Part shown: positions 1-50,562 of the stretch, piece by piece
Position numbering within the stretch: position 1 is the first letter of the stretch
Layout of the letters: the number at the start of each line of letters is the position of its first letter
Source: Candidatus Undinarchaeales archaeon
Lineage (GTDB): Archaea > SpSt-1190 > JASMDC01
Reading direction: 5' to 3'
DNA length: 50,562 bases
NCBI GenBank assembly: GCA_030753015.1
Contig: JASMDC010000025.1
Coordinates: 1-50,562 of the forward strand
Program-made: the position numbers and the translations under genes
Notes under the pieces: model-generated
Seen by the model: only the letters and a program-made list of their open reading frames with translations
Told to the model about the DNA's origin: nothing
Databases searched by the model: none

Positions 1-232
1 ACTATGCCCGGGCAGGGGCGGGAGCGTAGTGATGGGGTAGGGAGAGGGGGCAAACGTCGAGGTTATGCAACAAAGCACTTTCCATGATAATAACACCTTT
101 TCCATAGCCCTATCTATTGGGCAAGTATATAGTACGTTGAAGTGGTATATATATCTTGTCCTTACGCAGTGACAACAAATTACCAGTCAACCATCGGAAC
201 ACATAAAAAAGGCTGCCGCGGACGATTCTCCC

Positions 233-1111
233 GTGACGGAAAAGGCCGATCCCACCTTCGCCGCGATCCCTGCGGACCGGGCAGATCATGCAACGGCCCG
301 CATCGCGGTGCTCCCCGTTCCCTACGACGGGACCGTGACCTGGCACCGCGGTGCTGCGAGAGGACCGGAGGCAATCATAGAGGCCTCCCAGCACATGGAG
401 CTGTTCGACGAGGCGCTCCGTGTGACACCTGCGGCACTGGGCATCGCGACCGAACCGCCCGTGGACGTGACCGGCGAACCAAAGGACGTGCTCGAGCGCG
501 TGGAGTCCCGAGTTACCGACATCCTCGCACGGGGCGCCTTTCCCGTATTGCTCGGTGGCGAGCATTCGGTCACCGTTGGGGCCGTACACGCCTGCGTTCG
601 CGAGCGGTCTGAGATCTCCGTGCTCGTCCTGGACGCGCATGCTGACCTGCGCAACGAGTATGAGTGGGAGCCGCTCTCACATGCATGCACCGTGGCACGG
701 ATCAGAGAGGCCGTGAGCTCGACCGTACAGGTCGGCGTGCGGAGCATGAGCTCACCGGAGGCAGAGCGTATTCGCGACGAGGGGATTCAGGTGGTCATGG
801 CACCTGAGGCACGTGGGATGCGTGACTGGGACGACGTGCTCATGCACCTGAAGGCGAACGTGTACGTGTCCGTCGACGTGGACGTGTTCGATCCATCGGT
901 CGTCCCGCACACCGGAACCCCTGAGCCAGGGGGCCTGGACTGGTACGATGTCGTCTCGCTCCTCGAAGCGGTGTTCGGATCAAGGAACGTCGTGGGATGC
1001 GATGTAGTGGAGCTGTCGCCAGCCGACGGAGGGCATGCCAGCGACTTCACGTGCGCACGTTTGGCTTACAGGATGATGGGGCTGCGGTTCAGGGATGAGC
1101 TGCGTACCTAG
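233..1111 (+). CDS. speB: Agmatinase (ureohydrolase family)
   Basis: GGEHS, LDAHADLR, SVDVDVFDPS and GTPEPGG motifs; GTG start. Confidence 0.92.
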   Translation: MTEKADPTFAAIPADRADHATARIAVLPVPYDGTVTWHRGAARGPEAIIEASQHMELFDEALRVTPAALGIATEPPVDVTGEPKDVLERVESRVTDILARGAFPVLLGGEHSVTVGAVHACVRERSEISVLVLDAHADLRNEYEWEPLSHACTVARIREAVSSTVQVGVRSMSSPEAERIRDEGIQVVMAPEARGMRDWDDVLMHLKANVYVSVDVDVFDPSVVPHTGTPEPGGLDWYDVVSLLEAVFGSRNVVGCDVVELSPADGGHASDFTCARLAYRMMGLRFRDELRT

Positions 1112-1662
1112 CCGAACAGTACCTCGTAAACGTACTTGTTCTTCTCCATGATCTCTTCCTTGGAGAGACCCTCCAGCTCGTGGGGGAACACGACCCAGTC
1201 CTCCGTGGTACGAAGATGGTAGTCGGGCTTGAAGTCCACGAGGGTCTTGGTAGGCTTGTAGTAGATGACCGCCACCCTGATATTGGGGGTGTTGCGTCGG
1301 GCGAGCTTCTTGATTTCCTTGATGAGGGCGTCGACGGTGTGGCCTGTGTCGAACACGTCGTCCACGATGAGCATATTCTCGTCAGCATCGCACCGATCTA
1401 TGACGTGGCCGAGACCCTTGATCTCGATGTTCTCGCTCTGCTCCTCGATCCCCGTGTAGGACTGGGTTTTGATGGACGTGTGGTAGGGATCGAGCTTTTT
1501 CATACGGAAGAACTCGTGGATGGCGATTCCGGGTGGCGTACCTCCACGCCATAGTCCCAGGAGGAAGTCTGGGTGGAACCCGTCCTCGTAGATCTTTCGC
1601 GCTAGGCGGAAGGAGTCGTCCAGGAGCTGGTTGGCGGACACATAGACCTTGTTGACGGCCAT
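1108..1662 (-). CDS. Type I (purine-type) phosphoribosyltransferase
   Basis: PRPP-binding loop IVDDVFDTGHT, LWRGG, C-terminal PDY...WVVFPHE. Confidence 0.85.
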   Translation of the reverse strand: MAVNKVYVSANQLLDDSFRLARKIYEDGFHPDFLLGLWRGGTPPGIAIHEFFRMKKLDPYHTSIKTQSYTGIEEQSENIEIKGLGHVIDRCDADENMLIVDDVFDTGHTVDALIKEIKKLARRNTPNIRVAVIYYKPTKTLVDFKPDYHLRTTEDWVVFPHELEGLSKEEIMEKNKYVYEVLFG

Positions 1663-1743
1663 GCACCTACGAAAGGGTCAAGTTTTTTGAACCTGAGCCT
1701 CGGCGCCAAAAGACTCTTAAAACGCAACATGCCTCCTTACGCC

Positions 1744-3396
1744 ATGACGCTGGCGGAGGTAGCCGATCAGCGGCGACATGTGGCCCTTGAGCTCTGTCTC
1801 ATCGCATGGTGCGTCATCCCTCTCCTCCTTCACAACATCGCGGGACCCGTTATCCCGCAAGACTCCGTGCCCTTCACGCTCGTCCGCGCCGTGAACGCGA
1901 TCCTTGTCCTCGTGGCCCTTTGGGCTTCACCGGTGCTCTTCCTGGCGACCTCAGCGCCACGTCGTGTTATGAGGTTCCTCCGTGAGGAGCGTACCACCGC
2001 TCTCGCCCTCGCACTCCTGGTGGTCGGTGGGCTGTGGCTGAGGTTGAGCGTAGTACGGACTGCGCCCCTGGACCATCCTGCTGCAGCGGAGATCATGCGG
2101 CATGGGCGGGGGTTCGATCTTCTCGGGACGAACGTCCCTGATGCCGTGTACGGTCGCGCGCTCTGGCATCGCCTTCACTTCGTGCTCCTCGGGGCGTCGG
2201 TCCCCGTGCTCCTGTGCCTTAACGCGGTCTCGGGCGCACTCCTCACACTCGTCGCCTACTCACTCTGTCGGTTCCTTTTGGGCGGCCCCCATGCCCCCAT
2301 GGCTGGTGCGACCCTGTTCACCCTGGCCCCCACCTATCTCCTGGCGAGCACGACCGAGGCGTTCACAGCTCCTCTCCTCCTGGTCTCCATCACGGCCCTT
2401 GTCTTCTTCCTTCGCCGCGATCGTAGGCCGAGAACCCTGGCACTGTCCCTCGCGCTCCTCCTCCTCGCCGTCGAGGTGCGTCCCGACCATATCGCTATGG
2501 TACCCGCGTTCTTTATCGCCTTCCTCGTGTACTGGCAGGGTGGCACCGGGCGTACCGTGCCGATTCTCATTGTGGCGTTCCTCCTTGCCACCCTCCCCCA
2601 TCTCGTGCTGGTGGCATACCAGGAGGACGTCCTCGACCGGGGTGCGACCGGTTCCGCGATCGGCCGGCTGGCCGCCATGGTCCGGAGCCATGTCCCATCC
2701 TATATCCTCCTGCTAGCGCTCGCTGGGGCCGTGGACCTCTCCGACCGACGGCCCAAGGCGCTGATCCTGCTCGGCGGTTGGGCCCTGGCGTTCGCACTTG
2801 CCTACATGTTCCTCTTCACCACCGTTCTCGAAAGGGAACCATTGGGCACGCTCCCTGTCCTTTTGCTCCCCCTCATGGTCCTTGCGGCCCAGGGCATCGC
2901 TGTGCTCTTCTCCTGGTCCATACGGTTCCACCCGCGAGCACCGGGCGTCATGGCGTTCGCCGTAATACTCGTGCTCTCCTGGGAGCTCGTGAAGACGGGG
3001 CGCGCCTTCCACGAGCAACGTGTCGGTGACCCTCAGTACATCGAGTACCGTGCTCTGTTGCAACGGGGAACTGTGGACCCACGCTGCAGCGTCATCGTCA
3101 ACGGCCCGCACGTGCTCGCACCCTACATGCTCTCGTTCCGGGGCGAGCCGCGGGAGGTGGCGGACAGGGGAGAGCTCATCTGGGCGCTGAACGACCTCGT
3201 ACCCAGCGGTTGCTGGTACTACTACAACGGTCTCCCGCCGGACGATGACCTGCGGAGCGATATGGAGCAGACCTACGACCTCAAGAACATACGGAAGCTC
3301 CTGGGTGTGCACGGGTTCACTGAGGTGCCCGGGACCGATGAGCCGGCCCTGGGCGATGACGTGTTCCTCTACAAGCGCGAGGCCCTGCCGGCGTGA
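1744..3396 (+). CDS. Polytopic membrane protein, possibly GT-C fold glycosyltransferase
   Basis: Many hydrophobic segments plus soluble C-terminal domain; start placed at ATG 1744, about 25 nt after TTAAAA (1717-1722); function is inference. Confidence 0.5.
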   Translation: MTLAEVADQRRHVALELCLIAWCVIPLLLHNIAGPVIPQDSVPFTLVRAVNAILVLVALWASPVLFLATSAPRRVMRFLREERTTALALALLVVGGLWLRLSVVRTAPLDHPAAAEIMRHGRGFDLLGTNVPDAVYGRALWHRLHFVLLGASVPVLLCLNAVSGALLTLVAYSLCRFLLGGPHAPMAGATLFTLAPTYLLASTTEAFTAPLLLVSITALVFFLRRDRRPRTLALSLALLLLAVEVRPDHIAMVPAFFIAFLVYWQGGTGRTVPILIVAFLLATLPHLVLVAYQEDVLDRGATGSAIGRLAAMVRSHVPSYILLLALAGAVDLSDRRPKALILLGGWALAFALAYMFLFTTVLEREPLGTLPVLLLPLMVLAAQGIAVLFSWSIRFHPRAPGVMAFAVILVLSWELVKTGRAFHEQRVGDPQYIEYRALLQRGTVDPRCSVIVNGPHVLAPYMLSFRGEPREVADRGELIWALNDLVPSGCWYYYNGLPPDDDLRSDMEQTYDLKNIRKLLGVHGFTEVPGTDEPALGDDVFLYKREALPA

Positions 3397-3418
3397 CCGC
3401 GCTGGGACAAGGCATTTA

Positions 3419-3616
3419 ATGGTTTCGGGCTATCCCATCCATGTGGACATCAATATTCACGAGAAGATCCCCTGCGATTGCGGACGAGGGTACATGCTCC
3501 CCGTGCGCATCTATGAAGAGGAGAAGACCAAACCTAAGGAGCACATAATCGACATCGTCTGGCAGTGCATGGCCTGCCTGAAGAAGGTGTCGCTCATGCC
3601 CAGCCTCAGGATGTAG
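3419..3616 (+). CDS. Small putative zinc-ribbon protein (65 aa)
   Basis: MVSGYPIHVDINIHEKIPCDCGRGYMLP...WQCMACLKK; fills the gap between genes; AGGAG follows the stop. Confidence 0.7.
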   Translation: MVSGYPIHVDINIHEKIPCDCGRGYMLPVRIYEEEKTKPKEHIIDIVWQCMACLKKVSLMPSLRM

Positions 3617-3628
3617 GAGACCATCACC

Positions 3629-4168
3629 ATGATCCTCGGCGTTCTCGGCGATACGCACGTCCCCGGCAGGGTCCGCTCCATCCCTCATCTCGTGTTCGAG
3701 ACATTCAGGGAGCGCGGTGTCGAGCTCATCCTCTGTTCAGGCGATATCAATACGCTCTCCACGCTCAAGGAGCTGCGGAAACTGACCCCTTTGTACGCCG
3801 TCCGCGGCGAGATCGACTTCCTCGACCTCCCCGAGAACAAGATCATCGGGGTGGGCAGTATCAAGGTCGGAATGACCCATGGCCATGAGGCCCTGGATGA
3901 AATGGGCCGGGAGCCTGCAGTCGTGACCGCACGGGAGATGGGAGTCGATGTCCTTGTTCTTGGCCACACGCACGAGCTCAGGCAGGAAGTGCTCAATGGG
4001 CTGCTCGTGATCAATCCGGGTAGCGCGACCGGTGCGTGGGCCGCCGCGGGAGTGGTCCGGGAACCGTCCTTCATGGTCCTCGATATATCGGACCGGTCCG
4101 TCACCGTCGAGACGTATCGGATCGGTGAGGAAGGGCTCGAGAAAGGGACGGAAGGGCACGACCTATAG
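3629..4168 (+). CDS. YfcE/Vps29-like metallophosphoesterase
   Basis: GDTH, SGD, THGH, GHTH, INPGSAT motifs. Confidence 0.9.
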   Translation: MILGVLGDTHVPGRVRSIPHLVFETFRERGVELILCSGDINTLSTLKELRKLTPLYAVRGEIDFLDLPENKIIGVGSIKVGMTHGHEALDEMGREPAVVTAREMGVDVLVLGHTHELRQEVLNGLLVINPGSATGAWAAAGVVREPSFMVLDISDRSVTVETYRIGEEGLEKGTEGHDL

Positions 4169-4183
4169 GAAACCTTTTTAACT
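4168..4183 (+). promoter_or_regulatory. Putative BRE/TATA promoter of the rpl21e cluster
   Basis: GGAAACCTTTTTAACT about 30 nt before ATG 4213. Confidence 0.5.
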
Positions 4184-4212
4184 TCACCGCGGAAGGTCAT
4201 CGAGGGATACTC

Positions 4213-4509
4213 ATGGTCGAGCGATCACATGGATTCCGCGTCCGTACGCGGAACGTCCTTCAGAAGAAGCCCAGGGAGAAGGGTAAGGTGACGGTCAATC
4301 AGTTCCTCCGTACCTTCGAGGTCGGTGACCGGGCTGCAGTCACTATTGAGCCCAGCGTCCACAAGGGGATGCCTCACCCGAAGTTCCAGGGTCGTACAGG
4401 TACAATCGTGGAGAAGCGCGGTGATGCCTACGTCCTCCGGCTCAAGGACGGCAATAAGATCAAGGACATAATCGGCCGGGCGGTGCACTTCCGCCCACTG
4501 GGTGAATGA
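4213..4509 (+). CDS. rpl21e: 50S ribosomal protein L21e
   Basis: SHGFRVRTR, IEPSVHKGMPHPKFQGRTG; context with rpo4. Confidence 0.96.
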   Translation: MVERSHGFRVRTRNVLQKKPREKGKVTVNQFLRTFEVGDRAAVTIEPSVHKGMPHPKFQGRTGTIVEKRGDAYVLRLKDGNKIKDIIGRAVHFRPLGE

Positions 4510-4511
4510 TC

Positions 4512-4856
4512 ATGGTAGGGAAGGAGATTATGGAAGAACGGGCGGTCCCTGTCAGCCTTGTCAGGTCGATCCTCGAGAAGCGTTCCGAGGCCGGTGAGCT
4601 CCGGTACGAGCAGCGCCTGGCCCTGGCTTATGCCCAAGGATTCACGCGCCTCGAACTGGAGGATGCGAACAAGCTGGCCAACGAGATTGCAGACCTCAGC
4701 CTCCCTCGGGTAAAGGAGGAGCACATCGCCAAGATCGTGGATCTGCTCCCCGCCAACTCCGCCGAGCTGAACGTTATATTCTCAAAGGACAAGATCAACC
4801 TCAAGAAGGACGTGCAGGACCAGATCCTTGCCATCGTGGACAATTACAGGGGGTAG
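4512..4856 (+). CDS. rpo4: RNA polymerase subunit Rpo4 (RpoF)
   Basis: ELRYEQRLALAYAQGF, KIVDLLP; GGTGA SD at 4501-4505 (alternative start 4506); conserved order rpl21e-rpo4-DUF655-rsmA. Confidence 0.88.
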   Translation: MVGKEIMEERAVPVSLVRSILEKRSEAGELRYEQRLALAYAQGFTRLELEDANKLANEIADLSLPRVKEEHIAKIVDLLPANSAELNVIFSKDKINLKKDVQDQILAIVDNYRG

Positions 4857-4860
4857 CGCC

Positions 4861-5442
4861 GTGGAGGACGACGACCGCGAGGAGTATATGATAGCTCTTG
4901 ATTTCATGCCAGACGGCCATCCCATGGAAAAGCCCGCCTACAAGCGGGAGCCTGTGGTCCAGGGCCTTGGCGTGAAGAAGTTCATCCTTCTCGAGGCCAC
5001 CGTGAAGTCCGGTGTGTACCTCCAGCCCAACGATCGGGTGTACATCGGCGAGGGCCGCCGGGACGAGATCCACCACATCCGCGGACGCATCAAGCCCGGT
5101 CGGCTCACCGAGATGGCGCGCGGGGAGCTCCCCTTCATCATCGAGGAGGTCGTGGAGCACCAGCAGGAGCGGTTCATCCAGTTCTTCAACCTCTCCCAAG
5201 CGCTCACGACGCGCCTCCACCAGCTCGAGCTACTGCCCGGTGTGGGCAAGAAGCACATGTGGGCCATCATCGATGAGCGCAAGTTCAAGCCGTTCAAGGA
5301 CTTCGAGGACCTGCGCAAGCGGGTGAAGCTCATGCCCGATCCCAAGAAGGTCATCTCACGTCGCGTTATCTCGGAGCTCGAGGAGAAGGAGAAGTACTAC
5401 ATCTTCGTGGCCCCGCCCCCGCCGCCCAAGCGGCGGTACTAG
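4861..5442 (+). CDS. DUF655 HhH nucleic-acid-binding protein
   Basis: RVYIGEGRRDEI, TTRLHQLELLPGVGKKHMWAII; GTG start 4861 avoids overlap with rpo4. Confidence 0.9.
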   Translation: MEDDDREEYMIALDFMPDGHPMEKPAYKREPVVQGLGVKKFILLEATVKSGVYLQPNDRVYIGEGRRDEIHHIRGRIKPGRLTEMARGELPFIIEEVVEHQQERFIQFFNLSQALTTRLHQLELLPGVGKKHMWAIIDERKFKPFKDFEDLRKRVKLMPDPKKVISRRVISELEEKEKYYIFVAPPPPPKRRY

Positions 5443-5446
5443 ATCC

Positions 5447-6292
5447 GTGGGGAGCGCACGGGACCTCGCCGCCGAGGCGGACGACCTTCTCAGACGTCAT
5501 GGCCTTGTTACCAGGCGCTCTCTGGGCCAGAACTTCCTCGTGCGGCGCTCTGTGCTCATCCAAGAGGTCCGCGAGCTCGATGCTGAGGACCGCACCGTGC
5601 TCGAGGTGGGGACTGGGTTCGGGTTCCTCACACGTGAGATCGCCGCGGTCGCCCGGCACGTGACCACCCTCGAGAAGGACCGGGGGATAGCCCGAGTGGC
5701 CCGTGAGGAGCTCGCTGACCTGGAAAACGTCGACGTGGTCGAGGCCGATGCCCTCTCCACCGACCTCCCCTCCGCGGAGCGGGTGATATCCAACGTCCCG
5801 TACAGCATCTCCTCGCCGCTGGTGTTCAGGCTCATCGCGGCATGCCGCGTCCCCGTCGTGCTCGTGCTCCAGCGCGAGTTCGCCCTGCGCATGGTGGCCA
5901 AGCCCGGCACGAGGGAGTACTCCCGGCTGTCCGTGATGGTGCAGCATTACGCCGATCCCGAACTGCTCTTCCCGGTCCACCGCTCTGCGTTCCACCCCCG
6001 TCCGCGTGTCGACTCGATGGCCCTGCGCCTCATACCGCGCGACCTGACCCGCGATCAGGTGCTCGACGGGATCGTGCGGGCGCTCTTCCAGCATCGTAAC
6101 CAGACGGTCCGGAACGCGATGCTGCACGGACGCCATATCCTGGCTGTGGATAAGCACGACGGCGCGAGGATAAAGGACGTGCTGGGCCCGCTGGCCGACG
6201 AGCGTGTCAGGAACGTTCCTGTGGCGAAGTTCTCCGAGCTAGCGCAGCGGCTTACTGAAGCAGGGATGGGCCCTCGTGACGGGAACGCTTAA
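5447..6292 (+). CDS. rsmA: 16S rRNA adenine dimethyltransferase KsgA/Dim1
   Basis: LGQNFL, VLEVGTGFGFLT, SNVPYSISSPL, YSRLSV, FHPRPRVDS. Confidence 0.93.
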   Translation: MGSARDLAAEADDLLRRHGLVTRRSLGQNFLVRRSVLIQEVRELDAEDRTVLEVGTGFGFLTREIAAVARHVTTLEKDRGIARVAREELADLENVDVVEADALSTDLPSAERVISNVPYSISSPLVFRLIAACRVPVVLVLQREFALRMVAKPGTREYSRLSVMVQHYADPELLFPVHRSAFHPRPRVDSMALRLIPRDLTRDQVLDGIVRALFQHRNQTVRNAMLHGRHILAVDKHDGARIKDVLGPLADERVRNVPVAKFSELAQRLTEAGMGPRDGNA

Positions 6293-6675
6293 CCGAGACG
6301 CTCGGTGATCTGCTCGATCTTGCGGATGATGGGGACGATGAACACGAGCAGACCGAACCAGGCCGCCAGCACGTTCACGACGGCGAACGCGAAGTCCGAC
6401 GGGTCCAGGTTGAGGTAGGTGTATCCGATCCATGGTCCGAGACCGATGGACAGACCTCCCACGAAGGTTAGAACGGCTTCCTCAAGGGTGAACTTGACCT
6501 CGGCCTCCTTGAGCTGGATCTCGTGGTCGATCTCGCGCCGGAGGTCGGCCTCGATGTCCTCTTCGAACTTCTTCTTCTCGAGCGCGAACTCCCTCTTCAC
6601 TTCTTCCTTGACCTCTTCTCGGAGCTCCTCTTCGAACTCCTCTTTATTCTTCTTGGAGGTCGTCTTCTTGGCCAT
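6289..6675 (-). CDS. Hypothetical membrane protein (charged coiled coil plus two TM segments)
   Basis: E/K-rich N-terminal half then two hydrophobic stretches; start at MAKK (6675) or 6702. Confidence 0.7.
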   Translation of the reverse strand: MAKKTTSKKNKEEFEEELREEVKEEVKREFALEKKKFEEDIEADLRREIDHEIQLKEAEVKFTLEEAVLTFVGGLSIGLGPWIGYTYLNLDPSDFAFAVVNVLAAWFGLLVFIVPIIRKIEQITERLG

Positions 6676-6775
6676 GGCGTCCGAGATGGATGCACCAACC
6701 ATTAAAAAGTTATACGATTCGCGTGCGTGGCCGTCGTGTTGGAAAAGCTTTTAAATCTCTCCCGGCGTCCCGCGC

Positions 6776-7300
6776 TTGTTGGGTACCCCGGACGATAATG
6801 AACCGCAGCAACTGAAGGCCGGCATGGTGGTCGAGCTGGAGATAACCGCCAAAGGCCAGCGTGGTGACGGTCTCGGACATATCTGGGGTTACACCGTCTT
6901 CGTTACTGGTGCCGGTATCGGCACTACCACCAAGGTCCACGTCGACAATGTGCGCGAGCGGAACGCATGGGCGAGCCCGGTCGTCGGTGGTGTCAGCAGG
7001 GACGGCGAGGAGTACGTCAGCCGCGTCTACCTCCCCAAGGATAACGAACTCTTCGGCATCGTCGTCCAGCGACTCGGATTCAAGCGCATGTACGTTCTGT
7101 GCGAGGACGGCAAGACCCGGGTGACCCGCACACCGGGACGCAAACGCCGGCTGTGGATCCGTGAAGGCAACACCATCGTGATCCAGCCCTGGCCTGTCCA
7201 AGCCGACAAGAAGGCCGACATAGTCCACAAGTACCGCAAGGCTGAGGAGGATTGGCTGCGCAGGAACGGCTATCTGGATAAGCTTCAGGGGCTCGAGTAG
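6776..7300 (+). CDS. TRAM domain fused to an aIF-1A paralog
   Basis: LEITAKGQRGDGLGHIWGYTVFVTG (TRAM) then NELFGIVVQRLG...CEDGKTRVTRTPGRKRRLWIREG...QPW (eIF1A); TTTTAAA at about 6748-6754. Confidence 0.85.
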   Translation: MLGTPDDNEPQQLKAGMVVELEITAKGQRGDGLGHIWGYTVFVTGAGIGTTTKVHVDNVRERNAWASPVVGGVSRDGEEYVSRVYLPKDNELFGIVVQRLGFKRMYVLCEDGKTRVTRTPGRKRRLWIREGNTIVIQPWPVQADKKADIVHKYRKAEEDWLRRNGYLDKLQGLE

Positions 7301-7312
7301 GCCTGGCGGCCC

Positions 7313-7750
7313 TCACTCCTCAGTATCCTCTTCCTTCTCTGTAATATCGATCTCCGCGCCCTCGGAAGTAGGGTAGCCGGCCACTGCGATAGGGACACCT
7401 AGGTCCTTGTTCTTGACCTTGAGCGTGGGGTAACCGGCTACTGTGACGGGGACTCCCAATGTATCCCTCTCGGCCTTCTTCTTGCGCTTCTTCTTCCTGG
7501 AGGGCGCCTTCTCCGGCTCGTCCTCCTCGGGGGATTTCATTTGGGACTGTTCCCGCTCCCGCACATCGATGGCCTGGACCAGGTCGATGAGGAGCAGGCG
7601 GTTCTCCACCGAGCGCTTGGCCATGAGGACGATCATGAGGGTCGTGAAGAGGATGAAGATGGCCACAGCGGCGTCACGGATGCTGAACGCGACCGCCAGA
7701 GAGAGCAGTGCATACACCACAGCGAACGCAAGGAACCAGCTTCCTCTCAT
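7313..7750 (-). CDS. Hypothetical membrane protein with two TM segments and a duplicated LGVPxxVAGYPT motif
   Basis: Hydrophobic N-terminus; ATGA overlap with thg1 stop. Confidence 0.7.
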   Translation of the reverse strand: MRGSWFLAFAVVYALLSLAVAFSIRDAAVAIFILFTTLMIVLMAKRSVENRLLLIDLVQAIDVREREQSQMKSPEEDEPEKAPSRKKKRKKKAERDTLGVPVTVAGYPTLKVKNKDLGVPIAVAGYPTSEGAEIDITEKEEDTEE

Positions 7751-8481
7751 CGTTTCATCCCCTCGTCGGTACGGTCATCAGATGTTATAAGCCTTTCCAG
7801 GAAGCGCCGGCCCTCGCCCGTGGCGAACCGGGGCGGATCCCACCGCTCGTCGTACTTCCCGCCCTGCCGGACGAGGAGCACGCCGTTCCGCTGCCAGGCG
7901 GGGGTCTTGGCAAGGTTGATGCCCCGGGAGAAGCACATCTCGTGGAGCTCGGCCTTACGCACGCCCTTGAGCCGTGATGTGGCGGCGGGGCCGTCCAGCC
8001 CCTCCCGTCGCAGCGCCCAGTAGGCGTGACCGTGCGCGTGGTTGTTCCAAGCCTCTCGCTGGCGCCAGAGCAGGTAGTCGCCCACGCCAGCGGGCGTGAG
8101 GAGCACGGTCCGGGCGTCGAACGATACAGGCCTCCCCAGGATGATGGAGAGGCGTCCTGCCGTGCCCGAGGCCAGCACGGAAGCGAGCTTCTCCACTCTC
8201 CCACCGAAGGGGGCCTTCTCAAGGAACACGAGCGACACCTCGTCCGAGAACATGAACGCCAGCTCGGGAGGCACGCCGATACCCTCTGCGGTCCCCCGCA
8301 CGGCGGCCACCATTGCCCGCATGGCGCCCTCGTCGAAGGGCGTCTCCCACCCCAGCTCCTTGGCCAGCGCGTGGAAGGTGCGGCCGTCCAGCCTCACGGC
8401 GAACGGTACCGGAGCGGAGAGCCGTGCGTAGGACTCCCGCTCCTTGAAGGCACGTGCCGTGATCGGTCCGTCGGTCCTCAT
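7747..8481 (-). CDS. thg1: tRNA(His) guanylyltransferase Thg1-like protein
   Basis: VRLDGRTFH, PFD, SDEVSL, FGGRVEKL, FDAR, YLLWRQ. Confidence 0.92.
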   Translation of the reverse strand: MRTDGPITARAFKERESYARLSAPVPFAVRLDGRTFHALAKELGWETPFDEGAMRAMVAAVRGTAEGIGVPPELAFMFSDEVSLVFLEKAPFGGRVEKLASVLASGTAGRLSIILGRPVSFDARTVLLTPAGVGDYLLWRQREAWNNHAHGHAYWALRREGLDGPAATSRLKGVRKAELHEMCFSRGINLAKTPAWQRNGVLLVRQGGKYDERWDPPRFATGEGRRFLERLITSDDRTDEGMKR

Positions 8482-9563
8482 GGCAGGAAGTCCTCAGTCT
8501 CTATCTTCTCGGGAAGATAGGTGTCGGCCACGAACTGCAGGCTCTTGTTGGCCAGCGCCTGCTGCTCGATGCGTACCTTCTTCTCAAGCGCCATGTCGAG
8601 CTGGCGCTGCCAGAGCTCGTCCTGGAACCACGCGTACTTCTTCTCCTCCTTCACGCGCTTGACGTCGTTGGGCTTGAGCACCTCGGTGACGTTCTGCAGC
8701 CCGTAATGCTCGATGTCGTCCATGGTCATCCCCACGAACTTGCAGTCGGGGGTGGAGAGCCACTTCGAGAGGTAGGCGAGGTTGATGGAACCCTGCTTGA
8801 TCACGGAGTAGATGTACCATCCGTAGGGATCGCCGTCGGTGAACACGATGATGGGTAGATTATGCTCGTTCGAGAGACGGTGGATGAGCCGGCGGGCCCC
8901 CCGGGGCGCCTGACCCTCTGTCGCGATCAGGAGGCACTTGTGCTTCTTCTGGAAACCCTCCTCCACAAGCCGCTCGTACATAGCATCGGTCTCGATGACG
9001 AGCACGAACTCCGCCGATGTATCCTTCACCTCGATGTCCTCCACGTTCGACGTGATGGACCAGCCGCCACGACCGAGCTTCGCGCAGTTGAAGGTGTCGC
9101 CGGACTGGCTGAGGGTGATGTCCCCGTACAGGGTACCCCGCTTCTTGGCGTTGAGGTTCAGCTCCTCACGCAGGACGTCCAGGGTGACCTCGAGGTCCTC
9201 TATGAGGGGATTGGACTCCTTCTGGTCGTCGAAGGTGTTCTCCTTGGTGAACTTCATCGAGCGCTTGAGCTGGTAGTACATCTCCCTGATCGAGGCGTGG
9301 CGCTGCTCCTCGAGCAGTGACCTGCACCTCGCCAGGATGAGCAGGGTCTGCATGAAGCGGCGGGTATGGGCCGTGTTGAGGAACGAACGAGTGAACCGTT
9401 TGTTCCCAAGCCGGATGGACTGGCTCGCCTCATCGAAGTAGACGTTGGAGATGGTCCGGAGCGGGATGGAGAGCTGCGGCTCCTCGCCCCCCTCCAGCTG
9501 CCCGGCCAGCTCGGCCGCCAGTGCTTGGATGCTCTCCAGGGTAGGCTCGTTACTCTTCATCAT
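8478..9563 (-). CDS. top6A: DNA topoisomerase VI subunit A
   Basis: SIREMYY catalytic Tyr region, TOPRIM IETDA and FTDGDPYG, EQQAL. Confidence 0.96.
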   Translation of the reverse strand: MMKSNEPTLESIQALAAELAGQLEGGEEPQLSIPLRTISNVYFDEASQSIRLGNKRFTRSFLNTAHTRRFMQTLLILARCRSLLEEQRHASIREMYYQLKRSMKFTKENTFDDQKESNPLIEDLEVTLDVLREELNLNAKKRGTLYGDITLSQSGDTFNCAKLGRGGWSITSNVEDIEVKDTSAEFVLVIETDAMYERLVEEGFQKKHKCLLIATEGQAPRGARRLIHRLSNEHNLPIIVFTDGDPYGWYIYSVIKQGSINLAYLSKWLSTPDCKFVGMTMDDIEHYGLQNVTEVLKPNDVKRVKEEKKYAWFQDELWQRQLDMALEKKVRIEQQALANKSLQFVADTYLPEKIETEDFLP

Positions 9564-11235
9564 CGCTCACCTCCGCACTCTCCTCCTCGTCCTCGTCGCC
9601 TGAAGTGTCTGCCTCCTCAGGCGTGCCTCCTCCCTCCTCTTCATCCTCCCCCTCACCGGTCTCCATGAGCCGGAGCTTGCGGTCGACGGCAGCCTCCAGG
9701 GCCGCGCGGTAGGCCTCTTCGTCCCCGCCGGTGAGCTCAGCCAGTGCGGCGGCCACCTCGGGGATGTAGCGCAGGAAGGTGTTGCGCTTGGTCTTCAGCT
9801 CTTCATCACGTCGCCGTCCGGAGAGGTACCTGCCGATCTTCCGTCCCGCCTCCATGAGAGCGTTGCGGATCTCGATCAGGATCTCCTCCTCTTCCGCCAC
9901 GGCTTGCTTACCAGTGGACGTGTAGGGGATGTGAGGGGATATGATGTTCACGAACACCGAGACCGGAGCCTCATCGATGGAGCGCAGGTGGTAGCGCTTC
10001 CAGTCAACGGAAGCGACCGCTTTGTTGATGACGCACCCGCCGGCGTCAAAGAGTAGGGGCGCACGGTTTGCGTACCTGAGTACCTCGAGCTTCTCGTTGC
10101 TCCCCACTCGACGTCCCGCCTCGCCTCCGTAGGCCATGCCCACCTCCACCTGGAAGGGCACGCCACCCTTGTATACCGTGGGGCGACGGACGGACACGGC
10201 GATGAATGCCGGTTTGAGGATCTCGCGAAGCGAGCGTTCGATCTGCTCCTCGCCGATGGGGATGAGCCCGTCGGTGGGGGGCGCCATGAGCCTGATCCGG
10301 CGGAACGCCTTCACGATGTCCTCCGCCTGGTTGTGAGTGAGCACCTCGGGCTTCATGCTCATGTCCACGCTTACCGCCTCCTGGAGGTCGCTGATGGTGT
10401 TGTTCGTGACCCGGGAGCACTCGTTGATGAGCACGCTGGAGAGCTTGCGGTAACTGCCGGGCTGCTTGGCCATCTGCACAAGATCGTCGGGCGAGAGCCC
10501 TAGCGGGTGTGGTTTGATCTCCTTCGGCTTCTTGGGAATACTCTCCGATGTCCGGGGGAACTCGATGACCGAGCCGTCCGGCTCGACGAGCGTGATGCGT
10601 GCGTGCGGGTTGACTATGGCCGTCCTGCGCACATACTCGAACGCTCCCGTGGTCCCTCGGGAGTACTGGACGTCCTTGTAGAACGACTCAATGCGCACAC
10701 CGCGTGCGTTCTCGGGTTCGAGCTCCACCTTCTCCTTGATCGTTTCGTGCACACGGGCTATGTTCCGCTTGAGGTCGAGGTCCATCACCAGCGTGTGGAT
10801 AACACCGTCACCAGTGCACGTCGCCACCCTGAAAGGCCTCCCGGTGGAGATCTTGCCGAACAGGATGGCACCCACGGCCCCGATGCCCTGCTGACCGCGT
10901 GACTGGATGTAGCGGTGGAACTTCGTACCCGCCAGCATCTTGCCGAACACCTTGTCGATGTATTTGATGGGGATGCCGGGACCGTTGTCCTTGACGACCA
11001 GCTGGTAGTGGTTATCCCCCTTGCGCGACAGCACCTTGACGGTGATGTCCGGCAGGATACCCGCCTCCTCGCATGCGTCCAGGGAATTGGTGAGGAACTC
11101 GTGGACCGCGGTGGTGAACGACTTGATCGTGCCACCGTACCCGAGCATGTGGAGGTTCTTGCGAAAGAACTCGGCGATGCCGACCTCGCGGAACGTGGCG
11201 TCGAAGAACTCCTCGGTGGACCTGTCCTCGACCAC
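9550..11235 (-). CDS. top6B: DNA topoisomerase VI subunit B
   Basis: EFFRKN, GHKL motifs HEFLTNSLDA, DNGPGI, SRGQQGIG; RYANRAPL. Confidence 0.96.
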   Translation of the reverse strand: MVEDRSTEEFFDATFREVGIAEFFRKNLHMLGYGGTIKSFTTAVHEFLTNSLDACEEAGILPDITVKVLSRKGDNHYQLVVKDNGPGIPIKYIDKVFGKMLAGTKFHRYIQSRGQQGIGAVGAILFGKISTGRPFRVATCTGDGVIHTLVMDLDLKRNIARVHETIKEKVELEPENARGVRIESFYKDVQYSRGTTGAFEYVRRTAIVNPHARITLVEPDGSVIEFPRTSESIPKKPKEIKPHPLGLSPDDLVQMAKQPGSYRKLSSVLINECSRVTNNTISDLQEAVSVDMSMKPEVLTHNQAEDIVKAFRRIRLMAPPTDGLIPIGEEQIERSLREILKPAFIAVSVRRPTVYKGGVPFQVEVGMAYGGEAGRRVGSNEKLEVLRYANRAPLLFDAGGCVINKAVASVDWKRYHLRSIDEAPVSVFVNIISPHIPYTSTGKQAVAEEEEILIEIRNALMEAGRKIGRYLSGRRRDEELKTKRNTFLRYIPEVAAALAELTGGDEEAYRAALEAAVDRKLRLMETGEGEDEEEGGGTPEEADTSGDEDEEESAEVSDDEE

Positions 11236-11236
11236 G

Positions 11237-11782
11237 TCAGAATCCTCCGAACTGCGCTGTCCGCTTCTCGATCATATGGTACACTGCGGACTGGGGGGTT
11301 CCCGAGAGGATGCGTTCGATGGACTCCATGGCGAGCTGGATGGTCTCTGGGGGACCGATGATCGATATGGTCTTGCCGTAGATCGCGATTCGCACGCCCA
11401 GCTGCCTCTCGATGAAGGTCTTCGTGCGGCCTTCGGTACCGATGAGGCGGCTCTTCTGGCGGTGCATGGCCTTTTCAGTTAGGTGGGCCGATGAGAGGTC
11501 AAGGATCTCGAGCATCATGTTGTCCTCAAGGAGAAAGAGCGCATCAGAGAGCGTGAATCCGCGGCCGATCGCCTTGACGATCGCCTTGGCCTTCAGCACT
11601 GTGAGCGGGTCCCGTGGATCGGGGGGCACGACGATCGTGATCTCGCCGGTGGCGCTTTCGATCTCGAGCCGTATCTTGAGGTATCGCTCGATCTTGGCTT
11701 TGCTCTTCCCGCTCTTGCCGATAAGTATACCGATACGCTCCTTGGGGATTCGTACGAAATCAACGGTGTTCTCAGCTTCCAT
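11237..11782 (-). CDS. KH-domain rRNA-processing protein (Dim2/Pno1-like)
   Basis: RIPKERIGILIGKSG, AIGRGF, RLIGTEGRT; usual position between rio1 and top6B. Confidence 0.9.
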   Translation of the reverse strand: MEAENTVDFVRIPKERIGILIGKSGKSKAKIERYLKIRLEIESATGEITIVVPPDPRDPLTVLKAKAIVKAIGRGFTLSDALFLLEDNMMLEILDLSSAHLTEKAMHRQKSRLIGTEGRTKTFIERQLGVRIAIYGKTISIIGPPETIQLAMESIERILSGTPQSAVYHMIEKRTAQFGGF

Positions 11783-12536
11783 TGCTCTCTCCTCCTGTAA
11801 TATGTGCCATAAGGTCCTCCTCCGATGGGACCTCCATGCGACGGCTGAAGAAGGCCCGGACGTTATGTACGTCCCGCCGCAAGAACTCCTCTGCCCGCGG
11901 GTGGACGGTCAGCACGGCCTGACCGCAGTCGATGATGACCGGTGATCCCTCGTGAAGAAGGATGTTGTACTCGCTCAGGTCGGCGTGGACCAGGTCTGCC
12001 TTCTGGTACGCGCGTCGTACGTCGGCCATGAGATGGTCGAACACATCGCCCCAGTCAGTGTCGCTGGGCGCGAGCCTGAGCTCCCGTGATGGGGTACCGT
12101 CTGTACCGATGAACTCCATGGCAAGCACGTTCCCGAACACGTCTATGAGCGCCGGTACACGCACACCTGCCTCGGCGAGCCGCAGCAGGTTGCGATACTC
12201 CTTGCTCGTCCAGAGCTTGACCATTTTACGACGAGAGCCAATATAGGCGAATCTGGGATCGCCCTCGATATAGATGCGGAAGTTGCGGAAGTCCGCCGTG
12301 CCGAGCCGGTAGATCTTCAATGCGAGGTAAGCACCGTCCTCGTCCTCTGCAAGGAACACGTTTGCCTCCTTCCCCACCGATATCTCGCCCCTGAACCGCT
12401 CGAACACCCGACGGTTGGCGAGCTTGTACAGTGCCTTGAGCGTCTGCGGTTCAAAGACGTCACCGTAGACCTTAAGGTCCTCGCGGCCCTTCAGGCGCTT
12501 GACATCGATAGCCTCTTCGCCTTTGTCCTCGATCAT
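11772..12536 (-). CDS. rio1: RIO1 family kinase
   Basis: ISVGKEANVF, ALKIYR, YIEGDPRF, LVHADLSEYNIL, IIDCGQAV. Confidence 0.95.
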   Translation of the reverse strand: MIEDKGEEAIDVKRLKGREDLKVYGDVFEPQTLKALYKLANRRVFERFRGEISVGKEANVFLAEDEDGAYLALKIYRLGTADFRNFRIYIEGDPRFAYIGSRRKMVKLWTSKEYRNLLRLAEAGVRVPALIDVFGNVLAMEFIGTDGTPSRELRLAPSDTDWGDVFDHLMADVRRAYQKADLVHADLSEYNILLHEGSPVIIDCGQAVLTVHPRAEEFLRRDVHNVRAFFSRRMEVPSEEDLMAHITGGESNGS

Positions 12537-12838
12537 TGAAACTCATCAAGATGGCCGTTCTTCTTCAACCACTCGACCTCGGCACCGGTGTAACGGTGTA
12601 CGACATCGCCCCGTGTGTCGCTCTGTATGCTCCATGGTTGGACGACGACGAAGTCCCCTTCCCTGACCCACAATCGTCGTTTGGAGCCTGGGACGCGGGT
12701 GAGCCTGAGCTTTCCGTCGGAACACATGATCTGCATCTTCTTGTTCCCGAGGCGCTGCTGGACTATGCCGATAAGCTCATTATCATCGGGGACACGGGCC
12801 CGCTTGACATCCGTATCGGCATCCTGGGTCTTACGCAC
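12533..12838 (-). CDS. eif1a: Translation initiation factor aIF-1A
   Basis: ELIGIVQQRLG, CSDGKLR, LWVREGDFVVVQPW; directly upstream of rio1. Confidence 0.93.
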   Translation of the reverse strand: MRKTQDADTDVKRARVPDDNELIGIVQQRLGNKKMQIMCSDGKLRLTRVPGSKRRLWVREGDFVVVQPWSIQSDTRGDVVHRYTGAEVEWLKKNGHLDEFQ

Positions 12839-12861
12839 GTTGAATCCAATGCCCCGAACGT

Positions 12862-13722
12862 TTAAAAAACCAATAGAGGCCGAGCACCGTCCATCACGAC
12901 CTGCACCTGCTCGCCCTCACCAGGGGAAGGTCCGGGCGGTAGCGGGATGGTGAGGGTCTCATAGGTGTCCATGAGGGTGACGAACACCTCGCCGGGCGAC
13001 ACGGCCGACACCATGGCCTCGTGGACGATATCCTCCGGCACGAGCTTGAGCTTAGAGGCCTGCTTCCGTGTCAGCCTGAAAGTGTCGCGGGTGGCCAGAT
13101 CACGCACCAATGCACCCTTGCTCCCCATGGAGATGAGACGGCCGATCCCTGCGTCGATACGCACGAGCTCGCCGGGACGGGCGTTAGGGAGGCGCACGAG
13201 GACTGTGACCTGATACAGCCCTTTCCCGGTGTTACGGTCCTGGGTCACCAGGGTCCTGGTCGATGTCAAGAGCCCGCCGAGCCGCATGGTGATACGACGT
13301 CCGGCGTTCGTGGCATCCGAATGCTCGAGGCAGTAGAAGTCGACACCACCGGCCACGTCCTTGGCGCGGTAGCGCGTCCATTGGACGGACGAGAGGCACT
13401 CGGCAATACGTTCCACCTGGTCCTCGGTGAGGGGGCGCGGGCTGCGCACCTGCAGGATGGCGGTGATGCGGTTCGAGCGCATCCGGCCGCAGTCCTCGCA
13501 GTACCGTTTCTTGAACACCTTGGGCCACTCGGCTTCGACGAAGGGCTCCTCTGAATTGAACTTCACCCTGCCACAATCCGGGCACAGGCGGGCCATCTCC
13601 TGCTTGTTAGGTGCGGTGGGCTGAGCAGGTTCCACTATCTCTACGGGAGTGCATTCGGGGCAGATGTTGCCTGTGAAGGAGCCCTCCTTGCCGCACACGC
13701 AGCAGAAGCGCGTGCGCTTCAC
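12862..13722 (-). CDS. nmd3: NMD3 family protein
   Basis: Four CxxC pairs, AILQVR, GGVDFY, TVLVRLP; start placed at GTG 13722 overlapping the aIF2beta stop (GTGA). Confidence 0.85.
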   Translation of the reverse strand: MKRTRFCCVCGKEGSFTGNICPECTPVEIVEPAQPTAPNKQEMARLCPDCGRVKFNSEEPFVEAEWPKVFKKRYCEDCGRMRSNRITAILQVRSPRPLTEDQVERIAECLSSVQWTRYRAKDVAGGVDFYCLEHSDATNAGRRITMRLGGLLTSTRTLVTQDRNTGKGLYQVTVLVRLPNARPGELVRIDAGIGRLISMGSKGALVRDLATRDTFRLTRKQASKLKLVPEDIVHEAMVSAVSPGEVFVTLMDTYETLTIPLPPGPSPGEGEQVQVVMDGARPLLVF

Positions 13723-14138
13723 AGGTTTCTGATAGAGTGCCTTGCGCCGCACGCCATGCACCTGAGGAACCGGATCCGGTCCTCCTTCACGATCTTGGTA
13801 TCGGGCTTACCGCATTCCGGGCAGGTGACGAACTCCGCCACGTACTTGTTCACCCGGTCGTTGAGCTTCATGGGCGTGATCTTGCCCATGAACACGGCGC
13901 GGTGCGCGTCCAGATTGCCTGCAGTACCGCATTCCTTGAGGAGGAACTTGAGCAGGTGACCTGGCTCTCTGTGAAGGTAGCTCGCGATCTCGCTGAAGTT
14001 AGAACAGAAGGTACGGTTTCCCTGGATATCAGCGAGGCCCTTTGGTACCTCGAACCGGATGTCCTTCGTCGTGTCCTCAGGAAGGGCTTTAACGGCCCGT
14101 TCGAGCAGAGTGTTATAGTCTGGTATTTTCTCGGCCAT
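13719..14138 (-). CDS. eif2b: Translation initiation factor aIF-2 beta
   Basis: DYNTLLERA, RFEVP, QGNRT, HLLKFLLKE, CPECGKPDT...CMACGA. Confidence 0.96.
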   Translation of the reverse strand: MAEKIPDYNTLLERAVKALPEDTTKDIRFEVPKGLADIQGNRTFCSNFSEIASYLHREPGHLLKFLLKECGTAGNLDAHRAVFMGKITPMKLNDRVNKYVAEFVTCPECGKPDTKIVKEDRIRFLRCMACGARHSIRNL

Positions 14139-14962
14139 CAGTCTAACCTCTTGTACTTGCCAGTGCGGGGCTCGAAGATCTCGCCCTCAGTGATGAGCTC
14201 GGTGAGCACGTCGTCCATCTCGTCCCCCATCTTTGACGCGTCCTTGAGCGCGGCGTAGGGGACGCCGTCGCCCTCGTCCAGTTTCTGGATGAGCGCGAGC
14301 AGTGCGGCCCTGGGGCCGGGTCCCGTCTCGACGGGGGTCGCGGCCTTCGATCCATCCCCCGCAGTGGGGGCCTGGGACACAGGCGCCGGTCCGTCCAGCG
14401 TCTCGGTTACCGGTGGGGGTGTCATGGGCTCCGAAAGGACCCCAGCTACCTCCCGGTCGGAGAGGCCGAACTCCGAGGCCAGTGCAGCGGCGATCTCGTC
14501 GGTGCCCTTGCCTTGTGCCTTCAGTTCGTCGGCACGATCGAGCACTTTCTGTTCGCGGCCGTCCTCGCGAAGGAGCTCAAGCCTCCGCACGAGCTCCCAG
14601 TTGTGGTCCGTGATCGTGAGCACGGTCTCGGGGATGAGGTACAGCTCGCCCTCGTACTCGCGCACTCTACCGATGATGTCGATGGTGTCGCCGACGCCCA
14701 GGTCCTTGATCTTGTGGAGGTCGTCCCTGAATCCCTTGACCCGTATGGTCTCGGAGCCGTCATCCAGTGTGACCGAGGCGTAGGTGCCGTCGTCGTTGAT
14801 GAAGGACGAGACGACCGTGCCCAGCACTCGGATCCGCGAGACTGTGGTCCCACCGGGGGTTATGAGCACGTTGGGCTCCATCTCCTTCTGCCCCTTGTGG
14901 TACCGGCCCTTGACCAAGCTGGCGATACGCACCTTCATCGCGGTTAGTCGCTGGAAGCTCAT
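14138..14962 (-). CDS. RPA32-like OB-fold ssDNA-binding protein with C-terminal winged helix
   Basis: VSRIRVLGTVV...LDDGSETIRV...IIGRVREY; flexible linker; GEIFEPRTGKYK; GGTGA SD. Confidence 0.85.
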   Translation of the reverse strand: MSFQRLTAMKVRIASLVKGRYHKGQKEMEPNVLITPGGTTVSRIRVLGTVVSSFINDDGTYASVTLDDGSETIRVKGFRDDLHKIKDLGVGDTIDIIGRVREYEGELYLIPETVLTITDHNWELVRRLELLREDGREQKVLDRADELKAQGKGTDEIAAALASEFGLSDREVAGVLSEPMTPPPVTETLDGPAPVSQAPTAGDGSKAATPVETGPGPRAALLALIQKLDEGDGVPYAALKDASKMGDEMDDVLTELITEGEIFEPRTGKYKRLD

Positions 14963-14982
14963 GATCGTTCACCATCCTGAAA

Positions 14983-17016
14983 TCATAATCTCTTTATATA
15001 TCCACGCTGGGGCTCGAAGATCTCCCCGACCTGCATGAGCTCGCGGATGACCTTCTCGACCGCGAGCTCGTCCATGCCCTTGCCGCCCGCCTCCCGGATC
15101 ACGTCCTCGGTCTTGACGGCGGTGCCCTCGACCTCCTCGAGCGACCGGATGATGCCCAGCACATTGGTGAGGAGGTTGCGCTTGCTCGCGGGTGTTACGC
15201 CGGAGGCGCGGTCGATGTCGAGCTTCCCGGTCTCGGGATCGAAACCGACCTCCTTGAGGTAGGCGAATATCAGACGGATGGCGCGCTGGGCGTCCTCGGC
15301 CTCGGCGCGGTCGGACAGCCTGACGCGGGCGGACGCCTCTGCGAGGCGGATCATGGACTCCAGCTGGCGCACGGAGATGGGCACGCTCCGTTCTTTCTCG
15401 CTATACTGGCCTCGTAGCCCAACGAAGAAGTTCTTGATCTCCTGGATGGCCGCCTCAGTTAGACGGGGGCTGGAGTTCCGCTTGGCGAAGGATATGTACT
15501 TGCGCAGGATGTCTTGGGAGATCGGAGGTTCCTTCTGGTCCTCAACGGACGAGTGGAGGTGGAGGATGTGCTCGGCCATCCGCGTGTCCTTCTCCCGGTC
15601 CGGTTTGTCCCTGATGGGGAAGATGAGGTCGAACCGGTTGATGAGGGTGGGCGGGAGGTCGATCTGGTCGGCCGGGGGCTGGTAGGGGTCGAACCGACCG
15701 TGCTTGGGGTTCGCCGCGGCCAGGATGGCCGTCTGTGCTTTGAGGGTGGCCTGGATGCTGGCCTTGCTTATGGTGACCGTCTGCTGCGCCATGGCCTCGT
15801 GCATGGCGGACCGGTCGTCCTGGGTCATCTTGTCCAGCTCGTCGATGCAGGCGATGCCTTTGTTGGCGAGCACCAGGGTGCCTGCCTCGAGCACCCACGC
15901 CTTGAGGAACTCGTCCTTGACGACAGAGGCGGTGAGGCCAGCGGCTGACGCACCCTTCCCGGACACGTACCGCGCCTTGGGGGCCATCTTCTCGATGTAC
16001 TTGAGCATCATGCTCTTGCCGGCCCCGGGGTCGCCGATGAGCAAGATATGGATATCGCCCCTTGTCTCCGTACCGTCCTTGCGCCGCTTGCGGATGCCGC
16101 CGAAGAGGAAGAGCGACAGCGCCTCCTTGATATCTTCGTAGCCGTAGATCGAGGGGGCGATGGACTCCTTGAGCTTCTTGTAGATGTGGGGGTCGGCCGC
16201 CAGTCGCCGGATCTCCTCCTCGTCCTCGGGGGTGACCTCGATGTCCTCGAACTGGGTGATCTTGGGATCTATGAAATTGGCGTCAAGGAATATGTCTAGG
16301 CGTCGGGTGGGCTGGCCGTGGCTGGAGGTCACCGTGACCTCGCCGAGGGTGCCGTTGATGAACACCTCGGTACCGGGAATGACCTTGTGGCCCATACCAG
16401 GGTCCACCAGGTCGTCGCGGATGAACACCCGCAGCCGCTTGGCCTGCTCGCCCCCTATTAGGTTGTCGGGCAGCTCCTCCACCTCGAGCTTCTGCATGTC
16501 CGTGAGCTTCTTGTCCGTCATGCGGAACTTTCCCTTCCTCCCGCAGATGCACTTGGTCGGCTCGCGCAGGTGCGGGCCGGTCTGTGGGATGATGATGAGG
16601 TTCCCGCAGTTGGGGCAGTCGAAGGTAGCTTCCAGGATCTCGGGGCGCACGTCGCTTGCCTGACGGATCAGGCCCTCGATGCAGATGAACTTGCCCAAGT
16701 GATCGCTCCGCACGTCGCGGATGTACACGGCCTGGCTCTCGGGGAGATGCTCGAACCGGACCTTCAGCTCCACGAAGTCCTCGCCCAGGTCCAGGCGGGT
16801 TATCGCCTCCTCGGCGCAGGCGAGGATGTCCCGGGGACGGTTGAGAAGGTCGTCGGCCAGGTCGATGTCAAAGGAGTCCAGCTCGCGGAAGTCCACTTTG
16901 ATGGAGCTCTCACCCTCCCGCACGATCCTGAGCAGCTCGTCGTTGTAGAACGTGTTGAAGAAGTTCTCGAACTTCTGGATGACCTGCTCGGAATCACTGA
17001 TCTCGGAAGGCACCAC
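14983..17016 (-). CDS. mcm: Replicative helicase MCM
   Basis: C4 Zn finger, Walker A GDPGAGKS, Walker B IDELDKM, AAANP, NRFD, SVRQLE; no intein. Confidence 0.97.
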   Translation of the reverse strand: MVPSEISDSEQVIQKFENFFNTFYNDELLRIVREGESSIKVDFRELDSFDIDLADDLLNRPRDILACAEEAITRLDLGEDFVELKVRFEHLPESQAVYIRDVRSDHLGKFICIEGLIRQASDVRPEILEATFDCPNCGNLIIIPQTGPHLREPTKCICGRKGKFRMTDKKLTDMQKLEVEELPDNLIGGEQAKRLRVFIRDDLVDPGMGHKVIPGTEVFINGTLGEVTVTSSHGQPTRRLDIFLDANFIDPKITQFEDIEVTPEDEEEIRRLAADPHIYKKLKESIAPSIYGYEDIKEALSLFLFGGIRKRRKDGTETRGDIHILLIGDPGAGKSMMLKYIEKMAPKARYVSGKGASAAGLTASVVKDEFLKAWVLEAGTLVLANKGIACIDELDKMTQDDRSAMHEAMAQQTVTISKASIQATLKAQTAILAAANPKHGRFDPYQPPADQIDLPPTLINRFDLIFPIRDKPDREKDTRMAEHILHLHSSVEDQKEPPISQDILRKYISFAKRNSSPRLTEAAIQEIKNFFVGLRGQYSEKERSVPISVRQLESMIRLAEASARVRLSDRAEAEDAQRAIRLIFAYLKEVGFDPETGKLDIDRASGVTPASKRNLLTNVLGIIRSLEEVEGTAVKTEDVIREAGGKGMDELAVEKVIRELMQVGEIFEPQRGYIKRL

Positions 17017-17079
17017 GCTGGTGTTCAGGCGAAGCTTTGATATACCTTTCTCCTACCCCCCAGCAGGGGTAACCGGGGG

Positions 17080-17829
17080 TCACCGCGGGAGGTCGAAGAG
17101 GCGTCCGGCTGTGGCTGTCGTGGCCGAAGCGACATCCTCGGGTGGAACGTTCTTGATCCGGGCCACGAGGTCACGCGAGATGACGATGTTCGCCGGGATG
17201 TTCACCGCTCCACGCTCGGGTGCGAGTGCGGGGCAGTCCGTCTCGAGCGCCAGGCTCTCCAGAGGGAGCGCACGCACGAGCTTCACCTTCTGGGTGGTAT
17301 CCCGGGGTGGGACAGAGAACACGAACCCTGCCTTCGCTCCCTCCAAAGCTGGGCCGGCACGTCCGTCGTAGGCGTGCAATAGCACACGTGATGCTCCGGC
17401 ATCGAGGAGCTGGCGCACAGCATGCTTCCCGGCACTGCGGGAGTGGACGATGAGCGGGAGTTCGAGGTCCCGAGCCAGCTCGATGAACCGGGCGAAGACG
17501 CACCTCTGTCGCTCACGCTCCGCAGGCTCGGAGCGGGCGAAGTCCAGCCCCACCTCGCCCAGGGCAACAAACCGGTCCCGGTGCCGTTCGGCCAGCTGAC
17601 AGACCTCCTCGATGGTCTCCTCGTCGGTCTCCCTCGGATCGCAGCCGAGAGTGTTCACCACGAGGTCCGGACGAGCATCCGCCAGTGCGAAGGAGCTGGG
17701 CAGGAGGTCCGGTCCAAGAGCACAGTCCACCACGGTCCCCAGGCCCGCGGCGCACGCTTCGTCGAGCAGATGCTCGCGCTCACCATCGAACGCGGGATCA
17801 CTTATGTGGGCATGGCAGTCGATGAGCAT
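17080..17829 (-). CDS. tatD: TatD family hydrolase
   Basis: IDCHAH, GEVGLD, IVHSR, LETDCP; start at ATG 17829. Confidence 0.92.
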   Translation of the reverse strand: MLIDCHAHISDPAFDGEREHLLDEACAAGLGTVVDCALGPDLLPSSFALADARPDLVVNTLGCDPRETDEETIEEVCQLAERHRDRFVALGEVGLDFARSEPAERERQRCVFARFIELARDLELPLIVHSRSAGKHAVRQLLDAGASRVLLHAYDGRAGPALEGAKAGFVFSVPPRDTTQKVKLVRALPLESLALETDCPALAPERGAVNIPANIVISRDLVARIKNVPPEDVASATTATAGRLFDLPR

Positions 17830-17899
17830 GAGACAGGTCCCCGGCGGGAGGTGGCGCGCCCGCCCAAGATTGATAAATGTTTCCGGGTCGCATCCCCTC

Positions 17900-19036
17900 G
17901 TGGTCGAGTTCCCGCTCATCGAGGTGGAGGAGGGAGCAGCGCACCTCGTCGTCCCCGATCTGGAGCGCATCGCCCCAGGCGCCTACCCCACGAAGGCACC
18001 GGTGTTCTACAATCCTGACATGGTGCACAACAGGGACATATCGCTCCTGGTGTACAGGCAGTTCCTCGGCGGGAAGGGCTCAATTCTAGACATGCTGGCA
18101 GCTACCGGGGTGCGGTCGGTCCGTGCAGCCCTCGAGGCGGGGGCGACCCGCGTGCTCGCCTGTGATGCGAAACCGGCCGCAGTGGAGCTCATCCGCGCCA
18201 ACATCGAGCGCAACGGCGTGTCGGATATCGTAGAGGCCGTGCAGGGTGACGCCCGTGCGGTCGTCCTCAGAAGGGAATGGTTCGATATAATCGACGTGGA
18301 CCCCTTCGGCTGTCCCACACCTTTCCTCCAGGGGGTGTCCGCTGCCATCAGACCGCGTCGTGGGCTCATCGGAGTATCGGCGACCGATGGCGCCGTGCTC
18401 TGTGGCGTCCATCCCAAGGTGTGCATGCGCAAGTACGGATCCCGATCGCTCAAGACCCCGTACTGCCACGAGCTGGCGATGCGCATCCTGGTGTACGCCT
18501 CGGCCCTTCCCCTCCTTCGGGACGACTACGGCGTCAGACCCGTGCTCTCTCACGCCTCCATCCACTTCTTCCGGGTGTACCTCGAGACGCGCAAGGGGAA
18601 GGCGCGAGCGGACCTCACCATGGACCAAATCGGGTACGTCGCCCACTGCATGCATTGTGGCTGGCGTGGGACGGGGAAACGCCCTCGCGAGCTGTGCCCG
18701 TGTTGCCAGAAACCCACCGCGTGGGCCGGACCGCTGTGGACGGGCCCTCTCAACGACCAGGAGCTCGTGTCCTCGCTGGCGGGACAGGAGAAACTAGCGC
18801 CCGACGCGCAGAAGCTCCTGGAGAAGCTTGCCGCCGAACCCGATATCCCTCTCTTCTATGACCTCCACGCTCTCGGGAAGGACCTCGTGATGGATGTTCC
18901 ACGGACATCGCGCGTGATGGACGCGCTCCGTGAGCAGGGGTATATCGCTGGTCCCACCCACCTCTCGGGAAGCGGGGTGAAGACCGACGCCGAAGTGGAC
19001 GCGGTCAAGGACGCCATGCGGGCGGCTGCAGTGTGA
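17900..19036 (+). CDS. trm1: tRNA (guanine-N2)-dimethyltransferase Trm1
   Basis: PVFYNPDMVHNRDISL, LAATGVRSVR, IDVDPFG, SATD, AGPLWTGPL; GTG start 17900. Confidence 0.95.
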   Translation: MVEFPLIEVEEGAAHLVVPDLERIAPGAYPTKAPVFYNPDMVHNRDISLLVYRQFLGGKGSILDMLAATGVRSVRAALEAGATRVLACDAKPAAVELIRANIERNGVSDIVEAVQGDARAVVLRREWFDIIDVDPFGCPTPFLQGVSAAIRPRRGLIGVSATDGAVLCGVHPKVCMRKYGSRSLKTPYCHELAMRILVYASALPLLRDDYGVRPVLSHASIHFFRVYLETRKGKARADLTMDQIGYVAHCMHCGWRGTGKRPRELCPCCQKPTAWAGPLWTGPLNDQELVSSLAGQEKLAPDAQKLLEKLAAEPDIPLFYDLHALGKDLVMDVPRTSRVMDALREQGYIAGPTHLSGSGVKTDAEVDAVKDAMRAAAV

Positions 19037-19037
19037 T

Positions 19038-19105
19038 TTGACCGGCAGTCAATATGTATCAAAAACGATTCATTTCGTATCAAAATTGATACGTATCATC
19101 GATTC
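19038..19105. repeat. AT-rich cluster of palindromes and GTATCA repeats
   Basis: TTGAC-N5-GTCAA (19038-19052), GTATCAAAAACGATTC (19056-19071), GTATCAA-AA-TTGATAC (19077-19092), GTATCATCGATTC (19093-19105). Confidence 0.55.
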
Positions 19106-19167
19106 GTCCATTGAACGTTCCAAAGCTTATCCTGGCGAGAACCCGTGCAATGGTGATCGGACCGGGC

Positions 19168-19314
19168 CTAGGCGGTGATGAAGCCGTCCCGGGTCCGGGT
19201 GGACGATGCCTTTGGCGGCTCCTCGTCCTCACCGATGCCCAGCTTCTCCTTGTACCAGTTATCGAAGACCTTCCGGACCGCGGCCCGGTCGTCGTTCCCC
19301 TTCATGATGGCCAT
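19168..19314 (-). CDS. Small hypothetical protein (48 aa) downstream of tfe
   Basis: Hand-translated MAIMKGNDDRAAVRKVFDNWYKEKLGIGEDEEPPKASSTRTRDGFITA; starts 12 nt after tfe stop; mostly G/C third positions. Confidence 0.6.
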   Translation of the reverse strand: MAIMKGNDDRAAVRKVFDNWYKEKLGIGEDEEPPKASSTRTRDGFITA

Positions 19315-19326
19315 GATCGTGATCCC

Positions 19327-19818
19327 CTATGAAGACTCCATCCGTCCTATGTAGTCCTCGAGCTCCTGGCAGGCGAACTCGTTCTCGTGCTGGCGCAGTG
19401 ATTCGCCGCACGAGGGGCAGATGAAGTCGTTCTCGAACCCTTCCTCGAAGGTGAACCGTTGGCATCGTTCAGTGCACATGAAGAAGTGGTTGGAATGCTC
19501 GAACTCGAAGCGCTTTCGCAGGAGGCTCAGTATCTTGCGTTTGCGACGACTGATTGCCTCTGCCAGGCGCTCGGGATAGAGCTCCCAGTGGTACACGAAC
19601 CAGCCGTTGGGCTCTCGCTCCTTGCGGAAATTGACCAACTTCGCATCATAGAACCGCTGGAGGATACCCCTGATTATCTGCTCCGTGAGCCCCAGATCCT
19701 CAGCGAGCTCCGTTTCCGTGCGTTCGCCCTTGGTAAGAGCCCTGATGACGCCGATGGCGCGTATACCGCCGATTCCGGCTATGAAGTCGAGTGAGACGGG
19801 CTCTTCTAATGACTCCAC
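19327..19818 (-). CDS. tfe: Transcription factor E (TFE alpha)
   Basis: Winged helix (TETELAEDLG...GWFVYHW), FMCTERC...RFTFEEGFENDFICPSCG; TTTATAA upstream. Confidence 0.88.
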   Translation of the reverse strand: MESLEEPVSLDFIAGIGGIRAIGVIRALTKGERTETELAEDLGLTEQIIRGILQRFYDAKLVNFRKEREPNGWFVYHWELYPERLAEAISRRKRKILSLLRKRFEFEHSNHFFMCTERCQRFTFEEGFENDFICPSCGESLRQHENEFACQELEDYIGRMESS

Positions 19819-19863
19819 GACAGAGAGGCCGTGTTCATGAGTTATAAAGGCAGGTCCGCTCGC

Positions 19864-20601
19864 TCAGTATAGCCGCTCTCCCACCTCGGCCTCCAGCACC
19901 TTGAGCACCTTGCGACGGACCACCTCGCGCTCCCCGTCCTTGCCCGTAAGATCATGCACGTCACGCTCCCTGAGCGGGCGGCTGGACACAACCATCACCC
20001 TGCTTGCCAGCCGGAGGGCTACCTCGACATCATGAGTGACAAGGACGACCGTCGTGCCCGTCTCCTTCCAGAGCCGCATCAGGGTGTTCTGGAGGATCCT
20101 GGATGTCTGGGCATCCAGGGAGGAGAAAGGCTCGTCCATGAGGAGCATGTCGGGCTCGGCCACCATGGCACGGGCCAGGGCGACACGTCGCTCCATCCCG
20201 CCGGACAGGGTACGTGGATAGTTGTCCTGGAATCCGTCCAGACCGCACGTGCGGACGGCCTCCGCCACCCGTTCAGGATCGACGTCCCCGCGGGCCTCCA
20301 TGCCGAAGGAGACGTTCTCCTCGACGGTGGCCCAGGGGAACACCGTGCCCTCCTGGAAGATGAGCACACGGTCCGGTCCGGATCCGGTAACAGGCTCGCC
20401 CCGCACCTTCACGCTCCCCGCCGTGGGTGTCTCGAGCCCCGCGAGGAGGCGAAGCAGCGTGGTCTTCCCGCACCCGCTGGGTCCAACGATGGCCATGAGC
20501 TCGCCCTGGCGGACCGTCAGGTCGAGACCATCGATGACATCTAGATCGCCGAAGGACTTGGTGAGGCCCTTGACTGCTAGCACTGGTGGGTCTACCGCCA
20601 C
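19864..20601 (-). CDS. NitT/TauT ABC transporter ATP-binding protein
   Basis: GPSGCGKTT, LSGGM, LLMDEPFSSLD, VTHD; GTG start 20601. Confidence 0.92.
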   Translation of the reverse strand: MAVDPPVLAVKGLTKSFGDLDVIDGLDLTVRQGELMAIVGPSGCGKTTLLRLLAGLETPTAGSVKVRGEPVTGSGPDRVLIFQEGTVFPWATVEENVSFGMEARGDVDPERVAEAVRTCGLDGFQDNYPRTLSGGMERRVALARAMVAEPDMLLMDEPFSSLDAQTSRILQNTLMRLWKETGTTVVLVTHDVEVALRLASRVMVVSSRPLRERDVHDLTGKDGEREVVRRKVLKVLEAEVGERLY

Positions 20602-21344
20602 GGTACGAACCTCCCCTCGAGACCTCGCATGCCCCGGTTCATCAGATAGCCGAGGACACCGATGCTCACCATCCCGACCATGATACGATCGGCACGGGCC
20701 AGGTCCTGGGCCACGACCATCATGTAGCCGAGGCCGTAACCGGTCCGTACGCCCTGGAGCTCCGCGGCGACCAGACACATCCACGCCACACCCGCACCCA
20801 CGCGCAGTCCGGTCAGCACGTGCGGGAGCGTCGCGGGGACCACCACACGCCGCCACGTCGTCGAGTCATCGGCCCCGAACACCCGTGAGACCTCAAGATA
20901 GCGGGGCTCGATGGCACGCACACCCTCGTACGTGTTCAGGAGGATAGGGAACACGCATCCAAGGAAGATGATGAACGCCTGGTCGGCGAGCCCGATGCCC
21001 AGCCACAGGATGGCCAGAGGGATCCATGCGAGGGGCGGGACGGGTCGTACGAGCTCGACAACCGGCTCTAGGATGTCCCGTGCCCAGGGTCGCGTCCCCA
21101 TGAGATAGCCCAGCAGGATGCCCACGAGCGAGCCCGCGCCGAGTCCGACCAGCACGCGTCCCAGTGAAGCTGCAGCGTGACGGACCAGATCGCCGGAGCG
21201 GAGGAGGCGAACACCCTCCACGGCGACGGTCAGCGGTCCGGGGAAGAGGGCCGCGAAGGTACCACCTCGTCCAGCTGCTGCCCATGCAGCGAGCTGCCAG
21301 AGGGCAAGGAAGATGACGATCCCAGCACCACGGCGGAGCCTCAG
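20592..21344 (-). CDS. NitT/TauT (SsuC-like) ABC permease
   Basis: RPVPPLAWIPLAILWLGIG, VVVPATLPHVLTGLR, LVAAEL; frame extends past track start 21221 through a TM helix to a CTG at 21344. Confidence 0.88.
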   Translation of the reverse strand: MRLRRGAGIVIFLALWQLAAWAAAGRGGTFAALFPGPLTVAVEGVRLLRSGDLVRHAAASLGRVLVGLGAGSLVGILLGYLMGTRPWARDILEPVVELVRPVPPLAWIPLAILWLGIGLADQAFIIFLGCVFPILLNTYEGVRAIEPRYLEVSRVFGADDSTTWRRVVVPATLPHVLTGLRVGAGVAWMCLVAAELQGVRTGYGLGYMMVVAQDLARADRIMVGMVSIGVLGYLMNRGMRGLEGRFVPWR

Positions 21345-22336
21345 GACTCTCCCTCCACGGCAACGCCGGCGGCTTCGAGCGCGCGGAGCGCTAGCACGTG
21401 CTGGACGGTGCCGAATCCGGGGACAGCGATGTCACGCCCGGCCAGGTCGGTCACGTCCGTGATGGGCCCGTCGGTGCGCACGGCGATGCAGGAACCCTCT
21501 TCGTTCACCCCGGCGAGCACGACAACAGGCACCTGCGCGACGGTTCCCTTGAGCAGGAGGGGTGCGGCCCCCAGGTACCCCGCGTCGATATCGGCGGCCG
21601 CGAACCCGTCCATCTCCTTGACCCCGTTCTCGAACACAACCTCCTCGACCGTGATCCCTTCATCAGCGAAGTACCCCTTCTCCTTGGCGACGAGGAAGGC
21701 GGCCTGGTGGATGTCTCCCTCCAACCATCCCACACGCAGTGTGATCGGGCCGGTCGGAGCATCTACATCCTGCTGCTTGGGCACTAGCCTGGACACAGCG
21801 GTCGCGGGATCGGTCTCGGAAGGTACAAGGCCAGCATCGCGGATGGCCTGCATGTACGTGGTCATCCCCGTCCGGTCAGGCTCGGTACGGAAGGCGATGT
21901 TGTCCATGGCGGCTTGAACTGCCTCCCGGTCCATGCCGGTGGACGCAGCGAAGATATCGACGGCCTCGTCCGGATGTTCGTTCATGTAGGCCGTGGCCCG
22001 CTCGTGGATCCGTCGCAGGGCCGATGCCAGCCCCGGCCGGCTCTCGAGAAGCTCCTGCCGGGCCGCGAGGACGCAGCAGGGATGGGACGGCCAGATGTCC
22101 TTTGAAGCGGCGAGCATCCGTGCCGTTCCGGACAGCACGGCCCGTGCACAGTGGGGCTCCCAGGCGACGAAGGCCGCAACATCACCACGGGCCAGGGCCG
22201 CCTCCATGAGGGCTGGGCGCAGGCGCACGAAGCGAGCGGACGTACCTGCACTGGGCGGAGCGAGCACCGCCGCCAGGGCGAGCAGGCACACGACGGCAGC
22301 TATGAGGACCGGGAGAGGTCGTATCGACGATTCCAT
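21341..22336 (-). CDS. SsuA/TauA-like ABC substrate-binding protein, apparently circularly permuted
   Basis: Signal anchor; AWEP and WPSHPCCVL precede TLRVGW...VAKEKGYFADEG and DLAGRDIAVPG. Confidence 0.88.
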   Translation of the reverse strand: MESSIRPLPVLIAAVVCLLALAAVLAPPSAGTSARFVRLRPALMEAALARGDVAAFVAWEPHCARAVLSGTARMLAASKDIWPSHPCCVLAARQELLESRPGLASALRRIHERATAYMNEHPDEAVDIFAASTGMDREAVQAAMDNIAFRTEPDRTGMTTYMQAIRDAGLVPSETDPATAVSRLVPKQQDVDAPTGPITLRVGWLEGDIHQAAFLVAKEKGYFADEGITVEEVVFENGVKEMDGFAAADIDAGYLGAAPLLLKGTVAQVPVVVLAGVNEEGSCIAVRTDGPITDVTDLAGRDIAVPGFGTVQHVLALRALEAAGVAVEGES

Positions 22337-22431
22337 TATGGACGAGTCTGGAATGCCCAACCATTATGAATGTATGGCTGGTCCAGGGTATTCCATCGTA
22401 CCGTGTCCGCCGGGGGGTGGTCGTCGGCCCC

Positions 22432-22551
22432 TTAGTTCTCCACGTCTAGAGGGTGGTCGCACAGGGGGCAGCGGAACTCGTTGTCCTCCCGGTCGGTGTC
22501 CACGCGGATATGTGTACCGCAAGCACAGTCGGCCTCGAGGGTACGGAGCAT
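22432..22551 (-). CDS. Zinc-finger micro-protein (39 aa)
   Basis: Hand-translated MLRTLEADCACGTHIRVDTDREDNEFRCPLCDHPLDVEN; TTTAATAA about 26-33 nt upstream. Confidence 0.65.
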   Translation of the reverse strand: MLRTLEADCACGTHIRVDTDREDNEFRCPLCDHPLDVEN

Positions 22552-22625
22552 CTTATAGATTATAGGAGTCTCAATCATTATTAAAGAAAGGAGGCCGGCG
22601 TGCCGCTATTCCCGCAGGTCCTGTC

Positions 22626-22985
22626 CTAGAGCACGCACTTGGCACAGTTCGCCTGAGAGCAGGCGACGTTGTCGCCCCTCCACCGCAGAGTCCACTGCTT
22701 GAGAGCCTGGATGACCGAGATGAAGTCCTCGCCCGACCCGGTCAGCTTGTACTCGCTCTTGACGGGGAAAGAGGAAGCATCCACCTGATTCATGACGAGC
22801 CCTTCGTGCTCCAGCTCCTTCAGACGGGCTGAGAGCATCTTGGGAGTGATCTCGTCCATAGACTTCTTTATCTTCGAGAAGCGCTTCCATCCACCGTTCC
22901 CCCTATAGAGCTCGAGGAGGATGAGCAGTGTCCATCGCTTTCCGAAGAGATGGGTGCTCTGGTAGACCGTGCACTCCTTATCCAT
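22626..22985 (-). CDS. HxlR family transcriptional regulator
   Basis: GKRWTLLIL, RFSKI, ITPKMLSARLKELE, EYKLT; Cys near both termini. Confidence 0.92.
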   Translation of the reverse strand: MDKECTVYQSTHLFGKRWTLLILLELYRGNGGWKRFSKIKKSMDEITPKMLSARLKELEHEGLVMNQVDASSFPVKSEYKLTGSGEDFISVIQALKQWTLRWRGDNVACSQANCAKCVL

Positions 22986-23061
22986 AGTATACTCTTTGAA
23001 ACCTCTAAGTATTTATAGTTAACTATACAAAAGATACTAGCTAGTAAAAATATAGCAAGGG
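22986..23061. promoter_or_regulatory. Divergent promoter with candidate operator palindromes
   Basis: AT-rich; perfect palindromes AGTATACT (22986-22993), TATAGTTAACTATA (23014-23027), TACTAGCTAGTA (23035-23046). Confidence 0.6.
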
Positions 23062-23073
23062 TTGGTGATCGAT

Positions 23074-23844
23074 ATGGTCTTACGCGAAATAGTCCAGATA
23101 GATGAGAACAAGTGCACGGGCTGCGGTCTGTGTATCCCGAACTGCCACGAGGGAGCGCTCCAGATCGTCGGAGGAAAGGCACGCCTTGTGAAGGATGTCT
23201 ACTGTGACGGCCTTGGCAACTGCCTCGGCCATTGCCCCGAGGACGCGATCACTATCGTGAAGAAGGACGTGAACGCCTTCGATTTCGAGGCAACGAACGA
23301 GAACCTGCGGGAGCAGGGGATGGAGGAGCTCACCGAGAACCCGCTCGAGAAAGTGGACGCCCCCACGCCCAAGGCGCCGCCGCCCATGGCCTGCGGGTGC
23401 CCCGGCACCATGGTAAGGGACCTGCGGCAGGAGACCGCGCCCGTTGCCGCGGCAGCACCTCAGGAGAGCCAGCTGCGACAGTGGCCCATACAGCTCCATC
23501 TGCTCCCACCGCAAGCGCCCTTCTTCAAGGGGGCCGACCTCATCGTGATGGCGGACTGCGTGGGAGTGTCGTATCCCGACCTCCACCAGAATCTTATCAA
23601 GGGGAAGGCGATAACCATCGCCTGCCCAAAGCTCGATGACACGTCGCCGTACGTCGACAAGCTGCAGGCCATCATCGAGCACAACGGTCTCTCGTCGCTC
23701 ACTGTCGCGACCATGGAGGTGCCCTGTTGCCACGGCCTCTACATCATGGTCAAGCAGGCGCTTGAGGCGTCAGGCGTTGACCTCAGGCTCAAGCACATGG
23801 TCATAGGGATCAATGGATCGGTCCTGCGAGAACAAGTGGAGTAG
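23074..23844 (+). CDS. 4Fe-4S dicluster ferredoxin-domain protein
   Basis: CTGCGLCIPNCHEGA, CDGLGNCLGHCP, GCPG, QWPIQL, CPKLD, MEVPCC; GGTGA SD at 23064. Confidence 0.9.
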   Translation: MVLREIVQIDENKCTGCGLCIPNCHEGALQIVGGKARLVKDVYCDGLGNCLGHCPEDAITIVKKDVNAFDFEATNENLREQGMEELTENPLEKVDAPTPKAPPPMACGCPGTMVRDLRQETAPVAAAAPQESQLRQWPIQLHLLPPQAPFFKGADLIVMADCVGVSYPDLHQNLIKGKAITIACPKLDDTSPYVDKLQAIIEHNGLSSLTVATMEVPCCHGLYIMVKQALEASGVDLRLKHMVIGINGSVLREQVE

Positions 23845-23851
23845 AGAGAAT

Positions 23852-23953
23852 GTGTACTGCTATCAACGCCAAGAGAATGCCTGGAACCGGTCCGTCGCGG
23901 CCGCCCGTGGGCACGGCATGGCCATGGAGGACGGATCCGTCGTGAGCGGATAA
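23852..23953 (+). pseudogene. hcp: Probable 5' remnant of hybrid-cluster protein gene
   Basis: GTG-start YCYQRQENAWN resembles Hcp N-terminus MFCYQCQETA; similarity ends after about 12 codons. Confidence 0.45.
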
Positions 23954-24005
23954 CGGTTCGAACCCGTTTCCGCTCCTCTAGGTTTTTAACACCAACCTTC
24001 CCTTA

Positions 24006-24042
24006 CGGGGGCCCATCACCACCTCGGGCCCCCGACTTTTTT
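24006..24042 (+). terminator. Stem-loop followed by T-run
   Basis: CGGGGGCCC-N11-GGGCCCCCG then ACTTTTTT between convergent genes. Confidence 0.6.
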
Positions 24043-25279
24043 ATTCCTCTTTCGGAGCAGGGATCCCAGGCTCGTTACCGACGAGCATGCTGAACAGTAG
24101 CGCTGCTGTGAGGCTCACACCGGCAGAGAACGCGTAGCTCCCGCGCATCCCTGCCACCGGGACCTCCCACAGGAGACCGGTGATGACGCCGGCGCCCAGA
24201 GCGCAGACACCGGCCGTCGCCTGGTGGACACCGAACGCCGTGGCCTTTACTTCATCGGGCACAAGCTCGGCCACGAGGGCGCGCTGGACCGTCCCCATCA
24301 CGGCCATCACCGTCCCGTAGGCGGCGAAGAGCACCACCAAGTGGGCGGGGGATGAGGCACGACCGAGCCCGAGGGCGGTCACAGCGAAGAGGAGGTAGCC
24401 GCAGAGCACGACCGGACGTCGGCCGAAGCGGTCCGAGAGGGCACCTGCAGGGATCGCCGTGGCAGCGTACACAAGGTTGTACCAGGCATAGATCAAGGGG
24501 ATGTAACGCAACGTGATCCCCTGGTCCACCGCGGCGAGCACAAGGAAGGCGTAGGGGAACAGGCTTATGGAGAACAGGCCGTGGGCAACGAGGTTGCGGC
24601 GGTACGGGCCGGGGAGCGAGGAGAGCTCGGGGTGCGGTCCTGTGCTCGACCGTGATTCGTCCTGGGTGTCGCGCAGCTGCCACACGAGTGCTACGGCCAT
24701 GAGCGCCGGTACGATCGATAGGGCGAACACTGCCCGGTACGCGCCTACCTCCCCGTACATCACCGTGAGGGTCGGTAGCAGCAGGAACACCACCACCGGA
24801 CCCAGCATGGCGCCCAATGAGTCCATGGCCTTGCGGTAGCCGAAGGCAAGGCCCAGGTCGCACGATCCGGCGCACGAGGCGACCATGGCGTCGCGGGCGC
24901 TCCCACGAAGCCCCTTGCCGACCCTGTCGGCCAACCGGACAGCCAGGATGTGTGGCCATACGGTGGCGAGAGCGAACAGCGGTTTTACCAGTCCCGAGAG
25001 GGCGTACCCGCCCACCACGAAGGGCCGTCGCTTCCGTATGCGGTCGGACCAGAGACCCGATCCGGCCTTCATGAGGTTGGCGGTGGCCTCGGCCAGCCCC
25101 TCGATGAGCCCGAGAACTGCTGGTGGCGCGCCGAGCACGGTAGTTATGAACAGGGGGAGCAGAGGCCAGATCATCTCGCTGGAGAGGTCCGTGAGGAGGC
25201 TGACACAGCCTAAAAGGAGGACGGTGCGGTCCAGTGACGCAAGGCGTCTGTAGAGCGGGGGCGCTGTATCCTCCGCCAT
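24041..25279 (-). CDS. MFS transporter
   Basis: VSLLTDLSSEMIWPLLP, SGLWSDRIRKRRP, DRVGKGLR, GALSDRFGRR. Confidence 0.92.
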   Translation of the reverse strand: MAEDTAPPLYRRLASLDRTVLLLGCVSLLTDLSSEMIWPLLPLFITTVLGAPPAVLGLIEGLAEATANLMKAGSGLWSDRIRKRRPFVVGGYALSGLVKPLFALATVWPHILAVRLADRVGKGLRGSARDAMVASCAGSCDLGLAFGYRKAMDSLGAMLGPVVVFLLLPTLTVMYGEVGAYRAVFALSIVPALMAVALVWQLRDTQDESRSSTGPHPELSSLPGPYRRNLVAHGLFSISLFPYAFLVLAAVDQGITLRYIPLIYAWYNLVYAATAIPAGALSDRFGRRPVVLCGYLLFAVTALGLGRASSPAHLVVLFAAYGTVMAVMGTVQRALVAELVPDEVKATAFGVHQATAGVCALGAGVITGLLWEVPVAGMRGSYAFSAGVSLTAALLFSMLVGNEPGIPAPKEE

Positions 25280-25286
25280 AATGAAC

Positions 25287-26366
25287 CTACTGGAGCACGA
25301 TAGAGGGCTCCGAGGCGAATTCCGTGTTGGCCGGGACCGCCTTGATCGCCTCCACCAGAAGGGTAACAGCGTTCTCCATGTCCTTGAGGCTGGCCACTTC
25401 GATGGGGCTGTGGATGTAGCGGGACGCCACCGACAGTACGCCCGAGGGGATGCCCTCGCGGCTGAGGTAGATCATGGCGGCGTCGGTCTGCCCCCCCTCG
25501 CTCACCTTGAGCTGGTACGGGAGCTTCTTCGCCTTCCCTGCATCCACCAGGAGGTGCTTGACGGCAGGGTGGGTGATGGTCCCCCTCCCGCCTGCCTCCA
25601 TGAGGATGATGACCGGTCCCGCACCGAGCTTAACGGGCGCCATGTGGAGCTCCACACCGGGGAAGTCGGCGGACACCGCGACGTCCAGGGCGATAGCTAG
25701 GGTGGGCTTGAGTCCGTAGGCGGCAACCCGTGCGCCTTTAAGGCCTACCTCCTCCTGGACCGTGCCCACCGCAAAGATGGTACAGTCGCTGTCCTTCAGC
25801 TGACGAACGGTCTCGACGAGCACGGCGCATCCGATGCGGTTGTCCAGCGCCTTTCCGGTGATTATGTTCGGAGCACCGAGCACCTCGAAGTGCTGGTCGA
25901 AGGTGATGTAGTCGCCGACGGTAATGCCCATGGCCTCCACGTTCTTCTTGCTGGTGGCCCCCACATCGATGAAGAGGTCCGGATCCTTGTCATCGACCTC
26001 CCTCTGTAGGTGAGGTGGGCGGATGCCGATGACGCCCCTAATGGGACCTTTCTCGGTGTGGACCACGATCCGGCGGTTGACGAGGGTGGAGAAGTGGATC
26101 CCGCCGACGCGGGCGAACTTGATGAAGCCCTTGTCGTTGATGAACTTGACAACCAGCCCGATCTCGTCCATGTGCGCGGCGAGCATTATACGCGGGGCGT
26201 CGATCTTGCCCTTCTTGATCGCGATGAGGTTGCCCAGCATGTCGACGCGCACCTCGTCGACATGGGGACGCAGGTACTCGGACATGATGCGCCGTACTTC
26301 TCCCTCATTCCCCGATACACCTATCGCCTCGCTCAGGGTCTTGATGATTTTTTGCAACCGTCTCAT
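25287..26366 (-). CDS. M42 family (TET-like) aminopeptidase
   Basis: GVSGNE, AAHMDEIG, GKALDNR, VQEEVGLKGA, RYIHSP. Confidence 0.95.
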   Translation of the reverse strand: MRRLQKIIKTLSEAIGVSGNEGEVRRIMSEYLRPHVDEVRVDMLGNLIAIKKGKIDAPRIMLAAHMDEIGLVVKFINDKGFIKFARVGGIHFSTLVNRRIVVHTEKGPIRGVIGIRPPHLQREVDDKDPDLFIDVGATSKKNVEAMGITVGDYITFDQHFEVLGAPNIITGKALDNRIGCAVLVETVRQLKDSDCTIFAVGTVQEEVGLKGARVAAYGLKPTLAIALDVAVSADFPGVELHMAPVKLGAGPVIILMEAGGRGTITHPAVKHLLVDAGKAKKLPYQLKVSEGGQTDAAMIYLSREGIPSGVLSVASRYIHSPIEVASLKDMENAVTLLVEAIKAVPANTEFASEPSIVLQ

Positions 26367-26527
26367 GCCCTCGCCGGACCTACCACCCCTGCATGGAAAT
26401 ATATGTGTTTTCCTCGGGCGGGCCCTCCCTACCGGCGTCCCGCGGCCCGCTCAGCGTATATTTAAATAGTAACACGGGCTCCCCAGCCCGGGGCGCCAGC
26501 AAGGCGTTCTGTAGTTGTGTGATTACC

Positions 26528-27280
26528 ATGGGAGAAGAAACAGAAAGCACCGTCAAGATCATCGATCTAAGGTTCGAGAAGCTCGACAATCCCATCGTCG
26601 TGGAGGGATTCCCCTCGGTGGGGCTTGTGGGCGCCATCGCCACCGAGTACCTCACCTCGAAACTGAAGATGAAGTACATCGGGTACATGAAGTCCAAGCG
26701 CTTCCCTCCCATCACCCTAATCAAGGACGGCATCCCCACGGCCCCCATCCGCATCTACGCCAAGGACAACCTCGTCGTCTTCGTGTCCGACACCGCAGTT
26801 CCCCCGGCCATGGTCCACGACGTGGCCGACTGCATCGTTGACTGGGTCCAGAAGCACCAGGCCAAGCAGATCGTCTCCATCGGTGGCATCGCCCAATCAG
26901 CTCGGCAGCAGGAGGACGAACCAAACGTGTACGGCGTGGCGACGACCGCACGCGAGATGAAGAAGATCGAGAACGTCGGCCTCGAGACCATCCACCTCGG
27001 ATTCCTGACCGGCGTGTACGGTGTGCTGATGATGGAGTGCGCTGAACGGGGCATCCCCGCCATGGGATTCCTTGCCGACGCACACTACGAGTATCCCGAC
27101 CCGGCAGCCGCGGCAGCAGCGCTCGACGCAATGGCCAAGGTGCTCAAGCTCAAGATATCCACAAAGCCCCTCCTCGAGACGGCCGACCGCATCGAGTCGA
27201 AGATGCAGGCGCTGATGAGCCAGACCAAGAAGGCCATGGAAGGGATGGAGAGCCAGCAGTACCCGTCCATCTACCGATAG
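26528..27280 (+). CDS. PAC2 family proteasome assembly chaperone
   Basis: VVEGFPSVGLVGAIA, PIRIY, YPDPAAA; ATG 26528. Confidence 0.9.
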   Translation: MGEETESTVKIIDLRFEKLDNPIVVEGFPSVGLVGAIATEYLTSKLKMKYIGYMKSKRFPPITLIKDGIPTAPIRIYAKDNLVVFVSDTAVPPAMVHDVADCIVDWVQKHQAKQIVSIGGIAQSARQQEDEPNVYGVATTAREMKKIENVGLETIHLGFLTGVYGVLMMECAERGIPAMGFLADAHYEYPDPAAAAAALDAMAKVLKLKISTKPLLETADRIESKMQALMSQTKKAMEGMESQQYPSIYR

Positions 27281-27283
27281 GCC

Positions 27284-28057
27284 ATGATCACGTTACTGAC
27301 CGACTTCGGTACCGTCGACGGCTTCGTCGGTGCCATGAAGGGCGTCATCGCCAGCATCGCCCCGGGTGAGCCGGTGGTAGACATCACCCACGACGTGCCG
27401 TCCCAGGACGTGCAGAACGGCGCCTTCGCATTACGTGCCGCGTCATGCTTCTACCCGCCCGGGACCGTGCACTGCGCCGTGGTTGATCCCGGCGTCGGTA
27501 CCGCGCGCCGTGCCCTTGCGCTTCAGACGGCCCACTACCGGTTCGTCGGACCCGACAACGGCCTCATGCTCTGGGCCGCGGACGCTGACGGCGGCGTGCT
27601 GAAGGCGATCTCCTGCACGAACCCCGACTTCCACCTGCCCGATGTGTCGTGCACGTTCCACGGCCGGGACGTGTTCGCGCCCGTGGCCGCGCACCTGGCC
27701 ATCGACGTTCCCCTGGTGGAGCTGGGAGAGCCGGTCGATCCGGTGGACCTCGTTCGCCTTCCCTGGCGGGAGACGCCCTTACCGGAAGAAGGCGAGGTCG
27801 AGGCATGGGTGGTCCACGTGGACCGGTTCGGTAATGTGGTCACCTCCGTACCCGGCAAGGACATTCAAGGTCGGACACTGATCGATGGGAAGGACGTTCA
27901 GGTGTGCAAAGCCTATGACCGTCCGCCCGGGACTCTCGTTGTCGTGCCCGGGTCCGCAGGCCTTCTGGAACTGTCGGTCGTCAGGGGTTCGGCCGCCGAG
28001 CTGCTCGACCTTGACACGGGCGACAGGGTGCGGATCGGTCGGGGCGGTTCAGGTTAA
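27284..28057 (+). CDS. SAM hydroxide adenosyltransferase / chlorinase-fluorinase family (DUF62)
   Basis: ITLLTDFG, DITH, VVDPGVGT, GPDNG, TFHGRDVFAP, DRFGN. Confidence 0.93.
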   Translation: MITLLTDFGTVDGFVGAMKGVIASIAPGEPVVDITHDVPSQDVQNGAFALRAASCFYPPGTVHCAVVDPGVGTARRALALQTAHYRFVGPDNGLMLWAADADGGVLKAISCTNPDFHLPDVSCTFHGRDVFAPVAAHLAIDVPLVELGEPVDPVDLVRLPWRETPLPEEGEVEAWVVHVDRFGNVVTSVPGKDIQGRTLIDGKDVQVCKAYDRPPGTLVVVPGSAGLLELSVVRGSAAELLDLDTGDRVRIGRGGSG

Positions 28058-28516
28058 CCTATCCCTCCGCATTATCTTCCCGACACAGATGGCGCTGTCG
28101 GTACGGTTTGCGAATCCGCCGCGCTCATAGGTGACAAAGAGGTCCACACGATACACGTAACCGGAGTGCTGGCCAAGGTCCACACCCCCGAAGGACACCT
28201 CGCGATAGTCATCGATACCGATCGCCTTCCCTCCTCGCCACGCCACTTCCAGTTCGCCCCACTTCACGAGCATCTTCCGTATGATGATCGCCTCATTGGC
28301 GTAGTTCCTGATCGTGAGGGAGAAGGTCCCGTCCATCGCGATATGGTGGGTAATGTAGGAGAGGGTGTCGAACCCCATGCACGAAGGATTGATCTCCCGC
28401 TCGGGGAAGATGAGGCCCTCCCGGTAGAGGAAGATGAAGGCGATGATGAACACGAACAGGAGCCAGCCGTACGTATGGAGGTAGGCGAAGAAGGCCTGAC
28501 CTCGTGTGCCACCCAT
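28049..28516 (-). CDS. Archaeal type IV pilin-like protein (class III signal peptide)
   Basis: MGGTRG-QAFFAYLHTYGWLLFVFIIAFIFLY, the R/K-GQ...TYGW pattern. Confidence 0.75.
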   Translation of the reverse strand: MGGTRGQAFFAYLHTYGWLLFVFIIAFIFLYREGLIFPEREINPSCMGFDTLSYITHHIAMDGTFSLTIRNYANEAIIIRKMLVKWGELEVAWRGGKAIGIDDYREVSFGGVDLGQHSGYVYRVDLFVTYERGGFANRTDSAICVGKIMRRDRLT

Positions 28517-28565
28517 AACTATGTACTAGGCGTGCTCTTGATTTATCTCTTTCACTCCGGATGGC

Positions 28566-30239
28566 TCAGGCGTACACGTCGACCGGGACGGGGGCGCCAC
28601 CGCCTGCCGGCGGGGCCTGGTACTCGTCGTGGAGGTCGTCGATGGTGGTCAGCACGTTCTGGCCGATGGCCTCATAGGTGTTCTCCTGGAGGTTGGCCAG
28701 TGAGACACGGATCGTCCAGCGGGGGGCCGCGAAGCCCATCCCCGGCAGGAGCACGGTGAGGCTGTCGTGGGCCATCTTCTCGAGGAACTCCACCGGGTGG
28801 AGGTTCTTCTCCATGTACTCACGGAACTCGGTGCCGTACTTCTTCTCGGCCATGTCCGCCACGTCGATGAGCGTATAGTAGTTGGTGGTGGCCATGGGTG
28901 GGATGGACGAGCCGAGCCCCTTGTAGAGGGACTCGTGCCGTCCTTTGAGCACGTCCTGGATGTACTGGCGGTACTCCTGCTTATCGTCCACCAGGTCGTA
29001 GAGCCCGAAGAGGGTCATCATGGCCTGCTGGGGCGTTGAGAGCCCGCCGGTGTGGCTGAGCGACACAGAGCGCGAGTCCAGCTCGATGCGGTCGATGAAC
29101 TTGAGCTGCGAGGGATCGGTCGCCTTGATCTTGTATCGCTCCCAGAGGGCGTCCTTGTCCTCTTGCGGCAGGTTGGCGATCTTCTCGTCGATGATGTTGT
29201 CCTCGTGGAGCATCACCGTGCCCAAGCGCCAGCCGGTCGCGCCGAAGTACTTGGAGTAGGAGTAGATGCCGATCGTGTTGCGCGGCACCTCGGTGAGCAG
29301 GGTGTCGAACTCGTCGATGAAGTTCGCATAGACCGTATCGGTCATCACGATGAGGTCCTGGCGCTCGGTCTTGATGAGGTCGGCGATCTTCTCCAGCGAG
29401 TCGGGGGATATGTTCACCGACGTGGGATTGGTCGGGTTCACCAGGAACAGGGCCTTGACCTCCGGGTCCTTGAGCTTCTCGATCTGGGCGTCATCGATCT
29501 GCCACTCGCTCTCCTGCGTGCCCTCGAGGGGGACCACCTCGAAGCCGTTCTCGGCCAATCCTGGAAGCTCCAGGTAGGGCGAGTATGTGGGTGTGATCAG
29601 AGCGATCTTGTCGCCCTGGTGGAGGATGCGGTTGGTCTTGAGCGAGTTGAGGGTGTACACGATGCCCGCCGTGGCGCCCTCGGTGGCGAACACGTCGAAC
29701 TTGGCCGCGAGGTCCATGTCCTCGCCCATGAGCACGTGGCCTGAGTACTGCTGGGCCACCCGCTCGGCAGCGGGCAGCATCCGCGGCGGGGTGGGATAGA
29801 TGCCCCCGAGGGATGCGTCCACGAGCTCGGCTACGAACTCGTCCTTGGCGATGCCCAGCTCCTTGTCCACGTAATCGATGGCGCGGCGGAGGAAGGTGGC
29901 GGTGTCGCCGAACGTGCTCGAGACCTGCAGGCCGTCGAGGAACTCGTCGAACTTGCGGTAGATCTCCTCCTTGGGCGGCAGCAGCCCGTCCATATCCTGC
30001 GGTGTCTGCTCCCGGGCCAGGTCATTTGCGAACAGGCCGAGCAGGTTGTAGCCGTCACGGGCTGCTGTGTTGAGGAAGTTGGGATTGCCTCTGCTGGCGT
30101 CCAGCACATTGGCCTCTTTACCGGTAGAGCGCCGCTCCTCTGCCCCCTTCTCAGCTGCGTCCAGGAGGAGCTCCCGTACCTCGAAGGGGCTCAACCTGTC
30201 GTAGGGATTGTCATTGAGGTCAGAGAGCTGGCTCTCCAT
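28566..30239 (-). CDS. aspD: Aspartate 4-decarboxylase / aspartate aminotransferase (PLP-dependent)
   Basis: LSPFE, SRGNPN, FATEGATAG, VNPTNP, YSYSKYFGATGWRLG, DSRSVSLSHTGGLSTPQQ, RVSLANL. Confidence 0.9.
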   Translation of the reverse strand: MESQLSDLNDNPYDRLSPFEVRELLLDAAEKGAEERRSTGKEANVLDASRGNPNFLNTAARDGYNLLGLFANDLAREQTPQDMDGLLPPKEEIYRKFDEFLDGLQVSSTFGDTATFLRRAIDYVDKELGIAKDEFVAELVDASLGGIYPTPPRMLPAAERVAQQYSGHVLMGEDMDLAAKFDVFATEGATAGIVYTLNSLKTNRILHQGDKIALITPTYSPYLELPGLAENGFEVVPLEGTQESEWQIDDAQIEKLKDPEVKALFLVNPTNPTSVNISPDSLEKIADLIKTERQDLIVMTDTVYANFIDEFDTLLTEVPRNTIGIYSYSKYFGATGWRLGTVMLHEDNIIDEKIANLPQEDKDALWERYKIKATDPSQLKFIDRIELDSRSVSLSHTGGLSTPQQAMMTLFGLYDLVDDKQEYRQYIQDVLKGRHESLYKGLGSSIPPMATTNYYTLIDVADMAEKKYGTEFREYMEKNLHPVEFLEKMAHDSLTVLLPGMGFAAPRWTIRVSLANLQENTYEAIGQNVLTTIDDLHDEYQAPPAGGGAPVPVDVYA

Positions 30240-30316
30240 GGCCGATTCCAGCTGCCCCGGTGCCTTATAAGGATTGCTGTGGGCACGTCGTCACTTCCGA
30301 TGACGACGGGCGTGGA

Positions 30317-32758
30317 TCACCCTATCGTTACGTCCTCGACAGCGAGCTGACGCTCCTCACCCGCTTCCGTTGCGTAGGTCACCACACCGGAGACAACACC
30401 TGTACCGCCATCGGGTACCACGACGGTGAACACCGCAGACTGGGTATCCTCGGCAGACACCGAGCCAAGGGTGAGGGCGGTCATACCCTCGTACACGGTG
30501 AATCCATCGGGGAGATAGAGGGTGACCGCAGTGTTCCCGATCGGGAACGTGGAACCGTTCTCGACCTCCACGACAATGCGAACATAGGCACCCTCGCGCA
30601 GAACGGTCCGGGATACGACCACTCGTTCCTCACCGATGGTCTTGCGCTTGATGAGCTTGAGGTAGCCCACGGCGGCGCCCAGAGCGGTGAGGATGGCCGC
30701 GAGGAGGTGGCGGTTGGCCACGATAGCGTCCAAGGGGCTCGGCTCGATGAGCTCGCCCTCGATCTGCAACCCGAGCCGAGATCCCTCCTCCTGGTACGTA
30801 CCCATGAGCCGTACAACGGGGCTGTCCGACTTCTGGAAGGCCGCCTCCACGGTGTGCACGCCCGTCTTCGACGTATGGAGGACGGTGAGATCACCCTTCA
30901 TGACGTACCCCCGGCCGTAGAGCTGGTCCAAGTGGCCCTTCATGGTGGGATGCTCTTTGACGGCCAACAGGACCTCCCCGGACACCTGTCTACCTGTGGG
31001 CACGGGCGTGGTAGTCGACACGGAAGTGGACCTGGGTGTTCCATCTGAGGGCTCAGCAGTTATGCTGGGCGTCGGACAGGGGCAGTCCTCGCAGCACGCA
31101 CCGCCACCCTCGCTCTTCGCGCACTTCCCGTCACCGCAGAGGGGCGCGTACGCCTTCCCGCTCACGAACGCGTCGTGCCGACCATCGAGAGCGAGCTGGA
31201 GGAGGAGGTGGTCACGCAGGAACTTCGCCTGGAGCCGGTCCGTGCCTGCGAGGTCATTGCTCAGCCACAGGTAGCCACCGTTGTCAGCGTGCAGGTGCGT
31301 GAGGAATCCCATGGCCGATCCGATAGCGTCCGCGTACTCGCACTCACCCAGGGAGATACGATGCGAGAGCACGAGCATGACGAGTGCCTGGTCCCAGACC
31401 TTCTTCGATGCATCGAGAATGGTGCCGTCCGCCTTCCCGTTGGTGCGGAATCCGCCGTTCTCCTCGTCCCTGAGCTTGAGGATGAACTCGAGCGTCCTGA
31501 CAGCGGCCTCCTTGTACTCCTCGTCCCCGCTGGCGAGGTAGGTCTCGTACAGGGTGAAGTACGCGAAGACCTGGTCCTCAAGGCCCTTGACGGACCGTGA
31601 CGTGTCGGAGAAGACACCGCCGTTCTCATCATCGGACATCTCCTCGATCAGGGCATCGATCGTCCCGTAGACCTCCTTGCGGACGGAGAGGGGATCCGCC
31701 ACGGCCTTCGAGCGCGAGGTCCGAAGGACCACCTGGGTCCTAAGGAACCTGAGACCGGTCTCCATCGACTGGAAGTCAGCGACCAATCCCTGCACACGCG
31801 CCGGATCGCTCTCGACAAGGGCGAACCCGTTCATGAGCCGGTCGTACGGTGAGGCGACCTCGGGAGGAAGGAGCGTGCTCGCGCTCTCCAGTCCTGCCAG
31901 ATGGGCAAGGGCCCGGTCCTCCCAGGTGGCCTCCCCCTTGACCGCGTTGTCCGCTGAAAGGCTGGTGTGGAAGTCCTCGGTCTTGAACGTGTCGAGGAAA
32001 GCGACGAGATCGCTACGTATCTCGTCGTTGCCCCCGCCCCCCCATCCGAGGGCGGTGAGGAGCATCTCCTCGAGCAGACGTCGAGCCCAGTCGGCCCGGT
32101 CAACAACTGTATGGAAGTCCGGATCGAACGTAGTGAGGATTACCCCTCCCTTTCCGAAGCGCTTCAACAGCAGCACGGGCTGGCCCTGGTCGTTGAGGAT
32201 GGCCCCCTGTCCCTCGAAGGAGCCATGGGAGCCATAGAGGGTGTTCGCGATCTCGTCCGCGGCCAGGTTGCCGATGGGAGCGACAAGGGTGTGGTTGTGG
32301 GACGCGCGCGGTGAGTTGATGTATCTAACGTCAACGGGGAGGAACGAGTAGTCCCCGGTCCCCGGGAGGGTCTGGTGGTAGGTGAGCTCCACGTCCTCGC
32401 CGTCGATGCCGCGGAACTGCGAGGGGACGATTACGAAACCGCCATTGCACAGGAACGTCCGCATCGCCTCACGCTTCCCTTTCAGGGCCTCGATGACGGG
32501 GGTGTCGAGGTAGGAGCCAAGGACGAGCACACGGTCACTGGTGAGCGCCGTACTGAGGTCCTCGGGCTTGATGAGTTTGTGAGGGATGGCCAGCCGGGCG
32601 AACGCCATGGTCCCGTACTGGTACAGAGGGTCCGTGTTGTCCAGGAGGGACAGCCGGACATCCTCGGCGGTATACAGCTCCTCCACATCGGCTCCCATCG
32701 CACAGGGGACGATGAGGAGCGGCAGGAGCAGCAGCACGAACCGGGACCGTATATCCAT
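30317..32758 (-). CDS. Large secreted single-pass membrane protein with helical toroid-like domain, CGDGxC motif and C-terminal beta-sandwich
   Basis: Signal peptide; repeats LEDQVF..LYETYLASGDEEY, DEENGGF, DNGGY; CGDGKC..CCEDC; S/T linker; TM; beta-rich tail. Confidence 0.75.
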   Translation of the reverse strand: MDIRSRFVLLLLPLLIVPCAMGADVEELYTAEDVRLSLLDNTDPLYQYGTMAFARLAIPHKLIKPEDLSTALTSDRVLVLGSYLDTPVIEALKGKREAMRTFLCNGGFVIVPSQFRGIDGEDVELTYHQTLPGTGDYSFLPVDVRYINSPRASHNHTLVAPIGNLAADEIANTLYGSHGSFEGQGAILNDQGQPVLLLKRFGKGGVILTTFDPDFHTVVDRADWARRLLEEMLLTALGWGGGGNDEIRSDLVAFLDTFKTEDFHTSLSADNAVKGEATWEDRALAHLAGLESASTLLPPEVASPYDRLMNGFALVESDPARVQGLVADFQSMETGLRFLRTQVVLRTSRSKAVADPLSVRKEVYGTIDALIEEMSDDENGGVFSDTSRSVKGLEDQVFAYFTLYETYLASGDEEYKEAAVRTLEFILKLRDEENGGFRTNGKADGTILDASKKVWDQALVMLVLSHRISLGECEYADAIGSAMGFLTHLHADNGGYLWLSNDLAGTDRLQAKFLRDHLLLQLALDGRHDAFVSGKAYAPLCGDGKCAKSEGGGACCEDCPCPTPSITAEPSDGTPRSTSVSTTTPVPTGRQVSGEVLLAVKEHPTMKGHLDQLYGRGYVMKGDLTVLHTSKTGVHTVEAAFQKSDSPVVRLMGTYQEEGSRLGLQIEGELIEPSPLDAIVANRHLLAAILTALGAAVGYLKLIKRKTIGEERVVVSRTVLREGAYVRIVVEVENGSTFPIGNTAVTLYLPDGFTVYEGMTALTLGSVSAEDTQSAVFTVVVPDGGTGVVSGVVTYATEAGEERQLAVEDVTIG

Positions 32759-32810
32759 GTCACCCGGGTAGGAATGCAGTTTTATTAAACCTCACCCGAT
32801 AGCGGGCGCC

Positions 32811-33797
32811 TCATCGCTTGACACGGGTCAGGATGTTCGTCTTGTGGTGGGGGGTCTTATCTACAAGCCCCTTCTCCTCGAGCCGGCGCACGACCTTCGA
32901 CAACTTCGGCTTGGAGAATCCCACCATTTCACCCATCTCGTCCTGGCGCATCTCGCCCCCATTGTCCTTGATGGCGGCTAGCACCTGATTCTCGTCCTCG
33001 GTCACCACGGCGGTGATCAGCTCACCTGTCTCCTGATGGTGACGTATCCGGCTGCGCAGGTGATAGGTGCCCACTAGAGCCGCGCCCAGCATGAAACCGA
33101 TGAGCACCGAGGTCCCGCTGTCGCCCGGCGGGGGCGTGTCGGCCGCGAACCCACGTACGGCCGCAGGTCCAACCCCCGGGCCGCTGCCGTAGAAACGGTA
33201 GAGCGCGAAGAACGAGAGGCCCTCACCCACGGCCACGTCATCGCGGGTCCACACGACGTACACCCGACGCCCGTCGGTGAGGATGTTGTCCGGTTTGGGG
33301 GAGAGGGGGAGGGTCGACGAGCCCGAGACACCGGCGCCGGAGGGGAGCAGGAGGTAGAGCGTGAAGCGCTCGAGGTGGACCGACGGCTGGAGCGTGAATT
33401 TGAAGAGTACCTCCTCCTCGAGGTCCTGGATGATCGAGGGATCGGTGAAGGAGAGACGGAGCCTGGCAGAACCTCCGGGGGGGACGGGCTCGGCGAGGTC
33501 GATGTCGACACGCGCGCCGGTCTCCAGCTGCTCGGTCTGGAACCGCTCCGGCGCGAAACCGTCACCTTCCGCCCGCTCGACAGTCAGGCTCTCGGGGAGC
33601 TTGTCGAGCTCGTAGGAGAGCATCGCCAGTGGCTCCGCCTCGTCGTTGACGATGTCCAGCACGATGGTCTCGAGCGGTGACGCCTCGATGTCGAAGGTGA
33701 CGTTGTAGTCGGTGACCCGGACGCCGAGCCCGGGCACGGCTACGAGGAACGCCAGTGCCACCATCAGTACGATATGTCTGTATCTCACGTCTTGCAC
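32811..33797 (-). CDS. Membrane-anchored protein with extracellular domain and C-terminal winged HTH
   Basis: Signal peptide, beta-rich domain, TM, then EDENQVL...GEMRQDEM...FSKPKLSKVVRRLEEKGLV. Confidence 0.85.
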   Translation of the reverse strand: MQDVRYRHIVLMVALAFLVAVPGLGVRVTDYNVTFDIEASPLETIVLDIVNDEAEPLAMLSYELDKLPESLTVERAEGDGFAPERFQTEQLETGARVDIDLAEPVPPGGSARLRLSFTDPSIIQDLEEEVLFKFTLQPSVHLERFTLYLLLPSGAGVSGSSTLPLSPKPDNILTDGRRVYVVWTRDDVAVGEGLSFFALYRFYGSGPGVGPAAVRGFAADTPPPGDSGTSVLIGFMLGAALVGTYHLRSRIRHHQETGELITAVVTEDENQVLAAIKDNGGEMRQDEMGEMVGFSKPKLSKVVRRLEEKGLVDKTPHHKTNILTRVKR

Positions 33798-33810
33798 ACT
33801 ACCGTCGGTC

Positions 33811-34401
33811 CTAGGGCTCGGGCAGGTAGGCGCTGGGGTCCACGTTGGTGTTCAGCACCGCCTGGGCGGCGAGGTTCCGGCGCAGGTTCTTGTAGTCGAT
33901 CTCCGGAGTGGGCCCTACGGTCACGATCCCCGCCGGGGTGGTGTCGCCCGCATTCGTCACACTCTCTGTCTCGTACAGCGCTTCCTCTGTGGTTGGCGCC
34001 TCGCTCTCGAACACCGACGTGGCGTTCTCGGCCACGTCCTCCTTCTTCTCCGCACCATGGAGCGCCTCCTCGCGGTCCGTGATGTCCTTCTTGAGGTCCT
34101 TCTCCCGGGCGGGCAGGTACAGCTGGGCCACATTCTGGACGATCGCGTCCTCCGACAGCCCCTGCTCCTCCCAGGCCTCCTGCTGCGACATGGCCTGCTG
34201 CTGCCATTCCTGGTCCGTCGGGGTCCGGGCCCGCTCCTCTGGGGGTGGTGCCAGTGCGTTGTCAACGTACTGGCTCCCGATCGTCTTCCTGGGCAGGATC
34301 TCGCCCTGGTCGATGTCCGGGACGGGGAGGATGATGACCAGCAGCATGAGACCTACGACTATCACTGCGGCCAATGCCACTGGTCGTTCGTCCCCTGTCA
34401 T
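33811..34401 (-). CDS. Hypothetical protein with N-terminal membrane anchor
   Basis: VALAAVIVVGLMLLVIILP then acidic low-complexity sequence; start 34401 (or 34443). Confidence 0.65.
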   Translation of the reverse strand: MTGDERPVALAAVIVVGLMLLVIILPVPDIDQGEILPRKTIGSQYVDNALAPPPEERARTPTDQEWQQQAMSQQEAWEEQGLSEDAIVQNVAQLYLPAREKDLKKDITDREEALHGAEKKEDVAENATSVFESEAPTTEEALYETESVTNAGDTTPAGIVTVGPTPEIDYKNLRRNLAAQAVLNTNVDPSAYLPEP

Positions 34402-34454
34402 CGTTCGCACCTTATCCGAGCCTATCCTAGGTCCATGCGCCATACAATAAATAA

Positions 34455-36899
34455 CTACCTCATCAGCATGCCCGCGACCAGCTCTCCGGCTGCGAGTGTG
34501 TCCTCCTTCTCGGCGCCCGCGACCACGACGGCGTTACCGACGGCGTACACCGTACCGCGACCGCCCCGGTTTAGCCTGTACCAGCTCGCTTCGGACGGGA
34601 GGGATGCCACCTGGGCGTTGACCACGGGACCGCCCACGAGGATGTAGGTCTTGCCGTCGTCGAGGGAGGCCACCTGGTCGTCGTACGCGACCCGCGCGGA
34701 CCCGCCCGCGGCTTCTAAGGCAGCCTTCAGCCTGTTGGCGACCTGCTCGTCAGCACCGTTGGCACGGCGGCCGTACACGATGATGACCTCGCGGTCCCTG
34801 ACGCGTGAACTGATACGGTCGTTGGTGAGCCACATATCCTCCACTTGAGAGAGTGTCTGGCCGACTGCCCTGCGCCGGTTCTGGAGCAGCTGCGAGCGGT
34901 CCAGGTTGCGGATGGCGTAGGTAGCCGTGGTCGCGGAGTTCTGGACCAGCTGTGAGCCCATGTCCTTCTTCTCCGCTCGCTGGCGCATATCGCCGACGGC
35001 GGCCGCTTGGAGGGCAACCTCGCTGTTCCATGCCATCCCGAGTTTCTGGAGGATCACATGCTGTTCCTCCACTTCCTTGAGCACACCTTCGGAGGTGGTG
35101 TAATTACCGGCCATCATGTTCTCCTCGGCGTCGTACGTGAGGTCGGCGGTCTTGTCCAGTTCCGCTTGGCCCACCACCCAGAGGTTCTCGCGGATGATGC
35201 CATGGTCCTCGGTGGCTGATACCACGATGGATGGAAGGATCAAGACCTGTGTGGATCCGTCGGCGGCGACGTAGGTGAGCCGGGACTCACCAACGACCTC
35301 GACAGACTCGCCGGCAGCGATGGCGGGCACCGTCACCTCGACCTCGAAGCTCTTGGTATGCCCGTCCCTGAGGGCGTGAAGGGGGATCGTGAAGGCGCTG
35401 TCGCCGACATCGGCCTCGGTCCCGTACACCCCGACAAGCTTCACGCGTCCACCGACTGTCGCGGTGAGCACGGCGTCGGTGGCCACGGACGAGGCGACCC
35501 CGCTGAACTCGCTCTCGAACTCGGTGAGGAACGATGCATCCTGACTGTAGTAGTAGTTGCCCCCGCTGGCCTCGGCGATGCGCCTGAGGATCCGGGCGTT
35601 CACGCCGGTACCGAAACCGATGGTGGACACGACGACCCCTAGGGCCTCGGCACGTCCGCCCAGGGCGGCGATGGAGTTCTCATTGGTGATGCCCGACGTG
35701 GGCATCCCGTCCGTGAGCACGAAAACTACCTTGAGCGCGTCGCGCGAGGATGCAGCGAGATCGTCCAGGGCGAGCGAGAGGCCGTCGTAGAGGTTCGTCC
35801 CCCCACCGGAGTTGATGGAACCGACGAGACCGCGCAGCTGGTGCCTGCGTCCGCTGAGGCGGTAGGCTTCTGCAGCGAATGTGACGATAGACACCGAGTC
35901 GATGTCCCCGAGGTTGTCGAGGGCGTAGTACGCGGCCTGCTTCGCGTCCTCGATCTTCTGGCCGTCCATACTCCCTGAAGTATCGATGACGAGAACTATG
36001 TCCATGGGCAGCCTGGCGATCTCCTGGGCCGTCGCCTGGGCGGTCACCTCGTAGAGGAGGTACACGGAAGAGTCCTCGCCTGCGGGGACGTACGCGGTGC
36101 TGGGATCGATGCGCATGAGGACGTCCTCGCGTCCCGAGCCGGCGGGGATGAGCTCGTAGCGGATGATAAGGTCGTCCCATGGACGGACGTCCTTGGCCGT
36201 GAGAGAGAGGGAGCCTTCGCCGACGGTCGCGCCGGGGGGTGCCTCGATGACGTGAACCCGCTCGTCCTCGCTCCCGGGGAGCACGTTGGCGAAGAAACCG
36301 ACCTCGCCCACTGGTCCGTGCCAGAACCTGGCGGCGGACAATGGGAACGAAGCGGAGTAGGTCTCCAGGGCAGGCCCGAGCTCGGGCGACAGCTCCCGGG
36401 AGTAGGATATCGTGAACCGCTTGGATCCATGTGCCTCTAATGATATGTCCCAGAGATAGAGTGTCGCGCCCTCGTGGTCGATGAGGTTTGCGCAGGAGAT
36501 CAGGTTGGAAGATGTGATGGTCGCCGACCGGCACCGGCCCGCCTGGATTAGTCGCTTGACGACGTCCCTTACGAACTCCGAGGACTCCGTGCCCGGAACG
36601 ATTTCCACGTTCCCGATCTCTAGTGCGCTCCCGTCGGAGAACTCCTCTGCAATGTAGATCCATTCGGCCGAGGTCCCCAGGGGGAGGAAGAGGCGTACCG
36701 TGACCGGCGTTCCCTCCAGATTGACCAACTCGAAGGCGATCTTTCCGTCCTCGGTCCCGCCCTGCAACGTAAGGAGGATATGTCCGTAGGTCATAGTCAC
36801 CGCGCTCGTAGTCTCTGCAGGGAGTAGGCCCGGCAGGCCCGCCACGCACCCCATGATAATGAGGATGGCGAGCAGTCCCGTGTTCAAAGCATGTCGCAT
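34455..36899 (-). CDS. Secreted vWA-domain protein with S-layer-like C-terminus
   Basis: Signal peptide; MIDAS DTSGS...GGGTN...LTDG; C-terminal YILVGGPVVN. Confidence 0.85.
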   Translation of the reverse strand: MRHALNTGLLAILIIMGCVAGLPGLLPAETTSAVTMTYGHILLTLQGGTEDGKIAFELVNLEGTPVTVRLFLPLGTSAEWIYIAEEFSDGSALEIGNVEIVPGTESSEFVRDVVKRLIQAGRCRSATITSSNLISCANLIDHEGATLYLWDISLEAHGSKRFTISYSRELSPELGPALETYSASFPLSAARFWHGPVGEVGFFANVLPGSEDERVHVIEAPPGATVGEGSLSLTAKDVRPWDDLIIRYELIPAGSGREDVLMRIDPSTAYVPAGEDSSVYLLYEVTAQATAQEIARLPMDIVLVIDTSGSMDGQKIEDAKQAAYYALDNLGDIDSVSIVTFAAEAYRLSGRRHQLRGLVGSINSGGGTNLYDGLSLALDDLAASSRDALKVVFVLTDGMPTSGITNENSIAALGGRAEALGVVVSTIGFGTGVNARILRRIAEASGGNYYYSQDASFLTEFESEFSGVASSVATDAVLTATVGGRVKLVGVYGTEADVGDSAFTIPLHALRDGHTKSFEVEVTVPAIAAGESVEVVGESRLTYVAADGSTQVLILPSIVVSATEDHGIIRENLWVVGQAELDKTADLTYDAEENMMAGNYTTSEGVLKEVEEQHVILQKLGMAWNSEVALQAAAVGDMRQRAEKKDMGSQLVQNSATTATYAIRNLDRSQLLQNRRRAVGQTLSQVEDMWLTNDRISSRVRDREVIIVYGRRANGADEQVANRLKAALEAAGGSARVAYDDQVASLDDGKTYILVGGPVVNAQVASLPSEASWYRLNRGGRGTVYAVGNAVVVAGAEKEDTLAAGELVAGMLMR

Positions 36900-37217
36900 G
36901 TCGCTTCACCTACCACATCGGAGGCGTTCCTAGTTCAAGAATAATCCGGGGAAACCGTTGGCTCGACCGCCGAGTTCAGTGCTCTGGCCTCTTGGAACGG
37001 TTCATATGGGGCGGTAACCATTTCCTAAGGGTAGATTAGGTCAATACTCCCATAAGAACTGGATCGGGACTATGAGGGGCGATATTATCGTGATAGAACG
37101 GCAATTCTTCGCCGGTCACGTCGTGATAAGTCATGAGAGTACCGAAAAAGAGCGGACGCGCGACCTAGGACGTCAGGTTAATATACTTTGACCGCGGGGT
37201 CGTGCCTGGTTGTTAAG

Positions 37218-37475
37218 ATGAGCGAGAAGCAGCGCATCGGGACCGTGTTCACCTACTTCGCCAAGGTGGGTGTCGCCGGCATCGTGCTCGAGGAGGGCAC
37301 CCTGAAGGTGGGCGATACCATCTCTATCGAGGGACACACCACGAACATTCAACAGACCGTCGACTCCATTCAGATCGACCGGCAGGAAGTGGGAGAGGCC
37401 GGACCCGGCTCGAAGATCGGCATCAAGACCAAGGACCGCGTCCGACACCAGGACGTCGTGTACCGCGTAGAGTAG
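37218..37475 (+). CDS. Small EF-Tu domain II / U32 C-terminal-like beta-barrel protein
   Basis: IGTVFTYFAKVGVAGI...LKVGDTISIEGHTT..QQTVDSIQID...IGIK..DRVR..DVVY. Confidence 0.85.
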   Translation: MSEKQRIGTVFTYFAKVGVAGIVLEEGTLKVGDTISIEGHTTNIQQTVDSIQIDRQEVGEAGPGSKIGIKTKDRVRHQDVVYRVE

Positions 37476-37630
37476 CTCCATTGAGGGCACCTGTCCCCGG
37501 TCCACCAGTCAACACCACGTCCCGGTGATCTGAAGAACATCACCATGGCCCTCTCCAGAGGGTCCGAGCGGTCCACGTTCACGCCCGCCCCCCTAATGCT
37601 TATGAAGGATGGCGTTCCCTTAACAACCCG

Positions 37631-37990
37631 ATGCCCAAGGATGAGCCGTGGGAGGTGAAGCTGTTCGCTTTCTTCCTGTTCATGGGGATCATCATCCTCC
37701 CGGTCGTCTTCATGGCCGAGATGCTCTTCCCAGGTATGACCGAGGAATGGGCAGGGTTCACGGTACAATGGGGCATCGTCATCATGGGGTTCGGCCCCCT
37801 TCTCTTCGTCGGCATCATCGCCTACGCTTACATCAAGCACAAGCGGATCGTCTCTCGCCTAGAGACCGTTGACCGCATCAAGGAAGTCCATCTCGATGAC
37901 TGGGAGAAGGAGATGGAAGAGGAGATAGAGGAGTCCTTCGAGAGCCCCTACGAGTCCGAGTCCTACTACTCCAACCGCTTCCCGTTCTGA
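37631..37990 (+). CDS. Hypothetical membrane protein (two TM segments, acidic tail)
   Basis: Two hydrophobic segments; G/C-rich third positions. Confidence 0.7.
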   Translation: MPKDEPWEVKLFAFFLFMGIIILPVVFMAEMLFPGMTEEWAGFTVQWGIVIMGFGPLLFVGIIAYAYIKHKRIVSRLETVDRIKEVHLDDWEKEMEEEIEESFESPYESESYYSNRFPF

Positions 37991-38008
37991 GCGGGACCGT
38001 CCATCCCC

Positions 38009-41000
38009 CTAGAATCCGCCCTGGAGCACGTACACGAGTGTGAGCAGGAAGGCGACGACGAACGCCAGGGCAAGGATGAGCTTGATGTTCCGGGTCCGCG
38101 CCTCGGCGATCATCTCATCGCTCGTGCAGTTCCGGCACCGCTCCTCGGTGCGCACCAGATCTCGCCGGAGCACGACCGCGTGCTCGTCGCACACTTGCTT
38201 CCCGCAGTTGGGGCAGTCATGGATGTGGTCGGGACAGAACACCTTGTCACAGTAGGTGCACTTGTGCCCGTCAGCGTGCTCGGAGCTCACGTGCTTGTCG
38301 CAGCCCTCGGTGGTGCATGCCACGGCGTGCTCATTGCAGAGGGGCTTCCCGCCCGCCGCGCATTCGATGGAGCACATGGGACAGGTCACCATCTGGCATA
38401 CCGAGCAGGGGACCTCGTCGATCCTCTCGCTCAGCACGCTCTCGCACTGGGGACAGGTCCAACTGTGCTCCTTGCAGATGACCTCGCCGGATGCGGCGCA
38501 GTTGATGGCATGGTCGGGGCACAGGAGCTCGCCGCACACCGAGCAGCTCGATCCATGCTCGGTGCACACCACGTGCTGGCAGATCTTGCACGAACGCTCC
38601 CCGACATGTTCCGGGCACACCGCACGTGAGCATCCCTCGACTATACATGGGGTCGAGTGCCCTTCACAGAGCGCCACCTGGCACACGTCGCACCGGAGCG
38701 TGTGCTCCTCGCACAGCAGTTCACCGCCCTCGATGCATACGGCGCCTGGGGCCTCTGTAGTGAGGTCAACGGTGCACCCCGCATGTTCGCAGGGTCCGGC
38801 CGAGCCCGCACCGTCGACAGTGTACGTGACCGTCACCTCACGCGAGCCCTTGGGATAACCTATCTCGGTGTCCACGACGATCGTTCTCGGTATCCAGACT
38901 ACACGCGGCTCGGAGACGGCGACGCTGTCCGGGTCCACACGCAGCTCAAGGCTCTTGAGCTCCCGGTCGAGCGTCTGAGTGAACTGCTTCTCGACCAGCT
39001 GCTTCTCCCGTGCGATGGCGGCCGCTTCCCGCTCCTGCTTCTTGTCCAGCATGGCGATGGTCTTCTCGGCGGCCGAGATCTTCGCCTTGATGTCGGCGAT
39101 GCGCCGCTTGCGCGAGGAGATGCTTGTGTTGAGCTGGGTGATCGGCTTGCCCTCCTTCTTCTTGGCCGCCTTCTGGGACTCCAGGTCCTTGACCTCCCCT
39201 TCCAGGGAGGCGATGTCGGTGCGGTAGCGCTGGATGTCGCCCTCGGCCTTCTCCTTCTTGTAAGCTGTTTCATCCTCGAGCTTGGCCTGCTTCTCGTCCA
39301 CCCTGCTGGTCTTCCCCTCGAGATCGAGGGCGAAGTGGTCCTTCAGCGATTCCCGGACCTCATCGGCGTCCATGGAGAACATGTTGGTCTTGGGAGAATA
39401 GTAGATAATGCCGGACAGTTCCTCCGCGGCCGTTCTCTGGGCGGCCTTTAGCAGCTCCCGGTGTTTCGCGGCGGGCTCGAATTTCTCCAGAGCGTGCTCA
39501 GCTCCCGACGCGATGGCCTTCATACCGTCCGCGAAGGTCGAACCGGTGTACTCCGAGCCGTCGACGCCCTCGAATAGTACGTCGGGACCAGCCGCTGACA
39601 TGTCGGCTGTCACCTGCCATTCCTGGTCAGCACGGAACGCTTCGATGATTCCGGGTAGCTTTTTCTCCACGGAGCAGGAAAGGGATGCGGCCAGGAGGGG
39701 AGTGGCACGGACCGTGACGCGCTTAGCCCTTGCCATGACCTCCTCCAGAGGGAAGGTGGCCAGCAGACCATCAGTGGTCACTTTAGGGTCCAGGAGGCTC
39801 TCACCCAGTCCGGGGAGCGAGACGGCCTTCTTCCGTTTCGTAGGTTCAGCTGCAGCGACCTCCTCCTTCGTCTTCTCGAACGGCGCGGCGAGCAGCTGGA
39901 TCTCCTCTGGGTTCAACGGTCCACGGTGGTAGGTCAGCAGCCATCGGGGCTGGACGAACAAGGGCTCACCACGGTCGGGATTGTGGAAGAAGAACTGCCT
40001 CGTCTTCAGCACAGCGAGCTGGTCGGCGAGCTCGGTGACCGGAATATCCATTCCGAGGGCGACCTTCTCCACGTCGCGCTTGGTCTTGAGGTTCCCCACG
40101 AAGCGGTTGTTGATGTTGGAGAGCGCCATGTAGTCGATGTCGCCCGGGTTCTGGGTGGCGAAGATGCAGCCCAGGCCGAAGGCACGCGCCTGCTTGATCA
40201 GTAGCCTGAGCCCCTTCTTCGAAGGAGGGTTCTTGGGATCGGATGGGAGGTACCCGGCGATCTCGTCGAAGTACAGGAGGTAGCGCAGGTTCTGCGTGCC
40301 ACCCTGCTTGAGCAGCCACTTGTAGAGCTCTTGGGTCAGCATACCGACGAAGAACTGGCGCTCGGACTCCTCGGTGATCCACCGAAGGTCCATGACGGTG
40401 ATGGGTGTCCTCTCACCACGGGCGAAGATGCGGTCGAAGTTAAGCGGCTCGCCCACGAACCATGCCTTCAGGCCCGGGAGCGTGAGCACCAGATTGAGCT
40501 TGGAGGCGAGTTCCGAGCGCTCCTTCTCGTTGATGAACTGGTCCACGGTGAGCGAGCCCATCTCCTCGAAGGGAGGGCTCATGACCTGGTTGATCAGCGC
40601 ACCGAGGTCCGGTGAGGAGCCCTTCTCCCACTCGTGGAGAAGGCACTGGGAGAGGAAGGACAGCTCCTTCTTTGCCGAGTCGCTATACCCCACGAGCTTG
40701 AGGAGGGAGAGCATGGTGGACTCGATCATGTCCAGCGCGAGCGTCGGGTCCGCGTTCATGAGCTCGTTGAACCTGGGTGGGGGTTCCATGCGCGGTGAGA
40801 TGGAGACCTCTAGACCGGTGGTGCTCTTGGGTGTGTAGATGCGCACCTCGGTGGTCTCCTTGAGCTGGCGGATCTGCTCGGCGGTGTAGTCGAACTGCGC
40901 CAGGGACTCCAGGTACCGCTCTCCCATCTTCCGGGAGTACTCGTCAGGATCCATCCCGGCGTTCTCGGCCTCGGTGTCGGACCACGGCCGGAAGTCCAGC

Positions 41001-41212
41001 TCGGGGAAGGCCAGCGCCAGTCCGCCGATGTCGCCCTTGGGATCGATGGCGAGGGTAGGGACGCGGGTGAGCGCTGCCTCCTCGATGAGCGTCTTGCACA
41101 TCACGGTCTTGCCCGAGCCCGTGGCGCCGAGGACCACGCCGTGCTTGAGCAGGAGGTCGCTGTTGAGAGTGAAACGCTGTCCGTCGCTGGTCGTACCTAT
41201 GTTGAGCTCCAT
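38009..41212 (-). CDS. HerA/DUF87-like ATPase fused to coiled coil, Zn-finger array and C-terminal TM anchor
   Basis: GATGSGKT, IDPKGD, YFDEI, KQARAFGLGCIFATQNP; about 12 C-x2-C-x4-C-x2-H units; hydrophobic tail; start at MELNIG (41212). Confidence 0.88.
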   Translation of the reverse strand: MELNIGTTSDGQRFTLNSDLLLKHGVVLGATGSGKTVMCKTLIEEAALTRVPTLAIDPKGDIGGLALAFPELDFRPWSDTEAENAGMDPDEYSRKMGERYLESLAQFDYTAEQIRQLKETTEVRIYTPKSTTGLEVSISPRMEPPPRFNELMNADPTLALDMIESTMLSLLKLVGYSDSAKKELSFLSQCLLHEWEKGSSPDLGALINQVMSPPFEEMGSLTVDQFINEKERSELASKLNLVLTLPGLKAWFVGEPLNFDRIFARGERTPITVMDLRWITEESERQFFVGMLTQELYKWLLKQGGTQNLRYLLYFDEIAGYLPSDPKNPPSKKGLRLLIKQARAFGLGCIFATQNPGDIDYMALSNINNRFVGNLKTKRDVEKVALGMDIPVTELADQLAVLKTRQFFFHNPDRGEPLFVQPRWLLTYHRGPLNPEEIQLLAAPFEKTKEEVAAAEPTKRKKAVSLPGLGESLLDPKVTTDGLLATFPLEEVMARAKRVTVRATPLLAASLSCSVEKKLPGIIEAFRADQEWQVTADMSAAGPDVLFEGVDGSEYTGSTFADGMKAIASGAEHALEKFEPAAKHRELLKAAQRTAAEELSGIIYYSPKTNMFSMDADEVRESLKDHFALDLEGKTSRVDEKQAKLEDETAYKKEKAEGDIQRYRTDIASLEGEVKDLESQKAAKKKEGKPITQLNTSISSRKRRIADIKAKISAAEKTIAMLDKKQEREAAAIAREKQLVEKQFTQTLDRELKSLELRVDPDSVAVSEPRVVWIPRTIVVDTEIGYPKGSREVTVTYTVDGAGSAGPCEHAGCTVDLTTEAPGAVCIEGGELLCEEHTLRCDVCQVALCEGHSTPCIVEGCSRAVCPEHVGERSCKICQHVVCTEHGSSCSVCGELLCPDHAINCAASGEVICKEHSWTCPQCESVLSERIDEVPCSVCQMVTCPMCSIECAAGGKPLCNEHAVACTTEGCDKHVSSEHADGHKCTYCDKVFCPDHIHDCPNCGKQVCDEHAVVLRRDLVRTEERCRNCTSDEMIAEARTRNIKLILALAFVVAFLLTLVYVLQGGF

Positions 41213-41305
41213 GGAGAGTATCCCCCGAACTGGACAATCGAGCATATCAATAAAAATCCACGGTCGGCGCATTGAAGGCCGACAGGGAGGTCTACACGTC
41301 GTCGT

Positions 41306-41332
41306 CGAAATACCTATTTAAACCATCCACCG
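41306..41332 (+). promoter_or_regulatory. BRE/TATA promoter of surface protein 1
   Basis: CGAAATACCTATTTAAACCATCCACCG; TATA box begins 30 nt before ATG 41345. Confidence 0.75.
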
Positions 41333-41344
41333 CTTGGAAGTACA

Positions 41345-44300
41345 ATGGGAAGGCATACACTTCGAGTTATTATCTTGTTCCTGTTCGCTCTCGCGTTCGT
41401 TGGAGTGGGCGCGGACTGCACAACGGACGCAGACTGTCCTTCGAACCTGGTCTGTAAAGAGGGCAGTTGTTACTTCGGTGGAAAGGGCTGCTGCCTGCAC
41501 ATGGGGGCGGACGACCACTGCGAATACCTGAACCACTGGAACTGCAATACGGGATGGTTCATCTTGTCGAGCTGCGAGGCCCAGGCCCATGTGTGCTCTA
41601 CGGCCACTCCCACTCCGACACCTACCCCGCCCGCTGACGAGTGCACCAACAATGACGACTGTCCTTCGAACCTTGTCTGCCACGATGGTGGATGCTACTT
41701 CGGTTCCAAGGGCTGCTGCCTGCACATGGGGGCGGACGACCACTGCGAGTACCTGGACCACTGGGAATGCGATACGGGATGGTTCATTCTGTCGAGCTGT
41801 GAGTCCCAGGCCCATGTGTGCTCTACACCCTCTCCGGTCTCCACTCCCACACCTTCATCGCTCGACGCGCTAATCCTCGCAACGACAATCAACTATCCCG
41901 ACGCCATTGTTGCTGGCGCGGCCGCTCAGAAGATGGGTGTCCCTGTACTCCTCACACCGCCCGATGTTCTTTCTGAAGACGTGGATACTTTCATCAAGGA
42001 GGAGAAGCCCCAGAAGATAATCCTCCTCGGCGGGACTGCGGTCATCGGGAGCGCCATCGAGGGGAACCTTACGACCGACGGTTACGATACCGTGCGTCTG
42101 TGGGGGATGACCCGATTCGGCACCGCAGCCGAACTGGCCCAGCACGCGTGGGACGCCGGTGCTGACGAGGCAGTTGTGGTGAACGATCGCATCGAAGATG
42201 GAGGAAGTGATGAGCACACTCAGCTGGTGATGGCAAAGGAACTGGCCGCAGCCCGGACACAGCCCATCCTCCTCACATCCAACGAGGAACTGCCCCCTGC
42301 TACCAAGGAGGCGCTTGAGGAGCTCGGCGTCAAGAAGGTGACGCTCGTAGGCACCCGGTTCGAGGAATCCGTGCTCACCGCGCTCCGAGAGCTCGGGATT
42401 CATCTTGAGGTGGTCACTGGCGAGACGGTGGAGGAGGTGAACGAGAAGCTTCAAGAGGAGGTCGTGGATGTGCTACGGGAAAACGTTCCTGGAGGACAGC
42501 TCACACGCCTCGTTGTCCTGGCCGCAGGCACTGATTACAGGGCATCCATCTCACTCCCGGCAAGCGACGAGGCCACGGCGTCCATGATCCTTCTAGACGC
42601 GGACCAGGTCCCGAAGGTCATCGACTTCATCGGGAAACACGGTATCAAGGAAGTGACGGTCATCGGTGTGCCCAGGATCACCTCTGCAGTAGTCGCCCAG
42701 CTCCTTATGGTAGAAGGCGTCCAGGTGAGCGCCCTCTCGACCAAAGCCATCGAGAAGGGCCTCATCGATCACATCAAGGAGCGGCGCGATAACTGGAGGA
42801 AGCAACGAGGGGAAAGCCTGAACCGTCGTGAGAAGGAGCTTGCAGAGCATGGTCACGAGCTCAAGAAACGGACGGAGCGTGCCGTTGAGAAGTCACAGAA
42901 GATAATCACCGAGGTCACCGCGGCCCTTGAGGAGATCACGTCAGTGGATCTCCCTGGCGAGCTCATCCAGATCGTCGTGATGTTCGAAAGCAAGCTGGAC
43001 AAGGCCCGACAGCTGGTAGATCAGGCCCATGATATCGTCGAGGGCGCTGGTGGTGATGGTCGGGCGTACGCCGAGGCCCTCCGGCTCCTGAAGAAAGCGG
43101 AGGGTGTGGCCCGTGAGGCTAAGTACAAGGGTATGAAGATGATCGCTGAGTTCGAGCGGCGTCAGATGGAGTCCCTCCGACGACAGAAAGAGTATGAGGC
43201 CGAGCGTTTGCGAAAGGAGCGTGATGCCATGGCCGATGAGTTCCTTGGCGATATGGATATCAAGGAGAACCTGCGCGATAGGATCCTTTCGAAGAGGGAG
43301 CATCTTGCAGATGTTCGCGAGCGCGTCAAGGAGGACCGCGGCCGTGGTCAGCCCGGAAAGCGCAGGTTCGGTCCATCCCTTGAAGGTAAGGAAATCGGTC
43401 CGCGTTTCGACAAGGACCGGTTCCGCAAGAAGGACCTCTCGAAGCGCAGGTTCGGCAAGGACCTCTCTCTGCGTGGCGCCGATCCGTGCAAGCGGTGCAT
43501 CTCGAAGTGCGGAGATGAGGAGCAAGGTCCCGAGTGCGCGTTCATCTGTGCCGACACCTGCGGGAAGAGCCCGTGCGACCTGTGCAACGAGTACTGTCCT
43601 GAGGAGATCGACGATCCCAGGATGTGCCCGATCATCTGCGGCGAGGTCTGCCGGATGGCTGACGAGGTTGCCGATTTCCGTGGTTTCAAGTCACCCCGAT
43701 CCGAGGATGGACGTGAGTCGAGCGGCCTGACATGCTGCCAGCCGGACCGGGGCGCGTCCACGCCCGCCTGCATCGTCGACCTGGGCCAGCCGTGCCCCAA
43801 TAGGTACCGTCCCCTCGAGGACGAGTGGGTGGACCCCTTCAATGATGGCAACTGCATCGGAGACAAGGGCGATCGCGGTCCTCGGTGCGAAGAGTTCGAC
43901 CTGAGCGACGCACCTTTCCCTGAGGATGGGGGACGGTACAGGGATGATTATCGGGATGAGGATCGGTTCATGGATGATGACCGATGGCTCCCGCCGCCCG
44001 ACCTCCCGCCGAAGCACAGGTCCGGAGACCTGTGCAGAGAGTGCGTGGACGAGTGCTTTGCCAAGGGCGAGGATGGGGCCGAGTGCGGATTCATCTGTGA
44101 GCGCCCCTGTGGCGTCGATGCCTGTGACATCTGCGAGAAGGGGTGTCGTATCAATGACATCCCGCCAGCCGAATGCCATAACACTTGCCGGCCCGCGTGC
44201 GAGGAGCCGGAGGAGTTTGACTACGACGAAGGAAGCCAGTGCGATCGCTGTGTGGACGACTGCATGGAAGAGCTCGGCAACCTGGATGAGTGCAGCGGTA

Positions 44301-45295
44301 TCTGCGAGGATGCGTGCCACCGCGATCCGTGCTCCGTGTGCGAAGGTCAGTGTCCGCGTGTCCTGGATGACGCGAGTGAGTGCCACGACACATGCGGTAT
44401 GGTTTGCGGCCGGCCTCCGTCCGAGCCCGAAGGGCCCGACCCCATCACCCTCTGCCGTGACCAGTGCAAGGGGCAGAGGGACGCGGGGGCATGCATGCAG
44501 TTCTGTATAAGGCGATGGGACAAAGAAGCCCGAGCCGGGCCAAGGTCCGGCCAGCTCCCCGAGAGCGGGCCCTCCGACGACACTGTCAGGTCTGCGTTGA
44601 TGAAGAGGACAGAAGCGGAGTTCCGCGGCTCGAACCGGGATGAGCGCGACACGGACCTCCGCGAGGACTTTGACGAGCGGTACACGTCCATCGGGTCCCG
44701 CTTCGGGAATGCTTCCGTGGCGCGGGGATGGCGCAACACCCTGGTCGGTCTCGACCTGGTGCGTCCGGGGGGCTATCAGCAGTGGACCAGCACAACAACG
44801 GAATACACGTATGACGTATATGGTAGGATCTCGGCGACGAGAGAGACCGTGACCAGCAACGAGAGCCCGGACAAGGTCGCCACCAGGACCACCTCCTTCA
44901 AATATGACTCCCTCGGTGAGGTGCTGGAGATCCGCGAGACCGTGACCGGTGGAACAGGCCAGAACGAGACAACTCTCACCGACATCCGTCGTGATGACGA
45001 GGGCCGTGTGACGGGATTCCAGTACACGGAAGGGACCGGTGAATTTACCGTCACCGGTATCAGCTACGATGATTATGGTGGCGAGGTAACGAGCTACCAT
45101 TTCGAGGATGCAACCGGTTCCGTTGATGTGGGCGAGATCGACATCACGGACATACGCTACGATGATGTTGGCCGAATGACGGGATATCGTCATACCGTGA
45201 TGCGCGCCGGGTCCACGTTGGAACGGATTTGCGGTGATGGCACGTGCACGCCGCCGTTCGAGAACGCGCGCTCGTGTCCGGTTGACTGCGGATAG
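41345..45295 (+). CDS. Giant secreted Cys-rich surface protein 1 (CWB2 repeats, coiled coil, Cys hairpins, YD-like repeats)
   Basis: Signal peptide; two Cys-rich repeats; CWB2 motifs NYPDAI..PVLLT..IILLGGTAVI, RLWGMTRFGT; YDxxG repeats; terminal CGDGTC..E..SCPVDC. Confidence 0.9.
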   Translation: MGRHTLRVIILFLFALAFVGVGADCTTDADCPSNLVCKEGSCYFGGKGCCLHMGADDHCEYLNHWNCNTGWFILSSCEAQAHVCSTATPTPTPTPPADECTNNDDCPSNLVCHDGGCYFGSKGCCLHMGADDHCEYLDHWECDTGWFILSSCESQAHVCSTPSPVSTPTPSSLDALILATTINYPDAIVAGAAAQKMGVPVLLTPPDVLSEDVDTFIKEEKPQKIILLGGTAVIGSAIEGNLTTDGYDTVRLWGMTRFGTAAELAQHAWDAGADEAVVVNDRIEDGGSDEHTQLVMAKELAAARTQPILLTSNEELPPATKEALEELGVKKVTLVGTRFEESVLTALRELGIHLEVVTGETVEEVNEKLQEEVVDVLRENVPGGQLTRLVVLAAGTDYRASISLPASDEATASMILLDADQVPKVIDFIGKHGIKEVTVIGVPRITSAVVAQLLMVEGVQVSALSTKAIEKGLIDHIKERRDNWRKQRGESLNRREKELAEHGHELKKRTERAVEKSQKIITEVTAALEEITSVDLPGELIQIVVMFESKLDKARQLVDQAHDIVEGAGGDGRAYAEALRLLKKAEGVAREAKYKGMKMIAEFERRQMESLRRQKEYEAERLRKERDAMADEFLGDMDIKENLRDRILSKREHLADVRERVKEDRGRGQPGKRRFGPSLEGKEIGPRFDKDRFRKKDLSKRRFGKDLSLRGADPCKRCISKCGDEEQGPECAFICADTCGKSPCDLCNEYCPEEIDDPRMCPIICGEVCRMADEVADFRGFKSPRSEDGRESSGLTCCQPDRGASTPACIVDLGQPCPNRYRPLEDEWVDPFNDGNCIGDKGDRGPRCEEFDLSDAPFPEDGGRYRDDYRDEDRFMDDDRWLPPPDLPPKHRSGDLCRECVDECFAKGEDGAECGFICERPCGVDACDICEKGCRINDIPPAECHNTCRPACEEPEEFDYDEGSQCDRCVDDCMEELGNLDECSGICEDACHRDPCSVCEGQCPRVLDDASECHDTCGMVCGRPPSEPEGPDPITLCRDQCKGQRDAGACMQFCIRRWDKEARAGPRSGQLPESGPSDDTVRSALMKRTEAEFRGSNRDERDTDLREDFDERYTSIGSRFGNASVARGWRNTLVGLDLVRPGGYQQWTSTTTEYTYDVYGRISATRETVTSNESPDKVATRTTSFKYDSLGEVLEIRETVTGGTGQNETTLTDIRRDDEGRVTGFQYTEGTGEFTVTGISYDDYGGEVTSYHFEDATGSVDVGEIDITDIRYDDVGRMTGYRHTVMRAGSTLERICGDGTCTPPFENARSCPVDCG
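41417..41826 (+). repeat. Two tandem 225-nt coding repeats
   Basis: Units start at 41417 and 41642 and share long identical tracts, e.g. AAGGGCTGCTGCCTGCACATGGGGGCGGACGACCACTGCGA. Confidence 0.9.
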
Positions 45296-45464
45296 TACGT
45301 GATCGGCCCATGATACGGTGACAGTCGTCAAGGATGATGGGGATTCCCCACCGGCGTCGTCGTTCTATCCAGAAAGAGGACGGCATGCTCGACGCCCGGC
45401 GATCTGACCGGTACCGACGGGAGTCGAAGCGGAACGGCCCCCGATGACCTCTTCTTTTCCGTCC

Positions 45465-45490
45465 CGAATACCTATTTAAACTATCCACCG
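45465..45490 (+). promoter_or_regulatory. BRE/TATA promoter of surface protein 2
   Basis: CGAATACCTATTTAAACTATCCACCG, near-copy of 41306-41332; TATA begins 31 nt before ATG 45504. Confidence 0.75.
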
Positions 45491-45503
45491 GAGATAGATG
45501 GGT

Positions 45504-48500
45504 ATGGGATCCATTTCAGCAAGAACGCTCATCACGACAATCCTGATAACCATGATGCTGGGATCCGCCCTGGACTGCACGGACAGTGACGGTGGCAAGA
45601 ACTACTATACGCAGGGCCACTTGATCGGCGAGATGGCGCAGCCTGGAGGCTCGACGTACCACCTTGACTCCTTCGACGCCTGTACGGACGCGACCCGTGT
45701 TTCCGAGTACTTCTGCTACGTTGAGGGTGGTGTCGAGTACGGCCTCTGGGAGACATATAACTGCGCCAACGAGGGCAAGTTCTGCGAGAATGGCGTGTGC
45801 GTCGATCCCGAGCCTCTCCCACCCTGCACCGACAGCGACGGCGGGAAGGATTACTACACGCAGGGCCATCTCGTTGGCGAGATGGAGCAACCCGGTGGTT
45901 CCACTTACCACCTTGACGGATTCGACACCTGCACTGACGCGACTCGTGTTTCTGAGTACTTCTGCTACATTGAAGGTGGCGTCGAGTACGGCATCTGGGA
46001 GACATATAACTGCGCTAACGAGGGCAAGTTCTGCGAGAATGGCGTGTGCGTCGATCCCGAGCCTCTCCCACCCTGCACCGACAGCGACGGCGGGAAGGAT
46101 TACTATACGCAGGGCCACTTGATCGGCGAGATGGCGCTGCCTGGATGCTCGTCGTACCACCTTGACTCCTTCTACGCCTGCACTGACGCGACCCGTGTTT
46201 CCGAGTACTTCTGCTACCTTGAAGGGGGCATCGAGTACGGCATCTGGGAGACGTACAACTGCGCCAATGAGGGGAAGATATGCGAGGAGGGGAAATGTGT
46301 CGCTGATCCCGAAGCGCAGGACGCTGAGCTCGAATGTACGGACAGAGACGGTGGCAAGGACTACTACGTGAAGGGCCATCTCGTTGGCGAGATGTCGCAG
46401 CCCGGCGGCTCGACTTACCACCTTGACGGGTTCGACGCCTGCACTGACGCGACCCGTGTTTCCGAGTACTTCTGTTACGTTGAGGGTGGTGTCGAGTACG
46501 GCCTCTGGGAGACATATAACTGCGCCAACGAGGGCAAGTTCTGCGAGAATGGCGTGTGCGTCGATCCCGAGCCTCTCCCACCCTGCACCGACAGCGACGG
46601 CGGGAAGGACTACTACACGAAGGGCCATCTCGTTGGTGAGATGGAGCAGCCCGGTGGTTCCACGTACCACCTTGACGGATTCGACGCCTGCACTGACGCG
46701 ACTCGTGTTTCCGAGTACTTCTGTTACGTGGAAGGGGGCATCGAGTACGGAATCTGGGAGACGTATAACTGCGCTAACGAGGGCAAGCTCTGCGAGGAAG
46801 GCGTGTGTGTCGATCCCGAGCCTCTCCCCCCTTGTACCGACAGCGACGGCGGGAAGGACTACTACGTGAAGGGCCACCTTGTCGGCGAGATGGAGCAGCC
46901 CGGCGGTTCCACGTACCACCTTGACGGGTTCGACGCCTGCACTGACGCGACCCGCGTTTCCGAGTACTTCTGCTACGTTGAGGGTGGTGTCGAGTACGGC
47001 ATCTGGGAGACGTATAACTGTGCCGACGAGGGAAAGGTCTGCGAGGATGGAAGCTGTATTCCCTCCGTCGAGGACACCCCGCCCTGCACGGACAGCGATG
47101 GTGGCAAGGACTACTACACAAAGGGTAATCTTATCGGCGAAATGGAGCAGCCCGGCGGCTCTACGTACCACCTTGACTCGTCCGACGCCTGCACGGACCC
47201 CACGCGCCTGTCAGAGTATTTCTGCTACGAGGAGGATGGGATCCAGTACGGCATCTGGGAGACGTATGACTGCGCTGACGAGGAGAAGTTGTGCGAGAAC
47301 GGCGTGTGCATCGAGCCTGACCAGGAGGACGAGGTCCAGCTCTGCCAGGACTCTGACGGTGGCAAGGACTACTACACAAAGGGTCATCTCGTCGGCGAGA
47401 TGGCGCAACCCGGCGGTTCGACATACCACCTTGACTCCTTCGACGCTTGCACCGATGCGACTCGCGTTTCCGAATACTTCTGCTACCTTGAGGGAGGCAT
47501 CGACTACGGCATCTGGGAGACGTACAACTGCGCGGACGAGGGCAAGTCCTGTGAGGACGGTGCGTGCGTTGTCCCGGCCCCTGCCGAGGGGACGCCTCCC
47601 TGCGCTGACAGCGACGGTGGGAAGGACTACTACACGAAGGGCCATCTCGTCGGCGAGATGGAGCAGCCCGGCGGTTCCACATATCACCTTGACTCGTCCG
47701 ATGCTTGCACGGACGCGACCCGTGTCTCCGAATACTTCTGCTACGTAGAAGGAGGTATCGAGTACGGCATCTGGGAGACGTACGACTGTGCCAACGAGGG
47801 GAAAGCATGCGAGGACGGTGTATGCGTTGTCCCGGCCCCTGCCGAAGGGACGCCTCCCTGCACCGACAGTGACGGCGGGAAGGACTACTACACGCAGGGC
47901 CATCTCGTCGGCGAGATGGCGCAGCCAGGAGGCTCAACATACCACCTTGACTCGTCCGACGCCTGCACGGACGCGACCCGCGTTTCAGAGTACTTCTGCT
48001 ACGTGGAAGGAGGTGTCGAGTACGGCATCTGGGAGACGCACGACTGTGCTGACGAGGGCAAGCTGTGCAATGACGGCGTGTGCGTCACCGATCCCGCAGC
48101 GCAGGGTGGCGAGCTTGAATGCACGGACAGCGACGGCGGGAAGGACTACTACGAGAAGGGTAATCTTGTCGGCGAGATGGCGCAGCCCGGGGGTTCCACG
48201 TACCACCTTGACTCGTCCGACGCCTGCACGGACGCGACTCGCGTTTCAGAGTACTTCTGCTACGTGGAAGGAGGTGTCGAGTACGGCATCTGGGAGACGT
48301 ACGATTGCGCCAACGAGGGGAAAGCATGCGAGGATGGTGCGTGTGTTGCCCCGGCCCCTGCCGAGGGGACGCCTCCCTGTACGGACAGCGACGGTGGGAA
48401 GGACTACTATGTGAAGGGCCAACTCGTTGGTGAGATGGAGCAGCCCGGCGGTTCCACGTACCACCTTGACTCGTCCGACGCTTGCACGGACGCGACCCGC

Positions 48501-50562
48501 GTTTCAGAGTACTTCTGCTATGTGGAAGGAGGTGTCGAGTACGGTATCTGGGAGACGTACGACTGCGCCAACGAGGGGAAGGCATGCGAGGACGGTGCGT
48601 GCGTTGCCCCGGCCCCTGCCGAGGGGACGCCTCCCTGTACGGACAGCGACGGTGGGAAGGACTACTACGTTAAAGGCCAACTCGTTGGCGAGATGGAGCA
48701 GCCCGGGGGTTCCACGTACCACCTTGACTCGTCCGACGCTTGCACGGACGGGACTCGCGTTTCAGAGTACTTCTGCTATGTGGAGGGTGGAGTCGACTAT
48801 GGCCTATGGGAAACGTACAACTGTGCCGACGAGGGAAAGGTCTGCCAGGACGGGCAGTGCGTTCTCTCATCGGACGCCGGTGAAGCGATGGGTGCCACGG
48901 AAAAGGAGGCGTCTACGAAGCCGACCTCTCTTGACGCCCTCATCCTTGCCACGATTATCAACTACCCGGACGCGATCGTCTCTGGAGCGGCGGCCGAGAA
49001 ATTGGGCATACCCGTGCTCCTCACACCGCCCGACGCCCTCCCCGATGACGTTGCGGCGTTCATCACCGAGGAGATGCCCTCAAAGGTAATCCTCTTGGGT
49101 GGCACGGCGGTCATCAGTCAGGCTATCGAGAATAAACTCAAAGCGGACGGGCTCGACACCGTCCGACTGTGGGGAATCACACGATTCGGCACGGCCGCGG
49201 AGCTCGCACTGTACGCATGGGAGGCCGGCACGGATGGAGCCATCGTCGTGTACGACCGCATCGAGGGTGCGGAGGGTGATGAGCACACACAGCTGGTGAT
49301 GGCCAAATCGTTGGCGGCCGCCCGCACCCAGCCTATCCTGCTGACCACAAACGAGGAGCTTCCCGCCGCGACAAAGGAGGCTCTTGAGGAGCTTGGAGTG
49401 CAGAAGGTGACCCTTGTGGGTACGCAGTTCTCCGAGGACGTTTTCACCGCTCTGAAGGAGCTTGACATCGAGCTCGAAGTGGTGACGGGCGAGACGGTGG
49501 AGGACGTGAACGACAAGCTCCAAGAGGAGGTCGTGGACGAGCTGACAAAGAACCTCCCCGAAGGCAAGCTGGAGCGTCTTGTCGTTGTCGCGGCCGGAAC
49601 GGACTACAAGGCCTCCATCTCACTCCCCGCCAGTGCCGAGGTCACGGCCTCCATGATGGTGCTGGATGTGGAACAGATACCCCGGGTCATCGAGTTCATC
49701 GGTGAGCACGGTATCACGGAAGTGACAGTGGTGGGCATCCCCGAACTCACCTCCGCCGTGGTCGCCAAGCTGCTGATGGTGGAGGGCATCCAGGTGAGCG
49801 CTCTCTCCACCCAGGCCATCGAGAAGGGGCTCGTGGACCGCCTCAAGGAGCGCCGCGAGAGCTGGCGAAACCATCGGGAGAAGCGGTTGGTGGACAGGAA
49901 GGTCGAGCTCATCCGCAAGGGCGACAAGCTACGTGAGAGGACGGAGCGAGCAGTGGAAAAGGCCCAGAGGGTCATAGACGAGATCGATGCTGCCCTGACG
50001 GAGTTAAAGGGCCAGGAACTCCCCGATGAGTTACGCGTCGTGATCGACATGTTCGAGGAGGAGCTCGACAGGGCCCGGCAGTTCGTCGAGGAAGCAGGCG
50101 AGATCACAAAGGGCACTACGGGCAGAGGTCGCGATTTCGCAGAAGCCCTCCGTCTCCTGAAGAAGGCGGAAGGTGTGGCCCGTGAGGCGAAGTACAAGGG
50201 CATGAAGATGATCGCTGAGTTCGAGCGGCGGCAGATGGAGTCCCTCCGACGACAGAAAGAGTCTGAGGCCGAGCGTTTGCGAAAGGAGCGCGATGCCATG
50301 GCCGAAGAGTTGCTTGGCGATATGGATATCAAGGAGAACCTGCGCGAGAGGATCCTCTCGAAGGGAGATCGTCTTGCAGAAATTCGCGAACGCGTCAAAG
50401 AGGACCGCGACCGTGGTCCGCCCGGAGAACGCCGGTTCGGTCCGTCCCTTGAGGGTCGTGAGATCGGTCCGCGTTTCGACAAGGACCGGTTCCGCAAGAA
50501 GGACCTTTCTAAGCGCTCGTTCGGCAAGGACCTCTCGCTGCGTGGCGCCGATCCGTGCAAGC
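45504..50562 (+). CDS. Giant secreted surface protein 2 (13 CTDSDGG repeats plus CWB2 and coiled coil), truncated by window end
   Basis: Hand-read: MGSISARTLITTILITMMLGSALD, repeats, then SLDALILATIINYPDAIV paralogous to protein 1; frame consistent at every checked point; absence from the ORF track fits an open frame with no stop in the window. Confidence 0.9.
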   Translation, partial: MGSISARTLITTILITMMLGSALDCTDSDGGKNYYTQGHLIGEMAQPGGSTYHLDSFDACTDATRVSEYFCYVEGGVEYGLWETYNCANEGKFCENGVCVDPEPLPPCTDSDGGKDYYTQGHLVGEMEQPGGSTYHLDGFDTCTDATRVSEYFCYIEGGVEYGIWETYNCANEGKFCENGVCVDPEPLPPCTDSDGGKDYYTQGHLIGEMALPGCSSYHLDSFYACTDATRVSEYFCYLEGGIEYGIWETYNCANEGKICEEGKCVADPEAQDAELECTDRDGGKDYYVKGHLVGEMSQPGGSTYHLDGFDACTDATRVSEYFCYVEGGVEYGLWETYNCANEGKFCENGVCVDPEPLPPCTDSDGGKDYYTKGHLVGEMEQPGGSTYHLDGFDACTDATRVSEYFCYVEGGIEYGIWETYNCANEGKLCEEGVCVDPEPLPPCTDSDGGKDYYVKGHLVGEMEQPGGSTYHLDGFDACTDATRVSEYFCYVEGGVEYGIWETYNCADEGKVCEDGSCIPSVEDTPPCTDSDGGKDYYTKGNLIGEMEQPGGSTYHLDSSDACTDPTRLSEYFCYEEDGIQYGIWETYDCADEEKLCENGVCIEPDQEDEVQLCQDSDGGKDYYTKGHLVGEMAQPGGSTYHLDSFDACTDATRVSEYFCYLEGGIDYGIWETYNCADEGKSCEDGACVVPAPAEGTPPCADSDGGKDYYTKGHLVGEMEQPGGSTYHLDSSDACTDATRVSEYFCYVEGGIEYGIWETYDCANEGKACEDGVCVVPAPAEGTPPCTDSDGGKDYYTQGHLVGEMAQPGGSTYHLDSSDACTDATRVSEYFCYVEGGVEYGIWETHDCADEGKLCNDGVCVTDPAAQGGELECTDSDGGKDYYEKGNLVGEMAQPGGSTYHLDSSDACTDATRVSEYFCYVEGGVEYGIWETYDCANEGKACEDGACVAPAPAEGTPPCTDSDGGKDYYVKGQLVGEMEQPGGSTYHLDSSDACTDATRVSEYFCYVEGGVEYGIWETYDCANEGKACEDGACVAPAPAEGTPPCTDSDGGKDYYVKGQLVGEMEQPGGSTYHLDSSDACTDGTRVSEYFCYVEGGVDYGLWETYNCADEGKVCQDGQCVLSSDAGEAMGATEKEASTKPTSLDALILATIINYPDAIVSGAAAEKLGIPVLLTPPDALPDDVAAFITEEMPSKVILLGGTAVISQAIENKLKADGLDTVRLWGITRFGTAAELALYAWEAGTDGAIVVYDRIEGAEGDEHTQLVMAKSLAAARTQPILLTTNEELPAATKEALEELGVQKVTLVGTQFSEDVFTALKELDIELEVVTGETVEDVNDKLQEEVVDELTKNLPEGKLERLVVVAAGTDYKASISLPASAEVTASMMVLDVEQIPRVIEFIGEHGITEVTVVGIPELTSAVVAKLLMVEGIQVSALSTQAIEKGLVDRLKERRESWRNHREKRLVDRKVELIRKGDKLRERTERAVEKAQRVIDEIDAALTELKGQELPDELRVVIDMFEEELDRARQFVEEAGEITKGTTGRGRDFAEALRLLKKAEGVAREAKYKGMKMIAEFERRQMESLRRQKESEAERLRKERDAMAEELLGDMDIKENLRERILSKGDRLAEIRERVKEDRDRGPPGERRFGPSLEGREIGPRFDKDRFRKKDLSKRSFGKDLSLRGADPCK
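45576..48860 (+). repeat. Array of 13 tandem coding repeats of 249-261 nt
   Basis: Unit starts at 45576, 45825, 46074, 46335, 46584, 46833, 47085, 47343, 47601, 47859, 48120, 48378, 48636, all in frame. Confidence 0.95.

What the first reader, a model, noticed from the sequence alone, without database searches (positions are those of the whole stretch)
41345..50562. Paralogous surface proteins with a shared chassis and interchangeable Cys-rich heads
Seen: from SLDALILAT onward (about 41860 and 48927) both proteins are collinear through about three CWB2-like repeats, a coiled coil and a KRRFG-containing basic segment, but the N-termini are unrelated: two 75-aa Cys repeats versus thirteen 83-87-aa CTDSDGG repeats. 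Known: CWB2 (PF04122) triplets anchor clostridial S-layer proteins to wall polysaccharide. Inference: modular adhesin family in which heads are swapped and amplified on a glycan-binding stalk, possibly for host recognition.
Basis: partly seen in the sequence, partly recalled or inferred. Interest (0 to 1): 0.8.

Follow-up and report, generated by a model that had tools for sequence, protein, structure and literature searches.

The report
Archaeal wall-binding proteins with swapped heads
Two neighbouring genes of a marine archaeon encode giant secreted proteins that share a clostridial-type wall-binding core and a helical stalk but carry unrelated cysteine-rich repeat arrays in front of it, as part of a gene family that exchanges its outer modules.

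Summary
P0001 (41345-45295, 1316 aa) and P0002 (45498-50561, cut by the contig end) are 72% identical over 575 aa. Their N-terminal arrays are unrelated: 2 x 75 aa versus 13 x 83-87 aa.

The shared core passes Pfam CWB2. Its model matches the C. difficile Cwp6/Cwp8/SlpA CWB2 triple at Z 23-25.

The organism is an archaeon. The genome holds seven CWB2 paralogs, and every CWB2 match lies in them. In a tree, the "headed" genes form a 100/100 clade with four unrelated heads. The two window genes are sister tandem duplicates. A same-genus locus has one gene with another head between the same flanks.

A 24-nt promoter-like box and an MG-type signal peptide sit in front of each head. The 13-unit head is a Pfam-less module that also occurs in DPANN archaea and Patescibacteria. 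It is under purifying selection (dN/dS about 0.1).

Adhesion, glycan binding and host recognition remain untested. I class this as a new variant of a known kind.

The parts
41308..41331 (+). Promoter-like box AATACCTATTTAAACCATCCACCG, 14 nt upstream of the P0001 ATG
   Evidence: Read directly. The same 24-nt block precedes P0002, the C-type paralog (contig C77) and the L014 gene, inside otherwise divergent DNA. Promoter function is inferred from the TATA-like core.
41345..41416 (+). P0001 signal peptide (residues 1-24, MGRHTLRVIILFLFALAFVGVGA|DC)
   Evidence: It is the only hydrophobic 19-mer outside the CWB2 core. The cleavage site is inferred.
41417..41857 (+). Head A: two 75-aa units with 10 Cys each (41417-41641 and 41642-41857), each followed by a Pro/Thr linker
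   Evidence: (78% identity between units). No Pfam family reaches its cut-off. No relative was found in the 5.8-billion-protein set except the same gene in another assembly. The unit occurs only in this gene in the genome.
41858..42754 (+). P0001 CWB2 triple (residues 172-470)
   Evidence: PF04122 58 bits. AF2 model pLDDT 86.5, pTM 0.85. VIA-align Z 25.3 to Cwp6 5j72_A over 272 residues at rmsd 2.8, with model range 1-289.
42755..43414 (+). Charged helical stalk region (residues 471-690, pI 9.4)
   Evidence: The model ends in a long helix, H295-318. Heptad score z 4.2 against 200 shuffles, with P/G breaks. Its first part is the most divergent segment among paralogs, at 28-50% identity.
43415..43492 (+). 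Basic KRRFG/PRFDKDRFRKK segment (residues 691-716, pI 10.5)
   Evidence: It is 89-95% identical among the three headed paralogs.
43493..44569 (+). Cys-rich region (residues 717-1075, 45 Cys, pI 4.3)
   Evidence: No Pfam match. It is 83-98% identical to the C-type paralog and 44-68% to the L014 gene over alignment columns 551-900. Summed contig depth is raised here in two DNA runs, as expected for near-identical paralogs.
44570..45295 (+). C-terminal linker, YD-repeat-like beta region and CGDGTC..C..DCG end (residues 1076-1316), plus the stop codon
   Evidence: TIGR01643 YD_repeat_2x scores 18 bits (cut-off 15.8, E 0.0031) on the 237-aa piece. Pfam RHS_repeat scores only 11.8 bits against 22. 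It is 71% identical to the 327-aa fragment at the end of contig C22.
45468..45491 (+). Promoter-like box AATACCTATTTAAACTATCCACCG upstream of P0002
45498..45575 (+). P0002 signal peptide (residues 1-26)
   Evidence: Sequence. The mature end begins with C of DC, as in P0001 and the C-type paralog.
45576..48893 (+). Head B: 13 tandem CTDSDGG units of 83-87 aa, 6 conserved Cys each
   Evidence: 45 invariant columns. AF2 model of one unit has pLDDT 92.4 and is all-beta. dN/dS 0.097. The unit occurs only in this gene in the genome and was not found in the same-genus genome G001.
48927..49823 (+). P0002 CWB2 triple (residues 1144-1442)
   Evidence: PF04122 55.3 bits. Profile A1 match E 1e-146.
49824..50561 (+). 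P0002 helical stalk and basic segment (residues 1443-1688), cut by the contig end
   Evidence: The rest of the gene most likely lies at the end of contig C22. Its 327-aa 5'-open fragment is followed by the ortholog of the gene that follows the L014 family gene.

Best explanation
The two genes are tandem duplicates within a family of giant, secreted, non-membrane-anchored surface proteins of a marine archaeon.

Each protein is built in the same order:
1. A conserved promoter box and a Sec-type signal peptide.
2. An optional cysteine-rich N-terminal array (the 'head').
3. A triple of CWB2 domains folded into the same triangular tile as in C. difficile Cwp6, Cwp8 and SlpA.
4. A charged helical stalk.
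5. A basic segment.
6. A long disulfide-rich region.
7. A variable C-terminal end.

Proposed mechanism (inferred). The CWB2 tile is the only candidate attachment module. It holds the protein non-covalently on a glycan or polymer of the cell envelope or S-layer. The helical stalk and the Cys-rich arrays project from it.

The head lies between two conserved flanks: promoter plus signal peptide on the 5' side, and the CWB2 core on the 3' side. It has been replaced several times by unrelated modules. One of these, the CTDSDGG unit, belongs to a Pfam-less extracellular module shared with DPANN archaea and Patescibacteria.

The 13 conserved units most likely act as a multivalent binder or a rigid spacer, not as a hypervariable recognition surface.

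Shown here: the architecture, the CWB2 fold, the family, the head differences, the synteny, purifying selection, and presence in marine DNA and RNA libraries. Inferred: surface location, what CWB2 binds, and what the heads bind.
For: - CWB2: PF04122 at 58 and 55 bits against a 24.9 cut-off. Profile A1 against PDB sequences found 7 of 7 hits in C. difficile Cwp6/SlpA, best E 8.6e-24. The model (pLDDT 86.5) matches eight C. difficile chains at Z 23.2-25.3, rmsd 2.6-2.9, 266-275 residues aligned, spanning model residues 1-290. The next entry scores Z 9.7.
- Archaeal host: MCM with the archaeal winged helix, and Topo VI-B, lie in the window.
- No hydrophobic segment other than the signal peptide and the CWB2 core.
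- All 12 PF04122 matches in the genome lie in seven open frames of 1225-1865 aa.
- Tree of 21 rows: the headed clade has 100/100 support, and P0001 and P0002 are sisters at 99/94. Three other ortholog pairs have terminal branches of 0.016-0.055. The window genes and the L014 gene each have terminal branches of 0.17.
- Synteny: window 37343-41265 is 86.7% identical to L014 1-3930. Homology is then lost and resumes at 41861 at 67.7%. The downstream gene is 86.9% identical.
- The promoter box is conserved in 4 of 4 headed genes.
- Independent DNA contigs from two studies bridge 41797-43192, 44701-45632 and 48721-50182 with 0 differences.
- RNA-library contigs from two studies match both genes with 0 differences on several pieces.
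- The chassis without a head is widespread. 84 of the best 150 representatives have the collinear triple right after the N-terminus, and 63 of those 84 are followed by a charged, low-P/G stretch. All named examples are DPANN archaea.
Against: - No ligand of CWB2 is known in any archaeon, and the envelope of this lineage is unknown.
- In P0001 and P0002 the CWB2 tile sits in the middle of the chain, so which end points outward is open.
- Contigs, not raw reads, were laid. RNA-library contigs do not prove transcription, and depth cannot be read as expression.
- The Cys-rich segment is 83-98% identical to the C-type paralog over alignment columns 551-900, and contigs break there. One database protein (P0006) joins the C-type head and core to the P0001 tail. 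The pairing of cores with tails is therefore not fully secure.
- The head unit has no significant structural match. Foldseek gave 0 hits at E <= 0.001, and the best VIA-align Z was 3.0.
- The 3.85-Mb genome does not look like that of an obligate symbiont, so 'host recognition' has no support.
Confidence: 0.6

Rival explanations
1. The CWB2 proteins are themselves the lattice-forming S-layer proteins, tiling through the CWB2 prism as SLPH does in C. difficile. On this reading the locus is an S-layer cassette that varies between strains.
For: The fold is the same as the SLPH tile. In C. difficile the tile both anchors the protein and forms the lattice (PMC8881574, passages read). The window locus is several times more divergent between the two species than other paralog pairs, inside conserved flanks. 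That pattern recalls S-layer cassette types.
Against: The genome also has conventional S-layer candidates with PF05124 above its cut-off: a 955-aa frame on C25, the window ORF 34455-36899, and C64:6228-6476. Seven large and very different paralogs, with 600-1500 aa of extra Cys-rich sequence, do not suit a single lattice protein. NF033435 (SlpA) scores only 15 bits against a 650 cut-off.
Confidence: 0.15
2. The proteins are released into the environment or bind particles, for example chitin or other marine polysaccharides. The Cys-rich units would be carbohydrate-binding modules, and CWB2 would be a further glycan binder rather than a cell anchor.
For: There is no membrane anchor. The organism is found in marine and seawater metagenomes of 12 studies. 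The best, though weak, structural neighbours of the CTDSDGG unit are small disulfide-rich chitin-binding domains: Avr4 6bn0_A at Z 3.0, Blo t 12 2mfk at Z 2.9, CBM14 6so0 at Z 2.7 and Der p 23 4zce at Z 2.2.
Against: Z values of 2-3 are in the noise range the tool itself describes. Foldseek finds nothing. Every experimentally studied CWB2 triple anchors a protein to its own cell wall (PMC8881574).
Confidence: 0.15
3. They are polymorphic toxin-like or contact-dependent competition proteins, with a variable C-terminal tip delivered through a YD/RHS-type region.
For: There is a weak YD-repeat match at the C-terminus of P0001 (TIGR01643, 18 bits against 15.8). The C-terminal ends vary among paralogs and between species.
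Against: The YD-like region is only about 130 aa, far short of an RHS shell. Pfam RHS_repeat is below its cut-off. No toxin, immunity or RHS-core family appears in Pfam or NCBIfam. No small downstream immunity-like gene was seen between P0001 and P0002, where the 202-nt spacer carries the promoter box.
Confidence: 0.05
4. The pattern is an assembly artefact, with chimeric contigs joining unrelated repeats to a shared core.
For: Contigs break inside the family, at the C35 end, at both ends of C102, and at C100, C22 and C77. One database protein looks chimeric (P0006).
Against: Contigs of two independent studies span both head-core junctions and the P0001-P0002 junction with 0 differences. A second assembly gives the same P0001 at 99% identity. 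The C-type head is also joined to its core in the L013 record.
Confidence: 0.03

Closest known systems
[quoted passage not shown]
   Same: Both have three tandem CWB2 domains predicted to fold into the same pseudo-threefold tile (Z 23-25; sequence profile E 8.6e-24). Both are multigene families in which a constant CWB2 triple is combined with different accessory domains. Both are secreted without a membrane anchor.
   Different: The host here is an archaeon with no known peptidoglycan or PSII polymer. The triple is followed by a helical stalk and hundreds of Cys-rich residues. The accessory parts are disulfide-rich repeat arrays, not enzymes. SlpA's own NCBIfam model is not met (15 bits against 650). 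Sequence identity to the solved chains is 15-21%.
'Cell wall-binding repeat-containing protein' / hypothetical proteins of DPANN archaea (Altiarchaeales, Nanohaloarchaeota, Diapherotrites)
   Same: They share the chassis: signal peptide, a collinear CWB2 triple starting at about residue 25-35, then a charged helical region.
   Different: Those proteins have a median length of 618 aa, lack an N-terminal head, and mostly have few cysteines. Only 6 of 84 have 20 or more Cys after the triple. They are known from annotation only. My searches found no paper on them.
Giant surface proteins of DPANN archaea proposed to mediate host attachment (e.g. nanohaloarchaeal SVXNc_0300; PMC10266531, passages read)
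   Same: Both are very large, acidic, modular extracellular proteins of archaea related to DPANN, and both are proposed as contact mediators.
   Different: Those proteins are membrane-anchored, reach 9,409 aa, and are built from Ig-like/fibronectin-like domains, while other surface proteins in that paper carry PKD or LamG domains. CWB2 was not among the terms I searched in that paper. The present genome is 3.85 Mb, not a reduced one.
CBM14 / peritrophin-A type chitin-binding modules (Avr4, Blo t 12, chitotriosidase CBM14)
   Same: Both are small, all-beta, disulfide-rich extracellular modules used in tandem arrays. They are the top rows of the wide structural search with the CTDSDGG unit model.
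   Different: The match is only Z 2.2-3.0 with 41-57 residues aligned. There is no sequence match. This is a resemblance only, not membership.

Membership tests
CWB2 (Pfam PF04122) domain | Match to the Pfam model above the gathering score | tested here: met
   58.0 bits (P0001) and 55.3 bits (P0002) against a 24.9 cut-off, two stretches each. In the own-genome scan, 11 of 12 matches are above the cut-off.
CWB2 triple of the Cwp type | Three tandem CWB2 copies folding into one pseudo-threefold tile | tested here: met
   The predicted model (pLDDT 86.5, pTM 0.85) aligns over residues 1-290 with Cwp6, Cwp8 and six SlpA HMW chains at Z 23.2-25.3 and rmsd 2.6-2.9. This is a prediction, not a solved structure. 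The third copy is not seen by the Pfam model.
CWB2 triple of the Cwp type | [quoted passage not shown] | not testable with these tools
   Known for C. difficile (PMC8881574, passages, which cite Willing et al. 2015). No such polymer is known for this archaeon.
S-layer protein SlpA (NCBIfam NF033435) | Full-length equivalog model above its cut-off | tested here: not met
   15.1 bits against a 650 cut-off, covering only residues 1195-1237 of P0002.
RHS / YD-repeat proteins | Multiple YD repeats above cut-off, forming a long shell, with an RHS core and a C-terminal toxin | tested here: inconclusive
   TIGR01643 scores 18 bits against 15.8 on the isolated 237-aa C-terminal piece, with no single stretch passing. 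Pfam RHS_repeat scores 11.8 against 22. No core or toxin family was found.
CBM14 chitin-binding module (for the CTDSDGG unit) | Structural or sequence match to solved CBM14 domains | tested here: inconclusive
   Best Z 3.0 (6bn0_A), 2.9 (2mfk) and 2.7 (6so0). Foldseek's best is E 1.5. No Pfam match.
Parallel coiled-coil stalk | Long uninterrupted heptad register and oligomerisation | tested here: inconclusive
   A home-made a/d occupancy score gives z 4.2 against 200 shuffles, and 51 of 193 windows score >= 0.5. P/G breaks occur near residues 536 and 568-572. Oligomerisation was not tested.

The most novel reading that the evidence does not exclude
This is an archaeal counterpart of the clostridial Cwp/S-layer-cassette system. 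A hypervariable surface locus lies in a large-genome marine archaeon whose same-class relatives have 0.6-1.2-Mb genomes. In it, a fixed promoter plus signal peptide and a fixed CWB2 tile plus stalk bracket an exchangeable cysteine-rich array. Some of these modules are drawn from a pool shared across domains with Patescibacteria and DPANN archaea. This would imply two things. First, these archaea carry an as yet unknown envelope polymer recognised by CWB2. Second, the CTDSDGG unit is a new carbohydrate-binding or adhesive fold.
Probability: 0.3. Interest if true: 0.75.

Novelty: new variant of a known kind. Interest (0 to 1): 0.55.

Why it matters
CWB2 anchoring has been studied only in Firmicutes. 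Here the same tile is the constant core of a family of giant secreted proteins in an archaeon, and of at least 84 protein clusters whose named members are all DPANN archaea. This points to an unstudied way of attaching proteins to archaeal envelopes, and to an unknown ligand.

The locus also shows module exchange between fixed flanks. That makes it a tractable case for studying how archaeal surface proteins diversify.

The CTDSDGG unit gives a confident model (pLDDT 92.4) with no solved relative. It is a widespread extracellular domain with no Pfam match above cut-off, found in small-celled archaea and bacteria, and worth describing and solving.

Tried and rejected
- Pfam and NCBIfam on the isolated heads, stalk, Cys-rich region and C-terminus: no Pfam family above its cut-off; of NCBIfam only TIGR01643, weakly, on the C-terminal piece. 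The DUF2553, Dumpy_DPY and Nodulin_late rows are below their cut-offs, and I treat them as chance or compositional matches.
- ESM Atlas with the P0001 head: no usable hit.
- The search for homologous proteins with the P0001 head, lengths 'longer': only the same gene from another assembly. This is weak evidence of absence, as the tool itself states.
- Foldseek PDB with the CTDSDGG unit: nothing at E <= 0.001. VIA-align wide: best Z 3.0.
- RNA contigs do not cover every bin of the stretch. I draw nothing from the uncovered parts.
- Literature:
  - 'CWB2' + 'archaea' gave 44 papers. Of the 15 listed, I searched two for terms. The passages shown did not describe archaeal CWB2 proteins.
  - 'DPANN' + 'cell wall binding repeat' gave 0 papers.
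  - 'DSDGG' gave 9 papers, all unrelated by title.
  - 'Undinarchaeota' + 'cysteine-rich' gave 3 papers, none on this by title or abstract.
  - Supplementary files were not consulted.
- Complex prediction was not used, so oligomerisation of the stalk stays untested.
- I considered recent diversifying amplification of the 13 units and rejected it: 0 of 78 unit pairs have dN/dS > 1.
Full report
**What is in the window.** Two large open frames on the + strand fill the last 9.2 kb.
- P0001: 41345-45295, 1316 aa, complete.
- P0002: 45498-50561, 1688 aa, running off the contig end.

BLASTP gives one strong alignment of 414/575 identities (72%), P0001 142-716 against P0002 1116-1688. No other alignment has E below 0.25. 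The N-terminal parts are therefore unrelated, and everything from SLDALILAT onward is collinear.

P0001 has two 75-aa units with 10 Cys each. P0002 has 13 units of 83-87 aa with six conserved Cys.

**The shared core is a CWB2 triple.**
- Pfam PF04122 is met at 58 and 55 bits against a cut-off of 24.9, with two stretches per protein.
- I aligned the core of eight paralogs (A1). As a profile against PDB sequences it found only C. difficile Cwp6 and SlpA chains, 7 of 7 hits, best E 8.6e-24.
- The AlphaFold model of P0001 172-490 has pLDDT 86.5 and pTM 0.85.
- Foldseek ranks SlpA, Cwp6 and Cwp8 first, with E from 4e-10.
- VIA-align gives Z 23.2-25.3 at rmsd 2.6-2.9 over 266-275 residues, spanning model residues 1-290. 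The next entry drops to Z 9.7.

All three copies are therefore present and are predicted to form the triangular tile described for SLPH (PMC8881574, passages read).

**The organism is an archaeon.** The window encodes MCM with the archaeal winged helix, and topoisomerase VI-B. The window is contig C35 of a 3.85-Mb, 117-contig MAG.

A scan of one genome per species found relatives of the core in four loci, all from a single record titled 'Candidatus Undinarchaeota archaeon'. In the relatives search, the only other genome of the genus is 3.6 Mb, while the 15 other same-class genomes searched are 0.6-1.2 Mb.

The P0001 DNA is held by runs labelled marine, seawater or hydrothermal-vent metagenome from 12 studies.

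**It is a family.** The genome has seven open frames of 1225-1865 aa with the triple, plus a weaker 457-aa one. All 12 PF04122 matches in the genome fall inside those seven frames.

Four paralogs (C64, two on C21, C50) carry the triple directly after the signal peptide. They differ in their long C-terminal parts, which are either Cys-rich or, in one case, more than 1200 aa of helical repeats. Three paralogs have an extra N-terminal array:
- P0001, with 2 units.
- P0002, with 13 CTDSDGG units.
- The C-type gene, split over contigs C77, C102 and C100. It has a third, 8-Cys unit, which occurs 16 times in the full-length database copy P0007.

None of the proteins has a hydrophobic segment apart from the signal peptide and the CWB2 core.

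**Head exchange.** A maximum-likelihood tree of the core used 21 rows. I dropped L018 and L029 as duplicates of L013 and L015, and L019 as partial. The tree shows the following:
- The headed genes form one clade with 100/100 support.
- P0001 and P0002 are sisters at 99/94.
- The C-type genes of the two species are nearly identical, with terminal branches of 0.02.
- The L014 gene lies outside the P0001/P0002/C-type group, on a 0.17 branch.

L014 is syntenic with the window:
- Its HerA-like gene and upstream DNA are 86.7% identical to window 37343-41265.
- Homology then stops, and resumes at the first CWB2 codon at 67.7%.
- The 754-aa membrane-protein gene downstream of it is 86.9% identical to a gene on C22, right after a 327-aa family C-terminus at the C22 contig end.

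So this genome has two tandem genes where the other species has one. That one gene carries a fourth head, about 670 aa and non-repetitive. This makes four unrelated heads within one tight clade.

The core at this locus is also several times more divergent between the species than three other ortholog pairs, whose terminal branches are 0.016-0.055 against 0.17 here.

**Conserved flanks of the head.** A 24-nt box, AATACCTAT(T/A)TAAAC(C/T)ATCCA(C/T)(C/G)G, lies 10-15 nt before the ATG of P0001, P0002, the C-type gene and the L014 gene, within otherwise divergent DNA. The P0001, C-type and L014 proteins start with MGR, and P0002 with MGMG. In the three headed genes of this genome the signal peptide ends in x-D-C; the L014 protein lacks this. 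The head thus sits between a conserved 5' cassette and the conserved core. I infer that the box is a TATA/BRE-type promoter feeding near-leaderless transcripts. This was not tested.

**Mosaic identity.** Identity varies along the alignment:

| Segment | Among the three headed paralogs | To the L014 gene |
|---|---|---|
| CWB2 part | 62-84% | similar to the paralogs |
| First half of the stalk | 28-50% | 44-72% |
| Columns 401-550: late stalk and basic segment | 69-95% | 48-71% |
| Columns 551-900: Cys-rich region (P0001 vs C-type only; P0002 ends at column 550) | 83-98% | 44-70% |

This fits gene conversion within the genome. It also explains why contigs break there, at the C35 and C102 ends, and why summed depth is raised at 43484-44452 in two DNA runs. 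One database protein, P0006, joins the C-type head and core to the P0001 tail. The assignment of tails therefore needs long reads.

**The junctions are real.** DNA contigs from two studies bridge 41797-43192, 44701-45632 and 48721-50182 without a single difference. A second assembly gives P0001 at 99% identity. RNA-library contigs from two studies lie on both genes, several pieces with 0 differences. This is a hint of expression, not proof.

**The heads.**
- Head A has no relative anywhere I could search.
- The CTDSDGG unit is a member of a wide family with no Pfam match above cut-off. 67 proteins match at E <= 0.001, and 64 of the 67 sequences scanned (66 of those hits plus P0020) carry 1-7 units at any position in the chain.
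- These proteins co-occur with CARDB, S_layer_C, dockerin and PKD domains.
- Named sources are Diapherotrites, Woesearchaeota, Aenigmarchaeota, Micrarchaeota, Magasanikbacteria, Paceibacterota and a Patescibacteria bacterium.
- P0167, whose cluster has a member named from a Patescibacteria group bacterium, is 53% identical over 55% of the two-unit query.
- One chassis homolog, P0020, carries seven such units in its C-terminal half. The module is therefore not tied to the N-terminus.
- Within the genome the unit occurs only in P0002, and it was not found in the same-genus genome. In all, 3 of 121 genomes matched, two of them weakly.
- The 13 units are 75-92% identical in DNA. Mean dN is 0.087 and mean dS 0.902, and 0 of 78 pairs have dN/dS above 1. 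The array is old and conserved.
- The unit model is confident (pLDDT 92.4, all-beta) but has no significant solved neighbour. The best rows of the wide search are small chitin-binding modules at Z 2.2-3.0, which is only a lead.

**The wider chassis.** The A1 profile hits 26,879 of 1.84 billion representatives at E <= 0.001, which is the general CWB2 superfamily. Of the best 150:
- 84 have a single collinear triple starting within 70 residues of the N-terminus.
- 63 of those 84 are followed by a charged, low-P/G stretch.
- Their median length is 618 aa.
- Only 6 of the 84 have 20 or more Cys after the triple.

I looked up 20 clusters for names. The four that returned names are from Altiarchaeales, Nanohaloarchaeota (twice) and Diapherotrites, annotated 'hypothetical' or 'cell wall-binding repeat-containing protein'. 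My searches found no paper treating them.

**Interpretation.** The constant part (signal peptide, CWB2 tile, helical stalk) is a widespread archaeal surface-protein chassis. In this genus it has been enlarged with disulfide-rich regions and, in one clade, with exchangeable N-terminal arrays.

By analogy with the Cwp family, I take the tile to be the attachment point to an envelope polymer or to the S-layer. PF05124-type S-layer candidates exist in the genome, one of them in the window. I take the arrays to be the outward-facing parts.

Function as an adhesin, the ligand of CWB2, and any host are all inferred. The main rivals are a lattice-forming role and a released particle-binding role.

Noticed in passing
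whole genome G000 (window = C35): The genome is 3.85 Mb and its one same-genus relative is 3.6 Mb. The 15 other same-class genomes searched are 0.6-1.2 Mb. This is a striking size outlier in a lineage whose related record is labelled Undinarchaeota.
   Followed up: partly
whole genome G000: 83 non-overlapping open frames of at least 800 aa have at least 3% Cys, up to 4159 aa and 15% Cys. Together they make up about 10.5% of the genome's bases. These are open frames, not verified genes. If real, the organism invests heavily in giant disulfide-rich proteins.
   Followed up: partly
window 38009-41272 (-): This is a HerA/FtsK-like P-loop ATPase (PF05872, PF01935) of 1087 aa, with a long coiled middle part, a C-terminal run of CxxC-rich zinc-ribbon-like repeats and a final hydrophobic segment. 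It is transcribed divergently from P0001 with only 72 nt between the start codons. The arrangement is conserved in L014.
   Followed up: no
window 34455-36899 (-): This 814-aa protein has a VWA domain and a PF05124 S_layer_C match above its cut-off. Another PF05124 match (C64:6228-6476) lies about 2 kb from the C64 CWB2 paralog.
   Followed up: no
contig ends: C35 50562, C102 both ends, C100, C22 89215, C77 13257: Assembly breaks fall inside the family, where paralogs are near-identical or repeats are long. Database protein P0006 looks like a chimera of the C-type head and core with the P0001 tail.
   Followed up: partly
G000:C21:55981-60345 (L008), 1865-aa paralog: After the CWB2 triple come more than 1200 aa of charged helical sequence with a recurring 'EYDG(V/I)D' motif roughly every 95-100 aa. 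This is followed by CGDGxCNGEE..CC.DCGC repeats. It may be a much longer stalk variant.
   Followed up: no
proteins P0164-P0229: The CTDSDGG unit (consensus C-T-D-S-D-G-G-K-x-Y-Y-x-K-G ... D-x-C ... L-x-E-Y-x-C ... C ... C-x-x-G-A-C) is a widespread extracellular module with no Pfam match above cut-off. It occurs in DPANN archaea and Patescibacteria. It gives a confident model with no significant solved relative.
   Followed up: yes
window 41615, within the Pro/Thr linker between the two head-A units: One DNA run lacks 6 nt here. A second assembly of the gene has the matching 2-aa shorter linker. This is small length variation in the population.
   Followed up: partly
control genomes: PF04122 also hits Methanocaldococcus jannaschii among the 14 control genomes. 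Only one of the two controls hit (the other is Bacillus subtilis) is above the cut-off, and the output does not say which. CWB2-like sequences may therefore be present in cultured methanogens too.
   Followed up: no
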